Shown: positions 1 to 64,000 of the stretch, one piece after another
How positions within the stretch are numbered: the stretch's first letter is position 1
Layout: each line of letters starts with the position of its first letter
NCBI GenBank assembly: GCA_965200835.1
Contig: OZ241390.1
Coordinates: forward strand, 2,448,416 to 2,512,415
DNA length: 64,000 nt
Reading direction: 5' to 3'
From: Acidimicrobiia bacterium
Lineage (GTDB): Bacteria; Actinomycetota; Acidimicrobiia; Spongiisociales; Spongiisociaceae
The notes under the pieces: model-generated
Seen by the model: the letters and a program-made list of their open reading frames with translations, nothing else
Database searches by the model: none
What the model was told of the DNA's origin: nothing
Made by a program: the position numbers and the translations under genes

Positions 1-130
1 CATGTTAAAGGGTCCGGACGCGCCCGTTCCGGCGCAGAGGGCGCCGGAACGGGATGTGGCGGACTTGCGATAGGGGGAGGAGGGAGGCAGCGACCCTATC
101 GCTTTGTCCGGCCGCTTGCGGATTGGGCGT

Positions 131-583
131 CTAGGAGCGAGTGGCTTCGATGGCGATGGCCCTCGGGAGCACTTCGGGCCGCTTCTGCAGGACCACCTCC
201 AGGATCCCGTCACGAAGAGTTGCCTGGACGGCTTCGGGGTCGAAGTGCTCGCCGACCCGGATCGACCGGGTGAAGCTGCCGTCGACGATCTCCTGGAGCC
301 GGTAGGCCGCTTCCTCTGGCAGGTCCGCCGAGCGTTCGCCCTTCACGGTGAGGAGATTGTCGTCCAGCGTGACCTCGAGATCCTCCAAGCGGAAGCCTGC
401 CACCTCGTAGCGGACGGTGAGCGCCTCGCCGGTCTCCACGATGTCCACCCTGGGGAGCCAGACCTGGTGGCCGCTCCGTCCATCCCGGAACCCGAACCGG
501 ACTCCACCGGGTCGAGGAAGCGTGTCGAGCAGCGCATCCACATCGTCGACGAATCTGAAGGGTCTGGTACGTATCAGGTGCAT
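131..583 (-). CDS. Hsp20/alpha-crystallin family small heat-shock protein
   Basis: The ORF 131..715 translation contains a full alpha-crystallin domain (GFRLEDLEVTLDDNLLTVKGER... IRVGEHFDPEAVQATLRDGILEVVL). The likely start is the internal M of MHLIRTRPF, which is the canonical sHSP N-terminus, at 583. Confidence 0.8.
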   Translation of the reverse strand: MHLIRTRPFRFVDDVDALLDTLPRPGGVRFGFRDGRSGHQVWLPRVDIVETGEALTVRYEVAGFRLEDLEVTLDDNLLTVKGERSADLPEEAAYRLQEIVDGSFTRSIRVGEHFDPEAVQATLRDGILEVVLQKRPEVLPRAIAIEATRS

Positions 584-822
584 TTCATGCCTTTCTCGGT
601 TGGTCTGCCGTGCCGTGGTGAACTTCCCACCACGTTCGCAGGCAGTCATATAATCTAAGGCCTCTACACTCATATTTATTCCATCTTTCTTGCGCGGTGT
701 GGTTTCTATCACCAATGCGGTCGGACCTGAGGCTTCGGTTCTAATCGGCTTATGGCATCCTCCGATTTCCTAACTGCCTCGGTTGCCGGTGCAGGTAGAA
801 ACTCGCGACATGTGCTAGACAC

Positions 823-1785
823 GTGATGGTGATGAGCCATGAGATGGCAGACGACCGCGATCTGACCCTCGGGATCGATCTGGGCGGGACCAAGATGGCG
901 GTGGCTCAGGTGGATGCCGCCGGGCGGATAGCAGAGTCCGTGTCGATCCCCCGTCCGGCCACCGCGCAGGAGATGGAGACCGTTCCGGTCGATGTAGCCA
1001 GATCGATGCTGACCCCGACTGTGAGGGCGATCGGGATCGGCGCGGCCGGTCTGGTCCGGGCGGACAAAGGCGTACTGGTCTGGGGTCCCAACGTCGAGGG
1101 CCATGAGGTGGCCTTCCGCGAGATATTCGAACGGGACCTGGGCCTGCCCGCGGTGGTGGACAACGATGCGAACCTGGCAGGCCTGGCAGAAGTACGGGCG
1201 GGGGTCGCTTCCGGCTACCGCTATGTCTGCATGATCACCCTCGGTACCGGGATCGGGGGAAGCTGGATGATCGACGGCCGGCCCTACCGCGGAAGGGCAT
1301 TCGCCGGTGAGATAGGTCATATGCCGGTGGATGCGGGCGGACCGCTCTGCACCTGTGGGCAGCGGGGTTGCTGGGAGACGTTCGCCTCGGGCCGGAGGCT
1401 CGATCAGATGGCCCGGGACATCGTTGCTACCCGACCAAACGGCCGGGTAGCCGAGCTGGCCGAAGGTGAGGTTCCCCGCGGTTACCACCTGACCCGAGCA
1501 GCCATGGAGCAGGACCATGACGCGGTCGAGGCCCTCCACGAGATGGCTTGGTGGCTGGGGTTGGGCATCGCCGGGCTGGTGGCTGCTTTCGATCCGGAGG
1601 TGGTGGTGATCGGTGGGGGAGTGGCCAGCGCCGGGGAGCTGTTCGTCGGTCGGCTCAGGACCGCCATGGCCGAGTGTCTGGAGGGATCCGACCACCGGGA
1701 ACCCACTCCGGTGGTGTGTGGTGCCCTGGGGGAGAACGCCGGCGTGATCGGAGCCGGGTTGTATGCCAGGGAGTGCTTGCTGTGA
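823..1785 (+). CDS. ROK-family sugar kinase (glucokinase-like)
   Basis: Has the N-terminal LGIDLGGTK ATP-binding motif and the ROK zinc motif CTCGQRGCWETFASG. 320 aa. Divergent from the Hsp20 gene. Confidence 0.8.
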   Translation: MMVMSHEMADDRDLTLGIDLGGTKMAVAQVDAAGRIAESVSIPRPATAQEMETVPVDVARSMLTPTVRAIGIGAAGLVRADKGVLVWGPNVEGHEVAFREIFERDLGLPAVVDNDANLAGLAEVRAGVASGYRYVCMITLGTGIGGSWMIDGRPYRGRAFAGEIGHMPVDAGGPLCTCGQRGCWETFASGRRLDQMARDIVATRPNGRVAELAEGEVPRGYHLTRAAMEQDHDAVEALHEMAWWLGLGIAGLVAAFDPEVVVIGGGVASAGELFVGRLRTAMAECLEGSDHREPTPVVCGALGENAGVIGAGLYARECLL

Positions 1786-2204
1786 GGCGCGATCTGTTCA
1801 AGAGTGCCCTAACCGGAGGAGAGCGGCGGCGCTACCTTGGGAAGCTGGCGATGGTCCTGCTCAATCTGGGCGCCTTGCTGGTGGGTGTGGCGAGGGATCC
1901 CCGGGTTCCGGTGAGGGCCAAGGTATTCGCCGGTGCGGCGGCCGCCTATGCCATCTCGCCCATCGATCTGGTACCCGACTTCCTTCCGGTGATCGGCAAG
2001 ACCGACGACGTTCTGGTGGTGGCCCTCGCTCTAGATCATCTGATTCGAGAAGCCGGGATGTCGGTGCTCAGGGACCACTGGAAGGGTTCCGAACAGGCTC
2101 TGTCGGCCATCGTCGAAGTGGTTGGCGTGGTGGCAAGCCTGGTGCCTCGGCCGGTTAGGGTCGCGCTCGATCACTACCTGAGGGCGGGCCGGAACCGCGG
2201 TTAG
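1782..2204 (+). CDS. DUF1232/YkvA-like small membrane protein
   Basis: Translation YAISPIDLVPDFLPVIGKTDDVLVVALALDHL matches the DUF1232 signature. A GTG at 1782 overlaps the upstream stop (GTGA), so the start is uncertain. Confidence 0.5.
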   Translation: MRRDLFKSALTGGERRRYLGKLAMVLLNLGALLVGVARDPRVPVRAKVFAGAAAAYAISPIDLVPDFLPVIGKTDDVLVVALALDHLIREAGMSVLRDHWKGSEQALSAIVEVVGVVASLVPRPVRVALDHYLRAGRNRG

Positions 2205-2347
2205 ATCCACCCGAAAGCCCACCTTCGTTGGCCCGTTCCCACATGCGGAACGAATGTTACAGCTATCGGGGTTAGATCAAGCATGGGAGCACCCACTTCG
2301 CGTAAGCTGAGGGTCAGTTCCCGCTACGGCCTGGAGAGGGCGACAGC

Positions 2348-3964
2348 ATGAATTACCGGCTTGACACTCTGCGTGGTGACCTGTTCGGGGGCATAACGTC
2401 GGCTGTGGTGGGGCTGCCGGTTGCGCTGGCGTTTGGGGTGGTGTCCGGTCTGGGTGCGCTCGCCGGCCTGTACGGAGCTATCGCGGTGGGGTTCTTCGCG
2501 GCCGTCTTTGGAGGGACGAAATCCCAGATTTCAGGGCCTACCGGACCCCAGGCTGTGGCGATAGCCGTCATCGTCACCAGCTATGCCAACAATCTCGCCG
2601 AGGCGTTGACCGTCGTGTTCCTGTCGGGCCTCATCCAGATACTGCTGGGTGTGGTGCGACTCGGACGATTCGTTGCCTATACGCCGCATGTGGTGGTCTC
2701 GGGGTTCATGTCTGGCATCGGCTTGATCGTCATCCTGCTGCAGATCCCCCCTTTCTTCGGTTTGCCGATTGCCGAAGGAGGTCCGATCGGGGCCATCCAG
2801 TCAGTACCGACTGTGATCAGCGGGCTGGATCCGGCTGCCCTCCTGATCGCCTCGGTCACGCTGGCCGTCGGCGTGTTCTGGCCCAAGAAGCTTCGCAAGG
2901 TCCTACCGCCCACCCTGGCCGCGCTAGCAATAGGGACCTTGATGGGGGTGCTGTGGTTGAAGGGAACACCCGTCATAGGCCACATCCCCACCGGGTTGCC
3001 GCAGTTGCATCTTCCGCCGTTCTCCCTCGACCTGCTCGTACGGATGCTGCAACCGGCCGTCACTCTGGCCCTTCTCGGCTCGATAGACAGTTTACTCACG
3101 TCGCTGGTAGCCGATTCGATGACCCGAACCCGTCACAACGCCGACCGTGAGTTGGTGGGTCAGGGGATCGGTAACGTGGCTACCTCGCTGATCGGTGGGA
3201 TGTCAGGAGCGGGCGCTACTCCGGGAACCGTGGTGAACCTGCGGGCCGGCGGGACCACCCGGGTATCCGGAGTGATACGGGCAGCGGTCCTGACGGCAAT
3301 AGCGATGGGTTTGGGAGGCTATGTAGAGGCCATCCCGCATGCGGTACTGGCCGGGATTCTGCTCAAGGTGGGGTGGGACATCATCGACTGGCGGTTCCTG
3401 ACCCGTATCAGGCAGTTGCAGCGGGACCAGGTGGTGGTGGTGATCCTTACCCTGGTGATGACGGTCTTTCTCGATCTGGTGACCGCGGTCGTTCTGGGTC
3501 TGATCGTGGCGGGCATGGTGGCCGCCCGAAATTTCGAGCGCTTGGAGCTCGACAGCGTGATTTCGGTGCCGATCCTGGACAGGGCCTTCCTCGATCCTTC
3601 ATCAGCGATCGACGACTTCACCGCGCGGGTGGGCCTCGTTGCCCTCAGGGGAACCTTTACGGTCGCTTCGGCTAGCAAGCTCATAACGACCATCAGCGTC
3701 GATATCCAGGATCACGAGGTAGTGATCCTGGACTTCTCAGAGACTACTTACATCGACGCGAGTGCCGCGTTAGTGGTGGAACAGATGATCGAATCGGCAG
3801 CCGATGACGACACCGCCGTCGTCGTGCAGGGATTGAGTGGCGAGCCGGCGGACTTCATCGACTCCCTGAACATCCTCCGTACCATCCCGCCCGAGCGGAT
3901 CGTCGACACCGTGGAAGAGGCACGCGAGCAGGTTAAGCGGATCCTGGAACCTCAGGACGCCTGA
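2348..3964 (+). CDS. SulP-family inorganic anion transporter with C-terminal STAS domain
   Basis: 538 aa, many transmembrane segments (GLPVALAFGVVSGL...). The C-terminal region has a STAS-like anti-sigma-antagonist fold. Confidence 0.85.
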   Translation: MNYRLDTLRGDLFGGITSAVVGLPVALAFGVVSGLGALAGLYGAIAVGFFAAVFGGTKSQISGPTGPQAVAIAVIVTSYANNLAEALTVVFLSGLIQILLGVVRLGRFVAYTPHVVVSGFMSGIGLIVILLQIPPFFGLPIAEGGPIGAIQSVPTVISGLDPAALLIASVTLAVGVFWPKKLRKVLPPTLAALAIGTLMGVLWLKGTPVIGHIPTGLPQLHLPPFSLDLLVRMLQPAVTLALLGSIDSLLTSLVADSMTRTRHNADRELVGQGIGNVATSLIGGMSGAGATPGTVVNLRAGGTTRVSGVIRAAVLTAIAMGLGGYVEAIPHAVLAGILLKVGWDIIDWRFLTRIRQLQRDQVVVVILTLVMTVFLDLVTAVVLGLIVAGMVAARNFERLELDSVISVPILDRAFLDPSSAIDDFTARVGLVALRGTFTVASASKLITTISVDIQDHEVVILDFSETTYIDASAALVVEQMIESAADDDTAVVVQGLSGEPADFIDSLNILRTIPPERIVDTVEEAREQVKRILEPQDA

Positions 3965-4000
3965 TCCTCCCCGCCCGGTTGGCGAACCCTTGAGAGTGGG

Positions 4001-5233
4001 TTGCGGGTGACCCGCGGCCATGTCAGTCTCTTCAGGTCTTTGCGGGAACCCAACGTGCGGATCTTCCTGACCGGCTTGGGGGTGTCCGGGGCGGGGATGT
4101 GGGCCGAAGCGACCGCGGTGGTCCTGCTGGCGCGCCATTTGGGCGGCCACGCGGTCGAGGTCGGGATAGCCGTCGCCTGCCATTTCCTACCCATGATGCT
4201 GCTGGGTATGTACGCCGGGGCGGTGGCTGACCGAGCTGACCGCCAACGATTCACCATCCGTCTCTATGTCGCTTTGGGAGGTGCGGTCGCCGTGCTCGGC
4301 CTGCTGGATCTTGCCAACCTCGAGACTCTCCGGTTGCTCTGCCTGATGGCGCTCGTATCGGGCACCCTTCGGGCGTTCGGAATACCGGCTCGGCGGACCC
4401 TGGCGACCGAGCTGGTCCCAGCAGACCACCTTGCCAACATAACCTCTCTCACTACGTCGGTGATCACCGGATCCAGGATCGTCGGGCCCTTCCTGGCTGC
4501 GCTGGCAGCCAATCGGCTCGGTACGGGGTGGGTGTTCCTGGCGATCGGAGGTTGCTATCTCGTCTTCGCTCTGTCCGTAGCCCGGTTGGACGCCAGCCGC
4601 TTCCACCGCATTCGCTCGGAAGGTCACTCCTCGACGCCCATCCGTGACGTGATCACGACAATCTGGGATCACCCGACCCTTCGGATCGTGGTGGTCCTGT
4701 TCGGTCTGGTGTCGGTCTTCGCTCTGAACTTTCTCGTGGCGCTTCCGCTACTCGTGATGGATCGTTTCCTGGAGGATGAGGAGACATTCGGGCTGCTGCT
4801 GTCGGTACTGAGCGTGGGCAACCTGCTCGGTGGCCTCCTGACAGCTCGATTGAGGGTGGTCTCGGTCTCCTGGTCGTTCGGTACGGCGGCCGCCATCGCC
4901 CTGTCTCTGGCCCTGGTGGCTACCGCACCCACCACGCTGCTGGCGTTCGTGTTCGCGCTGCCTCTCGGGGCAGCTTCGGCCGCCTTCTTCAACGCTTGCA
5001 CCCTCGTCCTCCAGCAGGGAACCGGCGCCGGTATGCGGGGCCGGGTTATGGCCCTGATGACCGTGATGCTGTTCGGAGGGAGGCCGGTTGGCGGGCCGGT
5101 GACCGGATTCGTCGGGCAGGTTGCCGGGGCCGTGTGGGCGAACCTCTACGGTGCCCTGGTGGTAGCGGGTGCTCTGGTCGTGGCCATGCTGCTTCACCGA
5201 CGGGTGGCTCGGCCCCAAGAGGTCCTCGAGTAA
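4001..5233 (+). CDS. MFS transporter
   Basis: 410 aa, 12-TM-like hydrophobic profile with MFS-like loop motifs. Start codon uncertain. Confidence 0.7.
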   Translation: MRVTRGHVSLFRSLREPNVRIFLTGLGVSGAGMWAEATAVVLLARHLGGHAVEVGIAVACHFLPMMLLGMYAGAVADRADRQRFTIRLYVALGGAVAVLGLLDLANLETLRLLCLMALVSGTLRAFGIPARRTLATELVPADHLANITSLTTSVITGSRIVGPFLAALAANRLGTGWVFLAIGGCYLVFALSVARLDASRFHRIRSEGHSSTPIRDVITTIWDHPTLRIVVVLFGLVSVFALNFLVALPLLVMDRFLEDEETFGLLLSVLSVGNLLGGLLTARLRVVSVSWSFGTAAAIALSLALVATAPTTLLAFVFALPLGAASAAFFNACTLVLQQGTGAGMRGRVMALMTVMLFGGRPVGGPVTGFVGQVAGAVWANLYGALVVAGALVVAMLLHRRVARPQEVLE

Positions 5234-5262
5234 CGGTCGGGCAGGTCTGCAGGTCTGACACT

Positions 5263-6198
5263 GTGGTGAGATACGCGATTCTATTCCCGGGACAGGGGAG
5301 CCAGCGGGTCGGCATGGGCGCCGAACTGTTCGACTCCCATCCGGAGTTGCTGGTCGAAGTGGCCGATCGGGTGCTGGGCTGGTCGCTGCGCGACACCTGC
5401 CTCGAAGGACCGGAAGATCTGCTGAAAGCCACGGACCGGGCCCAGCCGGCCCTCTATTGCCTGGCCGCAGTCCTCTGGCGGGAGCTGGACGACCGGGTGG
5501 AGATACCTCCGATCGGGGCCGCCGGGCATTCGCTTGGCGAATACACCGCGCTGGCCGCCGCCGGGGCATTCTCGTTCGAGGAAGGTCTGCGGTTGGTGGC
5601 CGCCCGGGCCGAGGCTATGGCCGGGGCGGTGCGCCGCGCCTCCTCCGGCATGGCCGCCCTTCTGGGGGCCACCGGTGAGCGGGCTGAGGAAGTGGCGCAG
5701 GCGCGCCGGGCCGAGGGAGGGAAGCTATGGGTAGCCAACCTGAATGCTCCCGGCCAGGTGGTCGTGTCCGGCGCGTCCGCAGACATCGACTGGCTGGTCC
5801 AGAACGCCCGCCGGCTCCGCCTGAGGAGGGTGATAAGGCTCGAGGTGGCCGGAGCCTTCCACTCACCACTCATGGCTTCCGCGGTTCCTGCCCTGCGTGA
5901 AGCCCTCCGCGAGGCCACCTTTAGGAATCACACCTTCCCGATCTGGGCGAACGCGACCGGCGCTCCCTTGGAACCGAACGAAGAGCGCCGGCTGCTGGCT
6001 CGCCAGCTGGTGTCACCGGTTCGGTTCGATGCATCCTTGCGTTCCATGCACGAAGCCGGAGTGGAAGCCTTCGTTCACGTGGGACCGGGAGATGTCACGG
6101 CCGGCCTCGCCCGGCGGGCAGTGCGGGGATGCCGGGTCATGGTGGTCAACACTCTCGAGCAGGCTCATCGGGTTGCCTCCGTGCTCAGCGGCCATTGA
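5263..6198 (+). CDS. fabD: malonyl-CoA:ACP transacylase
   Basis: FPGQGSQRVGMG and GHSLGEYTALAAAG active-site motifs. GTG start in frame at 5263. Confidence 0.9.
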   Translation: MVRYAILFPGQGSQRVGMGAELFDSHPELLVEVADRVLGWSLRDTCLEGPEDLLKATDRAQPALYCLAAVLWRELDDRVEIPPIGAAGHSLGEYTALAAAGAFSFEEGLRLVAARAEAMAGAVRRASSGMAALLGATGERAEEVAQARRAEGGKLWVANLNAPGQVVVSGASADIDWLVQNARRLRLRRVIRLEVAGAFHSPLMASAVPALREALREATFRNHTFPIWANATGAPLEPNEERRLLARQLVSPVRFDASLRSMHEAGVEAFVHVGPGDVTAGLARRAVRGCRVMVVNTLEQAHRVASVLSGH

Positions 6199-6271
6199 TA
6201 GGGAGATGCAAGAGCCTGGTACTACAATCGGCCACCCGGACGGGGAGTTTCCACATGGAGGACACGACGCG

Positions 6272-7351
6272 GTGACGCGCTACGCGGAGATTACAGGATG
6301 GGGGAAGGCGCTCCCGCCCGCTGTACTGACCAACGCCGACCTGGAGTCGATCGTCGAGACCAGCGACAGCTGGATAACCAGCCGGAGTGGTATCAAAGAA
6401 CGCAGGATCTCACACCTGGACGCCGCGGAGATGGCCGAGCTGGCGGGCAAGAGAGCCCTGGCCGCCGCAGGTGTGGATGCGCGGGCGGTCGATCTGGTCA
6501 TCAATGCCACCTGCACACCCGCCTCCATAATCCCTGCCTCCGCTTCTTACGTGCAGGACAAGATCGGTGCCGTCAACGCCGGCGCCATGGATCTCAATGC
6601 CAACTGCTCGGGGTTCGTCTACGGATATGTGACCGCCGACTCCCTAGTTAGGTCGGGAACGGTCGACACGGTGCTTCTAGTGGGGGTGGAGCGGCTCAGC
6701 CGGGTGATGGACTACACCGATCGCACCACCTGCATCCTGTTCGGGGACGGCGCGGGTGCCGTGCTCATCCAACCGTCCGACCGGGAGACCGGGGTTATGG
6801 GTTCCGTGCTGGGAGTGGATGGTTCGATGGCCGACATCCTCTGCGTTCCCAACGATGGCACTATCGAGCCTGGTTCGGCAGGTCCCGAGACCCGCCTGGT
6901 CATGGAAGGATCGGACGTGTTCCGCCGGGCGGTGACCGCCATGGCCGACGCCTCCGAATCGGTGGTCCGCCAGGCCGGATGGCAGCTGGACGAGATCGAC
7001 CTGCTGGTGCCGCACCAGGCCAACCAGCGGATCATCGACGCCACTGCCCGCCGCCTCAAGCTCGATCACTCGAGGGTGTTCGTCAACATCCATGCCTATG
7101 GCAACACCAGCGCGGCCACCATCCCCATCGCACTGACGGAGGCGATCGAAGCCGATCGGGTTCCGTCGGGCGCCAACCTGGTGTTCGCGGCGTTCGGGGG
7201 CGGCCTGACCTGGGCGGCGGCCGCGGTGAAGTTCGGCGAGCGGGTGGCTCCCATGTCGGTTATCGAGGAGGAGCTACCGGCCTCGGACCGCTCGGTATGG
7301 GAACTGCTCCAACCCAACTTCGACTACTACGGACGGCTGGAGCTGGTATGA
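6272..7351 (+). CDS. fabH: 3-oxoacyl-ACP synthase III (KAS III)
   Basis: RYAEITGWG...NCSGFVYG...ILFGDGAGAVL...HQAN...AYGNTSAA motifs. GTG start 6272 lies 9-14 nt after a GGAGGA. There is a C-terminal extension of about 35 aa. The stop overlaps the fabG start (ATGA). Confidence 0.85.
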   Translation: MTRYAEITGWGKALPPAVLTNADLESIVETSDSWITSRSGIKERRISHLDAAEMAELAGKRALAAAGVDARAVDLVINATCTPASIIPASASYVQDKIGAVNAGAMDLNANCSGFVYGYVTADSLVRSGTVDTVLLVGVERLSRVMDYTDRTTCILFGDGAGAVLIQPSDRETGVMGSVLGVDGSMADILCVPNDGTIEPGSAGPETRLVMEGSDVFRRAVTAMADASESVVRQAGWQLDEIDLLVPHQANQRIIDATARRLKLDHSRVFVNIHAYGNTSAATIPIALTEAIEADRVPSGANLVFAAFGGGLTWAAAAVKFGERVAPMSVIEEELPASDRSVWELLQPNFDYYGRLELV

Positions 7352-8082
7352 GCAGGATTGCTCTGGTGACGGGGGGCTCCCGCGGGATAGGCCGCGCCAT
7401 CTCGCTGAAGCTCGCGGCGCGCGGGCATCCCGTGGCGGTCAACTACGTTGCCCGACCGGACGCAGCCGACGAGGTCGTGGAGGCGATTCTCGCTGATGGC
7501 GGAACTGCCGCCGCCTTCAAGGCGGATGTCAGCCGTGGCGCGGAGGTCAAGCGGCTGTTCTCCCAGGTGGAGGACAGGTTCGGCCGTCCCTCGATCCTGG
7601 TGAACAACGCGGGCACTACCGCCGACGGATTGCTGGCCCGCCTGAAGGAAGATGCCTGGGATCGGGTCATGGAAATAAACCTCAAGTCCGTCTACCTCTG
7701 CAGCAAGGCAGTGCTGCGGGGGATGCTGAGGGCCCGATGGGGGCGGATCATCTCGCTCGGTTCGGTATCCGGCATGTACGGAAACCCGGGCCAGACCAAC
7801 TACGCGGCCGCCAAGGCGGGAATCATCGCCTTCTCCAAGTCTCTCTCCAAAGAGGTCGGCCCCCGGGGCATAACGGTCAACGTGGTAGCACCGGGGTTCA
7901 TCGAGACCGACCTCACCGCCCGACTGGGGCCCCGGATGATCGAGCAAGTACGCTCCTCCTCCAGCCTCCGCCGGACCGGCCGGCCCGAGGAGGTGGCCTC
8001 GGCGGTCGGTTTCCTGGCCTCGGATGAAGCTTCATACATAACAGGACAAGTTCTGGTCGTCGACGGCGGCCTTGCCCTGTAG
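7348..8082 (+). CDS. fabG: 3-oxoacyl-ACP reductase (SDR)
   Basis: TGGSRGIGRA Rossmann motif, NAG motif and YAAAK catalytic motif. 244 aa. Confidence 0.9.
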   Translation: MSRIALVTGGSRGIGRAISLKLAARGHPVAVNYVARPDAADEVVEAILADGGTAAAFKADVSRGAEVKRLFSQVEDRFGRPSILVNNAGTTADGLLARLKEDAWDRVMEINLKSVYLCSKAVLRGMLRARWGRIISLGSVSGMYGNPGQTNYAAAKAGIIAFSKSLSKEVGPRGITVNVVAPGFIETDLTARLGPRMIEQVRSSSSLRRTGRPEEVASAVGFLASDEASYITGQVLVVDGGLAL

Positions 8083-8123
8083 GACAGACCGTCGAAGACA
8101 ATCACAGCAAGGGAGACGTCAAC

Positions 8124-8363
8124 ATGGATCGATCGCAAGTCCAGTCGAAGATGCGGGATCTGCTCGTGGAGGAACTCGGTCTGGACGCCTCCAAGATCGC
8201 AGACGGATCCACTTTCGAGGAAGATCTCGAAGTGGACTCGCTCGGGGTCGTGGAGCTGATAATGGCGCTCGAGGATGAGTTCGACGTTGCCATTCCCGAC
8301 GAGGAGGCCGAGAGCATCACCACGGTCGGCGAAGCGGTCGATCTGGTAATAGCCAAGCTCTAG
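8124..8363 (+). CDS. acpP: acyl carrier protein
   Basis: 79 aa with the LEVDSLGVVELIMALE motif carrying the phosphopantetheine-attachment Ser. Confidence 0.9.
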   Translation: MDRSQVQSKMRDLLVEELGLDASKIADGSTFEEDLEVDSLGVVELIMALEDEFDVAIPDEEAESITTVGEAVDLVIAKL

Positions 8364-8389
8364 CCGCACCGCTCCCCGAGGAGAGTCGC

Positions 8390-9646
8390 ATGCTTCAAGA
8401 GGCTCGGAGGGTGGTGGTGACCGGCCTGGGCGCTATCACACCCCTCGGTCATACGGTTGCCGAGACCTGGCAGGCCGCGATGGCCGGCCGTTCGGGTATC
8501 GGACCCATCACCCAGTTCGACCCCTCCGCCATCCAGACCCACTTTGCGGGGGAGGTCCGGGACTGGGATCCGGAGTCGGTGATCATCAAGCGGGAGGCCC
8601 GGCGCCTCGACCGGTCCGCTCAGCTGTTCATCGGCGCCTCCCAGGAAGCGATGGACGATGCAGGTCTCGACTTCGTGGCGGATGACACCGACGCCGATCG
8701 AGCTGGGGTGATCGTCGGGTCGGGCTTGGGTGGAATGCTCTCGTTCGACAAGCAGCTGAAGGTGATGATTAGGCGGGGAGCAAGCCGGATAAGCCCGCTG
8801 GCGGTGACCATGATCATCCCGAATGAGGCCGCCGGGGTGGCGTCCATCCGTTTCAACATGCGGGGGCCGGTTACGTGTGCGGTGACCGCCTGTGCAGCAT
8901 CGGCCAACGCCATCGGGGACGCGGCCGAGATAATCCGTCGCGGGGCGGCGGAGGTGATGCTGGCGGGTGGTACCGAGGCGACCATCTGCCAGTTCGGTAT
9001 CGGGTCGTTCAACAAGAGCCGCGCTCTCAGCACTCGCAATGAGGATCCGCCGGGCGCTTCCCGGCCGTTCGATCTGGACCGGGATGGGTTCGTGATGTCC
9101 GAGGGGGCTGCTTGCCTGGTGCTCGAGTCCTACGAGCGGGCCATCGGGCGCGGTGCTCGCATATACGGTGAGGTGGTCGGATACGGGATGACCTCGGATG
9201 CATATCACGTGACCCTTCCTAAGCCTGGGGGCCGAGGCCCGGCCAAGGCGATGCAGGCTGCCCTGGAACACGCCGGTCTGAGGCCCGAACAGCTGGATTA
9301 CATAAACGCCCATGGCACGTCTACCAAGGCCAATGACGTTACCGAGACGCGGGCCATCAAGTTGGCATTGGGGGAGAAGGCGGCCCGGGCGGTGCCTGTT
9401 TCGTCCACCAAGTCGATGAGCGGGCACCTGATGGGTGGGGCCGGGGCGATCGAGTCCATCTTCTGCCTCATGGCTATGAATTCCGGGGTGATCCCTCCCA
9501 CCATCAACTACCAGACCCCGGATCCTGAGTGCGATCTCGACTACGTACCCAACGAGGCGCGGGAGGCGCAGGTCAGCTACGCCATGACCAACTCATTCGG
9601 GTTCGGAGGCCACAACGTAGCCCTGATCTTCGGCCCCGGAAGCTAG
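8390..9646 (+). CDS. fabF: 3-oxoacyl-ACP synthase II (KAS II)
   Basis: 418 aa. Cys-His-His thiolase-fold motifs (TACAASANAIGDA, NAHGTST, NSFGFGGHNVALIF). Confidence 0.9.
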   Translation: MLQEARRVVVTGLGAITPLGHTVAETWQAAMAGRSGIGPITQFDPSAIQTHFAGEVRDWDPESVIIKREARRLDRSAQLFIGASQEAMDDAGLDFVADDTDADRAGVIVGSGLGGMLSFDKQLKVMIRRGASRISPLAVTMIIPNEAAGVASIRFNMRGPVTCAVTACAASANAIGDAAEIIRRGAAEVMLAGGTEATICQFGIGSFNKSRALSTRNEDPPGASRPFDLDRDGFVMSEGAACLVLESYERAIGRGARIYGEVVGYGMTSDAYHVTLPKPGGRGPAKAMQAALEHAGLRPEQLDYINAHGTSTKANDVTETRAIKLALGEKAARAVPVSSTKSMSGHLMGGAGAIESIFCLMAMNSGVIPPTINYQTPDPECDLDYVPNEAREAQVSYAMTNSFGFGGHNVALIFGPGS

Positions 9647-9835
9647 GGAAGCCAGGGGCAGTCCGTACGGAGCAGATTGGAAGGCCTGTGGCCGGTCCAA
9701 CTCCCGCATCGGAAGGTATGACTAGATGATGGTGTCCGACGTCATCCTTTCTTCATCGTGCCTCGCAGCGGTTCAACGGAACGTAGTGGACTAATACGAC
9801 CCGGTATTGATCTGGTTCAGCATGACCGCCGAGTG

Positions 9836-10099
9836 ATGGGAGTGTCGGGAGTGGAACGCAAACCTCAAATAATCGGGCCCGATGGCAAGCCTGTGGGCGT
9901 TACGGAGGTAGGATTTCGCGCTACGGGAGAATATTGGAACGAAAACCTGCTGGACGACGGTACAGTTGCTCGCTTGAAGCTGGTTGCAACACATTTCTAC
10001 CGACTTGAAGGAGAGAAGGATCCGAAGGGCCAGCCTGCCTACCTGATTGAGTCAAGCAACGTTGTGGCCATCTCGGCCAGTGTAGAGGGCGGTGCGTGA
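9836..10099 (+). CDS. hypothetical protein (first gene of TA-like islet)
   Basis: ORF 9758..10099. It lies in the low-GC patch and its stop overlaps the next ORF start (coupled). No recognisable domain and the start is uncertain. Confidence 0.3.
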   Translation: MGVSGVERKPQIIGPDGKPVGVTEVGFRATGEYWNENLLDDGTVARLKLVATHFYRLEGEKDPKGQPAYLIESSNVVAISASVEGGA

Positions 10100-10578
10100 T
10101 GGTGATGATGTTGTCTGAGCGCAAGTCTGAGATCACCCGGATGCCATTAAGGCGGCCGATGCTCAAGTCCGATGTGGAGAAGGAGATACTCCAAAGCCGA
10201 AGCGATGATCGGCAAGAATATTGGCCAACCGACACGGACTATGACCGACTGTTGTCGACTAACCCGGCCGGGGAAGAGGATACAGTTCCCGTTGTAGAGA
10301 CGGAGTCCGACGGTCATTCTGATTCTGCAATCGACCGGCTAGTTGTCTTATGGGCTGAAATCGTAGTCTCCCATGCGGTTGTTCGCGACATCGATGATCC
10401 ATCCGGATACACGGCTACAGTCGCAGGAGTAGAGGGTGCCTGGGCCTTCGGTGTATCTGAGGAAGAAGCACTTTACGAATTAAGGTCCGTACTGATCGGC
10501 TGGGCTTGCCTCAGGCTCGAGGACGGAGACGACGACATTCCCAGTATGGAGGGCCTTCATCTCGTCGCCAACCAATGA
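10096..10578 (+). CDS. HicB-like (UPF0150) antitoxin-family protein
   Basis: The C-terminal 60 aa (TATVAGVEGAWAFGVSEEEALYELRSVLIGWACLRLEDGDDDIPSMEG) matches the HicB/UPF0150 fold. The stop overlaps the start of the next small ORF (ATGA). Confidence 0.5.
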   Translation: MMVMMLSERKSEITRMPLRRPMLKSDVEKEILQSRSDDRQEYWPTDTDYDRLLSTNPAGEEDTVPVVETESDGHSDSAIDRLVVLWAEIVVSHAVVRDIDDPSGYTATVAGVEGAWAFGVSEEEALYELRSVLIGWACLRLEDGDDDIPSMEGLHLVANQ

Positions 10579-10763
10579 GCTCCAAGTTAGCGCCGACCAC
10601 CAGGCGAGTCCTGATTCGACAACCCTTGGACCTCGGCTGGGAGGGCCCGAGAACAGCTAAGGGTCACGATTACATGGTCAAGGGTCAACAAAAGGTACGC
10701 ATTCCCAATCCCCACCACCGAAAGGACCTTGGCGTGTGTTTACTTGTTCTGATCCTGAAATAG
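10575..10763 (+). CDS. HicA-like mRNA-interferase toxin (putative)
   Basis: A 62-aa ORF inside ORF 10506..10763. GWEGPRTAKGHDYMV...KVRIPNPHHRKDLG resembles the HicA core (GWxxxRxxGSH...HPxKDL). Confidence 0.45.
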   Translation: MSSKLAPTTRRVLIRQPLDLGWEGPRTAKGHDYMVKGQQKVRIPNPHHRKDLGVCLLVLILK

Positions 10764-10845
10764 GCAGACGAATCACGCCAGGAGTGGCTTGATACCCTAA
10801 AGTGATCTTGATAATTCATGAGATTTGGGTATCTACTTTGAGTAG

Positions 10846-11232
10846 TCAAACAGTGCCTAGTAAGGGTGTTATCGCGTAGGTTTTGCGCTCCGCAGAAGTT
10901 TCTCGAACGTAGCGGGTGCGATCGTGGGTGGTTGGTGCCCTGACCCACTCAAGCAGGTCTCTGTGGCCGGTCACGAGGTAATCGGCTGCCTGGTCCCGGG
11001 CAAGGGCCACAAGGTAGTCGTCGTCAACGTCACGGGTCTCCTGCTTGACCACCGCCGGGTTCGGGACAACTTCGGCTAGTCCCCGGATCGTTTTGATGTA
11101 GCGCTGGGCAACGTTGAGGTTGATCCACTTGCGCATCCTCGGACGACGGGTGAGGACGTCGGCGACCTCCGCGATTAGTTCCGGGCACATGACGATGTCG
11201 AAGTCCCTTGATCTGGTTAGCCAGCGCTGCAC
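10846..11232 (-). pseudogene. PIN-domain toxin fragment (TIGR00305-like, N-terminally truncated)
   Basis: The C-terminal two thirds of a PIN-family TA toxin (RDVDDDYLVALARDQAADYLVTGHRDLL) are present. The first about 30 aa with the DTNV motif are missing and an in-frame stop lies upstream. Confidence 0.4.
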
Positions 11233-11352
11233 GATTCGATACGACGGCCCGGACTGAGTCGCTGCGGATACCCAAACGTTGGATCAAGCATTACCCGCAC
11301 AGACGGCTGACGGAGCGGGCACGCCGACGACGCCGCACGGCCACGAACCTCT

Positions 11353-11712
11353 TTGCGTGACGAGATCCATCGTCTCGTCGACGGAGAGTTCAGAGTTGCG
11401 GCGACGTTCGCCACGAGATCCAACCGCGTACGAGACGCGTGGGCTGACTTTGACCCCGGTGCTGCACTCGACCGGCTTGCCTTATGGGCTGACATCGCCC
11501 TTTCCCATGCCTTCGTTCGTGGCACGGACGATCCTGCCGGACACATTGCGAGAGTCGCCGGTATAGAAGGTGCTTGGGCCTTCGGTGAAACCGAGCAGGA
11601 AGCACTCGACGAACTGAGGTCGGTGCTGATCGGTTGGGCACTCCGCAAGCTCGAAGGCGGAGACGACGATATTCCCAGCATGCGGGGCGTTCATCTCGTA
11701 GTCAAGCGATAA
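11353..11712 (+). CDS. HicB-like paralog (orphan)
   Basis: DDPAGHIARVAGIEGAWAFGETEQEALDELRSVLIGWALRKLEGGDDDIPSMRG is about 65% identical to the C-terminus of the 10096..10578 ORF. No partner toxin ORF lies downstream. Confidence 0.45.
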   Translation: MRDEIHRLVDGEFRVAATFATRSNRVRDAWADFDPGAALDRLALWADIALSHAFVRGTDDPAGHIARVAGIEGAWAFGETEQEALDELRSVLIGWALRKLEGGDDDIPSMRGVHLVVKR

Positions 11713-11770
11713 GTCGGACGCTATCGCTCGACCACGAGGGATGGGATCAGCCCGGCCTTCCAGGCTTTGC

Positions 11771-12019
11771 CTACTGATCGGGCCGGTGAGTGCCATCCCG
11801 GCGGAGCGAGACGGCGGTGACGACCAGACCGAACAGGGCGATCACGACTGCTATACCCAGGAGTAGGGCGACTACCACCGGTATACCTCCGAGCAAGGCA
11901 CCGAGTCCGAGGACCACCATACCGAGCAGGACAGCGGAGGCTCCGCCTACCACCAGGCTGACCAACCCGAAGTCGGCCAGAGAACTCCCGGACCTCCGTT
12001 CTTGTCGGTCGCCCGTCAA
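11771..12019 (-). CDS. small hydrophobic membrane protein (hypothetical)
   Basis: 82-aa ORF with two strongly hydrophobic helices. Could be the second half of a frameshifted membrane gene together with 12016..12306. Confidence 0.25.
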   Translation of the reverse strand: MTGDRQERRSGSSLADFGLVSLVVGGASAVLLGMVVLGLGALLGGIPVVVALLLGIAVVIALFGLVVTAVSLRRDGTHRPDQ

Positions 12020-12306
12020 GGCTCGGTGGGTCGGTGGTCGTCAGGCCGGGCGGATGGTGTTTCGGCATCGAGCTTTCGAGCCTGCTGGTTGTCCCGCCAC
12101 TCCCGGAGGGAACGGTCGGCCAGGACCACCACCACCCCGACACCTGCGGCAGCAACCAGACCGGAAGCCAGCGCGATGACCGGACCCATGATCGGACTAC
12201 ACGAGGTGTCTGCACATCCCACCGCCGTGACCGTCCAGCCGATGAAGCCTCCCACCAGCCCGGCGCCCACCACCGGTAAGAAGAAGCTGTAGCGGAGTCG
12301 GGCCAT
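12016..12306 (-). CDS. small membrane protein (hypothetical)
   Basis: 96-aa ORF with two TM helices, adjacent to and in a different frame from 11771..12019. Confidence 0.25.
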   Translation of the reverse strand: MARLRYSFFLPVVGAGLVGGFIGWTVTAVGCADTSCSPIMGPVIALASGLVAAAGVGVVVVLADRSLREWRDNQQARKLDAETPSARPDDHRPTEP

Positions 12307-12307
12307 C

Positions 12308-13069
12308 TCAACCGTTCCTTTCCAGGGGACGCCCTCGACGATCGTACCCGGCCGCCTCCATCAGGCCCGGAGGGGTCAGTTCAGGAAGGATCGAGACCGA
12401 GCTGACTCGGTGGGGGTCCAGCGGCATGACGGCCAGGCGAGCATCAGCGGTCCAGGCCAGGAACGTCAGCGTGGAGACGGTCACCAGCAGCCCGGCGGCC
12501 GCGACAGGTTGCAGACCCAGGACGGAGACGATACCCAGCGGCAGCAGACCCAGACGCACCAACCACAACGCCCCTGGGAGGGCTCGGGCATATGCCCAAC
12601 CGCCCAACCATCCGAAGGCGACCAGTACCCATCCGGATGGGCTCACCCCCGGATCCCCGAGACCGCCCACGACTGCCGGTAGCCAGATCAGGCCGAGGGC
12701 GAGCATGGTCGCTCGGGTGGGGACCCGATCGGGTTTCACCTGGAGAAACCAACTGTCCAGGGATCGGGTCCAGGCCAGCGTCACGCCGGCTCCATGGGTT
12801 ACCAGCGCCATGATCCACCACATGTCCACCGGAAGGGCGATGGCAACCACCGCCCAGGCCCCGGCTATCACCGCTACGGAGTTCCGCACCCATCTGCCAG
12901 GGGACAGCAGCAGGGCGACCACGTTTACGGCGGTGGCCAGCAGCAGGCCGGCGGCCAGCAAGGTAGCGCTGTGGCTGTCCCACCGCGAAGTCTGGAATGC
13001 CAGGCGCCCGGTCCACAACAGGCTGCCGAGCAGGATGCCGACCGCCGCGGCCGTGACTCTGTAAGGCAC
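12308..13069 (-). CDS. integral membrane protein (hypothetical)
   Basis: ORF 12308..13207 with at least 7 hydrophobic helices. A GTG at 13069 avoids overlap with the divergent NUDIX gene. Confidence 0.4.
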   Translation of the reverse strand: MPYRVTAAAVGILLGSLLWTGRLAFQTSRWDSHSATLLAAGLLLATAVNVVALLLSPGRWVRNSVAVIAGAWAVVAIALPVDMWWIMALVTHGAGVTLAWTRSLDSWFLQVKPDRVPTRATMLALGLIWLPAVVGGLGDPGVSPSGWVLVAFGWLGGWAYARALPGALWLVRLGLLPLGIVSVLGLQPVAAAGLLVTVSTLTFLAWTADARLAVMPLDPHRVSSVSILPELTPPGLMEAAGYDRRGRPLERNG

Positions 13070-13123
13070 GCCTCTATTGTGGCGCGCCGGGACGGGTGAT
13101 GGGAACCTCGGTACGATGGTCGG

Positions 13124-13648
13124 ATGGCAGTGCCGGGCATCGATCAACCGTGGCCGGGCGAGGCCGTGTTCTGTTCCGACTGCGGGACGCGCCTGGAGCG
13201 CCTCCACAGATACGGCCGGGATCGGGGCGTATGTCCCGGTTGCGGCCGGATCGATTTCCGGTCACCCTCCCTGGCGGTGGCAGTCGTCCTGCGCGACTCC
13301 CGGGGTCGGGTCCTGCTGGTCAAGCGTGGTCCGGGATCCTCTCGCCCAGGCTTGTGGTCCATTCCGGCGGGTTACATGGATTACGGGGAGGAAGTACGAG
13401 CGGCTGGTGCCCGTGAGGTGCTCGAGGAGACCGGCCTGGTCGTGGAGCTGGGTGCGCCGGTGTTCGTGGCTACCAACTTCCACGATCCCCTCAAGGTGAG
13501 CGTCTGTATCTGGTTCGACGGGAGGGTGGTGGCCGGTGACCCGGTGGCCGGATCGGACGCGGTGGAGGTGGGTTGGTTCCGCCTCGATGAGCTTCCAGAG
13601 CTTGCCTTCGATACCGATACGGAGCTCTTCTCGAAGATGGAAGGCTGA
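13124..13648 (+). CDS. NUDIX hydrolase with N-terminal zinc ribbon
   Basis: CSDCG...CPGCG zinc ribbon followed by the Nudix box GYMDYGEEVRAAGAREVLEETG. Confidence 0.8.
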   Translation: MAVPGIDQPWPGEAVFCSDCGTRLERLHRYGRDRGVCPGCGRIDFRSPSLAVAVVLRDSRGRVLLVKRGPGSSRPGLWSIPAGYMDYGEEVRAAGAREVLEETGLVVELGAPVFVATNFHDPLKVSVCIWFDGRVVAGDPVAGSDAVEVGWFRLDELPELAFDTDTELFSKMEG

Positions 13649-13714
13649 GCAGGCAATTCCCACCCCGGGCCACCGATCGGCTGGTCCGTTCGCAGGCCAC
13701 CCGCCAGGGTCCGG

Positions 13715-14380
13715 TTAGTGGTCGGCTCCCAGGTCCGGTACCCGCCGGGCCAGCTGGCGCCAGGGCGTTCCGGGCGCAAGGCTGACGATCTCGCAGTGAC
13801 GCGGTTTGGCTTCGTGCAGCAGATCGAGAGGCTGGCCGGTGAGCAGTAGCCGGGCTGCCTGGATCGGATCCTGGTGGGCAACTATCACTACCTCCTCATC
13901 CTGGTGGTTTCTCGCCAGGTCGGAGATGGCGCCGCCCACCCGGGTGGCCAGGTCCTCGACCGATTCGGGTGAGAAGTCCATCTCGAGGGGAGTGGTCAGA
14001 TAGGTGTTGAGCTCGCCGGGCCGGAGGGTGTCGAGCTGCGACCAGGGGAGTCCTCTCCATCGGCTCAGCAGGGCCCACTCGGTCAGCTCCGGTATCGGTT
14101 GGCAGGCCAGCCCATGGGGGGTGGCGATCGTCGTAGCCGTTTCCCTCGCCCGGTCGAGGGGGGAGGTGTACACCGCCCGGATGGGTCGGGATGCCAGGTG
14201 GTCCCGCACCCAGGCCGCCTGCCGGCGGCCTCGCTCGCTCAGGCTGAATCCGGGAAGGTCCGCGTAGACGACCTGGTGGGGGTTCTCCACCTCGCCATGG
14301 CGAACCAGATGCGCTACGGAACCCATCGCGTCCAGGCTAGCTCCGGTAGTGGGAACTCTCACCTCATGAGGACTCACCAT
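13715..14380 (-). CDS. histidine phosphatase family protein (phosphoglycerate-mutase-like)
   Basis: LVRHGE catalytic motif near the N-terminus. An alternative start is M at 14326. Confidence 0.75.
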   Translation of the reverse strand: MVSPHEVRVPTTGASLDAMGSVAHLVRHGEVENPHQVVYADLPGFSLSERGRRQAAWVRDHLASRPIRAVYTSPLDRARETATTIATPHGLACQPIPELTEWALLSRWRGLPWSQLDTLRPGELNTYLTTPLEMDFSPESVEDLATRVGGAISDLARNHQDEEVVIVAHQDPIQAARLLLTGQPLDLLHEAKPRHCEIVSLAPGTPWRQLARRVPDLGADH

Positions 14381-14488
14381 CGAAGTCTGTCATGGCCCGA
14401 GCGGGGATGTCACAGGAGTCCGGTAAGGTACGAACATATGTACGCCCGCTCGCTCTACGATTCCCATCCACGCCGATAGGGCTATCCG

Positions 14489-15730
14489 ATGACCGAGCGC
14501 AGGATTGCGGAACCCATCCTTCATGTCGATATGGATGCCTTCTTCGTGGAGGTGGAACGCCGGGACGGCCTCGCGCCTCGTGGACGCCCGGTGGTAGTGG
14601 GCGCCGATGCCCGGCGGGGGGTGGTGGCATCGGCATCCTACGAGGCGAGGTCCTTCGAAGTCCGCTCGGCCATGCCGATGGTCCGGGCCCGACGCCTCTG
14701 TCCCGGTTTGGTAGTAGTGCCGCCCCGCCACCGGCGGTACGGCGAGGTGTCCGACCAGGTGTTCTCGATTTTCCGGGATTTCACACCGCTGGTGGAAGGG
14801 CTGTCGCTCGATGAGGCGTTCCTGGATGTACGCGGCCGGCGCCGTCACTATGCCGACAGCCGGACGGTGGCGGAGGAGATCAGGGCCCGCATCAGGGACG
14901 AACTGCGGCTCCCGGCTTCGGTAGGTGCCGCCACCTGTCTGTACCTGGCCAAGATGGCTTCGGGGAAGGCCAAGCCCGACGGCGTGTTCATAGTTGTTGA
15001 GAGAACCGAGCGGGCCTTCCTGGATGACCTGGATGTACGGGAGCTGTGGGGGGTCGGAAGGGCTACCAGCACCAGGCTGGGCTCGATGGGGATCACGACT
15101 ATCGGCGACCTGGCCCGAATACCCGCCTCCCTCCTCGAGCGACACCTGGGACCGGGGCTCGGCCAGCACCTGCACCGTCTGGCCAACGGTATCGACGAGC
15201 GGAAAGTGAAGCCCAGCCACGACGCCCGATCGATCTCGGCCGAGCAGACCAACGGCACGGACATTTCGGGTACCGAAGTGTTACAGGCCCGGCTGCTGCA
15301 GCTGGCGGATCGAGTCTCATGGCGGCTCCGCCGGGCGGGCCTCCGTGGGCGAACTGTCTCCCTCAAGCTCCGGTATTCCGACTTCGATACCGTGACCCGC
15401 TCCGAGACCCTGGGCACCGCCACCGATCTGTTGCGCGACGTATACCAGTCCAGTTGCCGGTTGCTCGACCGGGTCGGAGTTGGCGACCGGCCAGTCCGGC
15501 TGCTCGGCATCTCCGTCACCGGTTTGCAGCCGGATAGCGCTCCGCAGCAGCTGCTGGTCGACCGGGACGAGCGTTGGGAGGACCTTGCCGAGGCGGTGGA
15601 CCAGGTGCGGCTGCGTTTCGGCCGCAGGACCGTGGTACCCGCCCGAATCGGGAGTGATGGATCATCCACCGCCTTGGAGGCGCCGGGTCAGCCGACCCGG
15701 GTTAGGGGTCACCGGGGGCGGGTTCCCTAG
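14489..15730 (+). CDS. dinB: DNA polymerase IV (Y-family)
   Basis: ILHVDMDAFFVEVE and SLDEAFLDV motifs. 413 aa. Confidence 0.9.
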   Translation: MTERRIAEPILHVDMDAFFVEVERRDGLAPRGRPVVVGADARRGVVASASYEARSFEVRSAMPMVRARRLCPGLVVVPPRHRRYGEVSDQVFSIFRDFTPLVEGLSLDEAFLDVRGRRRHYADSRTVAEEIRARIRDELRLPASVGAATCLYLAKMASGKAKPDGVFIVVERTERAFLDDLDVRELWGVGRATSTRLGSMGITTIGDLARIPASLLERHLGPGLGQHLHRLANGIDERKVKPSHDARSISAEQTNGTDISGTEVLQARLLQLADRVSWRLRRAGLRGRTVSLKLRYSDFDTVTRSETLGTATDLLRDVYQSSCRLLDRVGVGDRPVRLLGISVTGLQPDSAPQQLLVDRDERWEDLAEAVDQVRLRFGRRTVVPARIGSDGSSTALEAPGQPTRVRGHRGRVP

Positions 15731-15834
15731 CGCCGCCGTGCCCGGCGCGGCCAGGACGATGGGAGTCCATCCACTTTCTTGCCTGCGGTGGCGCGTATAC
15801 TGGTGGGGCACTGCGGACTACGGGAGCGGCTTCT

Positions 15835-16170
15835 ATGCCACTGGATGAGCGGGAGCAACAGATACTCGAGGAGATCGAGCGACAGTTCCGAGTCGAAGAC
15901 CCCGAGTTCGATCGTCGCGCCTCCTCCATTGCTCGACAACACCACCGGAAACTCCGATTACCCATCTCGGGCGCGGCTGCCGGTCTCGTGCTGCTCAGTA
16001 CCTTCTGGCTCGACGGGATAGGCACGTGGCTAGCCCTTGCGGGATTCGGCCTGATGGTCCTGTCCATCAGCGCACTGGTTCAGATCCGGAATGGCTTCAC
16101 CAAGCACGGCGGCCAGCCGCGCGATTTCCTCTCGAGCGCGAGAAACGCCCGCTGGCCGTTCCGTAGCTGA
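15835..16170 (+). CDS. DUF3040-family membrane protein
   Basis: MPLDEREQQILEEIERQF N-terminus followed by two TM helices. Confidence 0.65.
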   Translation: MPLDEREQQILEEIERQFRVEDPEFDRRASSIARQHHRKLRLPISGAAAGLVLLSTFWLDGIGTWLALAGFGLMVLSISALVQIRNGFTKHGGQPRDFLSSARNARWPFRS

Positions 16171-16322
16171 GCCTCGCCTTCGGCTAGAGTTAGGCTCTGA
16201 GGCGGAGGAGTTCGATTGCATGGCACGTTCTTTCGCGTCGCCTGCTGCAACCGTCACGCGGTTGCACGAGGAGTTGATAGTCGGTTGGGGGTAGCGGGGG
16301 CGCTCCCCAGGATCCGAGGGAG

Positions 16323-16820
16323 TTGATCTTGACAGAGGGCTTCACCGCTACACAGGCATCGAGACTGACAGGATGTACGCCTTCACAGCTTCGATATTGG
16401 GACACGGTCCGGCTGGTGCAGCCGTCCATCCAGAGGACGGGTGGTCGTCCCGGGGTCCCGCGCCTGTATGCGTTTCAAGATCTCGTACAGCTCCGAGCCA
16501 TCCGGAGCCTCAAGGACAACGGCATGTCCCTTCAACGGATCAGGCGAGCTTGGGGTTACCTGCGGCGCAAGGGTGTAGACCCGCGTCAGGCGAAGCTGGC
16601 CACCGACGGAGGTTCGATCTTCGAAGTCTTGCCGGAGGATGACCAGATTGTCGATGTGCTCCTCGAAGGGCAGTTGGCGTTCTTCGTGAAGCTGGACGAG
16701 ATCGGCCAAGACGTCGAGGAGGATGACTGCCTCTTCGAGTTCGACCGCGATCGATTCCTCGCCGTGGTGCGTGACACTCGAGACGACACCCTGAGCAGGA
16801 TGGCCAGCGCTGCCGGCTAG
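16323..16820 (+). CDS. MerR-family transcriptional regulator
   Basis: N-terminal HTH (FTATQASRLTGCTPSQLRYWDTVRLVQP) followed by an acidic C-terminal domain. Lies 30 nt upstream of the ATPase gene. Confidence 0.65.
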   Translation: MILTEGFTATQASRLTGCTPSQLRYWDTVRLVQPSIQRTGGRPGVPRLYAFQDLVQLRAIRSLKDNGMSLQRIRRAWGYLRRKGVDPRQAKLATDGGSIFEVLPEDDQIVDVLLEGQLAFFVKLDEIGQDVEEDDCLFEFDRDRFLAVVRDTRDDTLSRMASAAG

Positions 16821-16850
16821 CGCTCCTCCGCCAACCTACAGCTCCCTCCG

Positions 16851-18187
16851 ATGCTCGAACGCGTCTACATCGAGAACTACAAGTGCCTGGCCGACTTCGA
16901 GCTGACGTTCGAAGACAGCGCAACGCTACTCCTAGGTCCGGACGGGGCTGGCAAGACGGCAGTGCTCGATGCGGTCTATGGGCTTTGCAAGTTGCTCGCC
17001 GCAGAAGTCAAGATCAGCGACCCGATAGCATTTCCGGCGTCAACTCTCACTCGTTGGCAAACCTGCCGCCATCAGGAGTTCGGGCTTCAGGTACGGGTGG
17101 GTGTCGACAGGTTCGTCTATGTGCTCCGGATCGAGCACGATGCTGGTACCGCGACTTCCTACGTCGCACGGGAGGAGCTGGTCGGTGGGGACACGGTGTT
17201 GTTCCGGTGCGCGAAGGGACAGGTGCAGCTCTTCGGTGATGACGGCTCGGAGGGACCAACCTATAGGACAGACGGGAGCGACTCTGCTCTGGCAAGGGTC
17301 GTGCCACACCCGTCCAACACGCGGATTACGTCCTTCCTCGATGTAGTTCGTAACACGGTGGTCTGTACCATCAATCCGTACGGTCTCCGCTCCGAGTCGA
17401 GTCGGGAGGACCGGCTTCTGGACCGCTACGCTTCGAACTTCGTCGATTGGTATCGCAATGCTGTCCAGGAGACCCCGGCACTGGCCCGCGATCATCTAGA
17501 AGCTTTGCGGTCGGCGATCGAGGGTTTCGACGACCTCCACCTCATGCAGTCCGGCCTTGTCACCCGGACGATGGTGCTCAGATTCACCGGCGGGCAGGAC
17601 GTCGAGTCATACAGACTCAGCTTCGGTGAGCTCTCTGAAGGGCAGCGGACACTGATTGTGCTCTACGGGTTGTTGCAGCTCGGTATCGCGCGAGGGATGT
17701 CTGTTTGATGTTGGACGAGCCGGACAACTATGTGCCGCTTCGCGAGATACAGCCGTGGTTGATGACCTTGGTAGACGTATGCGAGGAGACATCCTCCAAA
17801 GCCATCATCTGCTCGCATCACCCGGAGGTGATCGACTACCTAGGACCGACGCAGGGGAGGATCCTCCAACGCAACGCAGCTGGCGCAATGACCGCTCTAA
17901 AGGTCAACCTCCCTTCGGTGGGCCCGGCGCTCAAACTATCCGAACTCCTGGCCCGCGGATGGGTTGTTGAAGTAGGGTGTCCCCGGTTGTCCTGCTTCGT
18001 GAGCACAAGATTGTCAGGTGTGCGTCTACGGCCATTTCCCGCCCGGCTTCAGCATCGGGACGGCTGCGTCAAATGTCACCGATGCGACTTCTCAGGCCAG
18101 CTTCCCATCGTTTTCAAGCCCATCTGTCCGGAAGGTACGTGTGAGGTGCTGGCTACTAGGTACGCCGGAGGGCTCGGCGCCACCTGA
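16851..18187 (+). pseudogene. AAA_15/AAA_21-type ABC-like ATPase, disrupted by a -1 frameshift near 17700
   Basis: ORF 16851..17708 carries Walker A (LLGPDGAGKTAVL) and an ABC-signature-like LSEGQRTL. ORF 17705..18187 continues in the -1 frame with Walker B/D-loop (LMLDEPDNY) and H-loop (ICSHHPE). Confidence 0.6.
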
Positions 18188-18409
18188 GGAACTCCACCAG
18201 CTCGGTGGGGGAAAGTGGGTGGTCGGCCCGGCCGTAGGCGGTGATCAGGCGCCACTGCAGGTAGCTGGGTTCGGGTCGGGGGAGAAAGGGCATCCGGGTG
18301 GGCCATCCGGGCCCAGCGCTCGCGATGGCCATGAGCACTGCCTCGACCACCAGCCAGGGATGGCGAGCCAGCGCTCGTAGGAAGCCCAGCGTCAACCCGT
18401 CCATCGACC

Positions 18410-18982
18410 TCAGTCGGGTTGGTTACCTGGCTTCCACTTGATCGAGCATCCCATGGAGGGGTTTTGGGCAACAGTGACCGGCCGGTCGGCCAGCACCGCG
18501 TCCAGCGCGGCGCGCAGGTCCTTGCCCGTTACCGGCACTCCCGAGTTCGGCCGGGAACTGTCGAACCTTCCCCGATACACGAGCTCCCGCTCCGGCCCGA
18601 ACAGGAAGAAGTCCGGTGTGCAGGCTGCTGTGTAAGCCTGGGCGACCTCCTGGGTCTCGTCGAAGAGAACCGGGAAGTTGTAACCGCGCCGGCGGGCTAC
18701 TTCTCCCAGCCGCTCGGGTGCGTCATCAGGATAGGTGGTGGCGTCATTGGCGCTTATCCCGACAATGGCTACGTCCGCCCCCGCGTAGTCGGCGCTGAAC
18801 TCGGCCAGACCCTGCTGGATATGCACCACGTATGGGCAGTGGTTGCACAGGAAGATGACTACCAGGCCTTTGCGGTCGGACAGATCGGCCAAACTCACCC
18901 GACCGCCGCTAACGGTATCCATCAGGTCGAAATCAGGGGCTGGAGTCCCCAGCGACATCATTCTGGACTTTTCGAGGGCCAT
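18410..18982 (-). CDS. thioredoxin-fold / redoxin-family protein
   Basis: Redoxin-like domain with CNHCPY. An alternative start is MMSLGTPAPDF at 18961. Confidence 0.7.
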   Translation of the reverse strand: MALEKSRMMSLGTPAPDFDLMDTVSGGRVSLADLSDRKGLVVIFLCNHCPYVVHIQQGLAEFSADYAGADVAIVGISANDATTYPDDAPERLGEVARRRGYNFPVLFDETQEVAQAYTAACTPDFFLFGPERELVYRGRFDSSRPNSGVPVTGKDLRAALDAVLADRPVTVAQNPSMGCSIKWKPGNQPD

Positions 18983-19132
18983 TTCCTAGCTCCAGGTAGG
19001 GGACAGGTCAGAGAAACCAGGATAGCCCATGCGTCATCTAGGTATCCGCCAGCCGGATCGGATCGCAGCCAGACCTCCAGGCAGTCGACCGATCCAGGGT
19101 GATCCTCCGGTCGGACGTCACTCCCCGCTCGC

Positions 19133-19696
19133 TCAGCCGGGCTCGGCCTGTAGGTATGGCACCCAGCGCGGGTCGCGTCCTTTACCGAGGGCGGTATACA
19201 GCCAGCCCTGGTAAGTGGGGGTCACCGGCGGTCTGGCCAGCTTCAAGCCCACCTGGTGGGGTAGCAGGCTGCCCTTGCGCACGTTGCATCGCCGGCAGCA
19301 GGCCACCACGTTCTCCCAGGTGTTGGTGCCGCCGCGGGCCTTGGGTACCACGTGGTCGAGGCTGTCCGCCGGTGCGCGGCAGTACTGGCATCGGTGACTG
19401 TCGCGGGCGAACACCGCGGTACGAGTGAGGGGAACCCGCCGGTGGTAGGGGACCTTGACGTAGTTGCGCAGGCGAACGACCGAGGGGATCTCGAAGGTGT
19501 GCTCCGCGCTACGCCAGACCTGGTCGGCGACTGCCAGGGTGTCCGCCTTGGCTCGAAGTACCAGTACCACCGCTCGGCGCGCGCTCACGATCGACAGAGG
19601 CTCGTACGTAGCGTTGAGCACCAGAGTTCGATTGGCCACGTTGCTCCGTTCCCGACGCTGTGGCAACGATACCAAGCCGTGGGGGTTCATCCCCAT
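19133..19696 (-). CDS. HNH endonuclease
   Basis: HRCQYCRAPADSLDHVVPKARGGTNTWENVVACCRRCNVRKG HNH motif. Confidence 0.8.
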   Translation of the reverse strand: MGMNPHGLVSLPQRRERSNVANRTLVLNATYEPLSIVSARRAVVLVLRAKADTLAVADQVWRSAEHTFEIPSVVRLRNYVKVPYHRRVPLTRTAVFARDSHRCQYCRAPADSLDHVVPKARGGTNTWENVVACCRRCNVRKGSLLPHQVGLKLARPPVTPTYQGWLYTALGKGRDPRWVPYLQAEPG

Positions 19697-19821
19697 CCTC
19701 CCTAGCGGGGTGCGGGCGGATCCTGATCTCGAAGCTCGACCCGTCCGGCCGCTGGTGACTTCGCCTTCAGGCCGTCGAAAAGACGTGGAAGCCGTCGAAC
19801 GCGTGCTATGGTCCAGTCCCT

Positions 19822-19877
19822 GTGGGGGCCAGTGGAGGAAAAAGGTAGACAGTGGGAAATAAGACCAGTAAAGTGGG
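19822..19877 (+). promoter_or_regulatory. putative MraZ operator / dcw promoter region
   Basis: Four direct GTGG(G/A) repeats at 19822, 19832, 19852 and 19873, spaced 10/20/21 bp (helical phasing), 45-100 bp upstream of the mraZ start. MraZ is known to bind phased GTGGG repeats in its own promoter. Confidence 0.4.
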
Positions 19878-19919
19878 TAGTCAGTTGAGATCCGGCGACC
19901 AGCGGCAGGCGAGATTTCC

Positions 19920-20336
19920 GTGTTTCTCGGTCAGTACAAGCGCACGATGGATGCCAAGGGCCGATTAGTGGTTCCCGCTCGGTATCGCCACGAGTTGTCG
20001 AGTGGCTGTGTCATCACCAAGGGTCAGGAACGATGCCTCGCCGTTTTCACCCCGAGCAGTTGGGAGCAGAGGGTCGCCAGGTACGAAGAGCTACGTCGGT
20101 CGTCCGAGGATGACCCCGAAGCAGCACGCGATGTCAGGAGTATGAGGAGAAGCGCCTATGCCGCGGCGGCTGAGCAGGCAATGGATGCAGCCGGTCGGAT
20201 CCAGCTTCCTGCCCATCTACGCAAATTCGCAGGGCTGGGCCGGAAGGTGACAGTGATCGGTGTCCACGACCGCGCCGAGATCTGGAATTCAGAAGCGTGG
20301 GAGGAGTATGAGCAAGCGGCTGACGACCATTACTAG
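19920..20336 (+). CDS. mraZ: transcriptional regulator MraZ
   Basis: 138 aa, starting with GTG (encoded V, FLGQYKRTMDAKGRLVVPARYR). Two MraZ half-domains. First gene of the dcw cluster. Confidence 0.9.
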   Translation: MFLGQYKRTMDAKGRLVVPARYRHELSSGCVITKGQERCLAVFTPSSWEQRVARYEELRRSSEDDPEAARDVRSMRRSAYAAAAEQAMDAAGRIQLPAHLRKFAGLGRKVTVIGVHDRAEIWNSEAWEEYEQAADDHY

Positions 20337-20342
20337 ACATTT

Positions 20343-20394
20343 GAGGAGGTGTCTTCGGACATCAACAAGAGGAGGTGTCTTCGGACATCAACAA
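20343..20394 (+). repeat. perfect tandem duplication, 2 x 26 bp (GAGGAGGTGTCTTCGGACATCAACAA)
   Basis: Read directly in the sequence. Lies in the mraZ-rsmH intergenic region and each copy contains a GGAGG Shine-Dalgarno-like core. Confidence 0.9.
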
Positions 20395-20519
20395 ATAGAG
20401 CACCCCAGAACATACCTCGACTGGATCGATGACCTGCTCATCGCCAGCCCCCCGGACACCAAGTGGCTGCCCCTACTCCGCCCGCACTCTACTTGGTTAC
20501 AAGCACCGGGGGGCTGGCA

Positions 20520-21458
20520 ATGAGTACGGCATCACATACCCAGCATCCGTCCGGGCACGAATCATACCACTGCCCGGTCATGCTGGATGAGGTAGTGGGC
20601 TTTTTGGGTGCCCTCGAGGAGGGCATTGTGGTCGACGCCACCTTCGGTGGAGGCGGTCACGCCAGGGCCTTGTTGGAGCGCTTGGGTCCGGACGTGCAGG
20701 TGCTCGGAATCGACCGCGATCCCGAAGCAATCGCGGGAGCGGCTGGTCATGACCGCCTTCGGCTGGTGCTGGGCAACTTCGGTGAGCTGGACGTGATACT
20801 CCAGCAACATCGGGTCGGTCGGATCGCCGGGATCCTATTCGATCTCGGTATGTCCAGTTATCAGGTGGATACTGCCGGGAGGGGATTCTCCTTCCGGCAC
20901 AACGGGCCGCTCGACATGCGCATGGGTCCCGATGCCAGCCGGTCGGCCTCCGAGCTGGTCAACGGCACACCTGTCGGAGAACTTGCTCGCCTGATCCGGA
21001 CTCTGGGTGAGGAACGGTTTGCCCACCGGGTTGCCCGGGCCATCGCGACAGCTCGTCCGATCGCCGATACGGCTCACCTGGCGGCAGTAGTGAAGGCGGC
21101 CATACCTGCTTCGAGCCGCCGGAAGGGTGGTCACCCCGCCCGTCGGACCTTCCAGGCCGTCAGGATGGCAGTCAACGATGAGCTAGAGACGCTGGCGGCC
21201 GGTCTGGAGCATGGTCTGGGAGCTCTCCGTCCCGGGGGTCGATGCGTAACTATCGCTTACCATTCGCTCGAGGACCGGATCATCAAGCACCGATTCCGGA
21301 AGGGGGCCGGTCACGAGCCCGGCCCTGTCCTGCCCGTCCCTCCCACGGTCGAGCTGATCGTCCTGACTCGGAAGCCCCTGCGCCCCCGCCCGACAGAGGT
21401 GGTGGCCAACCCGAGAGCCAGGAGTGCCCGGCTCCGGGCGGTCGAGAAGGCAGCATGA
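20520..21458 (+). CDS. rsmH: 16S rRNA (cytosine1402-N4)-methyltransferase
   Basis: HCPVMLDEVV...DATFGGGGHA motifs. ATG at 20520 lies within ORF 20463..21458. Confidence 0.9.
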   Translation: MSTASHTQHPSGHESYHCPVMLDEVVGFLGALEEGIVVDATFGGGGHARALLERLGPDVQVLGIDRDPEAIAGAAGHDRLRLVLGNFGELDVILQQHRVGRIAGILFDLGMSSYQVDTAGRGFSFRHNGPLDMRMGPDASRSASELVNGTPVGELARLIRTLGEERFAHRVARAIATARPIADTAHLAAVVKAAIPASSRRKGGHPARRTFQAVRMAVNDELETLAAGLEHGLGALRPGGRCVTIAYHSLEDRIIKHRFRKGAGHEPGPVLPVPPTVELIVLTRKPLRPRPTEVVANPRARSARLRAVEKAA

Positions 21459-21871
21459 CCGCCCGGCCGCAGCCTGTCACCCAAGACGCACCGGCTCCGC
21501 TCCGGCTGGTCACCGGTGGCGATCGCCTCCGTCTCCGTCGCGCCGTTCTCTGGGTCCTCTACACCATCCTTTCGGTTTCTGTCTTCCTGCTGTTCATCTA
21601 CCTGCGTACGGAGGTGGACAACACCGTCTACCGGAACCGGCAGCTGCAAAGCCAAATAGAGCGCGAGCAGGTGTTGGTGCATGAGCTGAATCTGCTCAAG
21701 CTGCAGCTCGAGTCACCCGAGCAAGTCCTCCCGATAGCCGAGAACGTCTTGGGCATGGTGCATCCTGAGGAACTTATACCGATCGCCATCACTGGCCAGC
21801 AAGATCAGCCGGTATCCCAAAGCGTGAGTGCCGGGTCGCCGCCTCGCCTGGCGGGAGTGGTCGGGCCATGA
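21455..21871 (+). CDS. ftsL: cell division protein FtsL-like (septum formation initiator)
   Basis: Single TM helix followed by a coiled-coil. ATGA overlap with the rsmH stop. Position is between rsmH and ftsI. Confidence 0.6.
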   Translation: MTARPQPVTQDAPAPLRLVTGGDRLRLRRAVLWVLYTILSVSVFLLFIYLRTEVDNTVYRNRQLQSQIEREQVLVHELNLLKLQLESPEQVLPIAENVLGMVHPEELIPIAITGQQDQPVSQSVSAGSPPRLAGVVGP

Positions 21872-21928
21872 GCGGATGCAAGGCTACGTCCGGTCGGTGG
21901 TGGGCCGCTTCGCTCGAGGGAGGACCGG

Positions 21929-23728
21929 ATGGCGGATAGGAAAGGGACGCGGCTATCCGATGACCGTCACACCGGTATCCGGCTGCTGACGATCGCTCTG
22001 CTGATCGTGGGAGCCTGGTTCACGATCGGGTACCAGCTGTACAGGATCCAGGTGGTTCGTGCGGACGAGTTGAAGGAGCAGGCCGAGCGGCAACGATTCC
22101 GGTATCAGGAGACGGCCGCTTCCAGGGGCACGATGTACGACCGTCAGGGCCGAACCCTGGCGGTCAGTGTTGAGTCCCGAACCATCTACGCCAACCCGCG
22201 TCAGATCGAGGATCCCACCGCCACCGCCCTGATGCTGAGTGACGTTCTCAGGATGGACTTCGATCGGTTGCTTGAAAAGCTGTCGGACACCGATACCAGT
22301 TTCGTGTTTGTGGCCCGGCAGGTCGACAACAACAAGGCGGAGGAAGTAGCGAAGGAAGTGAGGGCACGGGAATTGTCCGGCATCCACTTCCTAACCGAAC
22401 CGAAGCGGATCTACCCATCCGGGTCGTGGGCAGCCCACACCGTCGGGTTCGTCGACATCGATTCGATCGGTATCGAAGGTCTCGAAGCGGAGTACGACGA
22501 GATACTGACCGGCACCCCCGGCTCCGTCCGATCCGAGCGCGCCGCGGGAGGCCAGGTCATCCCGCACAGTGATCCTGAAGTGGAGCCGGCCATTCCGGGT
22601 GCCGACCTCACGATCTCGATCGATCGGGAGATCCAGTATCTGGCGTATCAGGAGTGCCTCAACACCCTGCAGCTCGCCCAGGCAGACCGATGCACGCTGG
22701 TAGCCCTGGATCCCGACACTTTCGAGATCCAGGCGATGGTGGTGGTGCCATCGTTCGATCCCGCCGAGCGTTCCGAGCAGGATGTGGCCAGCGGGGCTCT
22801 GGTCAACACTGCCGTGCGATCCTTGTACGAGCCTGGCTCCACCCAGAAGGCCGTGACGGTGGCTATCGCGCTGGAGGAGGGGGTGGTCGACTGGGACACC
22901 GAGTACCTGGTGTATGACCAGTTCGAGCTGGTGGAGGGTGCCTGCGAGGACAATCCGACCGTGAAGGCCGAGGATGGTACCGAGGTGACCGTTTTCGGCT
23001 GCTACACCGATTTCACTCCGCACCCGCCCCAGCTCATGAACGTGTTGGGATGCATACGTGACTCGTCCAACGTCTGCATGGTCATGATCAGCCAGGATCT
23101 GGGTCGTGACCCGCTGCACAGATACCTGCATGCCTTCGGTTATGCGAAGCAGACCGGGATCGACTTCCCCGGCGAGGTCAAGAGCACCGTCAACCTCCCG
23201 CGCTCGTGTTCGTCCTGTCCGGCGTCGGCTGCCATCGGCTATTCCCTGTCCGTCTCTCCCCTCCAGATGGCCTCCGTCTACGGGATCATCGCCAACGGCG
23301 GCGTGAGGATGGAGCCCCGGTTGGTGAGCAGCATCATCGACGAGAGTGGGGTGATCAGCTCGACAGCAGGGGAGCAGAAGCGGGTGATCTCGGAGGAGAC
23401 AGCCCGGCTGGTGCGGCTGATGCTCAAATCGGTGGTCGACTCCGGTACCGGGACTGCGGCTGCGGTGGCCGGCTACACGGTCGGCGGCAAGACCGGTACC
23501 ACCCGCAAGTTCGATGCCGTCCAGGGTGTCTACACCGATGACTACACCGCCAGCTTCGTGGGGATGGCTCCGATAGACAACCCCGAGCTGGTCATCGCGG
23601 TGGTGGTGGACAGTCCCAAGACCGGCGGTACCGTATCGGCGCGTACCGGTGGAGCGGTGGCGGCTCCGCTGTTCGCCAAGGTCATGAAAGGATCGCTCCA
23701 TCAGATGGGGGTCAGGCCGGATGCCTAG
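21929..23728 (+). CDS. ftsI: penicillin-binding protein / peptidoglycan D,D-transpeptidase FtsI
   Basis: 599 aa. Transpeptidase STQK, SxN (SSN) and KTG(T) motifs. Confidence 0.9.
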   Translation: MADRKGTRLSDDRHTGIRLLTIALLIVGAWFTIGYQLYRIQVVRADELKEQAERQRFRYQETAASRGTMYDRQGRTLAVSVESRTIYANPRQIEDPTATALMLSDVLRMDFDRLLEKLSDTDTSFVFVARQVDNNKAEEVAKEVRARELSGIHFLTEPKRIYPSGSWAAHTVGFVDIDSIGIEGLEAEYDEILTGTPGSVRSERAAGGQVIPHSDPEVEPAIPGADLTISIDREIQYLAYQECLNTLQLAQADRCTLVALDPDTFEIQAMVVVPSFDPAERSEQDVASGALVNTAVRSLYEPGSTQKAVTVAIALEEGVVDWDTEYLVYDQFELVEGACEDNPTVKAEDGTEVTVFGCYTDFTPHPPQLMNVLGCIRDSSNVCMVMISQDLGRDPLHRYLHAFGYAKQTGIDFPGEVKSTVNLPRSCSSCPASAAIGYSLSVSPLQMASVYGIIANGGVRMEPRLVSSIIDESGVISSTAGEQKRVISEETARLVRLMLKSVVDSGTGTAAAVAGYTVGGKTGTTRKFDAVQGVYTDDYTASFVGMAPIDNPELVIAVVVDSPKTGGTVSARTGGAVAAPLFAKVMKGSLHQMGVRPDA

Positions 23729-25226
23729 GATGCCGGTCGACCTGGCGGCAGTCACCCACCGGGTAGGCGGAACCCTCCTGGGCAACCCTTCCACCGCGGT
23801 CACCGATGTCGTCCATGACAGCCGTCGAGCTGGTCCGGGTGCGCTGTTCGCGGCGCTCCGAGGGAGCCAGGCGGATGGGCACCGGTTTGTTGAGGCAGCG
23901 GCCCGTCGAGGCGCCGCGGCCTCCCTGGTCGAGGAGTTCGTTCCGTCGTCGCTGCCCCAGGTGAGGGTGGCTGATACCCGCCGGGCGGTGGGCCCGACTG
24001 CATCGCTGGTTCATGGTGATCCCACCAGGGGGATGGAGGTGGTGGGGGTCACCGGTACCAATGGCAAGACCACCGTGACCATGATGATCGAGTCGATCGC
24101 GGCTGCGGAGGGCAGGCCCTTCGGCCGCGTTGGCACACTAGGTGCGCGATTCCTGGGTAGCCACGAGCCGCTGCCTCTGACCACTCCGGAGGCTTCCGAT
24201 CTGCAGCGTCTCATGAGAGGGATGGCAGGCCGGGGCGTATCGATGGTGGCCATGGAAGTGTCCTCCCACGCCCTGGCCCTCGACCGGATCGGGGGTGTCA
24301 CCTTCGCAGTGGTGGCCTTCACCAACCTGTCCCAGGATCACCTCGACTTTCATGGTGATATGGACGCCTATTTCAGGGCCAAGCGGAAACTCTTCGACGG
24401 CCGGGCGCTCGTCCATGTCATCGATGTGACCACAGACGCCGGGAGACGGCTGGCCAGGACCGCTCCGGGCCGGGTGGTCACCGTCGGATCGGGCGACGAG
24501 CACGATGTAGCAGTCTCTGCAACCGAGATCGCCATGTTCCGATCGCGGTTCACCTGCCGCCTCGGGGGCGAGGAGGTGAGCCTGACGGTGAGACCGGGCG
24601 GGCTGTACAACATCCGCAATGCCGCGTTAGCGGCGGCCTGTGCCCGGGAAATGGGCATCGGAGTGGAGCACATCGCCCAGGGCTTGGCTGCCCTGCGCCG
24701 GGTTCCGGGCCGTATGGACCGGGTCGACGCGGGCCAGCCCTTCGAGGTGGTGGTCGACTACGCCCACACACCGGAGGCGGTCGAGTCGGTCGTGAACACT
24801 TCGCTCGACCTCTCCCGCGGATCGACCATCGCGGTGGTAGGCGCGGCCGGTGGGAGGGACCGTACCAAGCGACCACTTCTCGGAGCAGCAGTCGCCCGGG
24901 CGCACCTGGCGGTCATTACCTCGGACAATCCCCGTTGCGAGGACCCTGATGAGCTGGTCGACGCGGTAGTGGCAGGAACCTCCCGAGGCAGGGCAGAAGT
25001 GGTGGCCGAGGTCGACCGGCGCAAAGCGATCGGTCTGGCGCTGGAGCGCGCCCGTCCGGGGGACACGGTGCTGATCCTTGGCAAGGGCCATGAGAGGACC
25101 ATGGACCTGGGCAACCGGATCGTTCCCTTCGATGACCGGGCGGTAGCCGAGTCCTACCTGCATGGGCGATGGAGAGGTAACCGCAGCCCGGCAGCGCCAG
25201 CCCTGAATGGGGGTCGGTCCTCGTGA
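23721..25226 (+). CDS. murE: UDP-MurNAc-L-Ala-D-Glu:meso-DAP ligase
   Basis: GVTGTNGKTT P-loop. MurE-specific DHLDFHG and DNPR motifs. Confidence 0.9.
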   Translation: MPRMPVDLAAVTHRVGGTLLGNPSTAVTDVVHDSRRAGPGALFAALRGSQADGHRFVEAAARRGAAASLVEEFVPSSLPQVRVADTRRAVGPTASLVHGDPTRGMEVVGVTGTNGKTTVTMMIESIAAAEGRPFGRVGTLGARFLGSHEPLPLTTPEASDLQRLMRGMAGRGVSMVAMEVSSHALALDRIGGVTFAVVAFTNLSQDHLDFHGDMDAYFRAKRKLFDGRALVHVIDVTTDAGRRLARTAPGRVVTVGSGDEHDVAVSATEIAMFRSRFTCRLGGEEVSLTVRPGGLYNIRNAALAAACAREMGIGVEHIAQGLAALRRVPGRMDRVDAGQPFEVVVDYAHTPEAVESVVNTSLDLSRGSTIAVVGAAGGRDRTKRPLLGAAVARAHLAVITSDNPRCEDPDELVDAVVAGTSRGRAEVVAEVDRRKAIGLALERARPGDTVLILGKGHERTMDLGNRIVPFDDRAVAESYLHGRWRGNRSPAAPALNGGRSS

Positions 25227-26293
25227 TCTCCATGCTGATTGCCGCGACCGTGGCTTTTGCGGTCTCCATCTTCGGTACTGCCTACGCCATCCGGCTGTTC
25301 CGCGCCTGGAACGTCGGCCAGTTCATCCAGGAGGAACTGGAAGGCCACATGCACAAACGCGGCACTCCCACCATGGGAGGGATCGTCATCATCCTGGCGG
25401 TGGTGGCTGGCTACGTGGCGTCGCACGTGCGGATCGAGCTGTCCGCCGGTGGTCTGCTGTGGGCGAGCGAGTTCCAGGCCGCCGGTCTACTGGCCATCGG
25501 AGCAATCTTGGGGATGGGGCTGGTCGGTTTCATAGACGACTACCAGAAGCTCTCCCGGTTCCGGAACGAGGGTCTAGGCATCGCAGCCAAATTCGTCGGC
25601 CAGCTGGCGGTGGCCGGTTTCTTCGCGTGGGGAGCGGTGGCTTCGGGAACCTCCACCGCCATCTCGTTCACCAGGCCGACTTCGCTGGATCTCGGGGCCG
25701 GCCTGTTCGCGGTGTGGGTGCTGCTGCTGCTCACCGGTTTCGCCAATGCGGTCAACTTCACCGATGGCCTGGATGGGCTGGCCTCGGGATCGGGGGCGCT
25801 GGTGGCCGCCGCTTACATGATCATCTCCTTCTGGCTGTTCCGGAATCCCGAGTTCTACGGAGTGGAAGGGGGTCTCGAGCTGGCCGCAGTCGCCTCCGCC
25901 ATGCTTGGTGCTTGCCTCGGCTTCCTGTGGTGGAACGCCGCGCCGGCCCGGATCATCATGGGTGACGTCGGATCCCAGGCCCTGGGCGGTGGTATGGCGG
26001 CCGTGGCTCTGCTCACCAACACCCACCTCCTGCTGGTCGTCCTAGGAGGGTTGTACGTGCTCGAGACCGTCTCGGTGATCATCCAGGTGGCGGGTTTCAG
26101 GTGGTTCGGAGGGCGACGGGTGTTCCGCATGGCGCCCATCCACCATCACTTTGAGCTGAAGAGCTGGCCTGAAACCACCATCATCATCCGATTCTGGATA
26201 CTCGCCGCCATCGGGGTGGCGCTGGGTTTGGGCCTCTTCTACGGTGACTTCCTCACCGGAGGCGGGGTCGGTCCGCCTGGAGCGGTCGGATGA
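25223..26293 (+). CDS. mraY: phospho-N-acetylmuramoyl-pentapeptide transferase
   Basis: 356 aa, 10 TM helices, PTMGG and DDxxKL motifs. Overlaps the murE stop by 4 nt. Confidence 0.95.
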   Translation: MISMLIAATVAFAVSIFGTAYAIRLFRAWNVGQFIQEELEGHMHKRGTPTMGGIVIILAVVAGYVASHVRIELSAGGLLWASEFQAAGLLAIGAILGMGLVGFIDDYQKLSRFRNEGLGIAAKFVGQLAVAGFFAWGAVASGTSTAISFTRPTSLDLGAGLFAVWVLLLLTGFANAVNFTDGLDGLASGSGALVAAAYMIISFWLFRNPEFYGVEGGLELAAVASAMLGACLGFLWWNAAPARIIMGDVGSQALGGGMAAVALLTNTHLLLVVLGGLYVLETVSVIIQVAGFRWFGGRRVFRMAPIHHHFELKSWPETTIIIRFWILAAIGVALGLGLFYGDFLTGGGVGPPGAVG

Positions 26294-27630
26294 AGGCCCT
26301 AGTCCTCGGTGCGGGGGTCTCGGGCAGGGCGGCCTCCCGCTTGCTCGGCCGGCTCGGCACCGACCATGTGGTTTACGACCGGGACCCCGAGAGACTTCGA
26401 CCGCTGGCGGCGAAGGGGATACCTACCCTGGCCGGTCCGTGGGTGGACTCCTATCTGTCGGGGATCGACCGGGTGGTGACCAGTCCCGGACTCAGCCCGA
26501 CTTCCCCGCCGCTGGCCGATGCCAGAAGAGCCGCCCTGCCCGTCTGGAGCGAGATCGAGCTGGCGATCCGCCACCTGGACTGCCCGGTGGTGGCCGTAAC
26601 AGGCACCAACGGCAAGACCACCGTGGTGGAACAGACGGCCTGGATGCTCCGTCGCTCCGGCCTGAGAGCGGTGGCGGCCGGCAATATCGGTCGGGCTCTC
26701 AGCGATGTGTGTCTCGACGACTGGGACGTCGTGGTGCTGGAGGTATCCAGCTTCCAGCTGGTCTACACCTACTCCCTTTCACCCCGCGTGGCGGTGCTGG
26801 TGAACGTGGTGGCCGATCATCTGGACTGGCACGGATCGGCCGCCGCTTACCGAGAGGCCAAGGCCAGGATATTTCACCTCTGTGGGGCCGATGACGTGGT
26901 GGTCTACGACGCCAACGATCCGGGTGCTGCGGCGATGGTCGAGCGGGCCCCCGGCCGTAAGGTGCCGGTGACCGGTTCGGGCAGGGTTCCGCAGGACGGC
27001 TTCGGTATAGGCGAAACCGGCCTCCACCTGCCGGAGTCCAACATACCCCTCTCAGGGATGCCGGTGGCCGACTCGACCTACCGGGTCGACCTCGGGCTGG
27101 CAGCAGCGGCGGCCCGCGAGCTGGGAGCCGATGAAGAGGTTCTAGCGGAGGCGGTGGCCCGCTTCCGCTACCGGCCCCATCGCCGCCAGGTGGTTGGGGA
27201 GTGGGCTGGGGTCACCTGGGTCAACGACTCCAAGGCCACCAACCCCCATGCGGCCACGGCTGCCATCCGCAACTATCCATCGGTGGTGTTGATCGCCGGG
27301 GGGCGCAACAAGGGCCTGGACCTGGAACCGATGGTCAGGCTTCCCAACATCAAGTTCCTGGTGGCCCTGGGCGAGGCCGGTCCCGAGCTGTTGAGCCGGG
27401 CCGCGGGATTTCCGACCTCCCGGGCCGCCTCCATGGAGCAGGCCGTGTCGATTGCCGCCGAATGGGCCGGAAGAGGCGATACCGTCTTGCTCTCTCCGGG
27501 CTGTGCCAGCTTCGACATGTTCCGCTCCTACGAGGAACGGGGCACGATCTTCGGCCGGCTGGTCCGCGACCACATCGAGCGGGCAGGTCGCCTAACCCGC
27601 TCCAGCAACGGGAGGCCTTGCACGGCATGA
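26290..27630 (+). CDS. murD: UDP-MurNAc-L-Ala:D-Glu ligase
   Basis: Rossmann N-terminus followed by VTGTNGKTT. Confidence 0.9.
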   Translation: MKALVLGAGVSGRAASRLLGRLGTDHVVYDRDPERLRPLAAKGIPTLAGPWVDSYLSGIDRVVTSPGLSPTSPPLADARRAALPVWSEIELAIRHLDCPVVAVTGTNGKTTVVEQTAWMLRRSGLRAVAAGNIGRALSDVCLDDWDVVVLEVSSFQLVYTYSLSPRVAVLVNVVADHLDWHGSAAAYREAKARIFHLCGADDVVVYDANDPGAAAMVERAPGRKVPVTGSGRVPQDGFGIGETGLHLPESNIPLSGMPVADSTYRVDLGLAAAAARELGADEEVLAEAVARFRYRPHRRQVVGEWAGVTWVNDSKATNPHAATAAIRNYPSVVLIAGGRNKGLDLEPMVRLPNIKFLVALGEAGPELLSRAAGFPTSRAASMEQAVSIAAEWAGRGDTVLLSPGCASFDMFRSYEERGTIFGRLVRDHIERAGRLTRSSNGRPCTA

Positions 27631-28811
27631 GCTCACGAGCCAAATCCGTCACCGACCTGCGGAAGCGAGCTGCGCAGCGGGACGAGATCGAGCTGACCAG
27701 GTCACGGGTGATCATCGTCGTCCTGGTTCTGGTTGGCTTGTTGCTGGTCGTGGGTCTGGGGGCTGTCATGTCTGCGTCCTCGGTGGACGGTATCCTGCAA
27801 GGGTCGGATAGGTTCTCCACCTTCGGCCACCAGCTCCGGTGGGTGGTGGTCGGGGTGATTCTTATGGGCATCACCATCCGCATTCCTTACCAGTGGTACA
27901 TGCAGTTCTCGGTCTGGATCTTGGGAGTTGCCGCCGCGGCGCTGCTCCTGGTCCCGATCTTCGGGACCACCCGTGGTGGAGCGCGGCGGTGGCTGGAAGT
28001 CGGTTCGGTCACCATCCAGCCCTCCGAAGTGGCGAAGCTGGCGGTGGTGATCTTCCTGGCCACCGCGTACAGCAAACGAAGCGAGCGGCTGGGCGAGGTC
28101 AAGCAGTTCGGCGGCCCTCTACTCGTGATCGGATTCATCTGTGCCCTGGTGGTGCTGCAACCGGATTTGGGAACTGCCTTGATCATCGCCGGCGCGGCGG
28201 GCGGGGTGGTGCTTGCCTCCGGTGTGCCCATGAGGTACATCCTCGGGGCGGGGGCACTGGGTGTCGCGCTAGCCGCCCTCGCCACCTACGCAGAGGAATA
28301 CCGGCTGGAACGTTTCAAGTGTTTCTTCGACGAGCTGGCGGACCCTCAAGGCGCTTGCTTCCAGGTTGCCCAGAGCCGCATGGCGCTCGGAAGCGGAAGT
28401 ATGACAGGAGTCGGTCTGGGTGCCTCCCGAGCCCGATGGGCTTTCCTTCCGAACGCTGATACGGACTTCATCTTCACGATCATCGCCGAAGAGAGCGGGT
28501 TCGTGGGGGCCATCCTCCTGCTGGCCGTACTAGCTGGTCTATCCCTGGCCGGAATCTGGATCGCCTACCGCACCGACGACCTGTTCGCTCGGCTGCTGGC
28601 GACCGGGATAACCACCTGGTTGGCGGCCCAGTCCATCGTCAACGTGGGGGGTGTGGTGGGAGCCATCCCGGTGACCGGCCTGGCCCTACCCTTCATGTCG
28701 GTCGGCGGTACCGCCATGGTGGCCGCACTGGTGGGCGCCGGCGTACTGATAAACATCGCCCGGACGGCGCCCATGTCTGCCCCGTCGAAGAGACCGGCGG
28801 GCCGCCGATGA
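27627..28811 (+). CDS. ftsW: peptidoglycan glycosyltransferase FtsW (SEDS)
   Basis: 394-aa SEDS-family membrane protein. ATG overlaps the murD stop, within ORF 27201..28811. Confidence 0.9.
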   Translation: MSSRAKSVTDLRKRAAQRDEIELTRSRVIIVVLVLVGLLLVVGLGAVMSASSVDGILQGSDRFSTFGHQLRWVVVGVILMGITIRIPYQWYMQFSVWILGVAAAALLLVPIFGTTRGGARRWLEVGSVTIQPSEVAKLAVVIFLATAYSKRSERLGEVKQFGGPLLVIGFICALVVLQPDLGTALIIAGAAGGVVLASGVPMRYILGAGALGVALAALATYAEEYRLERFKCFFDELADPQGACFQVAQSRMALGSGSMTGVGLGASRARWAFLPNADTDFIFTIIAEESGFVGAILLLAVLAGLSLAGIWIAYRTDDLFARLLATGITTWLAAQSIVNVGGVVGAIPVTGLALPFMSVGGTAMVAALVGAGVLINIARTAPMSAPSKRPAGRR

Positions 28812-29893
28812 CCTTCGCGATCGCGGCGGCTGGTACCGGCGGGCATGTCTATCCCGGCCTGGCAGTGGCCGAGCAGCTAGTGGCCTCCGGGGTCGGTCGA
28901 GACGACATCCTCTTCGTGGGTGGGGACCGGATGGAGGCCCGGGTTATCCCGGCCGAAGGCTTCCCGTTCCTCCAGCTAGAGCTGCAAGGACTTGTACGTA
29001 GCCTGTCGATGCGCAACCTCCGGCTGCCTGGAGTCGTCTGGACGGCTACCCGGCAGGCTGGGCGGGAACTGGCGGATCGCAAGGTGGCGGCGGTTCTGTG
29101 CATGGGTGGCTATGTCACCGTCCCAGTAGGGATGGCGGCTCGTCGGAAGGGGGTACCACTCTACTTGCACGAGCAGAACTTCCAGGCGGGGCTGGCCAAC
29201 CGGCTGGTTGGCCGGTTGGCGAACCGATCCTTCGTGTCCTTCCCGGGTACCCGCGGCCTCGACGGAACGGTGATCGGCTACCCGCTGCGAGCGGCACTGT
29301 CCGGCCTCGATACCGCTGCTTGCCGGCCGGCGGCGCTGCACAGATACGGGCTGGCGGGTGATCAGCCGACCATCGGGGTGGTGGGTGGAAGCCTAGGTTC
29401 GCCAGCCATCAATCAGGCGGTGACCCGGGCAGCTGCTCGCTGGAAGGGCGACCCGGTGCAGATCATCCATCTGACCGGTGCCGGTCACCAGGACCGGGTT
29501 CCGGTGGATTCGGATGCTCCCTCGGTCACCAGGGTGGTCAAGGGGTTCGAGGACCGCATGGACCTGTTCTATTCCGCCTCGGACCTGGTAGTCGGGCGGG
29601 CAGGAGGCGGTCTCATGGAAGCGGCCACCACCGGTACGCCTACCGTGCTGGTTCCCGGATCGTTCGGGGGCAACCATCAGATCGACAATGCCAGAGCGAT
29701 GGTGGAGGCGGGCGGTGCGCTGATAGTGAGTGAGCCGGACCTCGACACCCTCGACCGGGTTCTCATGGACCTGATCGCCGATCCGGCCCTCCGGGCACGC
29801 ATGGGTGAAGCGGCTGCCAGGGCAGCCCGGCCCGGCGCGGCGGAGGAGATCGCCCGCACGATGATGGGGAGAACCCATGCCCACCATCGATGA
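28808..29893 (+). CDS. murG: UDP-GlcNAc:lipid I GlcNAc transferase
   Basis: GGTGGHVYP N-terminal motif and a GT28 C-terminal domain. Confidence 0.9.
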   Translation: MTFAIAAAGTGGHVYPGLAVAEQLVASGVGRDDILFVGGDRMEARVIPAEGFPFLQLELQGLVRSLSMRNLRLPGVVWTATRQAGRELADRKVAAVLCMGGYVTVPVGMAARRKGVPLYLHEQNFQAGLANRLVGRLANRSFVSFPGTRGLDGTVIGYPLRAALSGLDTAACRPAALHRYGLAGDQPTIGVVGGSLGSPAINQAVTRAAARWKGDPVQIIHLTGAGHQDRVPVDSDAPSVTRVVKGFEDRMDLFYSASDLVVGRAGGGLMEAATTGTPTVLVPGSFGGNHQIDNARAMVEAGGALIVSEPDLDTLDRVLMDLIADPALRARMGEAAARAARPGAAEEIARTMMGRTHAHHR

Positions 29894-31241
29894 GCCGCGC
29901 CGCATCCACCTGGTCGGTGCCGGGGGAGCAGGAATAGGCCCCTTGGCCAAGCTATTGGCGGCCATGGGCCATCGGGTGACTGGTTCGGATCTCGTGGCTG
30001 GCCCTTCTCTGGATGACTTGGAACGGCGTGGGGTCGAGACCTGGCAGGGAAGCCGGCCGAAGCGGATGGCTGCTTGTGATCTGGTGGTCGCCTCCTCGGC
30101 TGTTCCGGGCGATGATCCCGAGCTGGTGGGAGCAAGGAGGGCAGGGGTTCCGGTGTGGGATCGGCCCCAGTTGCTGGCGGAGATCACCAGCCGGATCCCG
30201 ACCATGGGCGCAACCGGCACTCACGGCAAGACCACCTCCACGGCCCTGGCTGTTGCAGCCACCCGATCCATAGGGCTGGATCCCTCTTTCATCGTGGGAG
30301 GTGACCTGATGGGGACGGGCGACAACGCTCATCTGGGCACCGATGATCTGCTGGTGCTCGAAGCGGATGAGGCCTTCGAGACCTTTGCTTTCCTCACCTT
30401 CTGTGCCCTGATGGTTACCAACGTGGATTCCGATCACCTCGATCATTACGGAAGCCGGGAGCATCTTGAGCAGGTCTTCCGCTCGGTGGTGGAGAGGGTG
30501 GACGGTCCGGTGGTGATCGGAGTGGACGACCCGGGCGGGCGCCGGCTGGCCCGGCGGACGGGCAGGCCCGGGTATGGCACCTCCCCGGACGCCGAGTGGC
30601 GGATCACCGACCTGGTTCCGGGGCCTTTCGAGGTGTCTTTCCGCCTGGCCGGGAGGTTCCCTCCGGCTACCGTGACGGTAGGGCGGCCCGGAGTGCACAC
30701 CGCCCGCAACGCCTGTGGCGTACTGGCCCTGCTCGTCGAGCTCGGCCATGACCCCCGAGCGGCTCTGGATGGACTGTCCGGTTTCGGGGGTGTGAAGAGG
30801 CGGCTCGAGCTGCGCGCCATAGAGTCCGGTGTCACTGTCATCGACAGCTATGCCCATCATCCCACCGAGGTAGCGGCAGACCTCGAAGCGGTGGCACCGC
30901 TGGAGAGGGAGTCCCTGTGGGCCGTTTTCCAGCCCCATCTGTACTCCCGAACGGAAGCTCTGGCGACCGAGTTCGGGGCCGCCCTGGCAAGCGCCGACCG
31001 GGTAGTGGTGACCGACGTGTACGGGTCCCGGGAGACGCCGGTCGACGGTGTGACCGGCTGCCTGGTGGCCGATGCTGCCCGATCGGGCCGGGTGGCAGTG
31101 GACTACGTTCCTCGGCTGGCCGACGTGGCGGACTTCGTAGCTGAGCGGGTCCGGCCGGGTGATTTGGTGCTTACTCTCGGTGCCGGCGATGTCACCACGG
31201 TGGCCGACGAGCTCGTGCAGCGTCTGGGAGTGACGCCATGA
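29877..31241 (+). CDS. murC: UDP-MurNAc:L-Ala ligase
   Basis: IHLVGAGGAG and GTHGKTTST motifs. Confidence 0.9.
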   Translation: MPTIDEPRRIHLVGAGGAGIGPLAKLLAAMGHRVTGSDLVAGPSLDDLERRGVETWQGSRPKRMAACDLVVASSAVPGDDPELVGARRAGVPVWDRPQLLAEITSRIPTMGATGTHGKTTSTALAVAATRSIGLDPSFIVGGDLMGTGDNAHLGTDDLLVLEADEAFETFAFLTFCALMVTNVDSDHLDHYGSREHLEQVFRSVVERVDGPVVIGVDDPGGRRLARRTGRPGYGTSPDAEWRITDLVPGPFEVSFRLAGRFPPATVTVGRPGVHTARNACGVLALLVELGHDPRAALDGLSGFGGVKRRLELRAIESGVTVIDSYAHHPTEVAADLEAVAPLERESLWAVFQPHLYSRTEALATEFGAALASADRVVVTDVYGSRETPVDGVTGCLVADAARSGRVAVDYVPRLADVADFVAERVRPGDLVLTLGAGDVTTVADELVQRLGVTP

Positions 31242-32191
31242 CCGCCTGGAGTCACTTGAGATCGGACGGCCGGATCGTGGCCGGGGTGGACATTGCTCCG
31301 ATGACCACCTACAAGCTGGGAGGGCGTGCCCGTTGGTTCTCCCAACCCGGCTCGCTCGACACGCTGAGAGAGGTGGTCGAGGCAGCCGCTGAGCGCGGCT
31401 TGGAGACCGTGGTGTTAGGCCGGGGGAGCAACTTGGTGGTGTCCGATCTGGGCTACGAGGGCCTGGTCATCCGGCTGGCGGGCAACTTCCGGACGATCAG
31501 CATCGACCGGCGGCATGGTCTGGTCACCGCCGGAGCGGCCGTTCCCCTTCCGGTGCTGGCCCGCAAGGCAGGAAAGGCCGGACTGGGCGCCGTGGAGTTC
31601 TACGTGGGTATTCCGGGGTCGGTCGGTGGGGCAGTAACCATGAATGCCGGGTTCTACGGCACCGAGACATCGGAGGTGCTGGTCTCCGCCTCGATCCTGG
31701 AGACACGGTCCCGCTCTGTCCGTCTCCGGGTGGCTTCGGATCTCGCATTCTCCTACCGGACCAGCAATGTGGAGCCTGACGACGTGGTACTCGAAGCTAC
31801 CTACTCGGTGAGGGCCCGATCCCCCGAGCAGGTTTCCAACCTGATGCGCGAAGCGATCCGGTGGCGCCGAGACAACCAGCCGGGCGGAACCACCAACGCC
31901 GGAAGCATCTTTCGCAATCCGCCCGGGGATGCGGCGGGAAGGATCATCGACTCCCTGGGACTCAAGGGGATGCGCCGGGGGGGCGCCCGGGTTTCATACC
32001 GGCATGCAAACTTCTTCGTGACCGAATCCGGCGCCCGAGCTCAGGATGTGCACGATCTGGTCGGAGCGGTCCGGCGCCGGGTCCACGAGCACACCGGAAT
32101 ACAGCTGCAAACGGAAGTGCGCTTTGTGGGTCAGTTCTCGGGGATCCACGATCTGGTGGGGGACCGAGCGGGCAGCGGGGCGCGATCATGA
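31238..32191 (+). CDS. murB: UDP-N-acetylenolpyruvoylglucosamine reductase
   Basis: FAD-binding domain (LGRGSNLVVSD), 317 aa. Confidence 0.9.
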   Translation: MTAWSHLRSDGRIVAGVDIAPMTTYKLGGRARWFSQPGSLDTLREVVEAAAERGLETVVLGRGSNLVVSDLGYEGLVIRLAGNFRTISIDRRHGLVTAGAAVPLPVLARKAGKAGLGAVEFYVGIPGSVGGAVTMNAGFYGTETSEVLVSASILETRSRSVRLRVASDLAFSYRTSNVEPDDVVLEATYSVRARSPEQVSNLMREAIRWRRDNQPGGTTNAGSIFRNPPGDAAGRIIDSLGLKGMRRGGARVSYRHANFFVTESGARAQDVHDLVGAVRRRVHEHTGIQLQTEVRFVGQFSGIHDLVGDRAGSGARS

Positions 32192-33018
32192 GTATCGATC
32201 CACGTACGGCCCTCCGCCGCCGCGAGGTGGCCGAGCAGCAAATCAGGACGAGCATCCGCTGGTGTCTGGCAATCCTGGCGGTACTGCTGCTCGCCGGCGT
32301 GATCATCTGGTTCCTGGGTTTCTCCCCACAACTGAGCCTGCAAACCATAGAGGTGGAAGGGGTGGAGCGCGGTGCCATCGAGGAGATCCTGACTGCCGAG
32401 AACATTGTGGAAGGAAGGCCTCTCCTGGCCATCCAGACTGGAGCGGTGAAGGAGCGCCTGGAGGAGGATCCTTGGATATCGGTCGCCACCGTCGACCGGG
32501 TGTTTCCGCACAGCCTGGAGGTGAGGGTCCGGGAGAGGCGGGCGCTGGCGTGGATATGGCTGGATGGCCGTTGGGGCCTCCTGTCCGATGACGGGGTGGT
32601 GGTCGAGTACGCCGAGAGTCCGGTGCCGATCCGTTCCTCGATCCGGATTTCGGTCGACGATCCCGGTGTCGGGCTCTCGGTCGATGATGACCATGTGTTC
32701 GGAGCCCTGCGGTTCGTGGACGCCCTACCTGATGAGCTCGCCCGGCGAACCGTTGCCAGCGTGATCCAGAATGAACTCTGGATGCTGGTGGGTTACCGGA
32801 TGGTGCGGCTGGGACGGCCGGTCCACATCGAGCAAAAGGCTGCCTCCTTCCTGGCCATCCTGGATAATGTTCCCGAGGGCGTGATCGATATAACCGCGCC
32901 GAACCGGCCCGCCATCCGGCCACCGGATGGCACGGGAGGTGGCCCATTCCCCACCCTGGACACCCCATTGGCACCCAATACCAACGACAGCTATCCTTTC
33001 GCTAATCTTGAAGTTTAA
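32188..33018 (+). CDS. ftsQ: cell division protein FtsQ (POTRA)
   Basis: ATG overlaps the murB stop, within ORF 31861..33018. Single TM helix followed by POTRA and beta domains. Confidence 0.75.
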   Translation: MSIDPRTALRRREVAEQQIRTSIRWCLAILAVLLLAGVIIWFLGFSPQLSLQTIEVEGVERGAIEEILTAENIVEGRPLLAIQTGAVKERLEEDPWISVATVDRVFPHSLEVRVRERRALAWIWLDGRWGLLSDDGVVVEYAESPVPIRSSIRISVDDPGVGLSVDDDHVFGALRFVDALPDELARRTVASVIQNELWMLVGYRMVRLGRPVHIEQKAASFLAILDNVPEGVIDITAPNRPAIRPPDGTGGGPFPTLDTPLAPNTNDSYPFANLEV

Positions 33019-33140
33019 GTAAAAGTTGAAGTTCATGTTTAGGGTTCGGTCTCTTTGTGCCGTAACCTTCGGTTGGCTCGAGTCCGGTTCATACCCTGAT
33101 CGCGCAAGGCAGCCTCTAGTATGCGGATGGCCAGGATCGG

Positions 33141-34274
33141 GTGAGTGTTCAAGGAATTGAAGGGAAGGACCAGCACACGATGACGGTAACCAGCGTCGCG
33201 AGCTTGCACAGCTATGTAGCGGTAATCAAGGTGGTTGGAGTTGGCGGAGGCGGGATGAACGCCGTCAACCGGATGGTGGAAGCGGGTATTCGCGGGGTGG
33301 AGTTCATTGCCGTCAACACCGATGCCCAGGCACTCCTGATGTCGGATGCGGACATCAAGCTCGATATCGGCCGGGAGGTGACCAGAGGTCTGGGAGCGGG
33401 CGCCAACCCGGAAGTAGGCAAGGCGGCTGCCGAGGCGCACCGCGATGAGCTGGAGGATGTCCTGACCGGCTCGGATCTGGTTTTCGTAACGGCCGGGGAG
33501 GGGGGCGGTACCGGAACGGGCGGAGCCCCGATCGTGGCCGAAACCGCCCGAAACTTAGGTGCATTGACCGTCGGGGTAGTGACCCGCCCGTTCGGTTTCG
33601 AGGGTCATCGACGTTCGGCCCAGGCGGAACAGGGAATCGCCGACCTGCGGGAGGCGGTCGATGCCCTGATCGTGATTCCCAACGACAACTTGCTCTCGGT
33701 AGCCGATCGCTCGATGACCATGGTGGATGCCTTCTCCCTAGCGGATGAGGTTCTGAAGGATGGCGTGACCGGCATCACCGAGATCATCACCAATCCCGGC
33801 CTGATCAACGTCGACTTCGCGGATGTCAAGTCGGTGCTCGGAGGAGCCGGGACGGCGGTCATGGGTATCGGCAAGGCCTCCGGTGACAACCGCGCCGTCC
33901 AGGCAGCCGAGCGTGCCATGGCCAGCCCGCTGCTCGAGACCTCCATGGACGGTGCCAGCGGGGTGCTCCTCTCCATCACCGGGCCGCCGGATCTGACCCT
34001 CTACGAAGTCAACGAAGCGGCGTCCAAGGTGCAATCACACTGTGAGACCGATGCCCAGATCATCTTCGGAGCAACCCCGGACCAGTCGGCCGGTGAGGAC
34101 TTCCGCGTGACCGTGATCGCCGCCGGCGTGGATCGCCGGCCCCCGCGCCAGGGTCCTGTTCGAGCACGGGAGAGCGCACCACGGGCGGCGGCCCGCCGCA
34201 GCACCGGATCGGGACGCATCCTGCCCATCCCCGAAGACGACCCGTTCGATATCCCCGGATTCGTAGAGGGGTGA
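33141..34274 (+). CDS. ftsZ: cell division GTPase FtsZ
   Basis: GVGGGGMNAV, GGGTGTGGAP (T7 loop) and NLDFADV motifs. Confidence 0.95.
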   Translation: MSVQGIEGKDQHTMTVTSVASLHSYVAVIKVVGVGGGGMNAVNRMVEAGIRGVEFIAVNTDAQALLMSDADIKLDIGREVTRGLGAGANPEVGKAAAEAHRDELEDVLTGSDLVFVTAGEGGGTGTGGAPIVAETARNLGALTVGVVTRPFGFEGHRRSAQAEQGIADLREAVDALIVIPNDNLLSVADRSMTMVDAFSLADEVLKDGVTGITEIITNPGLINVDFADVKSVLGGAGTAVMGIGKASGDNRAVQAAERAMASPLLETSMDGASGVLLSITGPPDLTLYEVNEAASKVQSHCETDAQIIFGATPDQSAGEDFRVTVIAAGVDRRPPRQGPVRARESAPRAAARRSTGSGRILPIPEDDPFDIPGFVEG

Positions 34275-34293
34275 ACCCCCTGTCGCCGGACCA

Positions 34294-34923
34294 GTGACCA
34301 TCCGGCCACCAGGGTTCCGCGGTGCGGCTTTCACGACGGCGGCCGAGGGGGACATGGTCGGCGGCGACCGGGCAGCCGTTTCTCAGCAGCTCGGGATACG
34401 GTCGGAGTGGGCGACCGCCCGCCAGGTGCATGGAGCGACCGTGTTCGATGTGTCGCGGCCTGGGCCAAGCGGGTCGGGGGATGGTCTGGTGACCGGTACC
34501 CAGGATTTGCCCCTGGCGGTGTTCACCGCGGACTGCGGCGGAGTCGTCCTGGAGGCGAGAAGGGGAGTGGCAGTGGCCCACGCCGGCTGGCGAGGGGTGG
34601 TGGCCGGAGTGGTGGCGGAGGCCGTCCGGCGTCTCGAGACGCTGCTCGACCACCGGGATCGCGCACTCCGAGCCGCGCTCGGCCCGCTCATCGGCCCCTG
34701 CTGCTTCGAGGTGGGCGGCGAGGTGGCCGCTCGGTTCCCCGGCTACACGAACAGGACGGGCACCAGCAAGCCCACCGTGGATCTGGGCTCGGCCATCCGA
34801 GCGCAGGTGCCGGGCGCAGATTGGTGGTCAGCGGGCGGATGCACCAAGTGCGAGGCAGGGTGGTTCTCCCATCGAGCCACCGGCACCCTTTCCCGCCTGG
34901 CCACCATAGGATGGGTGCCATGA
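34294..34923 (+). CDS. pgeF: peptidoglycan editing factor PgeF (YfiH/DUF152, laccase-domain)
   Basis: TADCGGVVL and AHAGWRG motifs. Confidence 0.85.
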   Translation: MTIRPPGFRGAAFTTAAEGDMVGGDRAAVSQQLGIRSEWATARQVHGATVFDVSRPGPSGSGDGLVTGTQDLPLAVFTADCGGVVLEARRGVAVAHAGWRGVVAGVVAEAVRRLETLLDHRDRALRAALGPLIGPCCFEVGGEVAARFPGYTNRTGTSKPTVDLGSAIRAQVPGADWWSAGGCTKCEAGWFSHRATGTLSRLATIGWVP

Positions 34924-35594
34924 GCGTCGAAGTTCGCCTCCGGGAGGTTCGCGAGCGTATGTCGGCCGCCGCGGCCCGAGCCGGCCGGAGCGAGGATAGG
35001 ATCGAGCTGGTGGCGGTAGGCAAGGGCCGGCCGCTCTCCGTCATGCGGGAAGCCTTCGACGCCGGGCAGCGTATCTTCGGTGAGAACCGGGCTCAGGAGC
35101 TGAGGGCGAAAGTGGGAGGACTGCCGGATGGTGTCGAGTGGCACTTCATCGGCCCTCTCCAGACCAACAAGGTCCGCATGGTCCGCCCTCATGTGGCCTT
35201 GCTGCACTCGTTCGACCGGGAGAGGCTGGTCCGGCCCTGGTTGAAGGGACAAGCGGAGGCCCCTGCCGCCCTGTTGCAGGTGAACATCGGCCTCGAGCCC
35301 CAGAAACATGGGGTACCCCCCGATCTGGCTCCGGCAGCCTTCGAACGATGGGAGGAAGCCGGTATTCCGCTGCAGGGAATCATGGCGATACCACCCTACG
35401 GGCAGGATGCCGAGGCCTCCCGGCCCTACTTCGTCCGGATGAGAAAGTTGTGGGATCAGCTTCGCGTCAGCTCTGGACGGCGGCTGGAGCTGAGCATGGG
35501 TATGACCGACGATTTCGAGGTCGCCATCGAGGAAGGATCCACCACTATTCGGGTGGGACGGGCTATCTTTGGCCACCGATCGGGAGTGGAGTGA
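34920..35594 (+). CDS. yggS: PLP-homeostasis protein YggS (alanine-racemase-fold)
   Basis: VAVGKGRP (lysine-PLP) and HFIGPLQTNK motifs. ATG overlaps the pgeF stop, within ORF 34407..35594. Confidence 0.85.
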   Translation: MSVEVRLREVRERMSAAAARAGRSEDRIELVAVGKGRPLSVMREAFDAGQRIFGENRAQELRAKVGGLPDGVEWHFIGPLQTNKVRMVRPHVALLHSFDRERLVRPWLKGQAEAPAALLQVNIGLEPQKHGVPPDLAPAAFERWEEAGIPLQGIMAIPPYGQDAEASRPYFVRMRKLWDQLRVSSGRRLELSMGMTDDFEVAIEEGSTTIRVGRAIFGHRSGVE

Positions 35595-35596
35595 TC

Positions 35597-36154
35597 ATGG
35601 GCAGCGTAATGAGGACTCTGAAGGCGCTCGGCTTGGTGGAGGACGGCAACCCCTCCCAACGCCAGCAGGAGGGGCCGGCGATGGGCAGCGTGCAGCCCCG
35701 CCCGGATCGGCGTCCCCAGGTTCGGCCGGTCAGTGCGGGTGCACCCGCTGAACCACCACCCCCCGGGCAGCGGTTCGCTGAGGCAGCTCCTTCCTACCGG
35801 TCGTCCGGCGGGTCGGGTTACGGACCGGATCTGAGCGTGGTGGTCAGGCCGGGCGAGCAGGCCGCTTCTGTGGTCAGTTACACGGAGACCATCGAGGCAC
35901 GCGGATTCGACGACGCCAAGCGGATAGCCGACCTGTTGCGTGAGAGGATGCCTGTGATCGTCAACCTGCGGGACCTCGAGCCCACTATGGTGCGGCGGCT
36001 GGTCGACTTCTCGAGCGGCCTGGTCTACGCGCTGGACGGATCGATCCGCAAGGTCGCCGAAGGAGTGCTGCTAGTGAGTCCGCCGCGGGTGAAGATAGTG
36101 GAACGCGAGCTGCGGCGGCTGTCCGACCTAGGGCTGTACGACCTGGACAGCTAA
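35597..36154 (+). CDS. sepF: cell division protein SepF
   Basis: C-terminal SepF core (MPVIVNLRDLEPTMVRRLVDFSSGLVYALDGSIRKV), within ORF 35138..36154. Confidence 0.85.
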   Translation: MGSVMRTLKALGLVEDGNPSQRQQEGPAMGSVQPRPDRRPQVRPVSAGAPAEPPPPGQRFAEAAPSYRSSGGSGYGPDLSVVVRPGEQAASVVSYTETIEARGFDDAKRIADLLRERMPVIVNLRDLEPTMVRRLVDFSSGLVYALDGSIRKVAEGVLLVSPPRVKIVERELRRLSDLGLYDLDS

Positions 36155-36158
36155 CTAC

Positions 36159-36413
36159 GTGTTTCTACTACTAGCCTGGCTTCTAGATCTCTACGCGATC
36201 GCCATCATCGCCCGGGTGATTCTCAGCTGGGTCGGGGTACCCAGCCAGCATCCCATCGGTCGCATGGCGGCCGCTCTCGGCAGGATTGTCGACCCGGCCA
36301 TCCGAGCCATCGGACGCCGGATACCACCTCTACGGCTCGGTAGTGCCTATCTAGATCTATCGCCGATCGTTCTGCTGGTAGGAGTGCGGCTGCTGAGAGA
36401 GATCATCTTTTAG
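36159..36413 (+). CDS. YggT-family membrane protein
   Basis: 84 aa, two TM helices (ARVILSWV motif). Confidence 0.8.
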   Translation: MFLLLAWLLDLYAIAIIARVILSWVGVPSQHPIGRMAAALGRIVDPAIRAIGRRIPPLRLGSAYLDLSPIVLLVGVRLLREIIF

Positions 36414-36417
36414 GACC

Positions 36418-36855
36418 ATGCGAATAGGTTCGGCAGACGTCGAGGCAGTCAAGTTCTCGGTGACCATTCGCGGTTATGCCGAAGACGAGGTGGATGCCTT
36501 CCTGGATCTGGTTGTCGACACCATCACCGAACTCGAGCGGCGGGATGCCACTTCGAGGAAGGAGATCAACCGGCTCCAGAAGGCGCTGGACGATTGCCGT
36601 ACCGGCCGCCTGGCTGATCTGACCTCCTCCTCCCGGGACATGTCCCGTACGGCCGAGGACCGGGTACAGGCCATGCTGGACAACGCCGCCCAGACTTCCG
36701 AGCAGATAGTCGAGGAGGCCTTGGAGGCGTGCGAATACGTCCTCGACCGGCTCCGGACCGCGGTAGGGGCTGACTCCGTAGATGACCAAGCTGATCGTGA
36801 TCCAGAGGTGCCGGCAACGGCCGCCGGTGACGAACCCGGCCCGTCGACCGCCTGA
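36418..36855 (+). CDS. divIVA: DivIVA-domain protein
   Basis: N-terminal FSVTIRGYAEDEVDAFLDLV DivIVA motif followed by a coiled-coil. Confidence 0.8.
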   Translation: MRIGSADVEAVKFSVTIRGYAEDEVDAFLDLVVDTITELERRDATSRKEINRLQKALDDCRTGRLADLTSSSRDMSRTAEDRVQAMLDNAAQTSEQIVEEALEACEYVLDRLRTAVGADSVDDQADRDPEVPATAAGDEPGPSTA

Positions 36856-36867
36856 GGGACCAGCTGC

Positions 36868-39800
36868 CTAGCGGTCACCCTCTCGGGAGTCCACCGCCAA
36901 CACCACATGTAGGAGGCTTCCGCCGATGGACAGCTCGGTCCCGGCAATCTCGGCGTCGTAAGCCAGCTCGGTAGCCAGCACCTCCCCGGAGATCAGCTCT
37001 TCGAACCGTTCGATGGCCGAGCGGAGCCGGCCGTCCCCGGTGTGGTACCGGACTCGGATGCGGTCCGATACGGCCAGGCCCAGATCCCGCCGGACCCGCT
37101 GGATCCGGGAGACGATCTCCCGGGCCAGACCCTCGGCCTGCAGCTCCTCGGTCAGCCGGGTATCGAGGGCCACCGACAGGGGTCCGTCGGAGGCCACTAC
37201 CGTTCCGGGCCGGGGATGCCGGGTGACCACCACGTCATCGACGGTCAGCCGATGCCCGCCGATGTCGAAACTCCCGGCCTCGACCAGCGCGCAGACTTCG
37301 GAACCTGAGAGCCGGGCGAGGGCAGCGGCCACTTCCTTCACGGAAGCACCCAGCCGGGGACCGAGCCTCCGGAAGTTGGCCTTCGCTCGCAGATGGACGA
37401 GTGACTGCTCATCCTGGGACAGGTCCACCGTTTTGACGTTCAGCTCCCCGGCGATGATGGACAGGTGCCGGTCCACGGCCCGGGCCACCCGCGGGTCGCG
37501 GCTCACCACGGTGAGTCGGGAAAGGGGCTGGCGAACGCCGATGCCCTGTCCGGCTCGCAGGGAGCGACCCAACGTGACGATGGTGCGGGCCACCGCCATC
37601 GATTTTTCCAGCTCCTCGTCGATCATCTCCTCGGCCACCGCCGGGTAGTCGGCGTGGTGAACGCTGGTCGCGTCGGGTACGAGCCCGGAATGGATCTCCT
37701 CGGTGATGAACGGCAGAACCGGTGCCAGCAGGCGGCTGAAGGTCACTAGCACCTCGTAGAGGGTGGCAAAGGCGGCTCGCTTGTCCGCCTCGTGACCTTC
37801 CCGCCTCCTCCAGAAACGGCGCCGCGATCTCCGCACGTACCAGTTGGTGAGGTCGTTCACGAACCCGAGGGCGGGGCTGACCACCGCGTACAAGTAGTAC
37901 CCCTCCATCAGGCGATTGGTGCGCCGGATGAGGGACTGGAGCACGCTCAGGATCCATCTATCTATTTCGGGCCGTTCCGCCACCGAAGGGGCGGCGTGCA
38001 GATCCTCGAAACTGATCCCGTCTGCCTCCGCATAAGTTGTGAAGAACGAGTAGGCGTTCCAGAAGGGCAGGATCACGGTACGGACCACTTCCCGTACCCC
38101 ATCCTCCGAGAACCGGAGCGGCTCGGCACGCAGCACCGGCGAGTCGATCAGATAGGCCCGCACCGCGTCTCCGCCGTAGCGGTCCAGCATGGCGGATGGC
38201 TCCGGATAGTTCTTGAGCCGCTTGGACATCTTGCGCCCGTCCTCGGCCAGGATCATCCCGTTCACCACGCAGTTGCGGAAGGCCACGTCGTCGAACAAGG
38301 CGGCGGCCAGCACGTGCAGCGTGTAGAACCAGCCTCGGGTCTGATCCAGTCCCTCCGCGATGAAGTGGGCCGGGAACCGGGCCGGGAATCGATCCTCGTT
38401 CTCGAACGGGTAGTGAAGCTGGGCATAGGGCATCGATCCCGACTCGAACCAGCAGTCGAGCACTTCCGGCACCCTAGCCATCACTCCCGCCGGGGCCTGA
38501 TCATCGTCGCTGCCGGCGCATGAAGGGCAGGGATAGGTGATCCCGTCCACCACGTGCTTATGGAGATCGTCGACCCACACGCCCGAGCGTTCTTCCAGCT
38601 CCTTGCGGCTCCCCAGGCACTTCTGATGACCGCACCGGCGGCACTCCCACACGGGGATGCAGCTACCCCAATAACGATTGCGGGATACGGCCCAGTCCCG
38701 GGCGTCCTGCAGCCAGTTGCCGAAGCGGTTGGTGCCGACTGCCTCGGGCACCCAATGGATCGAACGGTTGAGCTCCACCATGCGGTCCCGGAGGGACTCG
38801 ACTGCCACGAACCAGGTGGGGATGGCCTTGTAGATGAGCGGTTGGTCGGTCCGGTAGCAGAACGGGTAGGCGTGGAGAATGCGCTCGTCCTTCAGCAGGG
38901 CATCCGACTGCCGCAGGAGCCCCAAGATGGTGTCCTCGGCCTCGTGGACATGCAGGCCGGCCAGCTCCGGAATGGCCTCGGTGAACCGGGCTTCCAGGTT
39001 GACCGGATCCACCAGCAGGTCGATGCCGGCCGCTCCCAGGGCATACAGGTCCTCCTCGCCATAGGCCGGAGCCATGTGGACCAGGCCGGTGCCTTCCTCG
39101 GTGTTCACGTCCGTGCTGGGGATGACCTGGAAGCCTCCCTGTCGGCGCTGATCCTCGAAGTAGCCCAGCGGCGGCCGGTAACGGACGCCGAGCAGGTCAC
39201 TTCCCACGGCCACCGCCACCGGCTCCCGAGCTTCGGGGAACACCGCCTCGGCCCGCGTCCCCGCCACCCAGTAGCGGTCCCCCCGCTCCTCCATCAGGAC
39301 GTACTCCACGTCCTCTGCCACCGCTACTGCCAGGTTTCCGGGCAGGGTCCAGGGGGTGGTGGTCCAGATGGTCAGGTAGTCGCCGGGCCGGACCGGCCCG
39401 GAACCGTCCGGCACTTCCAGTACCTCCAGCCGGACCGTGATCGCCGGATCGTCGACCTCCCGGTAGCCACCGAGGCTGACCTCGAAGTTGGAGAGGGTGG
39501 TGCCCGCCGCCCAGGAGTAGGGGAGTACCTTGAAGGCCCGGTAGACCAGCCCCCGGTCCCAGAGTGCCCGGAATACCCACCAGACGCTCTCCATGAAGTC
39601 GGCGTCCATGGTCTTGTAGTCGTTCCGGAAGTCCACCCAGCGCCCGATCTTGCGGGTGATCTCCTCCCAGTCCTCGGTGGTTACCTCGACCATCCTCCGG
39701 CAGGCGTCGTTGAAGGCCACCACCCCGAACTCCTCGATCTGGCGGGGACCCGAGATTCCGAGCTGTTGCTCCACCTCCATCTCGACCGGCAAGCCGTGGG

Positions 39801-40092
39801 TGTCCCATCCGAACCGCCGTTCCACCCGGTGCCCGCGCATCGTCCAGTAGCGCGGCACGATGTCCTTGATGACGCCGGCCAGGATGTGGCCGTAGTGGGG
39901 ACTCCCGGAGGCGAAGGGAGGCCCGTCGTAGAAGGTGTACTCCCGTTCCGGCGAGCGCAGCTCGATCGACTTGTGGAAGGCGTCGGTCCGGTCCCATCGG
40001 CGCAGGATCCGGGCGTCGAGCGCCGGGAGATCGAGCTTGGGCGAGACGCGGCGAAAGTCGGTCGGCTGGGGATCGGGATCGGTGCCGGACAT
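36868..40092 (-). CDS. ileS: isoleucine-tRNA ligase
   Basis: 1074 aa. HYGH and KMSKR class-I motifs, CP1 editing domain and a C-terminal zinc-finger region. Confidence 0.95.
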   Translation of the reverse strand: MSGTDPDPQPTDFRRVSPKLDLPALDARILRRWDRTDAFHKSIELRSPEREYTFYDGPPFASGSPHYGHILAGVIKDIVPRYWTMRGHRVERRFGWDTHGLPVEMEVEQQLGISGPRQIEEFGVVAFNDACRRMVEVTTEDWEEITRKIGRWVDFRNDYKTMDADFMESVWWVFRALWDRGLVYRAFKVLPYSWAAGTTLSNFEVSLGGYREVDDPAITVRLEVLEVPDGSGPVRPGDYLTIWTTTPWTLPGNLAVAVAEDVEYVLMEERGDRYWVAGTRAEAVFPEAREPVAVAVGSDLLGVRYRPPLGYFEDQRRQGGFQVIPSTDVNTEEGTGLVHMAPAYGEEDLYALGAAGIDLLVDPVNLEARFTEAIPELAGLHVHEAEDTILGLLRQSDALLKDERILHAYPFCYRTDQPLIYKAIPTWFVAVESLRDRMVELNRSIHWVPEAVGTNRFGNWLQDARDWAVSRNRYWGSCIPVWECRRCGHQKCLGSRKELEERSGVWVDDLHKHVVDGITYPCPSCAGSDDDQAPAGVMARVPEVLDCWFESGSMPYAQLHYPFENEDRFPARFPAHFIAEGLDQTRGWFYTLHVLAAALFDDVAFRNCVVNGMILAEDGRKMSKRLKNYPEPSAMLDRYGGDAVRAYLIDSPVLRAEPLRFSEDGVREVVRTVILPFWNAYSFFTTYAEADGISFEDLHAAPSVAERPEIDRWILSVLQSLIRRTNRLMEGYYLYAVVSPALGFVNDLTNWYVRRSRRRFWRRREGHEADKRAAFATLYEVLVTFSRLLAPVLPFITEEIHSGLVPDATSVHHADYPAVAEEMIDEELEKSMAVARTIVTLGRSLRAGQGIGVRQPLSRLTVVSRDPRVARAVDRHLSIIAGELNVKTVDLSQDEQSLVHLRAKANFRRLGPRLGASVKEVAAALARLSGSEVCALVEAGSFDIGGHRLTVDDVVVTRHPRPGTVVASDGPLSVALDTRLTEELQAEGLAREIVSRIQRVRRDLGLAVSDRIRVRYHTGDGRLRSAIERFEELISGEVLATELAYDAEIAGTELSIGGSLLHVVLAVDSREGDR

Positions 40093-40260
40093 CTGCTCCT
40101 CGGGGCTGGGCGACCTTGCTTGTGGGGGAGTTGGCCGTGGGCGGCAGCACGGTATGGTAATAGAGGTGAAGGTGGCCGGATCATTCCAGCCGGACGGCGG
40201 TCCAGTGGGCGGAGCGGCCCATGGCCCGGGTCGGCAATCGGGACCCTCTGCCTCCGGCTA

Positions 40261-40584
40261 CCAGTGCGGAACATGGCTGACCGTTTCAACCGGATGATCG
40301 GTGACCACCCCCACGGGGTGATCCTTTCCTTGTGGGTCACGGCCGGAGCATCCCGCAGTGAGATAACCGGTCCGCACGGTACCTATCTGCGGGTTCGGAT
40401 CAGTGCCCCTCCGGTGGGGGGACAGGCCAACCGGGCCACCTGCCGCCTCCTGTCGGATGCCTTCGGGTGCCGGGTGGATCTGTTGTCCGGCGCCCGGTAC
40501 CGGATCAAGCGAGTGCTGTTGAGGGGCGCCGACCGCTCTACGGTGGCCGAAATCATCGCCTCCTCGAGCCGGAGGGCCGGCTGA
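40261..40584 (+). CDS. DUF167 (YggU/UPF0235) family protein
   Basis: ISAPPVGGQANRATCRLLSDAFGCRVDLLSGARYRIKRVLLRG matches the DUF167 core. This is the in-frame tail of the antisense ORF 38554..40584. The ATG at 40261 lies just past the ileS start. Confidence 0.65.
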   Translation, partial: PVRNMADRFNRMIGDHPHGVILSLWVTAGASRSEITGPHGTYLRVRISAPPVGGQANRATCRLLSDAFGCRVDLLSGARYRIKRVLLRGADRSTVAEIIASSSRRAG

Positions 40585-40662
40585 CGGGATCGTTCTCCTC
40601 CGGTCGGATTGCCGACGTGCTACCTTCACGTTTCCTGGGAGCGATGCCGGAGGTGGATGTTC

Positions 40663-41040
40663 ATGGGGACTCGTAAGCTGGCCGAGTCGACCCTCAACTG
40701 GTTCAAGCGACAACTCGAGGAGAAGGAGCGTGAGCTTGCCTCGGTGATCGCCAAGCACGAGGCCGAGCGGAACGAGGTTCGGATGGCAGAGACGGCGGCC
40801 GAGCGCAGCCCGGATCCGGACTCGGCGGACGGAGGATCCATGGCCTTCGAGTTCGAGAAGGAGCTGTCCGTGGACCGCAACACGCGCGACATCCTCGCCC
40901 AGGTGCGCCGAGCCATCCAGATGTTCGAGGACGGTACCTACGGGGATTGCCAGGTATGTGACCGGCCGATCCCGGTGGCCCGCTTGCGAGCTATTCCACA
41001 CACCAGCTTCTGCGTCAACTGCGCATCCCGTCGGCGCTGA
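40663..41040 (+). CDS. DksA/TraR-family C4 zinc-finger protein
   Basis: Coiled-coil followed by a CQVCDRPIPVARLRAIPHTSFCVNC zinc finger. Confidence 0.7.
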   Translation: MGTRKLAESTLNWFKRQLEEKERELASVIAKHEAERNEVRMAETAAERSPDPDSADGGSMAFEFEKELSVDRNTRDILAQVRRAIQMFEDGTYGDCQVCDRPIPVARLRAIPHTSFCVNCASRRR

Positions 41041-41075
41041 CTTCCAAGCGGCTCCGGGCCGCGCTCATAGCCGCC

Positions 41076-41480
41076 GTGGTGCTGGTGGCCGACCAGGTCA
41101 CCAAAGCCTGGGCGCGGGCAGCGCTGGCGGACGGCGATGTGGTGCTGGTGTCCGGTTTTCTCGGGTTCCACCTGGCCGAGAACCCCGGGTCCGCCTTCTC
41201 GCTGTTCCAGAACCTGGGTTCATGGCTGGGACTGGCGGCCATCGCCGCCTCCGTTTTCATACTGGTACTGGTGGAGCGGAGCGGCACGCGAGGTGAGCTG
41301 GCCGGCTTCTCCCTGATCCTCGGTGGGGCGCTGGGAAACCTGGCCGATCGAATCACCAAGGGGCGGTGGATGTCCGGCTCGGTAACCGACTTCATCGACT
41401 TCAGCTTCTGGCCAAACTTCAACGTTGCCGATTCATGTATAACGATCGGGGCAGTGCTTCTCCTATGGTCAGCGAGATGA
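41076..41480 (+). CDS. lspA: lipoprotein signal peptidase II
   Basis: NPGSAFS and FNVADS motifs. The true start is probably upstream at a non-ATG codon, because the in-frame upstream sequence LTSKRLRAALIAAVVL looks like the first TM helix. Confidence 0.8.
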   Translation: MVLVADQVTKAWARAALADGDVVLVSGFLGFHLAENPGSAFSLFQNLGSWLGLAAIAASVFILVLVERSGTRGELAGFSLILGGALGNLADRITKGRWMSGSVTDFIDFSFWPNFNVADSCITIGAVLLLWSAR

Positions 41481-42424
41481 AGCGGGTAACCGTTCCCGGT
41501 CATCTGGACGGAGCACGCGTAGATGTCGTCCTGGCTCGGTTAGCGGGGGTGAGCCGGTCCCGGGCGAGGCGCTTGATCGACTCCGGCGAGGCCGGCCGGG
41601 GAAGCGCGGAAGCGGAAACCAGCCTGCGACCCAAGCACCGGATGAGCGAGGGGGAGGTGGTCTGGTTCCGACCGGAGATCCCCGCGCCAGTGCGGGCCTG
41701 CCAGATGCAGTTGGACATTCTCTATGAGGACCGGTACCTAGCGGTGGTGAACAAGCCGGCAGGGATGGTGGTCCATCCGGCGCCGGGTAACCAGGAAGGC
41801 ACCCTGGTGTCGGCGCTCCTCGGTCGCTGGCCGCGGGTGGAGGGGGTGGGGGAGTACCCCCGCTGGGGAATCGTCCACCGGCTCGACAAGGACACCTCCG
41901 GGGCCATAGTGGTAGCGCTGGAGGCAGAGACCCACCGGTTACTCACCGCAGCCCTGGCCGCTCGCCAGGTAGGCCGGCGCTACCTGGCCCTGGTGCATGG
42001 TGCTTTCCCGGTCACGACCGGCACCATCGATGCTCCGATCGACCGCCGCCGAGCCCGCCGGTATGTGGCCGCCGGGGGTAAGCCGGCCGTCACCCATTAC
42101 CGCCGGCTGGCGTCCTGGTCCCGACCCTCGCTCAGCCTGCTGGAAGTGACCCTCGACACCGGCCGGACCCATCAGATCCGGGTCCATATGGAGTCGATCG
42201 GACGCCACCTGGTAGGCGACCGGATGTATGGCAAGCCCGGCCCGCCGGCCATCGATCCCGGTAGGGGATGGCTGCATGCCCGCCGGCTGGCTCTCGCTCA
42301 TCCTATCGAGGAAGGGGAGGAGGTGGTGGCATCCGCGCCGCTACCGGGGGAGCTTGCCTCGAGCCGGGCTGCCCTGGGTCCGCCGGAGACTGGTGCCATC
42401 CCCGGCGAGTCGGGTGGGAGTTGA
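41465..42424 (+). CDS. rluD: RluA-family 23S rRNA pseudouridine synthase (RluD-like)
   Basis: S4 domain, then the catalytic HRLDKDTSG motif and the THQIRVH motif. Confidence 0.85.
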   Translation: MVSEMKRVTVPGHLDGARVDVVLARLAGVSRSRARRLIDSGEAGRGSAEAETSLRPKHRMSEGEVVWFRPEIPAPVRACQMQLDILYEDRYLAVVNKPAGMVVHPAPGNQEGTLVSALLGRWPRVEGVGEYPRWGIVHRLDKDTSGAIVVALEAETHRLLTAALAARQVGRRYLALVHGAFPVTTGTIDAPIDRRRARRYVAAGGKPAVTHYRRLASWSRPSLSLLEVTLDTGRTHQIRVHMESIGRHLVGDRMYGKPGPPAIDPGRGWLHARRLALAHPIEEGEEVVASAPLPGELASSRAALGPPETGAIPGESGGS

Positions 42425-42531
42425 CTTGGCAGGGCCGATCCAACGGGTGGTCGACGTCGCTAAGGTTCGCGGCATCCGGGTGCCCCTGACCGGAAGCAAG
42501 CATCGGTCCAGGTTCAGGTTCTGAGGCACCT

Positions 42532-45500
42532 ATGGCGGACGGCAGTTTCGTTCATCTCCACGTCCACAGCGAGTTTTCGATGCTCGACGGGGCCGCCCGT
42601 ATCACCGACGCCGTCCAGGCGGCAGTTGCCGACGGCCAACCGGCCCTCGGTCTCACCGACCATGGGGTCCTGTTCGGCGCGGTCGATTTCTACAAGAAGG
42701 CAGGAGAGGCCGGTATCCGACCCATCCTGGGGGTCGAGGGCTATCTGACGCCCGGCTCCCGCTACGAACGCCCCGCCCCCGCCGAGAACATCCGCTACCA
42801 CATCACGCTGCTGGCCGAGAATCAGACCGGCTATCAGAACCTGGTGAAGCTGGTCAGCCGGGCCTATCTGGAGGGCTACTACTACAAGCCCCGGATGGAC
42901 GACGAGTTGCTGTCGGAGTACTCGGAAGGTTTGATAGCCACGTCCGGCTGCCTGGGCGGCCATGTCCCACAGCTGCTGGCGCCCGACGCCTCCCTCGAGG
43001 AGGGCAACATCGCAGGTAGCCGGGATAAGGAGGCGGCTATCGAGGCCGCGGCCATGTATCAGGACATCTTCGGCAAGGAGAACTTCTTCATCGAGCTCCA
43101 CGATCATGGCATCGAGGCGCAGCAGAGAATCCTGCCCGACCTGGTCGATATCTCCCGCCAGATCGGTGCTCCCCTACTAGCCACCAATGATGCCCACTAC
43201 ACCCGGAAGGACGAGGCTGAGGCCCATGATGTGCTGCTCTGCATCCAGACCGGCAAGGAACTCAAAGACCCCGGCCGGCTGAAGTTCGAGGGTGAGGAGT
43301 TCTACCTGAAGACCGCTCGCGAGATGCGGGACCTCTTTCCCCAGGACACCTACCCGGGAGCGTGCGACAACACCCTATGGATCGCCGAGCGGGCTCGGGT
43401 CCGGTTCGACTTCGATCGGCTGCTCCTGCCGCATTTCCCAGTCCCCGCCGGTCACACCTCCCTTTCCTACCTGCGCGAGCTAGTAATCCAGGGAGCGAGG
43501 GAACGCTATGGAGGGGACCTGGGTGGCCCGGTCGGCGAGCGGATCGAGCACGAGCTTCGGATCATCGAGCAGATGGGGTTCCCCGACTACTTCCTGATCG
43601 TGTGGGACCTGATCCGCTACGCCAAGGACCGCCGCATCCGCACCGGGCCGGGTCGGGGTTCGGCGGCCGGTTCGATCGTTTCCTACTCGCTGGGGATTAC
43701 CGACCTGGACCCGCTCGAGTACGGCCTCATATTCGAGCGGTTCCTCAATCCGGGACGCCGGGAGATGCCTGACATCGACATGGACTTCGACGAGCGATAC
43801 CGGGCCGAGGTCATTCGCTATGCCGCCGAGAAGTACGGGTCCGATCATGTGGCCCAGATCGTCACCTTCTCCACCATCAAGGGCAAGCAGGCCCTGCGCG
43901 ACGCGGCTCGAGTCCTGGGACTCCCTTATGCGGTCGGCGACCGGCTGGCCAAGTTGATGCCTCCTGCGGTGCTGGGACGGGAGGCCTCCCTGGAGATCTG
44001 CTTCCAGCCCCCCTCCGAAGATGCCGAGCAGCTGACCAAGGACTGGCACGCCAATGCGGCCGGGTTGAGGGAGGCCTCTCGCGAGGACGAGGTCCAACCG
44101 GTGGTCAATACCGCCCGCCGGCTGGAGGGGTTGAGGCGCCAGGACTCCATCCATGCCGCAGCGGTGGTGATCTCACCCATGCCCGTGATCGACCTGGTAC
44201 CCGTCCATCGGAAGGGGGAGGAGGCGGAGGTCGTCACCCAGTTCGATATGCATGCCATCGAGGAGCTGGGTCTGCTCAAGATGGACATCCTCGGCCTGCG
44301 CACACTGTCCACCATCGACCGGGCGCTCGATCTGATCGAGGCCGGAACGGGGAAGCGGCTGGACATCGACCAGGTGGACCTGGAGGATCCCGCTACCTAT
44401 GAGGTACTGAGCCGGGGCGACACGATCGGGATGTTCCAGCTCGAGGGAACGGCCATGCGGTCGCTGATCCGCAGTCTCAAGCCGGACCGTTTCGAGGACA
44501 TGATCGCGCTGGTTGCCCTCTACCGCCCGGGTCCGATGTCCAACGACTGGCACAACGCCTATGCCGATCGCAAGAACCGTCGCAAGCCGGTCGACTACCC
44601 GCATCCGGCAACCGAGGGGGTGCTGCGGGAGACCTACGGCCTGATGATCTACCAGGAACAGGTCATGCAGATCGCCCGGGAGATCGCCGGTTACACCATG
44701 GCCGATGCGGACGCTCTGCGGAAGGCGATGGGCAAGAAAGTCCCTGCCATCATGCGCAAGGAGCGCGCCAAGTTCGTTTCCGGGGTGGAGGCCAATGGCA
44801 ACCCTGCCCACTTCGGGGAGGAGCTGTTCGCCTCCATCGAAGGTTTCGCCGGGTATGGGTTCAACAAGTCCCACAGTGCGGCTTACGGACTGCTCGCCTA
44901 CCAGACCGCCTACCTCAAGGTTCACCATCCGGCCGCCTACATGGCTGCCCTGCTGACCTCGGTGCGGCGTGACAAGGACAAGACGGCCCTCTACCTGAAT
45001 GAATGCCGCACGATGGGGATCGAGGTGCTGCCCCCCTCGGTCAACGCCTCGGAGGGCGACTTCACCGTCAGGAAGGGGAAGATCCTGTTCGGGCTGTCAG
45101 CGGTGCGCAACCTGGGCTCGGGGATGGTCGCGCGGATCGTTCGGGGGCGAAGCGAAGGTGGGAGTTATACCAGCTTCCAGGACTTCGCCGATCGGGTGGA
45201 GACTCAGGTGCTCAACAAGCGGATCATTGGTTCCCTGGTCAAGGCGGGGGCGTTCGACGAGCTGGGTCATTCCCGCATGGGCCTGTCCCTGGCTTCCGAC
45301 GAGATCCTGCACAATACGGTGGTGCGGCGCCGCCAGGAGGACCGGGGCCAATTCAGCCTTTTCGGTGACGCGACCGGAGGACCCGAGCTCGATCCGGTGA
45401 CCATTCCTGATCAGGAGTGGGATCAGAAGACCCTGCTCTCCTTCGAGAAGGAGATGCTGGGTCTGTACGTTTCCGACCATCCGCTGCTGGGAATCTCCTC

Positions 45501-46041
45501 GATCGTGCGCCACCTGACCACCGCGGCGATCAGGGAACTCCGCGAGATGGACGATCGGTCGCGGGTAAAGGTGTGCGGCATCGTCAGCGGCACCTCCCGG
45601 AGATTCACCAAGGGAGGGAAGGAGATGGCCTTCTTCACGCTGGAGGACATGGAAGCCTCGGTCGAGGTGATGGCTTTTCCCAAGACCATGGAGCACGCCA
45701 GCTCCCTGATCCAGGACGATGCGATCCGGCTGGTGGAGGGCCAGCTGAGCAACTCGGGCGACGACCTCAAGATACGCTCCCACACCATCACCGAGCCCGA
45801 CCTGACCGGCGAGCGGGAGCTGAGACTACGGGTGCCTACCCAGGCGCTGTCGGATGGCCGGACGGTGCATCAGCTCAAGGACATCCTCACCAACCATCCG
45901 GGTTCCTGCCCCGTATACCTCCGGATGATCTACAACGGGACGAGCAAGCTGCTCCTGCTCGATGACAACTTACGAGTGGATCTCACTCTTTCGCTGTACG
46001 CCGACATAAGGAACCTACTAGGAGCCGCCGCGGTAGCTTGA
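42532..46041 (+). CDS. dnaE: DNA polymerase III alpha subunit
   Basis: 1169 aa. PHP domain (HLHVHSEFSMLDG), polymerase core and an OB fold. Confidence 0.95.
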   Translation: MADGSFVHLHVHSEFSMLDGAARITDAVQAAVADGQPALGLTDHGVLFGAVDFYKKAGEAGIRPILGVEGYLTPGSRYERPAPAENIRYHITLLAENQTGYQNLVKLVSRAYLEGYYYKPRMDDELLSEYSEGLIATSGCLGGHVPQLLAPDASLEEGNIAGSRDKEAAIEAAAMYQDIFGKENFFIELHDHGIEAQQRILPDLVDISRQIGAPLLATNDAHYTRKDEAEAHDVLLCIQTGKELKDPGRLKFEGEEFYLKTAREMRDLFPQDTYPGACDNTLWIAERARVRFDFDRLLLPHFPVPAGHTSLSYLRELVIQGARERYGGDLGGPVGERIEHELRIIEQMGFPDYFLIVWDLIRYAKDRRIRTGPGRGSAAGSIVSYSLGITDLDPLEYGLIFERFLNPGRREMPDIDMDFDERYRAEVIRYAAEKYGSDHVAQIVTFSTIKGKQALRDAARVLGLPYAVGDRLAKLMPPAVLGREASLEICFQPPSEDAEQLTKDWHANAAGLREASREDEVQPVVNTARRLEGLRRQDSIHAAAVVISPMPVIDLVPVHRKGEEAEVVTQFDMHAIEELGLLKMDILGLRTLSTIDRALDLIEAGTGKRLDIDQVDLEDPATYEVLSRGDTIGMFQLEGTAMRSLIRSLKPDRFEDMIALVALYRPGPMSNDWHNAYADRKNRRKPVDYPHPATEGVLRETYGLMIYQEQVMQIAREIAGYTMADADALRKAMGKKVPAIMRKERAKFVSGVEANGNPAHFGEELFASIEGFAGYGFNKSHSAAYGLLAYQTAYLKVHHPAAYMAALLTSVRRDKDKTALYLNECRTMGIEVLPPSVNASEGDFTVRKGKILFGLSAVRNLGSGMVARIVRGRSEGGSYTSFQDFADRVETQVLNKRIIGSLVKAGAFDELGHSRMGLSLASDEILHNTVVRRRQEDRGQFSLFGDATGGPELDPVTIPDQEWDQKTLLSFEKEMLGLYVSDHPLLGISSIVRHLTTAAIRELREMDDRSRVKVCGIVSGTSRRFTKGGKEMAFFTLEDMEASVEVMAFPKTMEHASSLIQDDAIRLVEGQLSNSGDDLKIRSHTITEPDLTGERELRLRVPTQALSDGRTVHQLKDILTNHPGSCPVYLRMIYNGTSKLLLLDDNLRVDLTLSLYADIRNLLGAAAVA

Positions 46042-46055
46042 TCCCGGGTCGGGCG

Positions 46056-47198
46056 TTACCCCGGCCACAGCGCGGCGGCCACCTCCTGCCAGGCTGGCGC
46101 CCGGGGATCCACCAGGTCCTGATGTACCGCTCCCCGCACCTGCCTGAGCTCGGCCGGGGTGCCGGAGGACCGTGCCGCCTCCACGAACCGGCTACTCTGT
46201 TCCAGCGACACCTGGCCGTCCCGATCCCCATGTACCGCCACGATCGGTACCCCGCCCGGGAGGTTGCGGATCGGATCCACCGAGTCGGGCAAGGACCGGG
46301 GATCGTGGCCAAGGAACCGGGATAGCAGCTCGTCGAAGTCCTTCCCCAACCTTCGCAGGTCGAGCATTCCGGCCAGCGACACGAAACGGATTGGTGGCCG
46401 GGCCGCGCTGGTGGCAGCAGAAAATCCCAGTTGGCTGCCGGCCGAATGGCCGAGCACAGTAACCCGGTCGAGATCCAGTGTGAACCGGCCGGCGATCTCT
46501 TCCAGGTGGTCGAGTGCGGCCAGCGCATCCGCCATCGTCTCCCGCCATCCGCCGACCGGCGGGATGCGCCGGTACTCGATGTTCCAGGTGGCCTCGCCCC
46601 GCCCGGCCAGGTCGACCGCGATCCCGTCCAGCTGGTCGCGGGTGTAGGGCGCCGCCCAGCCACCCCCATGGATCAGCACCGTCACCGGGTGAGGTCCCGG
46701 CCCGTCCGGCAGGCGCAGGTCGCCGACTTGGTCGGGGTGCTTCCCGTAGGCCAGCGTGATGGCCGGGAGGGCGGCCCAGTAGTGGAGATGGTCGATGGCA
46801 GCTAGGTAGCCGGCAACCCCCCGGCCGAAGATCTGATAGATGCAAGCCGGTTCCGTCACCGAAATCCTGCGCCACGGTTCGCGTTCCCTCACGTTGGAGA
46901 TATGTATCTCCACGGTTGGGATCTCGGCCGCTTCGATGGCGTCATGGAGGGCGTAGCTGGTATGGGTGTAGGCACCGGGGTTGAACACCAGCCCGTCGGC
47001 GGTGTCCCGGGCGGCGTGGATAGCGTCGATCAGAGCACCCTCGTGGTTGGACTGGTAGCACTCGAGCCCATGTCCGAGCTCGACGGCCCGAACCCGGCAC
47101 ATGTCCTCGACCTCCCCGAGCGTGGTCGCTCCATATACGTCGGGCACCCTCAGTCCCAGCAGGTTGAGGTTGGGTCCGTTGAGCAGCAGGATCCGCAT
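46056..47198 (-). CDS. aroQ: fusion protein: type II 3-dehydroquinate dehydratase (AroQ) N-domain + alpha/beta-hydrolase (esterase-like) C-domain
   Basis: The first 145 aa (MRILLLNGPNLNLLGLR...HISNVREREPWRRISV) are a complete AroQ. The C-terminal 230 aa carry an HGGGW oxyanion motif, a GHSAG nucleophile elbow and Asp/His residues. Confidence 0.8.
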   Translation of the reverse strand: MRILLLNGPNLNLLGLRVPDVYGATTLGEVEDMCRVRAVELGHGLECYQSNHEGALIDAIHAARDTADGLVFNPGAYTHTSYALHDAIEAAEIPTVEIHISNVREREPWRRISVTEPACIYQIFGRGVAGYLAAIDHLHYWAALPAITLAYGKHPDQVGDLRLPDGPGPHPVTVLIHGGGWAAPYTRDQLDGIAVDLAGRGEATWNIEYRRIPPVGGWRETMADALAALDHLEEIAGRFTLDLDRVTVLGHSAGSQLGFSAATSAARPPIRFVSLAGMLDLRRLGKDFDELLSRFLGHDPRSLPDSVDPIRNLPGGVPIVAVHGDRDGQVSLEQSSRFVEAARSSGTPAELRQVRGAVHQDLVDPRAPAWQEVAAALWPG

Positions 47199-47433
47199 GG
47201 TCGGTGCCTTCGGTTCGGCAGGTCGGCACGTTCGGCCGCTCCGGCATTATGCCCCATGACGGGACACCGGCACGCCTAGCCCCCATTCCAATAGTTCGAG
47301 GCGGAAATACAATAGGTGCGGTCGGCGATCGGAGGGTTCCATCTATCACGGTGGAGGGGGTGGCTGGTGGTCCTACCTCCGGTACGACAGGACCCAGCCT
47401 GGCCCAGAGCTGGATCGGGCGCTGCTCCGCAGG

Positions 47434-49235
47434 GTGTTCGCCTACGGGCGCCCCTACCGGTGGCTCCTGGTGGGGGTGCTGATCACCATCCTGATCATCT
47501 CGGTCCTGTCGGTGATCCCGCCCATCCTGATCAGGGACCTGGTGGATCGGGCCATGCCGGACGCCGACCTGGGCCGCCTGACCCTGCTCGGGGTCGGGAT
47601 GGTGGCGGTGCCGCTGGTGAACGTCTGTGTGGGCGCCCTACAACGCTGGATGTCTGCCAAGGCGGGCGAGGGCATCATCTACGACCTCCGCCGCAGTCTC
47701 TACATCCATCTCCAAGCCATGTCGCTGCGGTTCTTCACCGCCACCAAGACCGGCGAGCTGGTGTCACGCCTCGACAATGACGTGGTGGGCGCTCAGACGG
47801 CCATCACCGGCACCTTCGTGACCATCCTGTCCAATCTGGTCTCGATAGTGGCCATCCTGTTCGTGATGCTCCAGGCCGAGTGGCGGCTGACGCTGCTGGC
47901 GGTGGCCGCCTTCCCGCTGTTCGTTTACCCGGCTCGACGGGTGGCCCAGATCCTGCGCCGGATCACCCGCCGCCAGATGCAGCACAACGCCGCCATGGCC
48001 GCCATCCTCAACGAGACTTTCAACGTCAGCGGAGCCCTGCTGGTCAAGCTGTTCGGCCGCCGGCGCCAGGAGACGGAGCGGTTCTCCGAGGAGGCCCGGG
48101 CGGTGCGGGATCTGGGGGTTCGCCAAGCGGTCATCGGGCGGTGGTTCTTTGCCGCGCTCGGGGCGGTCAGCGCCATCGGGACCGCCACGGTGTTCTGGGT
48201 GGGTGGCTATCTGGTGATCCAGGGTTCCCTGAGCCTGGGCACGGTGGTCATGTTCTCCTCCCTGCTGTTCCAGCTGTATGGGCCCCTGGCCGCCATGTCG
48301 AACGCCCGGGTGGAGTTCGCTACTTCCCTGGTCTCCTTCGAGCGGGTGTTCGAGGTACTGGACCTACCCCACGACATCACGGAGGAGCCCGATCCGCTCG
48401 ACCTGCGGCCGGTCCGGGGCCGGGTCCACTTCGATAGGGTCTCCTTCCGCTACCAGGGGGATGAGCTGTCGGGCCTGGCCCCGCCCAGCGTTCCTGGGGG
48501 ATCGAGGACAGTGATGCTCCGGCGATGCAAGCCACCCGCACCTGGGCGATCGACGACCTGTCCTTCCGGATCGAACCGGGAGAGCTGGTAGCGCTGGTCG
48601 GACCATCGGGGGCCGGAAAGACCACCGTCTCCTACCTGGTTCCCCGGCTGTACGACACCGAACGGGGGCGGGTGATGATTGACGGCACCGATGTACGGCG
48701 GGCGACCCTCGCCTCGCTGGAGGAGGTGGTGGGGGTGGTGACCCAGGAGACCTTCCTGTTCCACGACACCATTGCGGCCAACCTCCGGTATGCCAAGCCC
48801 GATGCCTCCCAGGAAGAGCTCGAGGAGGCGGCTCGAGCAGCCAACATTCACGACTTCATAATGACCCTGGCCACCGGTTATGACACGGTGGTGGGGGAGC
48901 GGGGCTACCGGCTGTCGGGGGGCGAGAAGCAGCGCATCGCCCTGGCCAGGGTGATCCTCAAGGATCCGCAGATCCTGATCCTCGATGAGGCCACCGCCCA
49001 TCTCGACTCCGAGTCGGAGGCGCTCATCCACGAAGCGCTGCAGCGGGTGATGGCAGGTAGAACCTCGCTGGTGATCGCCCACCGCCTGTCCACCATCGAG
49101 TCCGCCGACCGGATCCTGGTGCTGGACGAGGGCCGGCTGGTGGAGGAGGGAACCCACACCGAGCTGCTCGAGGCCGATGGTCTATATGCCCGGTTGCGCC
49201 GGATCCGGCTCAGGCGGCGGAAAGTTCCCGCCTGA
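47434..49235 (+). pseudogene. MsbA-like ABC exporter (fused TMD-NBD) disrupted by a frameshift near 48470-48540
   Basis: ORF 47434..48591 holds a 6-TM domain up to VSFRYQGDE and then runs out of frame. ORF 48525..49235 holds the NBD ([34 protein letters not shown]). In the NBD frame the upstream sequence already reads ...[14 protein letters not shown]. Confidence 0.7.
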
Positions 49236-49248
49236 CCCGAGGGCAGGC

Positions 49249-49605
49249 TCAGGCGCCTATCAGCCGGGACACCGATGGCCATTGGTGGGCGAGCAACAGG
49301 AGCTGCCCGTCGTGGCACATCCACAGATGTTCGTTGGCCTTGAACCACTGGTGGGGTGGGGTGACCTTCAGAGCCGCCTGATCGGCCGGCTGGCTGGGTC
49401 GGTAAGCCAGCACCTCGCTGGCCGGGGCCCGGATGGTATCGACCGGGCCGACCAGCTGGTAGTCACCGAACAGGGCGCCGATGGCGTTCCATGGATCCGA
49501 TCCCCCGGTCACATCACGAAACCGGACCTCACCACAAGCCGAGCAGCCCCCCACCCTCAGGTCACCGTGGGCTCTGATCTCCGTGATGTGGTCGCCGCAC
49601 CGCAT
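49249..49605 (-). CDS. hypothetical protein
   Basis: 118-aa ORF with no recognisable domain. Weak call. Confidence 0.25.
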   Translation of the reverse strand: MRCGDHITEIRAHGDLRVGGCSACGEVRFRDVTGGSDPWNAIGALFGDYQLVGPVDTIRAPASEVLAYRPSQPADQAALKVTPPHQWFKANEHLWMCHDGQLLLLAHQWPSVSRLIGA

Positions 49606-49768
49606 GACAACATGGTGCCACGGGCCTGTGACATTTCGCGGTAATGCGCCGATCAGTGGCAGGCCCCACTCATCTGTCGTGAGTGGAGTGAGCTACTCAC
49701 CGAGTCAGGGATCTGTCACCGCCTGACGGTAGGATGAGGGTGGACTACGGATCGACGATGGGCGGAGC

Positions 49769-52700
49769 TTGACCGAAAACACGCTTCCCACACGAGCGCC
49801 CTCGGTGGGCGAGCTGGTAAAGGTCAGGTCACGCCAGTGGCTCGTGGAGGAAGTGGGCCAGTCCGACAACCCTGATCACTCTCCCCGCGTGCCGCTCGCC
49901 TGCGTCGACGATGACAATCAGGGCCAGCGCCTCTCTGTGTTCTGGAAATACGAACCGGATCGGCTGATCCTCGAGGACGCCGGTTGGAACCACCTGGCGA
50001 CCAAGGGCTTCGACCCACCCCGGCGCTTCGCGGCCTTCCTCAACACCCTGCGGTGGAACTGCACCACGGCCACCGACCCCACCCTGCTCCAGGCGCCCTT
50101 CCGAGCGGGCATCACCATCGATGCCTACCAGATGGAACCCCTCCGCAAGGCCTTGCGCCTCCCGCGGGTGAACCTGCTGATCGCTGACGACACCGGCCTG
50201 GGCAAGACCATCGAGGCGGGCTTGATCACCCACGAGCTGCTCCTCCGCCGCAAGGTCAAGGTCATCGTGGTGGCCGCGCCCCCGTCGATGCTGGAGCAGT
50301 GGAAGGGAGAGATGGAGGATCGCTTCGGGCTGGTGTTCGAGGTGCTCGACCGGAGCTACGTCTCGAGGATGCGGCGTGAGCGAGGTTTCGGGGTCAACCC
50401 GTGGCGGACCCACAGCCGGTTCCTGGTGTCGCACCGCCTGCTGATCGACCCCTCCTACACCGACCCGATGCGGGAGTGGTTGGGTGACCTCCGCACCGGC
50501 AGCCTGCTGATCCTCGACGAGGCGCACCATGCCGCCCCCACTTCGGGCGGGCGCTACGGCATCGAGACCAAGTTCACCCGGGCAGTTCGCGATCTCGCCC
50601 ACCGCTTCGAGCATCGCCTGTTCCTGTCGGCCACGCCCCACAACGGGCACTCCAACAGCTTCTCCACCCTGCTGGAGATCCTCGACCCGTACCGGTTCAC
50701 CAGGGGAGTCAAGGTGACCGCACCCAAACAGGACCTCGCTCCGGTGATGGTGCGCCGGCTGAAGGAGGACATCCGGGCGCTGCAAGGTGGGTTCCCCAAG
50801 CGCAACGTCCAGCGGATCGAGATCGACGGCTTGCCCCACGACGCTCCGGAGTTGGCCCTGTCCCGGTTGCTGGATGAGTACGGCCGGGTACGCGATGAGC
50901 GCTACTCGCTGGAGTCGAAACGAGTCCGTTATGCGGCGAGGCTGATGGTGGTCGGCCTGCAGCAGCGCCTGCTGTCATCGATAGAGGCCTTCCATCGCAG
51001 CCTCCTGGTCCATCGCCGGACCGTGTTACGCCACTGGACCAAGGCCCACGAAGAGGTGTCTGAAGACACTCCACAAGGGCGCGGGATCACGACGAGTGAG
51101 CGCCATGACTTCGTGGCAGCTGCCGATGCGGACGATGACCGAGCCGAGTTGACTCCGGAGGAGGCGGGAGCGGACGAGCAGGCCCAGATCGAGGAGATCA
51201 ACGCGGCCTCCCTTCCCTCGCGGGACCCGGCGAGGGCAGCTTGGGAACGGGAACAGCGCCTCCTCGACCGGATGCAAGCGATAGCGAAGAAGGCCAGGCA
51301 TCATCCCGATGCCAAGACCCGCTGGCTGATCGACTGGATCCGCCGCCACCAGTGCCCGGATCTGCCCGAGCTCGGCCGACCCATCATCGGCCCTCCGCCG
51401 ACCTGGACCGACCGCCGGGTGCTGATATTCACCGAGAACCGGGAAGGCACGAAGAAGTACCTGAAGTCGATCCTCGAGCAGGCCATCTTCGGTTCCGACC
51501 GGGCGGACGACCGGATAGCGATCATCGACGGGCTGACCAGCCCGGCCCGCCGCCGGGATGTCCGGCGCCGCTTCAACGCCGATCCCGCCCGCGAGCCCCT
51601 GCGGATCCTGATCGCCACCGACGCCGCCCGGGAAGGCCTCAACCTGCAAGCCCAATGCTCGGACATGTTCCACTTCGACCTGCCCTGGAACCCCGGCCGC
51701 ATCGAGTAACGCAACGGTCGGATCGACCGAAAGCTCCAACCCGCCGATCAGGTGAACTGCCACTATTTCGTGCTGCCCCAGCGGGTTGAGGACCGGGTGC
51801 TCGATGTCCTGGTCCGCAAGACTGAAACCATCAAGCAGGAGCTTGGTAGTTTGCCGAAGGCCATCGAGGACACAGTGGAGCAGCGCCTCACGCGGTACGG
51901 GATCCGTCACCACGATGCGGAGAACCTGCGGCGCAAGGTAGAGGCCGAGTCGGTGGACCAAGCTCACGCAAGCGTGTCCGACGAGGAACTCGAAGCCGCC
52001 CGGGACCGCCGCCATGACCTCCAGGATCAGATAGAACGCTGCCGCCGGCTCCTCCAGAAGTCCCGGAGCTGGGTGAGATTTTCCCCCGAGCCCTTCCACC
52101 AGGCCATCGACTGCTCCCTGGAGCTGCTGGGTGCCCCACCCCTGGTGGAGAGCACCCAGGTCCAGGGGGGGGGGGCGTCGTCGAGTTTGGAAGTTCCCTG
52201 AGCTAGATCAGAGGGCAACCACCGATCCGAGCTGGGTTTCCACGCTCGACTCCCTGCGGGTTCCCCGCAAGATCGACCAGAAGATACCCGACTGGCGGCG
52301 CGACGCGCCCATCCGACCCCTGGTGTTCGAGGACACCGGACTGCTCGATGACCAGACCGTCCACTTCCACCTAGAGCAGCGAGTCGCTCAGAGGCTGCTG
52401 GCCCGCTTCCGATCCCAGGGCTTCATCCATCATGACCTTTCGAGGGCCTGCCTCCTGCAGTCGCGGGACGCAATATGCAGGGTGGTGCTCCTGGGACGGC
52501 TGTCGCTATACGGCCGGGGTGCTGAGCGCGTCCACGAGGAGCTCGTTCCGGTAACCGCCCGCTGGACCGATCCCGACCGGCGCTCTGGCCCCTTACGTGC
52601 CTACGCGACGGACACTGAGCGGTTCACTATGCGGCTGCTCGACGAGTCGTTGAGCTCCCAGGCTCGCTCGCCCAATCCGCAGGTCAAGCGGCGGCTGCTG

Positions 52701-53081
52701 GGCAGTGTCGCCCAGGACATCGAGGAACTACGTCCACATCTAGAGCCCCGCGCCGCCACGTTTGAGGAGCGCGCCAGAGAGCAACTGGCAGAACGCGGTA
52801 AGCGAGAGGAGCGGATGCTGCATGACACGCTCGAGCGGCACCGCACCCAGGTGGTTGCCCAACTCTCCCGTTATAAGCGCGACCTCAAGCAGCTGTCCCT
52901 GGGGTTCAACGTTGCGGAGAGGGGGCAGCTCAAAGCCGACATCCGCCACTGGGGCCGGCGCCTGGAGAAGTTCGATCAGGACTTGATGGACGAGCCCGCC
53001 CGGGTTCGCGAGCTCTACCGAGTGCGGGTCACCCGGGTGGAGCCGGTGGGCCTCGTCTACCTATGGCCGGAGGGAAACTGA
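49769..53081 (+). pseudogene. SNF2-family helicase (DISARM DrmD-like) with an in-frame TAA at 51707 and a G11-tract frameshift at 52165
   Basis: Walker A LIADDTGLGKT, DEAHH box, LSATPHNG and motif VI DLPWNPGRIE-*-RNGRIDR, with the stop in place of the conserved Gln. ORF 51752..52201 continues in the same frame. After the G11 run, the frame of ORF 52131..53081 continues for a further 300 aa. Confidence 0.7.
52165..52175 (+). repeat. G11 homopolymer tract inside the SNF2 helicase gene
   Basis: Eleven consecutive G residues read directly. Reading frames switch across it. Confidence 0.9.
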
Positions 53082-56000
53082 TGCCCAAGCCCAACCGCTA
53101 CATCACCGACCATCTCGAATGGATCGGCTTCGTTCGGCCCACCGGTCTGGTGGTGTCAGCTCCCGCCTTGGTAAAGGCGGGCGTCATCCTCAACCGTCGG
53201 GATCGGGCCGGCCAGCAACTACTCAAGGAGTGCCTACCGAACGGCTCGGGTACGACGGGATCACAACCCGACCCGGCCCCCGTACTTCCGGACTTCCCGG
53301 CCTTCGCCCGTACGGTGCTCGGCTGGAGTTTCTCTCCCAAGGGCTATGCCGGTACGGAGGAATCACCGATTCCCTCCGAGCTCGAGCTCTCCCTACCCGA
53401 TTCCGGAGGCGGGTTCCGGCCTGACTTCGCAGTTCTAGCCGACCCTGCCCGGTCCCGGCCGCCCGCCACCAACGGAAACAAGCGTGAAGGGACCGACCGG
53501 GCATCGCCCTGGCAGCTGCTGGTCAGCACCTACGAGCCCTGCGAAGACTTCGACAAGACAGCCTCGAACGGCTCGGGAGTGGAGATGTCGCCCCACAGCC
53601 GGATGGAGCGCCTGCTACGTGACACCCGGGTGCCCGCCGGGCTCCTTTTCGACGGAACGACCATTCGCCTGGTGTCCGCTCCCAAGGGCGAGAGCTCGGG
53701 ATGGATGGACTTCCAGGTGGGCGACATGATCCAGACCGCTGGGCGCCCGATCTGCACTGCGATGCGCGAGCTGCTCAGCCAGACCCGGCTCCTAGTCGTA
53801 GGGCGCGACCAGCGCCTGGCCGCGCTGCTGGAGGACAGCCGGAAGTTCCAGAACGAGGTGAGCGAGCGCCTGGCCGAGCAGGTACTGCACGCTCTGTACG
53901 AGCTACTGCGAGGTTTCCAAGCCGCCGATGACACCGCAAAAGGCCAGCTACTTGGACGCTGGCTGGCTGACCAACCCGATGAGATCTACAGGGGGTTGCT
54001 CACCGTGGTGCTGCGCCTGGTCTATCTGCTGTACGCCGAGGAACGCGACCTGCTGCCCCAGGACGAGACCTTCCTAGGGCCTACTCGGTGTCAGGCCTAT
54101 ATGAGCGTCTGCGGGCTGACGCCTCCCTCCATCCCGACACTATGGACCAGCGCTACGGAGCCTATGCCCAGCTCCTAGCCCTATGGCGCATGGTTCATGA
54201 CGGGGCCAAAGCGACCGACATGGTGATGTCGCCCAAGTATGGCGACCTCTTTTGCCCGACCGCTACCCCTTCCTCGAAGGCAGTCTGGGGGCCAGGCAGA
54301 CGACTGACCGCATCGAGGCACCGCTGGTACCCGACGGCACTATCCATCGGGTGCTGGAGAAGCTGATCGTGCTGGACTCCGAGCGCATCTCCTACCGAGC
54401 TCTCGATGTGGAGCATATCGGTTCGGTGTACGAGACCATGATGGGTTTCCGCCTCGAGAGGGCCACCGGTCGCAGCATCGCCATCAAGGCTGCCAAGAAA
54501 CACGGCGCTCCGGCCACCATCAACCTCGATGAACTGCTCTGTCAGGCTTCCAGTAGCCGGACCAAGTGGGTCAAGGATCGGACCGATCGACAACTAAGCG
54601 CAAAGGTGGGCCGGGCGGTCCGGGAAGCCACCACGCTGGAGGAGCTCCATGCCGCCCTCGATCGGGTGATCGACCGCCAGGCCACACCTGATCTCGTCCC
54701 GCCCGGCGCCATGGTGCTGCAACCCAGCCAGGAGCGCCGCCGCTCGGGTTCCCACTACACGCCCCGCAGCCTGACGGAGCCGATCGTCCGCAAGGCGCTG
54801 GACCCAATCCTGGACCGCCTCGCTGAAGAACAAGAGGGCCCACTTCGACCGGAACAAATCCTCGACCTGAAGGTGTGCGACCCGGCCATGGGCTCGGCGG
54901 CGTTCCTGGTAGAAGCGTGCCGCCAGCTGGCCGACGCCCTGATCGAAGCTTGGCGGGCCCACGAAGAAGCACCCGACCTCCCCCCGGGCGAGGACCAGCA
55001 GATCTTCGCTCGCCGACTGGTGGCTCAACGCTGCCTCTACGGAGTCGACCGCAACCCCAAGGCAGTGGACCTAGCCAAGCTGTCGTTGTGGCTCATCACC
55101 CTGTCCAAGGACCATCCGCTCACTTTCCTCGACCACGCCCTCCGCCATGGCGACTCGCTAGTGGGTCTGTCGATCCCTCAGATAAGGGCTTTCCATTGGA
55201 AAGGCAACGCTCCCGCCTTTCAGGAGGGTTTTGAGGCCCTCCGAGGACAGCAGCTACTCGCCGATGCAGCCGAGCTACGCAGGTGGATTCGCGAGGAAGG
55301 CGACACCATATCCGAGCGGGAGATGCGCGAAGCGTGGATGGAGTCGCGTGAAGTGACCGACGACCTCCGCTTGTTGGGGGACCTGGTGCTGGCGGCGTTC
55401 TTCGATGAGTCCACGCCAACGGCGCGGGAGGCACGTCGTAAAAGGTTCGCGAATGGCGTTCAGAACGGTATCGAGGGACAGTATCGCGCCTGGATGGAGG
55501 AACTTCGCAACCAGGACCGACCCCTCGCGCCACTCCACTGGCAGATCGAGTTTCCCGAGGTCTTCGACCGTCCCAATCCCGGCTTCGATGTCATAGTCGG
55601 TAATCCACCATTCGCTGGTAACAACACTATTACCGCTTCGAACATCAACCGCTATTCCCACTGGCTCAAGGAGATGCATGTTGAGAGCCACGGCAATTCG
55701 GACTTGGTAGCTCACTTCTTTCGGCGAGCCTTCAATCTGGTCCGTATGGGTGGAACCTTTGGTCTTATCGCTACCAATAGCATCTCCCAAGGTGACACAC
55801 GCTCGACGGGACTACGATGGATATGCAAGAACGGCGGAGAAATATTTTGTGTTCGCAAGCGTGTGAAGTGGCCTGGACAAGCTGCGGTAGTAGTGAGTGT
55901 ACTCCACATCAGCAGAGGTGGATTTCACGGCTACAGGCTCCTTGACGGTCACTCCGTATCAAAGATCACAGCCTTCTTATACTATCGAGGCAAGAACGAT

Positions 56001-57107
56001 GATCCGAGGTCGTTGAAAGCTAACATAGCCAAGAGTTTCTTGGGTAGTATAATACTGGGGATGGGGTTTACTTTTAACGATAACGATAAGGAGCGTGTGG
56101 CTACACCAATTAGAGAGATGGAAAGACTCCTAAGGTCTAATCCTTCGAATCAAGTGGTTATTTGTCCATATATAGGAGGGAGGGAGCTAAATAACAACCC
56201 GACCCAAAAAAACCATCGTTCCGTAATTGACTTCGGGGAGAGAAGTTTGTCAAAGTGCAGATTCCATTGGCCCGACTTACTAGAGATAGTAACCAATAAG
56301 GTTAGACCAATACGAATCAAGAAGCGTTATCCTCGTATGGCGAATGAGTGGCGGAAACATTATGCACCCCAATTAAAACTATACGATTCTATTAGGGGTT
56401 TAAAACGGGTTATGGCAACTTGTAGGGTTAGCCAACACATGTCTTTTGCCTTTCTGTCTAACGGAATGGTCTATGCAGACTCATTAGTTATATTCTCCTA
56501 TGAGAGATTCGCCGCATTCTGCGCGCTCCAAGCAAGACCTCACGAGATCTGGTCTCGATTCTTCGGATCCTCGATGAAGGACGACTTACGCTATACAGTC
56601 ACAGACTGTTTCGAGACATTTCCACTTCCGAATAGCTGGGAGAGCCGCTCCGACTTCGAATCAGCAGGTGAGGAATACTACGAGTTCCGGGCAGACCTGA
56701 TGAAATTCAACGATGAAGGCTTGACCAAGACATACAACCGATTCCATGATCCCAGCGAGAACGATGCCCGGATTATCGAACTCCGTAGACTGCATGCCGC
56801 CATGGATCGGGTTGTACTGGACGCATACGGGTGGAGTGACATCCCGACGGACTGTGAGTTCCTGCTCGACTACCCGATCGATGAGGACAACTGGGGCAGG
56901 AAGAAGAAGCCTTACCGCTACCGCTGGCCTGACGAGGTTCGTGATGAGGTGCTGGCTCGGTTGCTGGAGCTCAATGCCGAGCGGGCTGCTGAAGAAGCAC
57001 GGTCCGGTCAAGCCAACCCACCGCGTGGCCGGGGACGGCTCCAAAAGTCGCCACCCACGACTTCTCCATCCAACCAACTCACCTTGAGCCCTTCCAATGG
57101 CACCTGA
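53081..57107 (+). pseudogene. Eco57I/type IIG-like N6-adenine DNA methyltransferase (DISARM DrmMI-like / PglX-like), two frameshifts
   Basis: ORF 53063..54178 in frame A, ORF 54088..54366 in frame B (SGLYERLRADASLHPD...) and ORF 54252..57107 in frame C. Frame C carries motif I (DPAMGSAAFLVEA) and motif IV (VIVGNPPF). An ATG at 53081 overlaps the upstream TGA (TGATG). Confidence 0.75.
55740..56800 (+). other. low-GC (about 45-50%) segment inside the methyltransferase ORF
   Basis: Base composition falls sharply against about 68% flanks while the reading frame stays open (ICKNGGEIFCVRKRVKW ... NRFHDPSEND). It lies downstream of the NPPF catalytic motif, where target-recognition domains sit. Confidence 0.7.
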
Positions 57108-57120
57108 ATGGAGGTGACCC

Positions 57121-60100
57121 ATGCCTGAGCCGGACCCATCTCCCGGATGGAACGAGGCCCCCTCACCGGAGGTGCGCGACTACCTGGTCGAAGCGTTGCG
57201 GCTCGATCTGGTCGGTCCGGGGGCTGGCCATCACCTGGCCGATGAGCAGCTGCCGGGATGGGTTAGACCGTCCAGCTGGTACCTCACCGGGTTTCTGATC
57301 CCCTCGGGCACGCCACTCGAGTTGCGCTCCGACAACGACGAGGACGACCCGCTGGACGAGACTCCGGCCACCGCCGGTCTGGCTGAGGAGTCGTCGGAGG
57401 AGCGGAGGGCAGCCCGCAAGAGCTTCTTCCCGTCGTCGATCGGGCTGAGCTTCCTCGTCCCACACAAGACGGAGGTGCTGGACATAACCGTTCGCTGGGG
57501 CGACTACCAGCGGTCGACCACCGAGGGCACCGACGGCAAGCCGCTGAAGGTGTGGCAGAGGCACCCGCAGGAGCACACCGTGGCGGTCACTCTCCCGGAC
57601 CGATCCTCCGATCATGAGGTTCCGGAGTCCGGTGGGCTGGGGCTGCACATGGTCACGAGGCCAGTGGAGGTCGAGGGTCCCGACGGCCTCACCCAGCAGG
57701 TCAATTCGGTGTCGATATTCCTGGTCAACCATCGGCCCTCGCTCGGGGGCCAGCCCGGCGACGTTACGAGCCTCGGCGACGCCGATCTCGGCTACGCCTT
57801 CCAGGCCGAGCTCGAGATCACCAGTGAGGTGCCATTCGTGCCCCGTCCTGACCCCCGTGGGGCGCATGGTCGGGAGTGGGACGACCAGGTAGCCGACCTC
57901 CACTATGCGGACACACCTGAGTACGCGGTCGGCCACGGGGTATCAGCCGAGTGGGAGGTGGTGGGCGGCAAGTGCCATGTCCTGCGCACTACCTGGATCC
58001 CGGACGCCGCAGTGGCGAAGACCGAGGCCACCTCGAAGCCGGAGGCGGAGCTGTCGATGGAGGTGCTCGGAAGTCTTCCGGATGGCGACGCGGTATCGGC
58101 GGCCTTGCGGCCGCTGGTAGAGCACTACCGAGCCTGGATCGACAGCCAGTACCGGACTCTCACCGCACACACGGGTGACCGCCGGAAGACCGCGGGGGAG
58201 CTATTGAGTCACGCCCGCGGGGCCGCCGACCGTATCGAGCGGGGGATCGACCTGCTGGTTACCGACCCGGACGCCCTCGACGCCTTTCGGGTGGCCAACC
58301 GGGCCGTGGCCACTGCCTTGCAGAGGAGGATCGGCTCCCCACCTGAGGAGTCGGGATGGCGCTGGTATCCATTCCAGCTGGCGTTCATCCTGCTCAACCT
58401 CCCCGGTCTGGGCGATCCGCAACATCCCGAGCGCCCAGTGGTCGACCTCCTCTTTTTCCCGACCGGCGGCGGCAAGACCGAGGCCTATCTGGGTCTGGCG
58501 GCCTTCACCATGGTGCTGAGACGCTTGCGGGAACCCGGCCATGAGGGCCGGCAAGGGGCAGGCGTCACCGTGATCATGCGTTACACGCTCTGGCTCTTGA
58601 CCCTGGATCAGCTGGCCCGGGCCTCCGGCCTGGTGTGCGCGCTGGAACTGGAGCGCCAGCTCGATCCCGACCGCTATGGAACCTGGCCGTTCGAGATCGG
58701 CCTGTGGGTGGGCAAGGCGGCCACCCCCAACGCGATGGGTCGGGTGCGTGACGGACGGCAGGACACGGCCCGGGCCAAGACCCGCCGATACAAGGCCAAT
58801 CCGGGATACCACCCCCTGCCCATTCCCCTCGAGACCTGCCCGTGGTGCGGTCAGCAGTTCGAGCCGGCGAGCTTCACGCTGCTGCCCGACGACGAGCTGC
58901 GCATCGTGTGCCTCAACTTCGAGTGTGACTTCCAAGGGGACAACCCGCTGCCGATCGTGGCGGTGGACGATCCCATCTACCGGCGTCTGCCTGCCTTCCT
59001 GATCGCCACGGTCGACAAGTTCGCCTCCCTGCCCTGGACGGCCCGCACCGGCCTGTTGCTCGGCGGCGCCGACCGCATCGACGCCAAGGGCTACTACGGA
59101 GCGGCCGATCCCGGAATCGGTCGCCCGCTCGACCACCCGCTACTGGCCCCTGACCTGATCATCCAGGACGAGCTGCACCTGATATCAGGGCCCTTGGGCA
59201 CCATGGCCGGCCTGTACGAGACGATCATCGAAGCCTTATCTGTCCAGGCCAGCGAGCGGGCCGGTCATCGTCCAGAGGGCCGCCGGTCGCCGCAGGTACG
59301 GCCCAAGATCGTGGCCTCCACTGCAACAGTCCGCCAGGCGCAGAGTCAGGTCCAGGCCCTGTTCGCCCGGTCGGCCACCCGGGTGTTCCCACCCCCAGGG
59401 CCGGACCGGAAGGATTCGTTCTTCGCCGAGACTGTCCCCACCACCCAGGTACCCGGCCGCTTGTATCTCGGTATCGCGGCGCCGGGACGGAGTCCCAAAG
59501 TCCTGATGCGCCGGGTCTGGCTGGCCCTGATGGGATCCGCCGAGCGGGCCTACCGAGACGCCGGCGGGCGCAAGAACCGGGACAACCCGGCCGATCCCTA
59601 CATGACCGTGCTGGGTTACTTCAACAGCCTGCGGGAGCTGGGTGGGGCGCGCCGCATCCTCGAGGAGGAGGTCCGCAACACCGTCAAGACCTACGGGCGT
59701 CGCCGCCGGATCGGCCAGTCCTTCCAGGAAGCACCGTTCCGGGATCGGACCAGCTTCGCGGAGGTGGTGGAGCTCACCTCCCGGGTTCCGACCGGCAAGG
59801 TGGCCGAGGCGAGACGGCGGCTGGGATGCGCCAAGCACGAGCAGGACAGCGTGGACAGCGCTATCGCCACCAACATGATCTCGGTGGGTCTCGACATCCC
59901 CCGGCTCGGGCTGATGGTGGTAGTCGGCCAGCCCAAGACCCACTCCGAATACATCCAGGCCACCAGCCGGGTGGGGCGGGACGATCAGCGGCCGGGACTG
60001 GTGGTGACCTTGCTCAACATGCACAAACCCCGCGACCGATCCCACTACGAGCGCTTCCGTCACTACCACGAGACCTTCTACCGCTCCGTGGAGGTGTCCA

Positions 60101-61799
60101 GCGTCACGCCCTTCTCGGCCAGGGCCCTCGACCGCGGGCTGGCCGGCGCACTGGTGGGCTACGCCCGCCATGCGGAAGGAGTGCTCACGCCGGCCGAGGG
60201 AGTCGAGGAACTCGAAGCGGTCAGGGTTACGGTCGAACGACAACTCCGGCAGGTACTGCTGCAGCGAGTGGACCGCCAGCCCTTCCAATACGAGACCGAG
60301 CACACCGAAAGGCGCCGGAGCGTGACCGCCCGGGTGGTGGAACTACTCGACTCGTGGTTGAAAGTGGTGGAGGGCTACCACCAGGTAAACAGCCCGGTGA
60401 GGTATCAGAAGTACGAGGGGAAAGCGGCCGCCAAACCACTGTTGCGGGAGATGCTCGACCAGGACTTCGAGACCGCCCACCATCGCAAGTTCCGAGCCAA
60501 CCGCTCCCTACGTGATGTCGAGCCGGAGGTGAACCTGTATATCAGGCCGCTCACCGCCTCTCTCGGCGACTCTACGAGGCCACCGAGCTCAGCGACTGGC
60601 CGCTCGGTCTGTGCCTGGGCAGGCGGCCGTGGCTGGGTCGCGGCACCGACGAGGATTGCACGCTACCGAGCCGGTTGCTCATCCGCACCGCCTCCAACGC
60701 CTACTTTCCCCAGGTGGTCAGCGTCCTGTCGCTGCCTGATCGGGGCACCGATCTGGACCGGGTGGTGGGGGAGCTCTGGGAGGACCTTCAGCTGGTGGAC
60801 CGCTTGAGCCATCTCCGCTTCCTCAAGAAGAAGGCGAAGGTAAGCGGGGGACTGGCTGGCTTTGCCGACGCTGAGGTGCTGAAGGCGATCCAACGCCGCA
60901 AGGGCGGGTCCGCGGGCGACCGCTCCGTCAAGGAGGCCGAGCTCGAGGAACTGCTGGCCGCGCCGGAAGGATTCGGCGACCGGGGACAGGTCGATCCGAA
61001 CTTCCACGCCCGGCGCCTGCCACAGAGTGCCTGGAGATCCCCGCGGTCGAAGCTGAGCGGTGGAGTAGAGGGAGTGATCCACCTCCACCGGTTGCGCGAG
61101 GTGCTGGCCCTGATCGGATTCACCCGCTTCGAGGCCGTTATCCGTGACATCCACGGCGAGTACGACACCGATGTCGAGCGGGCCGGCATCGCCCTCGATC
61201 CCAGCTGGTTTCCGGCGATCGAGAACCGTGACGAAGGCCTGTTCGCCTACCTGAGACCGGAGGAGGTCGACAGGTGGTTACGGAGACGACCCGCGCAAAC
61301 CCGGATAGACGACCTTCGCAACCGGCACGAGACCGGCCAGCAAGGCCGTAAGCATCCCTGGCCCTTCCCCGGAGGCCCCTACATCCTGTTGCACACGCTC
61401 GCACACCTGCTCATCCAGTGGCTGGCCATGCGTTGCGGCTACCCGGCCAGCTCCATCCGCGAGCGGATCTATGTGGAAGGTCAGCGCTATGGCCTGCTCC
61501 TCTACACCGGATCTCCCGACGCCGAAGGGACCCTGGGCGGCCTCGTCCAGCAAGCCCGCCACTTCGAGGACCATCTGGCCTATGCGCTTCGGGTGGGCGA
61601 GCTTTGCTCCAACGACCCGATCTGTGCCCAGCACGGAGCTGGCACCGCCCTCGAGGAGGGTCACCTGCACGGTGCCGCCTGCCATGCTTGCACGCTGATA
61701 GCCGAGACCACCTGCGAGATGCGCAACGACTACCTCGACCGGGCGCTGGTAGTCCCGACCCTCGGCTCGGACGGTGCCGCCTTCTTTCCGTCCCCCTGA
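57121..61799 (+). pseudogene. large DEAH-box helicase with C-terminal DUF1998/MZB zinc-binding domain (DISARM DrmA+DrmB-like in one frame), one frameshift near 60540-60575
   Basis: ORF 57121..60807 has a 440-aa N-terminal domain, Walker A FFPTGGGKTEAYL, IIQDELHLISG, an inserted CPWCG...CLNFEC zinc ribbon and motif VI QATSRVGRD. ORF 60675..61799 has the DUF1998 Cys cluster CSNDPICAQH...GAACHACT. GC3 tracks frame 0 until about 60575 and frame +2 from about 60543. An SD GGAGGTGA lies 6 nt upstream. Confidence 0.7.
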
Positions 61800-61849
61800 T
61801 CACGGTCAGCCAACCACCTACCGACTGTCCGGAGCCCCATTTCCTCTCT

Positions 61850-62776
61850 TCAGGGGATCATCAGCCTCAACCGGGGGCGGCCACCTAACCGGATGATTCT
61901 GACCGCTGCCTCCAGCCGGGAGTCCCCGCCGCCCTCGATCACCCCTTTGGTGGGCGGGACGTCGCCATAGTCACGCCCGATCGCCACCGACAAGTACAGA
62001 TCGTCCGCCACCGTCCGGTTGGTGGGATCCACCCCTATCCATCCGACCCCGGGGAGGAGGCACTCTGCCCAGGCGTGGGTAGCTGCTCCCGAAACTGTTC
62101 TCGTCCCGTCCGAGTCCCCGCTCAACACATACAGGTACCCCGAGACGTACCTGGTGGGGATTCCCCATGAGCGTGTGATGGCTGCCAGCACGTGGGCGTA
62201 GTCCTGGCAAACTCCGTGACCGGTCTCGAGGATGTGGTCGATCGAGGAGTTCACCGAGGTGACCCCTGGCATGTAGGTGAAGATGTCGTTCAGGGCGATC
62301 GACAGCGCCAGGACGTCGGCCAGAGGATCGCTGCCAGGTGCCACTCCCAGCTCCCTGACGAAGCTATCCAGGGCGGGCGACGGCCGAGCCAAGGCACTCG
62401 GTCGGGTCAAGTCCCACCACTCAGGGCTGTTACCCCAGGCTCGGATCTCCTCCCAGGCACCGTCAGGGAGTCGATCCGGTAGCGCAGGGGGCGACTCGAC
62501 CTCCATGACCGAGGTCGACACCACCTGCAGATGGTCGTGATCCCGATGAAGGGTGAGCACGTGCCGGTGGTTGCCGAAAAGGTCGGTACTGGTGGTGAGC
62601 TGCCCGGTGGGCGTGCTGGTCAGAGAGAACTCGAGCACCCGCTGGCGAGCGCGCTCGAGGGGCTGGAGGCACAGCGACATGGTGCATCGCCGGACCGGCG
62701 AGCTGTATGCGAACTCCGAAACATGCTCGATCCGGAAGCGGGATGGGATTCGACCGCCGGCGCGGCGACCGCTCAT
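61850..62776 (-). CDS. transglutaminase-family protein
   Basis: N-terminal bacterial TGase domain (FRIEHVSEFAYSSPV) and core (GHGVCQDYAHVLAAITRSWGIPTRYVSGY...HAWAE). The start at 62776 overlaps the upstream stop. Confidence 0.8.
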   Translation of the reverse strand: MSGRRAGGRIPSRFRIEHVSEFAYSSPVRRCTMSLCLQPLERARQRVLEFSLTSTPTGQLTTSTDLFGNHRHVLTLHRDHDHLQVVSTSVMEVESPPALPDRLPDGAWEEIRAWGNSPEWWDLTRPSALARPSPALDSFVRELGVAPGSDPLADVLALSIALNDIFTYMPGVTSVNSSIDHILETGHGVCQDYAHVLAAITRSWGIPTRYVSGYLYVLSGDSDGTRTVSGAATHAWAECLLPGVGWIGVDPTNRTVADDLYLSVAIGRDYGDVPPTKGVIEGGGDSRLEAAVRIIRLGGRPRLRLMIP

Positions 62777-63768
62777 TGGGCGAAGCTGCGGGTGGGGCCA
62801 AGGCGGGGCGGCGTGATCTCGTAGTCGAAGTAGGTGGCCACGATGAGCCCATGGAGATCTCGGCAAGCGGTTCGGATCTCGTGGAGCAATGCGTCCCGGC
62901 CCGTCCCACCGGGCCACTCGTTCTCGACCAGCTGGCGGATGTATCTGGCTTTGCGCATCGCCCATTCCGTGGATCCGGCATCCGGACCGGACCCCACCGC
63001 CCGTAGTTCCTGGCAGAGGGCCGAGACCGACAGGGTCAGCGAATCGGGCAGATGCGGGCTGGTGACCAGGAGATCGATTATCCGATCGGGCTCCATAGCG
63101 GCGCTGGAAGCTCGGTAGTAGGCCTCGAAGGCGTAGTAGTGGTTGAGCAGGCTGGTCCAGTAAGCATCAGCGGGGACCTCGAACAACCGGACCGCCGCTA
63201 GCTGGGCGATCAGCAGGGAGGAGGAGAGCTGGGCCCGCTCCAGGCAGGTACCCAGCCACAGGAAGTGCCAGGCTTCATCACGGTAGAGGGTGGAGGTGGT
63301 CACCCCCCGGAAGGTGTCGATCTCAGTGGCTATCCCGGCATAGAAGTTCTCCGGGGAGCTCAACCAGATGTCCTGGATAGCGAGGTCTTGCAGGCGCAGA
63401 TGGGAGCGGTTCAGGCTAGTCCACATCTCAGCCGAGATGTGGTGACGCATCTGGCGGGCGTTCTCCCGCCCCTGGGTGAAACATGTATGGATCGAATCCG
63501 GGTTGGAGGGCTCGAAGGTGAGGTCGTCGGCCAGGGTATAGGAGTCGGCCAGCGTGTAGAGGTCGTCGGCGTGGAGCTCGAGGGCGCCGGGCTGTGGCTG
63601 CCGCTGCAGGGCGCCGTAAATCCGGTGCCAGCCGAAGTAGATGTCCCGGGTCGGGCTGTCCACCAGGGCTTCGACCTGCTGTTTCAGCAGGCGGGAAAGG
63701 TGGCCGGCCCTCTCCAGGTATCGGCCCATCCAATAGAGACCGGCGGCGCTCCGTGCCAGCATGGCCAA
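62773..63768 (-). CDS. alpha-E domain (DUF403) protein
   Basis: N-terminus LARSAAGLYWMGRYLERA is typical of alpha-E proteins. Positioned between ATP-grasp and transglutaminase genes. Confidence 0.75.
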   Translation of the reverse strand: MAMLARSAAGLYWMGRYLERAGHLSRLLKQQVEALVDSPTRDIYFGWHRIYGALQRQPQPGALELHADDLYTLADSYTLADDLTFEPSNPDSIHTCFTQGRENARQMRHHISAEMWTSLNRSHLRLQDLAIQDIWLSSPENFYAGIATEIDTFRGVTTSTLYRDEAWHFLWLGTCLERAQLSSSLLIAQLAAVRLFEVPADAYWTSLLNHYYAFEAYYRASSAAMEPDRIIDLLVTSPHLPDSLTLSVSALCQELRAVGSGPDAGSTEWAMRKARYIRQLVENEWPGGTGRDALLHEIRTACRDLHGLIVATYFDYEITPPRLGPTRSFAQ

Positions 63769-64000
63769 TCAGTCCTCCAGAACCCAGAAATCCTTGCCGC
63801 CTCCGCCCTGGCTGGAGTTCACCACCAGGCTTCCCCGGCGGAGGGCGATTCGGCAGAAGGCGCCCGGCACGATCCTGGTCTGCTTACCCGACAGGATTAA
63901 GGGTCGCAGGTCGACGTGCCGGGCCTCGATACGACCGTCGATCAGGCAGGGTGCTCGGGATAGGGCCAGGGTGGGCTGGGAGATGTAGTCGGCCGGGTCG
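63769..64000 (-). CDS. circularly permuted ATP-grasp (DUF404/DUF407) protein, C-terminal part only (window edge)
   Basis: The reverse-strand translation ends ...[42 protein letters not shown], the conserved C-terminus of this family. The 5' end is outside the window. Confidence 0.7.

Follow-up and report, generated by a model that had tools for sequence, protein, structure and literature searches.

Simple repeats are a well-established source of phase variation in restriction-modification and in Pgl/BREX. In the BREX-type Pgl system of Streptomyces coelicolor, the pglX G tract switches at 1e-2 to 1e-4 (PMC4365076), and in phase-variable restriction-modification, expression is lost or regained through slipped-strand mispairing in a homopolymer of the defence gene (PMC12707154). 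The Type I and Type III 'phasevarions' and the Type IIG enzymes likewise carry simple-sequence repeats in defence genes, namely in mod, hsd or IIG genes, the known cases being mainly in host-adapted pathogens. For DISARM, the class 1 form of which is made up of drmD, drmMI, drmA, drmB, and drmC, a full-text literature search found no report of this kind and no paper that combined DrmD with phase-variable.

The 64-kb stretch of DNA analyzed here, hereafter the window, contains a locus that resembles class 1 DISARM in its gene order and in very strong profile matches for four of the proteins, but differs from it in that drmC is absent and every remaining gene carries at least one disabling lesion, and is a remnant. 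The locus shares with pglX a G homopolymer, the length of which shifts the reading frame; in both cases the gene belongs to a defence system based on methylation, and the genome is high in GC. In Pgl, however, the tract lies in the methyltransferase and its switching has been demonstrated experimentally, whereas the tract in the window lies in an SNF2 helicase, no ON allele was seen, and the operon is otherwise dead. The simple-sequence repeats of the phasevarions and the Type IIG enzymes have their counterpart in the homopolymer of the window, which differs from them in residing in a DISARM gene. The window is also similar to the homopolymer-frameshifted pseudogenes of host-restricted symbionts, as it combines slippage indels in G/C runs with a nonsense codon and a deletion in a non-essential island, although its housekeeping genes are intact and only the defence island and one transporter are eroded. 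As set out below, the tract is probably a genuine hypermutable G tract inside a pseudogenized class 1 DISARM operon, where it does not act as a working switch.

A direct count of the homopolymer at positions 52165-52175 of the forward strand gave exactly 11 G, as had been claimed in the preliminary description, and this G11 is the sole homopolymer longer than 7 nt in the window. The accompanying claim, that such a run is very unusual, did not hold with respect to composition: of 100 dinucleotide-preserving shuffles of the window, 33 contained one or more G11 runs, and on base composition alone such a run is therefore not rare. Conversely, it did hold with respect to the run lengths of the window itself. 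G/C runs of 6 occurred 22 times, whereas only 1 run of 7 was observed against 21.7 expected, and none of 8–10 against approximately 10 expected, both expectations being calculated under independence. Long G/C runs are strongly depleted in the window sequence, and because of this depletion the G11 is an extreme outlier in the run-length distribution of the window.

Two reading frames cross at the run, as had been proposed. The upstream frame, with codon starts at 2 mod 3, reads ...STQVQGGGASSSLEVP* (also ...ESTQVQGGGASSSLEVP) and ends with a stop codon at 52199-52201. In the next frame (ORF 52131..53081), which is open to 53081, the translation is ...GGGRRRVWKFPELDQ... (also ...GGGRRRVWKFPELDQRATTDPSW...). 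In agreement with these translations, the third-position GC content (GC3 frame plot) changed phase exactly at the G run. The helicase frame had been described as ending 25 codons further on; its stop is in fact located 8 codons past the run and about 23 codons past the start of the overlapping ORF. Removal of one G (G10) joined the two frames into 1103 codons. The frame was restored only by the loss of one G or the gain of two, so that the earlier statement that a change of one G would fuse the frames applies to a deletion but not to an insertion, for which two G are needed. The in-frame tract lengths are G7, G10, and G13, and G11 corresponds to a +1 error relative to G10.

The protein encoded by the G10 version matched the PADLOC DrmD profile PDLC02621 from residue 8 to 1102 (profile positions 10-1036 of 1040, E = 1e-298) and contained the Pfam domains SNF2-rel_dom and Helicase_C; drmD of class 1 DISARM is thus represented in the window by both PADLOC and Pfam. 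Full-length homologues of 1078-1145 aa covered 100% of the G10 protein, and the best 120 of thousands of homologues, named 'DISARM system SNF2-like helicase DrmD' by NCBI, were each a single polypeptide of about 1054-1466 aa, in most cases 1080-1145 aa, with 65-78% identity. The junction was uninterrupted in all of the 60 DrmD homologues that were aligned, and the 300 residues past the run contained many invariant positions. Since the homologues are directly seen to be single fused proteins, the C-terminal 'extension' represents the normal C-terminal domain of DrmD. These results bear out the proposal that the two ORFs form one DrmD-sized protein of roughly 1100 aa, as the joined product of 1103 aa matches the DrmD profile from end to end, and the suggested alignment of the downstream 300 aa or so to DrmD C-termini likewise gave a conserved match, continuous in all 60 homologues.

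In the window, drmD is divided into three pieces on the forward strand. The N-terminal piece (49769..51709), which was assigned by Pfam and PADLOC DrmD and contains the SNF2 ATPase lobes, ends at a premature TAA. The middle piece (51710..52201) is in the same frame as the N-terminal piece and stops 8 codons past the G tract, and the C-terminal domain of about 300 aa (52176..53081), assigned by PADLOC DrmD and the homologue alignment, is in the next frame. The source-genome annotation also gives three pieces of 634, 149, and 252 aa, the 634-aa N-terminal fragment starting from GTG 49805 and the 149-aa middle ORF from GTG 51752. The 316 codons downstream of the tract remain stop-free and are 70-78% identical to the homologues, indicating that the decay of drmD is recent; a subpopulation with a working drmD copy is possible.

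The helicase frame had been regarded as uninterrupted before the run, but an in-frame TAA at 51707-51709 (+) was overlooked. As seen from the translation, this TAA stands in place of an invariant residue of SNF2 motif VI, a Gln (WNPGRIE*RNGRIDR), which all 127 homologous loci encode by CAG or CAA. The same TAA was present in all three Logan contigs from three different sequencing runs (L064, L065, and L066). A reassignment of the TAA codon was considered and ruled out, as TAA ends a normal gene elsewhere in the window. The three contigs all begin at 51677, and the 30-mer preceding this position is identical in four unrelated drmD genes. A branch of the assembly graph shared with other drmD genes explains the common start equally well as a C/T polymorphism at 51707.

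Downstream of drmD, the genes drmMI, drmA, and drmB follow in this order, all on the forward strand, and because these genes neighbor drmD, the locus represents a class 1 DISARM operon. The drmMI gene (53063..57107), encoding an N6-adenine methyltransferase of the MmeI/Eco57I-like type, matched PADLOC PDLC02643 on two large pieces (E = 2e-284 and 7e-64) and contained the Pfam domains Eco57I, MmeI_Mtase, and MmeI_TRD. A tblastn search with an intact DrmMI found the matches of the window in frames 2, 1, and 3, and the reading frame was broken by -1 frameshifts at approximately 54077-54081 (GGGG to GGG) and 54250-54257 (CCCC to CCC). Both frameshifts are common to the window and L064, which has an extra 1-nt deletion at 54328.

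For drmA (57121..60807), identified by PADLOC DrmA (E = 1e-270) and by tblastn with the DrmA of a related locus (L015), the natural stop is lost: the homology to DrmA ends at approximately 60567-60576, and the ORF continues for 77 codons into drmB sequence. For drmB (60528..61799), identified by Pfam MZB and PADLOC DrmB (E = 5e-52), the first 175-200 codons are missing, and the match in the window runs from residue 174/202 to the end of DrmB proteins of 597/612 aa. Both DrmA and DrmB (DUF1998/MZB) are thus recognized by their profiles, the latter without its N-terminal 175-200 residues. The early end of the DrmA homology and the late start of the DrmB homology indicate that about 0.55 kb is missing, including the drmA stop and the 5' end of drmB.

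For drmC, encoding a PLD nuclease, no PLD gene was found adjoining the operon and no PADLOC DrmC match among the neighbors tested; the genes past drmB encode a transglutaminase and an Alpha-E protein and lie on the other strand. Intact frames, as expected of a functional DISARM, were not found, owing to the TAA, the G tract, the two drmMI frameshifts, and the drmA/drmB deletion. At least two independent lesions were reproduced, the nonsense codon and frameshifts being common to the window and L064-L066, as is characteristic of pseudogenes. The lesions cluster within the defence island, and most of them are reproduced in independent data. Among the drmD relatives, homology to the window begins at the drmD start codon, indicating that the DISARM operon is an island, and a search of the island borders found no tRNA, Rfam family, or flanking repeat.

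The length of the tract differed between assemblies. In the consensus sequences of L064, L065, and L066, which match the window at 99.9% identity over 2.2-7 kb, the tract was G9, whereas it was G11 in the window; the variation is therefore one among very close relatives, as read from consensus sequences. Relative to G10, G9 is a -1 and G11 a +1 change, and both are out of frame. The 252-aa C-terminal fragment is recorded as a 100% identical protein (P0229), evidently from the source genome, and is also encoded in the three contigs. Among 5.8 billion proteins, none with about 100% identity spanned the junction or was without the TAA. Alleles in both states, ON and OFF, were accordingly not seen: G10 mends the frameshift, the TAA remains, and no ON allele is present in the protein database. 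With regard to the variable tract that had been postulated, these comparisons confirm a variation in length, G11 against G9, but not a switching function, given the other lesions in the operon.

We also compared the window with contigs covering other genes. Against L067, a 115-kb contig from another run, 8 substitutions and 0 indels were found over 21.8 kb of a cell-division/cell-wall gene cluster, indicating that general noise in the assembly does not account for the lesions in drmD and in DISARM as a whole. Housekeeping genes in the window are intact. Against L001, 4 substitutions and 1 indel were found over 9.4 kb. This indel, at 48478, is a 1-nt deletion private to the window (C4 against C5) and splits an ABC transporter that is intact in L001 (600 aa) and is probably functional. 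Given this private deletion, occasional homopolymer errors in the window assembly are possible. Either tract length, G11 or G9, may have arisen from a true G10 through an error in the consensus, and the exact G count in any single consensus is uncertain.

The tract lies in a linker between the conserved blocks ...LLGAPPLxE and FPxLxxR..DPSW, the residues of which are poorly conserved. Among the 45 relatives in the genome collections with extractable linkers, 41 have a linker of exactly 33 nt without a homopolymer; three of the other four have a poly-C tract of their own, and one has a 72-nt linker. The linker of the window is 43 nt, indicating that a variable loop was expanded by the tract specifically in this lineage. 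The homopolymer is thus located within coding sequence at a position that tolerates changes in length, as the linker varies among the 60 homologues. An AlphaFold2 model of the closest intact homologue, with a mean pLDDT of 56 and a pTM of 0.35, gives a weak indication that the G tract is located in a turn connecting two short strands. In the JGI metagenomes, the 22 nt that flank the tract on the left had no exact match.

The closest drmD loci are found in metagenome-assembled genomes (MAGs) of Acidimicrobiia and other phyla, and many of them are named as sponge symbionts, such as Candidatus Spongiisocius and Candidatus Poriferisodalis. Judged by drmD, the closest relatives of the window are actinobacterial (Acidimicrobiia). 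From these drmD relatives, the organism of the window is a probable sponge symbiont.

We surveyed long tracts in 31 long-read MAG loci, and every tract-bearing locus is a long-read MAG. In drmD, out-of-frame tracts were found in the linker used by the window, about 25 nt upstream of its site, in L039 (C9) and at the same place in L042 (C10), as well as in a variable insert in L051 (C11), where the tract is the only lesion; a truncated drmD in L057 carries an in-frame G9. In P0066, a homopolymer at the site of the L051 tract was considered and rejected, because PPPP is encoded there by mixed codons. In drmMI, L015 contains an in-frame G12 in an intact gene, whereas out-of-frame tracts are the only break in the gene in L022 (C18, just before the SAM-binding motif) and L035 (C17, in the C-terminal part). 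In addition, the drmD start of L039 is preceded at a distance of 48 nt by a non-coding C11 tract adjoining a TAGACT -10-like box. Of the G/C tracts of at least 9 nt, 7 lay within DISARM coding sequence and 3 outside it, with 41% of the bases being DISARM-homologous (p = 0.06); L039 and L042 are not independent, and the enrichment is suggestive only. No long G/C tract was found in 80 further drmD loci from JGI metagenomes, which fits a symbiont-specific trait but also a bias from short-read assembly or from the choice of the best full-length matches.

For the poly-C clade of L042, two more assemblies showed C10 (L152) and C8 (L153) at the drmD site of L039 and L042, so that all four members (C9, C10, C10, and C8 in L039, L042, L152, and L153) are one base off frame. 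Downstream of the tract, the corrected frame of this clade showed a dN/dS of 0.21-0.26 at a dS of approximately 0.25, similar to the values of 0.12 for drmD upstream of the tract and 0.20 for drmMI. This pattern would be expected of a maintained switchable gene, and also of consensus counts that are all one base off. The recurrence of tracts in drmD and drmMI of marine symbionts hints that DISARM may be phase-variable elsewhere. We tentatively propose, as a reading that may well prove wrong, that DISARM in symbionts of marine invertebrates, mostly sponges, is commonly under homopolymer contingency tracts that arose independently at permissive sites in drmD, drmMI, and the promoter, the tract in the window being a relic.

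The mechanism we consider probable for the window is as follows. Strand slippage in replication, which we infer to be the cause of the observed length difference, would alter the length of the G run, which is long enough for slippage to be frequent, and this length modulo 3 would decide whether the ATPase core is joined to the 300-aa C-terminal domain, so that G11 and G9 would alike truncate DrmD. In this lineage the switch would be moot, the operon being a pseudogene cluster. The TAA, the drmMI frameshifts, and the drmA/drmB deletion are irreversible by slippage of the G tract, and the run length therefore cannot turn the system on; because no run length gives a working gene, the locus fails as a functional contingency locus. 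This outcome fits neither branch of the alternative put forward in the preliminary description, a phase-variable helicase or a miscounted run, as neither G11 nor G9 is in frame and a corrected count leaves the gene broken. Active phase variation, in which the run would be the working on/off switch of a functional DISARM here, is accordingly very unlikely, even though a long G tract in a tolerant loop of a defence gene differs in length between near-identical populations, has a precedent in the G tract of pglX in Pgl/BREX (PMC4365076), and has counterparts in related genomes whose DISARM operons are intact apart from the tract. It is opposed by the motif VI nonsense codon, the drmMI frameshifts, and the 0.55-kb deletion across drmA and drmB, none of which G-tract slippage can reverse, and by the lack of an ON allele on record. 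The run, now probably drifting in length, may by its history be the relic of a former contingency switch or an expansion that followed the loss of selection. A purely neutral origin, in which the run was never a switch and expanded by slippage after the operon was inactivated, strikes us as less likely than not, although it deserves consideration. The other small lesions are 1-nt deletions in short G/C runs (C5 to C4, G4 to G3, and C4 to C3), indicating a slippage-dominated indel spectrum, the tract is absent at its exact site from all relatives, and long tracts are enriched in DISARM coding sequence with weak significance only. Conversely, growth by drift from about G4 to G9-11 would be unusual in a recently decayed gene, the C-terminal frame is free of stops, no second run of such length occurs in the 64 kb, and related lineages keep tracts in the same linker with the downstream frame under purifying selection.

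In long-read consensus sequences, the errors that remain fall mainly at long homopolymers. This raises the question of whether the true run is G10 everywhere, with G11 and G9 both being consensus errors, a purely technical origin that we regard as unlikely. Each of the two lengths is exactly one base from the in-frame G10, all four assemblies of the poly-C clade are likewise off frame by exactly one base, and the window carries the private C4/C5 indel in its probably functional ABC transporter. However, the same G9 was obtained in three runs, so that errors would need to have gone in opposite directions in different data sets, and the window shows no indels in 21.8 kb of housekeeping genes. 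Even with G10, the TAA and the other lesions of the operon stay, and the biological conclusion is unchanged. A further explanation, rescue at the RNA level, would have transcriptional slippage or ribosomal frameshifting restore the frame in a fraction of the product. A precedent is provided by insect endosymbionts, in which frameshifted genes are rescued through polymerase slippage at long homopolymers, and such rescue would be in keeping with the single-base displacement of every assembly, here and in the poly-C clade, and with the purifying selection on the downstream frame of that clade. Known productive slippage, however, occurs at A/T runs, whereas G/C runs slip poorly in elongation, and the upstream TAA would still end translation in the window, which makes this the least probable of the explanations. 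We therefore favor a genuine hypermutable tract in a pseudogenized operon.

Overall, the finding in the window is an ordinary but instructive case of decay of a defence island in a probable symbiont. In annotation, a single dead DISARM operon accounts for the three 'helicase' ORFs, the split methyltransferase, and the short DrmB, and these fragments should be counted neither as active defence nor as a split helicase of a novel kind. What merits further attention is the recurrence of long tracts in the DISARM genes of symbiont MAGs. If these recurrent tracts are real switches, defence censuses built on intact ORFs would systematically overlook 'OFF' systems, and a costly methylation-based defence would be a form of bet-hedging in the dense, phage-rich microbiomes of sponges.

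In four related Acidimicrobiia assemblies, a poly-C tract was observed at the same site of drmD, the SNF2 helicase gene, as C9 in L039 (12357–12365), C10 in L042 (12357–12366) and L152 (2275–2284), and C8 in L153 (3823–3830). All four tracts were off frame by one base, and the frame downstream of the tract exhibited dN/dS values of 0.21–0.26 in this group, indicating purifying selection.

Very long tracts were also seen in the DISARM genes of other symbiont MAGs. The methyltransferase gene drmMI is split by C18 in L022 (15655–15672) and by C17 in L035 (20382–20398), and drmD is split by C11 in L051 (11262–11272); for these three out-of-frame tracts, no break besides the tract was found in the gene that bears it. 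The G12 tract in L015 (13500–13511) is in frame, leaving drmMI intact.

Several tracts are adjoined by markedly AT-rich sequence (L015, 13470–13560; L039 and L042, 12366–12410) in genes that are otherwise 60–64% GC, as exemplified by GAAATGTT-G12-TTACCTTGAATGTCATGAAATATATCAAATATTCC. Two further tracts lie in a promoter-like context: C11 in L039 (9949–9959), 48 nt before the drmD start and directly followed by TAGACT, and G11 in L057 (12285–12295), a DISARM locus of another relative, inside TTGACA-N16-TAGACT and upstream of a non-DISARM gene, that for a solute-binding protein.

For drmMI of the window, the GC content falls to 0.42–0.52 at 55600–56700, compared to 65% for the genome, and this stretch coincides exactly with the MmeI_TRD-like region, suggesting that the specificity domain was exchanged recently. 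L064, a near-identical contig from another run, differs from the window by four substitutions, three of which lie within this region. Downstream of the full gene, L035 (21055–21693) and L007 (20917–21264) contain additional incomplete copies of the C-terminal region of drmMI, which could represent either spare cassettes for specificity or products of decay.

Upstream of drmD, the window ABC exporter (47434–49235) carries a 1-nt deletion at 48474–48482, where C4 replaces the C5 of L001, a contig from another run that is 99.95% identical. The gene is thereby broken in two, with the membrane part separated from the ATPase part, whereas L001 encodes an unbroken 600-aa protein; C4 reflects a private mutation or else a rare error of the consensus. 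A single minus-strand ORF of the window (46056–47198, 380 aa) contains two domains, a type II dehydroquinase and an alpha/beta-hydrolase (BD-FAE); this unusual fusion is called alike in the other assemblies.

L001 stops at window position 49541, and the contigs L064, L065 and L066 from three other runs all begin at 51677; therefore, the conserved 5' two-thirds of drmD was never assembled in the contigs of the other runs. Strain-variable presence of the DISARM island is a possible cause of these breaks. The likely cause, however, is that the assembly graph branched between drmD genes residing together, because the 30-mer at 51677–51706 is the same in four unrelated drmD genes.

Among the relatives, the drmD copy of L052 (5429–12810), the second drmD locus of OY760694.1, carries frameshifts and is interrupted by foreign sequence of ~4 kb, and drmA carries frameshifts in both L039 and L042. 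Together, these lesions show that decay of DISARM is common among these genomes.

Follow-up and report, generated by a model that had tools for sequence, protein, structure and literature searches.

An AT-rich block in the methyltransferase gene drmMI of a degraded class 1 DISARM locus as a probable exchangeable specificity cassette

The methyltransferase gene drmMI of a class 1 DISARM locus carries a low-GC block, which is the strongest compositional outlier in the window—the whole 64-kb stretch of DNA analyzed here. This block is probably an exchangeable specificity cassette of DrmMI: Breakpoints that recur among homologues and the loss of the lineage signal inside the block point to a recombination-delimited cassette of AT-rich ancestry. 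The cassette would extend from the catalytic NPPF motif over the remainder of the methyltransferase (MTase) domain and the whole MmeI-type target-recognition domain (TRD). By analogy with MmeI, this span would include all parts of the protein that contact the recognition sequence. The initial annotation, which had read the block as a horizontally exchanged TRD of recently changed specificity, is supported in part. Because the cassette sits in an already broken gene and defense locus, the case illustrates a known type of event well but does not reveal a new mechanism.

The window has a mean GC content of 0.647 with a standard deviation of 0.042 in 300-nt windows and of 0.033 in 1-kb windows. 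The GC minimum of 0.413 at position 56201 is the lowest value in the window and lies ~5.6 standard deviations under the window mean. The limits of the block were determined by a two-breakpoint likelihood fit with a log-likelihood gain of 64, and GC is 0.469 within these limits and 0.653 outside. The drop to about 47% GC inside the ORF, as initially described, is confirmed by these values, and both GC and GC3 fall in sliding windows, with GC standing out as an outlier against the window background; the flanks, taken to have 68% GC, measure about 65%. GC3 decreases from about 0.78 to 0.37–0.60 and GC1 from 0.71 to 0.47—the lowest GC1 in the DrmMI family—and GC2 is nearly unchanged. The amino acid usage is of the AT type as well: In the family comparison, the block lies at the 97th percentile for FYMINK and at the 5th for GARP, and its amino acid composition resembles that of a 48%-GC host. 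The block features three GC tiers, namely ~0.51 (55584–55950), ~0.42 (55950–56470), and ~0.50 (56470–56800). The most variable protein segment, which coincides with the deepest tier, has a median identity to homologues of 45%. Inside the block, no Rfam match to an embedded RNA and no long alternative or antisense ORF were found, and promoter-like sites are no more frequent than expected from shuffled sequence.

The block-bearing gene is assigned to drmMI, the predicted N6-adenine methyltransferase of class 1 DISARM. It had been taken for a type IIG/Eco57I-family enzyme; PADLOC identifies it as the DrmMI methyltransferase, which probably lacks a nuclease domain, and its DrmMI models score far above the type IIG models for this protein. 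The description as a continuous ORF applies to the block, which lies inside one frame (54252–57107), but not to the gene, since two upstream frameshifts cut off its first ~370 codons. The main ORF matches the Pfam families Eco57I (residues 261–513), MmeI_Mtase (447–551), and MmeI_TRD (610–794). The catalytic motif IV reads GNPPF at residues 450–454 and does not vary across the aligned family. The start of the block falls on the NPPF codons (55602–55613; fitted boundary 55584) and not about 200 nt after them, as first placed. From there, the block runs through the latter half of the MTase domain and the MmeI-type TRD and ends a little past the TRD. The exchanged unit had been equated with the TRD; it includes the TRD but is larger, as it starts from NPPF and takes in ~143 MTase-domain residues, among them the loop after NPPF.

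The only solved relative of DrmMI is MmeI (PDB 5HR4), and drmMI aligns to its residues 463–886 with weak similarity (E = 1.3e-8). The MmeI TRD has its boundaries at 621–825, and K487, S488, and K489—the counterparts of the residues just after NPPF—contact DNA (PMC4833311). TRDs of the MmeI family diversify widely, and alteration of the TRD can change specificity (PMC4833311, PMC2731914). DrmMI and the type IIL/IIG enzymes of the MmeI family have in common a gamma-class N6-adenine MTase, the NPPF motif, the MmeI-type TRD, and a C-terminal helical region. Unlike MmeI, DrmMI acts in the multigene DISARM system; the match of the 5′ piece of drmMI to the MmeI N-terminal domain (PF20464), where the bifunctional type IIL enzymes have a PD-(D/E)XK endonuclease, stays sub-threshold with 25.4 bits versus a cut-off of 27, and the exchange unit of DrmMI begins within the MTase domain, at NPPF, and not at the TRD boundary. 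PglX of BREX is described as a defense methyltransferase as well, with a 6-bp nonpalindromic motif that is set by the TRD and can be re-engineered (PMC11341690). However, it belongs to another protein family and system, and PADLOC PglX matches to the drmMI protein are marginal (E ~5e-10, 80 residues).

Table 1. Features of the DISARM locus and of the low-GC block in drmMI (positions in the window; residues of the drmMI main ORF)
Feature	Position	Strand	Evidence
drmD, SNF2 helicase	49769..53081	+	PADLOC DrmD, E = 1.6e-217 and 6.7e-46 for two pieces
drmMI 5′ part, first ~370 codons	53063..54178	+	PADLOC DrmMI, profile positions 7-303 of 1347
drmMI main ORF, 951 codons: MTase domain, TRD, C-terminal helical region	54252..57107	+	PADLOC DrmMI, E = 1.9e-284
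Candidate upstream homology arm, conserved DNA encoding HWQIEFPEVFDR.NPGFD.IVGNPPF	55529..55613	+	Three-way DNA alignment
Low-GC block, probable exchanged specificity cassette	55584..56796	+	Likelihood breakpoints; identity breakpoints in homologue pairs; lineage signal lost, then regained
Phylogenetically discordant part of the block, residues 445 to about 800	55584 to about 56650	+	
Deepest GC trough (about 0.42) and most variable protein segment, residues 566-745	55950..56470	+	
MmeI-type TRD, residues 610-794	56079..56633	+	Pfam PF20466, E = 3.2e-10, 40.2 bits (cut-off 27); alignment to MmeI 5HR4
drmMI C-terminal tail, host-like GC and backbone lineage signal again	56797..57107	+	
drmA, helicase, ORF apparently intact	57121..60807	+	PADLOC DrmA, E = 1.3e-270
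drmB (DUF1998/MZB), 5′-truncated	60675..61799	+	PADLOC, E = 5e-52, profile positions 322-602 of 606; Pfam MZB

The exchange can be followed in homologues of drmMI. In pairs with N parts that are 96–100% identical, identity drops to about 50% at NPPF (query residue 446–455) and recovers near residue 800–850 (query residue 810–850); blockA is 59–68%, the core 39–46%, and blockC 64–71% identical. L080 and L081 are alleles from one metagenome sample. They share 96% DNA identity from the start of drmD to nucleotide 2546 of drmMI and show no detectable similarity over the ~800 nt past this point. In the three-way DNA alignment, the two alleles are identical through the GNPP codons and diverge immediately afterward, and in both, GC falls to about 0.49 there. 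In about 25 of 80 loci, the GC breakpoint lies at most 70 nt from NPPF. The block is very unlikely to stem from a chimeric metagenome assembly that fused two organisms in the conserved NPPF stretch, or from local pseudogene decay, although the DNA appears to come from an assembled genome on a 2.8 Mb contig and the gene is frameshifted: The frame is open for 951 codons across both junctions in 47%-GC DNA, and host-like sequence resumes on both sides of the block. Family-invariant residues are kept, as DrmMI of the window departs at 3 of 220 near-invariant family columns, which is within the family range. In addition, dozens of independent assemblies have the same low-GC pattern, among them that of the isolate Alkalispirochaeta alkalica DSM 8900 (L048).

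The lineage signal of the window's own gene was judged by the identity of its drmMI to 10 in-clade relatives versus 62 others. Identity is 73.5% in-clade versus 64.1% to the others in the N part (p = 5e-7) and 62.9% versus 53.2% in residues 400–444. The difference is not significant in residues 445–500 (58.2% versus 61.9%) and over the whole cassette (55.5% versus 56.1%). In residues 800–848, values of 70.8% versus 62.9% are obtained, and in the C tail of 84.2% versus 79.0% (p = 0.005). The backbone lineage signal is gone from residue 445 and back by residue 800, so that a comparison of the block apart from its flanks, as had been suggested, separates the two: The flanks keep the in-clade signal, whereas the block does not. 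In the correlation of all-pairs identities, the N part versus the cassette gives a rho of 0.23, and the halves of the N part versus each other give 0.63. The horizontal exchange of a module, proposed from composition at first, is upheld by the shared breakpoints in homologue pairs, by the lost lineage signal of the gene itself, and by its AT-rich codon and amino acid composition. The nearest backbones from Acidimicrobiia and the SepF/dcw genes suggest that the DNA may stem from an actinobacterial MAG. The nearest relative of the window's drmMI has an N-part identity of 79%. Since no relative is close enough to show the swap on this backbone, we infer the swap in this lineage from discordance and composition.

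No cassette donor above 61% identity was found in 5.8 billion proteins clustered at 90%, and an exhaustive HMMER search over 1.84 billion cluster representatives yielded block identities of at most 58%. The best block identity anywhere is 58–61%; phages hold no cassette closer than 42% and plasmids none closer than 53% (Nostocales plasmids). A one-off recent import would feature a low-GC donor TRD that changed the specificity, with the low GC dating the event. The absence of a lineage signal in the cassette fits this scenario, as do a GC3 difference of about 0.3 and an amino acid usage of the AT type, both indicative of little amelioration. Such an import is nevertheless unlikely, as the cassettes of all 10 closest relatives differ in sequence but dip to the same depth, the databases searched hold no donor above 61% identity, and the gene is now frameshifted. 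Because all 10 relatives dip equally, low GC appears to characterize the cassette pool and provides no clock for this genome. The recent change of specificity, which was part of the initial annotation, is unsupported on account of the equally AT-rich relatives and the missing donor; the GC3 trough is also family-wide, and the gene is frameshifted.

This family-wide GC3 trough across the cassette is milder (−0.10, −0.13, and −0.06) and still amounts to −0.076 at columns with a conservation of 90% or more. It is found in hosts of 47% to 72% GC. Per-site variability was rejected as the cause of the low GC3: Conserved cassette columns are AT-shifted too, and variable N-part columns are not. The trough in the same columns of these hosts, conserved columns included, and a graded dip whose depth peaks in the most divergent part of the protein would both agree with compositional drift in place. 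In such drift, a local regime makes the region AT-rich and a foreign origin is not needed—for example, if a divergent cassette, barred from homologous recombination, escapes GC-biased gene conversion or if selection on codon usage is relaxed. Drift is a quite unlikely explanation of the block given that pairs with identical backbones show the exchange directly, that the in-clade dip of −0.15 to −0.18 exceeds the family mean of −0.07 two- to threefold, and that the amino acid composition fits a 48%-GC host. It could, however, help to keep cassettes AT-rich. The equal AT richness of all in-clade cassettes is also a point against the exchange of cassettes: If these circulate only among high-GC hosts, import followed by amelioration does not explain why they stay AT-rich. 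As the milder trough is present even in hosts of 47–48% GC, part of the GC effect may be intrinsic to the region.

In the preferred reading as an exchangeable cassette, drmMI alleles would recombine homologously through conserved DNA on both flanks of the cassette. The 5′ arm would be a stretch of about 80 nt up to and including the NPPF codons, and the 3′ arm would be the conserved C-terminal region. The incoming cassette would displace the old one and, since it does so on an unchanged backbone, would alter the methylated motif. The cassettes would have a history separate from that of the backbone and an AT-richer reservoir as their source, which would account for AT-shifted third positions and amino acids in a 65%-GC gene. 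In HsdS of type I systems, TRDs are shuffled via recombination in conserved flanks. This exchange of specificity domains can be likened to that of the DrmMI cassette, although family and system are different.

For some class 1 DISARM drmMI genes, programmed inversions that alter the DrmMI coding sequence have been published, and these, too, diversify the C-terminal portion of DrmMI that determines its specificity (Milman et al. 2023, PMC9881135). They are intragenomic and use inverted repeats and silent segments, whereas the variation of the window is best described as allelic replacement between genomes. Despite this precedent, a programmed inversion or shufflon, in which the cassette alternates with silent copies via site-specific recombination, is extremely improbable here: The 64 kb contain one block-like sequence only and no second cassette, and inverted repeats do not go beyond matches of chance size. 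There is also no space for silent cassettes because drmA starts 14 nt past the end of drmMI.

The gene order of the locus, drmD–drmMI–drmA–drmB (PADLOC), and its strong profile matches correspond to class 1 DISARM as in Serratia sp. SCBI (classification of Ofir et al. 2018), but the locus differs from the latter by being without drmC and by having drmD, drmMI, and drmB disrupted. The lesions of drmD are an in-frame TAA at 51707–51709, which stands where IEQRNGRID has CAA, and a frameshift at a G11 tract (52165–52175). Comparison of the intact L080 DrmD with the locus by tblastn gives one stop and one frame change in drmD. The two frameshifts of drmMI are 1-nt deletions at about 54077–54080 and 54250–54255, and P0003 matches drmMI in three frames (tblastn). 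The drmA gene is 70–71.5% identical to that of the in-clade relatives L003 and L004. The drmB gene is ~0.6 kb shorter at its 5′ end than its homologues, and the homology gap between drmA and drmB measures 119 nt in the window versus 640–770 nt in relatives. In relatives, drmC immediately follows drmB (PADLOC DrmC, E = 1e-52); here, none follows drmB, and drmC was not found in the 64-kb window by tblastn (best E = 0.67). For class 2 DISARM, drmC—a PLD-family nuclease—is described in a preprint as dispensable for defense (bioRxiv 10.1101/2021.12.28.474362). Judged by its reading frames, the DISARM locus is degraded and decaying in this genome, and the lesions predict no DISARM activity. As drmMI is frameshifted twice and the locus is degraded, expression of any specificity is improbable at present, and the cassette would be idle and out of use in this genome. 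Relaxed constraint in the DrmMI protein was rejected by the count of near-invariant columns given above. A defect in motif I (GSAAF versus GSGAF) was dropped because the position is not invariant in the family, and a conserved programmed frameshift in drmMI was rejected because short homologues start at differing positions with no common site.

In DISARM, the methylated sequence decides self, and the swap of a recognition module would therefore re-key the defense system. The same preprint describes DrmMI of Serratia as marking self DNA by methylation of the nonpalindromic sequence ACACAG (bioRxiv 10.1101/2021.12.28.474362). The unit that DrmMI exchanges in nature, reaching from NPPF to the TRD end, would be larger than the TRD alone and may be traded across phyla; its limits offer a practical guide to engineering DrmMI specificity. 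For genome scans, an AT-rich TRD region is to be regarded as normal in the DrmMI family, and transfer is not datable from it. The biological consequence in this genome is small because both gene and system are inactivated. A more tentative and rather doubtful reading is that the DISARM loci of this clade of high-GC, largely sponge-associated bacteria are genuine contingency loci that vary on two levels. The first level may be the cassette, always starting from NPPF, drawn from a cross-phylum AT-rich reservoir, and AT-rich despite 65%-GC hosts. The second may be formed by hypermutable poly-G/C tracts of 10–21 nt in drmD and drmMI, which would toggle the system. If so, the window would show where such a locus ends up, first turned off and then in decay.

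The gene that carries the low-GC block, described in the initial annotation as an Eco57I-type type IIG enzyme, instead matches PADLOC DrmMI (E=1.9e-284), the N6-adenine methyltransferase of the anti-phage defence system DISARM. Since drmD, drmA, and drmB lie beside it, the locus can be assigned to class 1 DISARM. MmeI (5HR4) is the only solved relative; its residues 463-886 align with DrmMI residues 431-865. MmeI features an MTase domain (301-620), a target recognition domain (TRD; 621-825), and C-terminal helices (826-919), and contacts DNA by K487, S488, and K489, directly past the catalytic motif NPPF (PMC4833311). Mapped onto these boundaries, the block takes in the latter half of the MTase from NPPF on, the whole TRD, and ~50 residues beyond.

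Features of the DISARM locus, its lesions, homopolymer tracts, and adjacent or compositionally similar regions (positions in the window unless a homologous locus, L, is named)
Feature	Position	Detail
drmD	49769-53081	neighbor of drmMI
drmD nonsense	51707-51709	CAA-to-TAA, within conserved IEQRNGRID helicase motif
drmD frameshift	52165-52175	at 11-G tract
drmMI single-base deletions (two)	~54077-54080 and 54250-54255	
drmMI main ORF (951 codons)	54252-57107	Pfam: Eco57I; MmeI_Mtase aa 447-551; MmeI_TRD aa 610-794
Low-GC segment	55584-56796	inside drmMI
drmA	57121-60807	neighbor of drmMI
drmB	60675-61799	neighbor of drmMI
drmB 5' end		~0.6 kb missing
Further tract sites	L004 3890-3899; L003 2816-2826; L031 2649 and 11101; L063 4902; L002 6490	
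ABC exporter transmembrane ORF	47434-48591	
ABC exporter ATPase ORF	48525-49235	67-nt overlap with transmembrane ORF, different frame
HicB-like paralogues (two)	10096-10578 and 11353-11712	by eye
HicA-like ORF	10506-10763	by eye
PIN-like ORF	10846-11232	minus strand; by eye

The block is real, as first noted, and the shift far exceeds local variance. Mean GC across the window is 0.647 (sd 0.042, sliding 300-nt windows), and the minimum of 0.413 at 56201 is the lowest in 64 kb. A two-breakpoint likelihood fit gives a GC of 0.469 inside the segment versus 0.653 outside (log-likelihood gain 64). In frame, GC3 drops from ~0.78 to 0.37-0.60 and GC1 from 0.71 to 0.47, with GC2 nearly flat. The core of the block (55950-56470) has a GC of ~0.42 and carries shoulders of ~0.50-0.51 on both sides. 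The block starts at the NPPF codons (55602-55613) and not ~200 nt past them, as initially placed. Elsewhere in the window, GC is low only at 9.1-10.9 kb, where it goes down to 0.53 over 1 kb.

The DrmMI family is large, and full-length homologues of ~1350 aa are 60-70% identical overall. The median identity to the window protein is 70% for the N part (residues 1-444), 67% for 445-565, 45% for the core (566-745), 65% for 746-848, and 77% for the C tail. In some homologue pairs with N parts 96-100% identical, the three sub-blocks of the cassette, from 445-565 to 746-848, are 59-68%, 39-46%, and 64-71% identical. In four independent pairs, identity breaks down at query residue 446-455 and is regained at ~810-850; the breakpoints of two more pairs differ somewhat. 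Two homologous loci, L080 and L081, lie on two contigs of one metagenome sample (ERZ21830300) with different upstream neighbors. Their DNA is 96% identical from base 1 of drmD up to drmMI nt 2546 and without detectable similarity for the following ~800 nt, and the GC of both drops from ~0.65-0.69 to ~0.49 exactly at the point of similarity loss. In a base-level alignment, divergence begins directly after the GNPP codons. The conserved stretch of ~80 nt upstream of this point is present in the window too (55529-55613) and probably represents a natural homology arm.

The best N-part identity of any relative to the window is only 79%, too low for a direct view of a swap; therefore, the lineage signal was tested instead, across 73 codon-aligned genes. 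The backbone clade of the window comprises ten loci (L001-L005, L007, L008, L052, L080, and L081), several of whose records carry sponge-associated MAG names. DrmA is 70-71.5% identical to the window in-clade versus 62.7% outside. Over all pairs, N-part and cassette identity correlate with a rho of 0.23, compared with 0.63 between the N-part halves.

Identity (%) of DrmMI segments to the window protein inside and outside its backbone clade
Segment	In-clade	Out-of-clade	p
N part	73.5	64.1	5e-7
Residues 400-444	62.9	53.2	1e-5
Residues 445-500	58.2	61.9	not significant
Whole cassette	55.5	56.1	0.37
Residues 800-848	70.8	62.9	2e-5
C tail	84.2	79.0	0.005

Since the lineage signal is lost in the cassette and kept in the flanks, the discordant segment spans residues 445 to ~800 (55584 to ~56650), from NPPF to the TRD end, with a vertically coherent backbone on either side. 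Such discordance is what double-crossover replacement leaves behind. The proposed exchange of a specificity domain is thus supported by the identity breakpoints in homologue pairs and the lost lineage signal here; the unit is, however, not the TRD alone, as the discordant segment already starts at NPPF within the MTase domain.

That TRDs determine the motifs of BREX PglX is established. The same holds for TRD diversification in MmeI-like enzymes (PMC4833311); DrmMI of Serratia methylates ACACAG (bioRxiv 10.1101/2021.12.28.474362), and DrmMI variation by programmed inversion has been published (PMC9881135). Added here are the natural exchange unit of DrmMI, which starts sharply at NPPF on the 5' side and stops close to the TRD end on the 3' side, and its consistent AT-richness. 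Programmed inversion was rejected for the window: the 64 kb hold a single block-like sequence and no inverted repeats larger than chance-size matches, and drmA follows drmMI after 14 nt.

The initial annotation took the low GC as a sign of a recent specificity change. Yet the same dip is present in 10/10 in-clade relatives (N part 0.64-0.67, block 0.50-0.55, core 0.42-0.51), whose cores are only 36-54% identical to that of the window. Because every close relative combines this signature with another cassette, the low GC is a trait of the cassette pool and unusable for dating an event here; as a sign of recent specificity change in this genome, it is not supported. In 79 reference loci spread over many phyla, block GC averages 0.07 below the N part and core GC3 averages 0.12 lower, the dip being present even in 47-48% GC hosts; in ~25/80 loci, the 5' GC breakpoint was fitted no more than 70 nt from NPPF. 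Resolved by column, GC3 in the family is offset by -0.10, -0.13, and -0.06 in the three cassette parts and by ~0 in the C tail. Site variability as the source of this deficit was rejected, since cassette columns at least 90% conserved are still shifted by -0.076, compared with only -0.029 at variable N-part columns; the deficit is a property of the region. The window cassette has a FYMINK fraction of 0.30 (97th family percentile) and a GARP fraction of 0.26 (5th percentile), and its GC1 of 0.47 is the family minimum, lower than in a homologue whose host has 48% GC. This shift at the protein level, together with the lowest GC1, indicates long evolution under AT pressure and, hence, AT-rich ancestry. 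AT-rich cassettes persist throughout a clade of 65%-GC hosts.

No donor was identified in full-length, word-index, HMMER, phage, and plasmid searches. The best block identity was 61% among top full-length matches, 60% in a block-only word-index search, and 58% in an exhaustive HMMER search of 1.84 billion representatives; phage records gave one match (42%), and plasmids at most 53%, on those of Nostocales. The three sub-blocks have different proteins as best matches, so the cassette itself is a mosaic. The block gave no match to an Rfam family, is not enriched in promoter-like sites, and contains no competing ORF.

Set against intact homologues, drmD, drmMI, and drmB carry the lesions tabulated above, and drmA is the sole intact ORF among the DISARM genes of the window; drmC, which follows drmB directly in relatives, is not in the 64 kb. 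The DISARM locus (49769-61799) is decaying. Generally poor assembly is unlikely, because other genes of the window, for IleRS (1074 aa) and DnaE (1169 aa), are intact; sequence errors may still affect the indels themselves. The window DrmMI departs at 3/220 near-invariant columns (A349E, T510S, and W701R), within the family range. All 107 homologues have tryptophan at residue 701 (56352-56354), the latter of two adjacent W conserved in the TRD, where the window has arginine. With nearly all of these columns kept and the 951-codon frame open through 47%-GC DNA, inactivation is recent compared with how old the cassette is. In-frame stops occur in 9/82 drmMI genes (region aligned to the window protein; L006, L010, L021, L023, L044, L054, L056, L066, and L069), and frameshifts or interruptions in 8/70 drmD genes, so that inactivated DISARM genes are frequent among these genomes. 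Directly upstream of DISARM (47434-49235), an ABC exporter is seemingly split in two, which may be another frameshift.

G/C homopolymers of 10-21 nt occur in or beside DISARM genes: all seven tracts of at least 10 nt in 1.17 Mb of fetched DNA lie in or beside drmD or drmMI. The window G11 is the only homopolymer of at least 8 nt in 64 kb and sits exactly on the drmD frameshift. In L004, a C10 marks the frameshift in the same variable DrmD linker; the bases being opposite, the two tracts arose independently. L003 has a C11 at another drmD frameshift, and two of the three block-like copies in L031 have C17 and C21 tracts, ~620 nt before NPPF. The pattern looks like phase variation that turns DISARM on and off; searching the full texts of one literature library found no report of poly-G/C phase variation in this system. 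Long-read homopolymer length errors could mimic an "off" frame but not the tracts themselves. Long poly-G/C tracts coincide with drmD frameshifts in three relatives.

L080 and L081 place one DISARM backbone in two different chromosomal neighborhoods within one metagenome. L080 carries 7.4 kb of variable cargo between drmMI and drmA (HEAT, TPR, MJECL33, and Peptidase_M78-like genes), and L081 has comparable cargo 3' of drmMI, where the window has drmA directly; drmD is intact in L080 and has an in-frame stop in L081. MAG APA_bin_98 contains three short contigs (L001, L002, and L006), each with a full drmMI of similar backbone (N part 74% identical to the window) and a different cassette, which would fit an assembly broken up by strain-level cassette polymorphism. 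In L031 (Gemmatimonadota MAG OY282356.1), three block-like copies, each 55-57% identical to the window block, lie in tandem on one strand of 3272-13240 with a spacing of ~4.1-4.4 kb, which suggests three drmMI genes. The second low-GC patch of the window, taken as 9700-11750 (~0.53-0.55 over 1 kb), lies between fabF and a membrane-protein gene and holds small ORFs that, judged by eye, are toxin-antitoxin-like.
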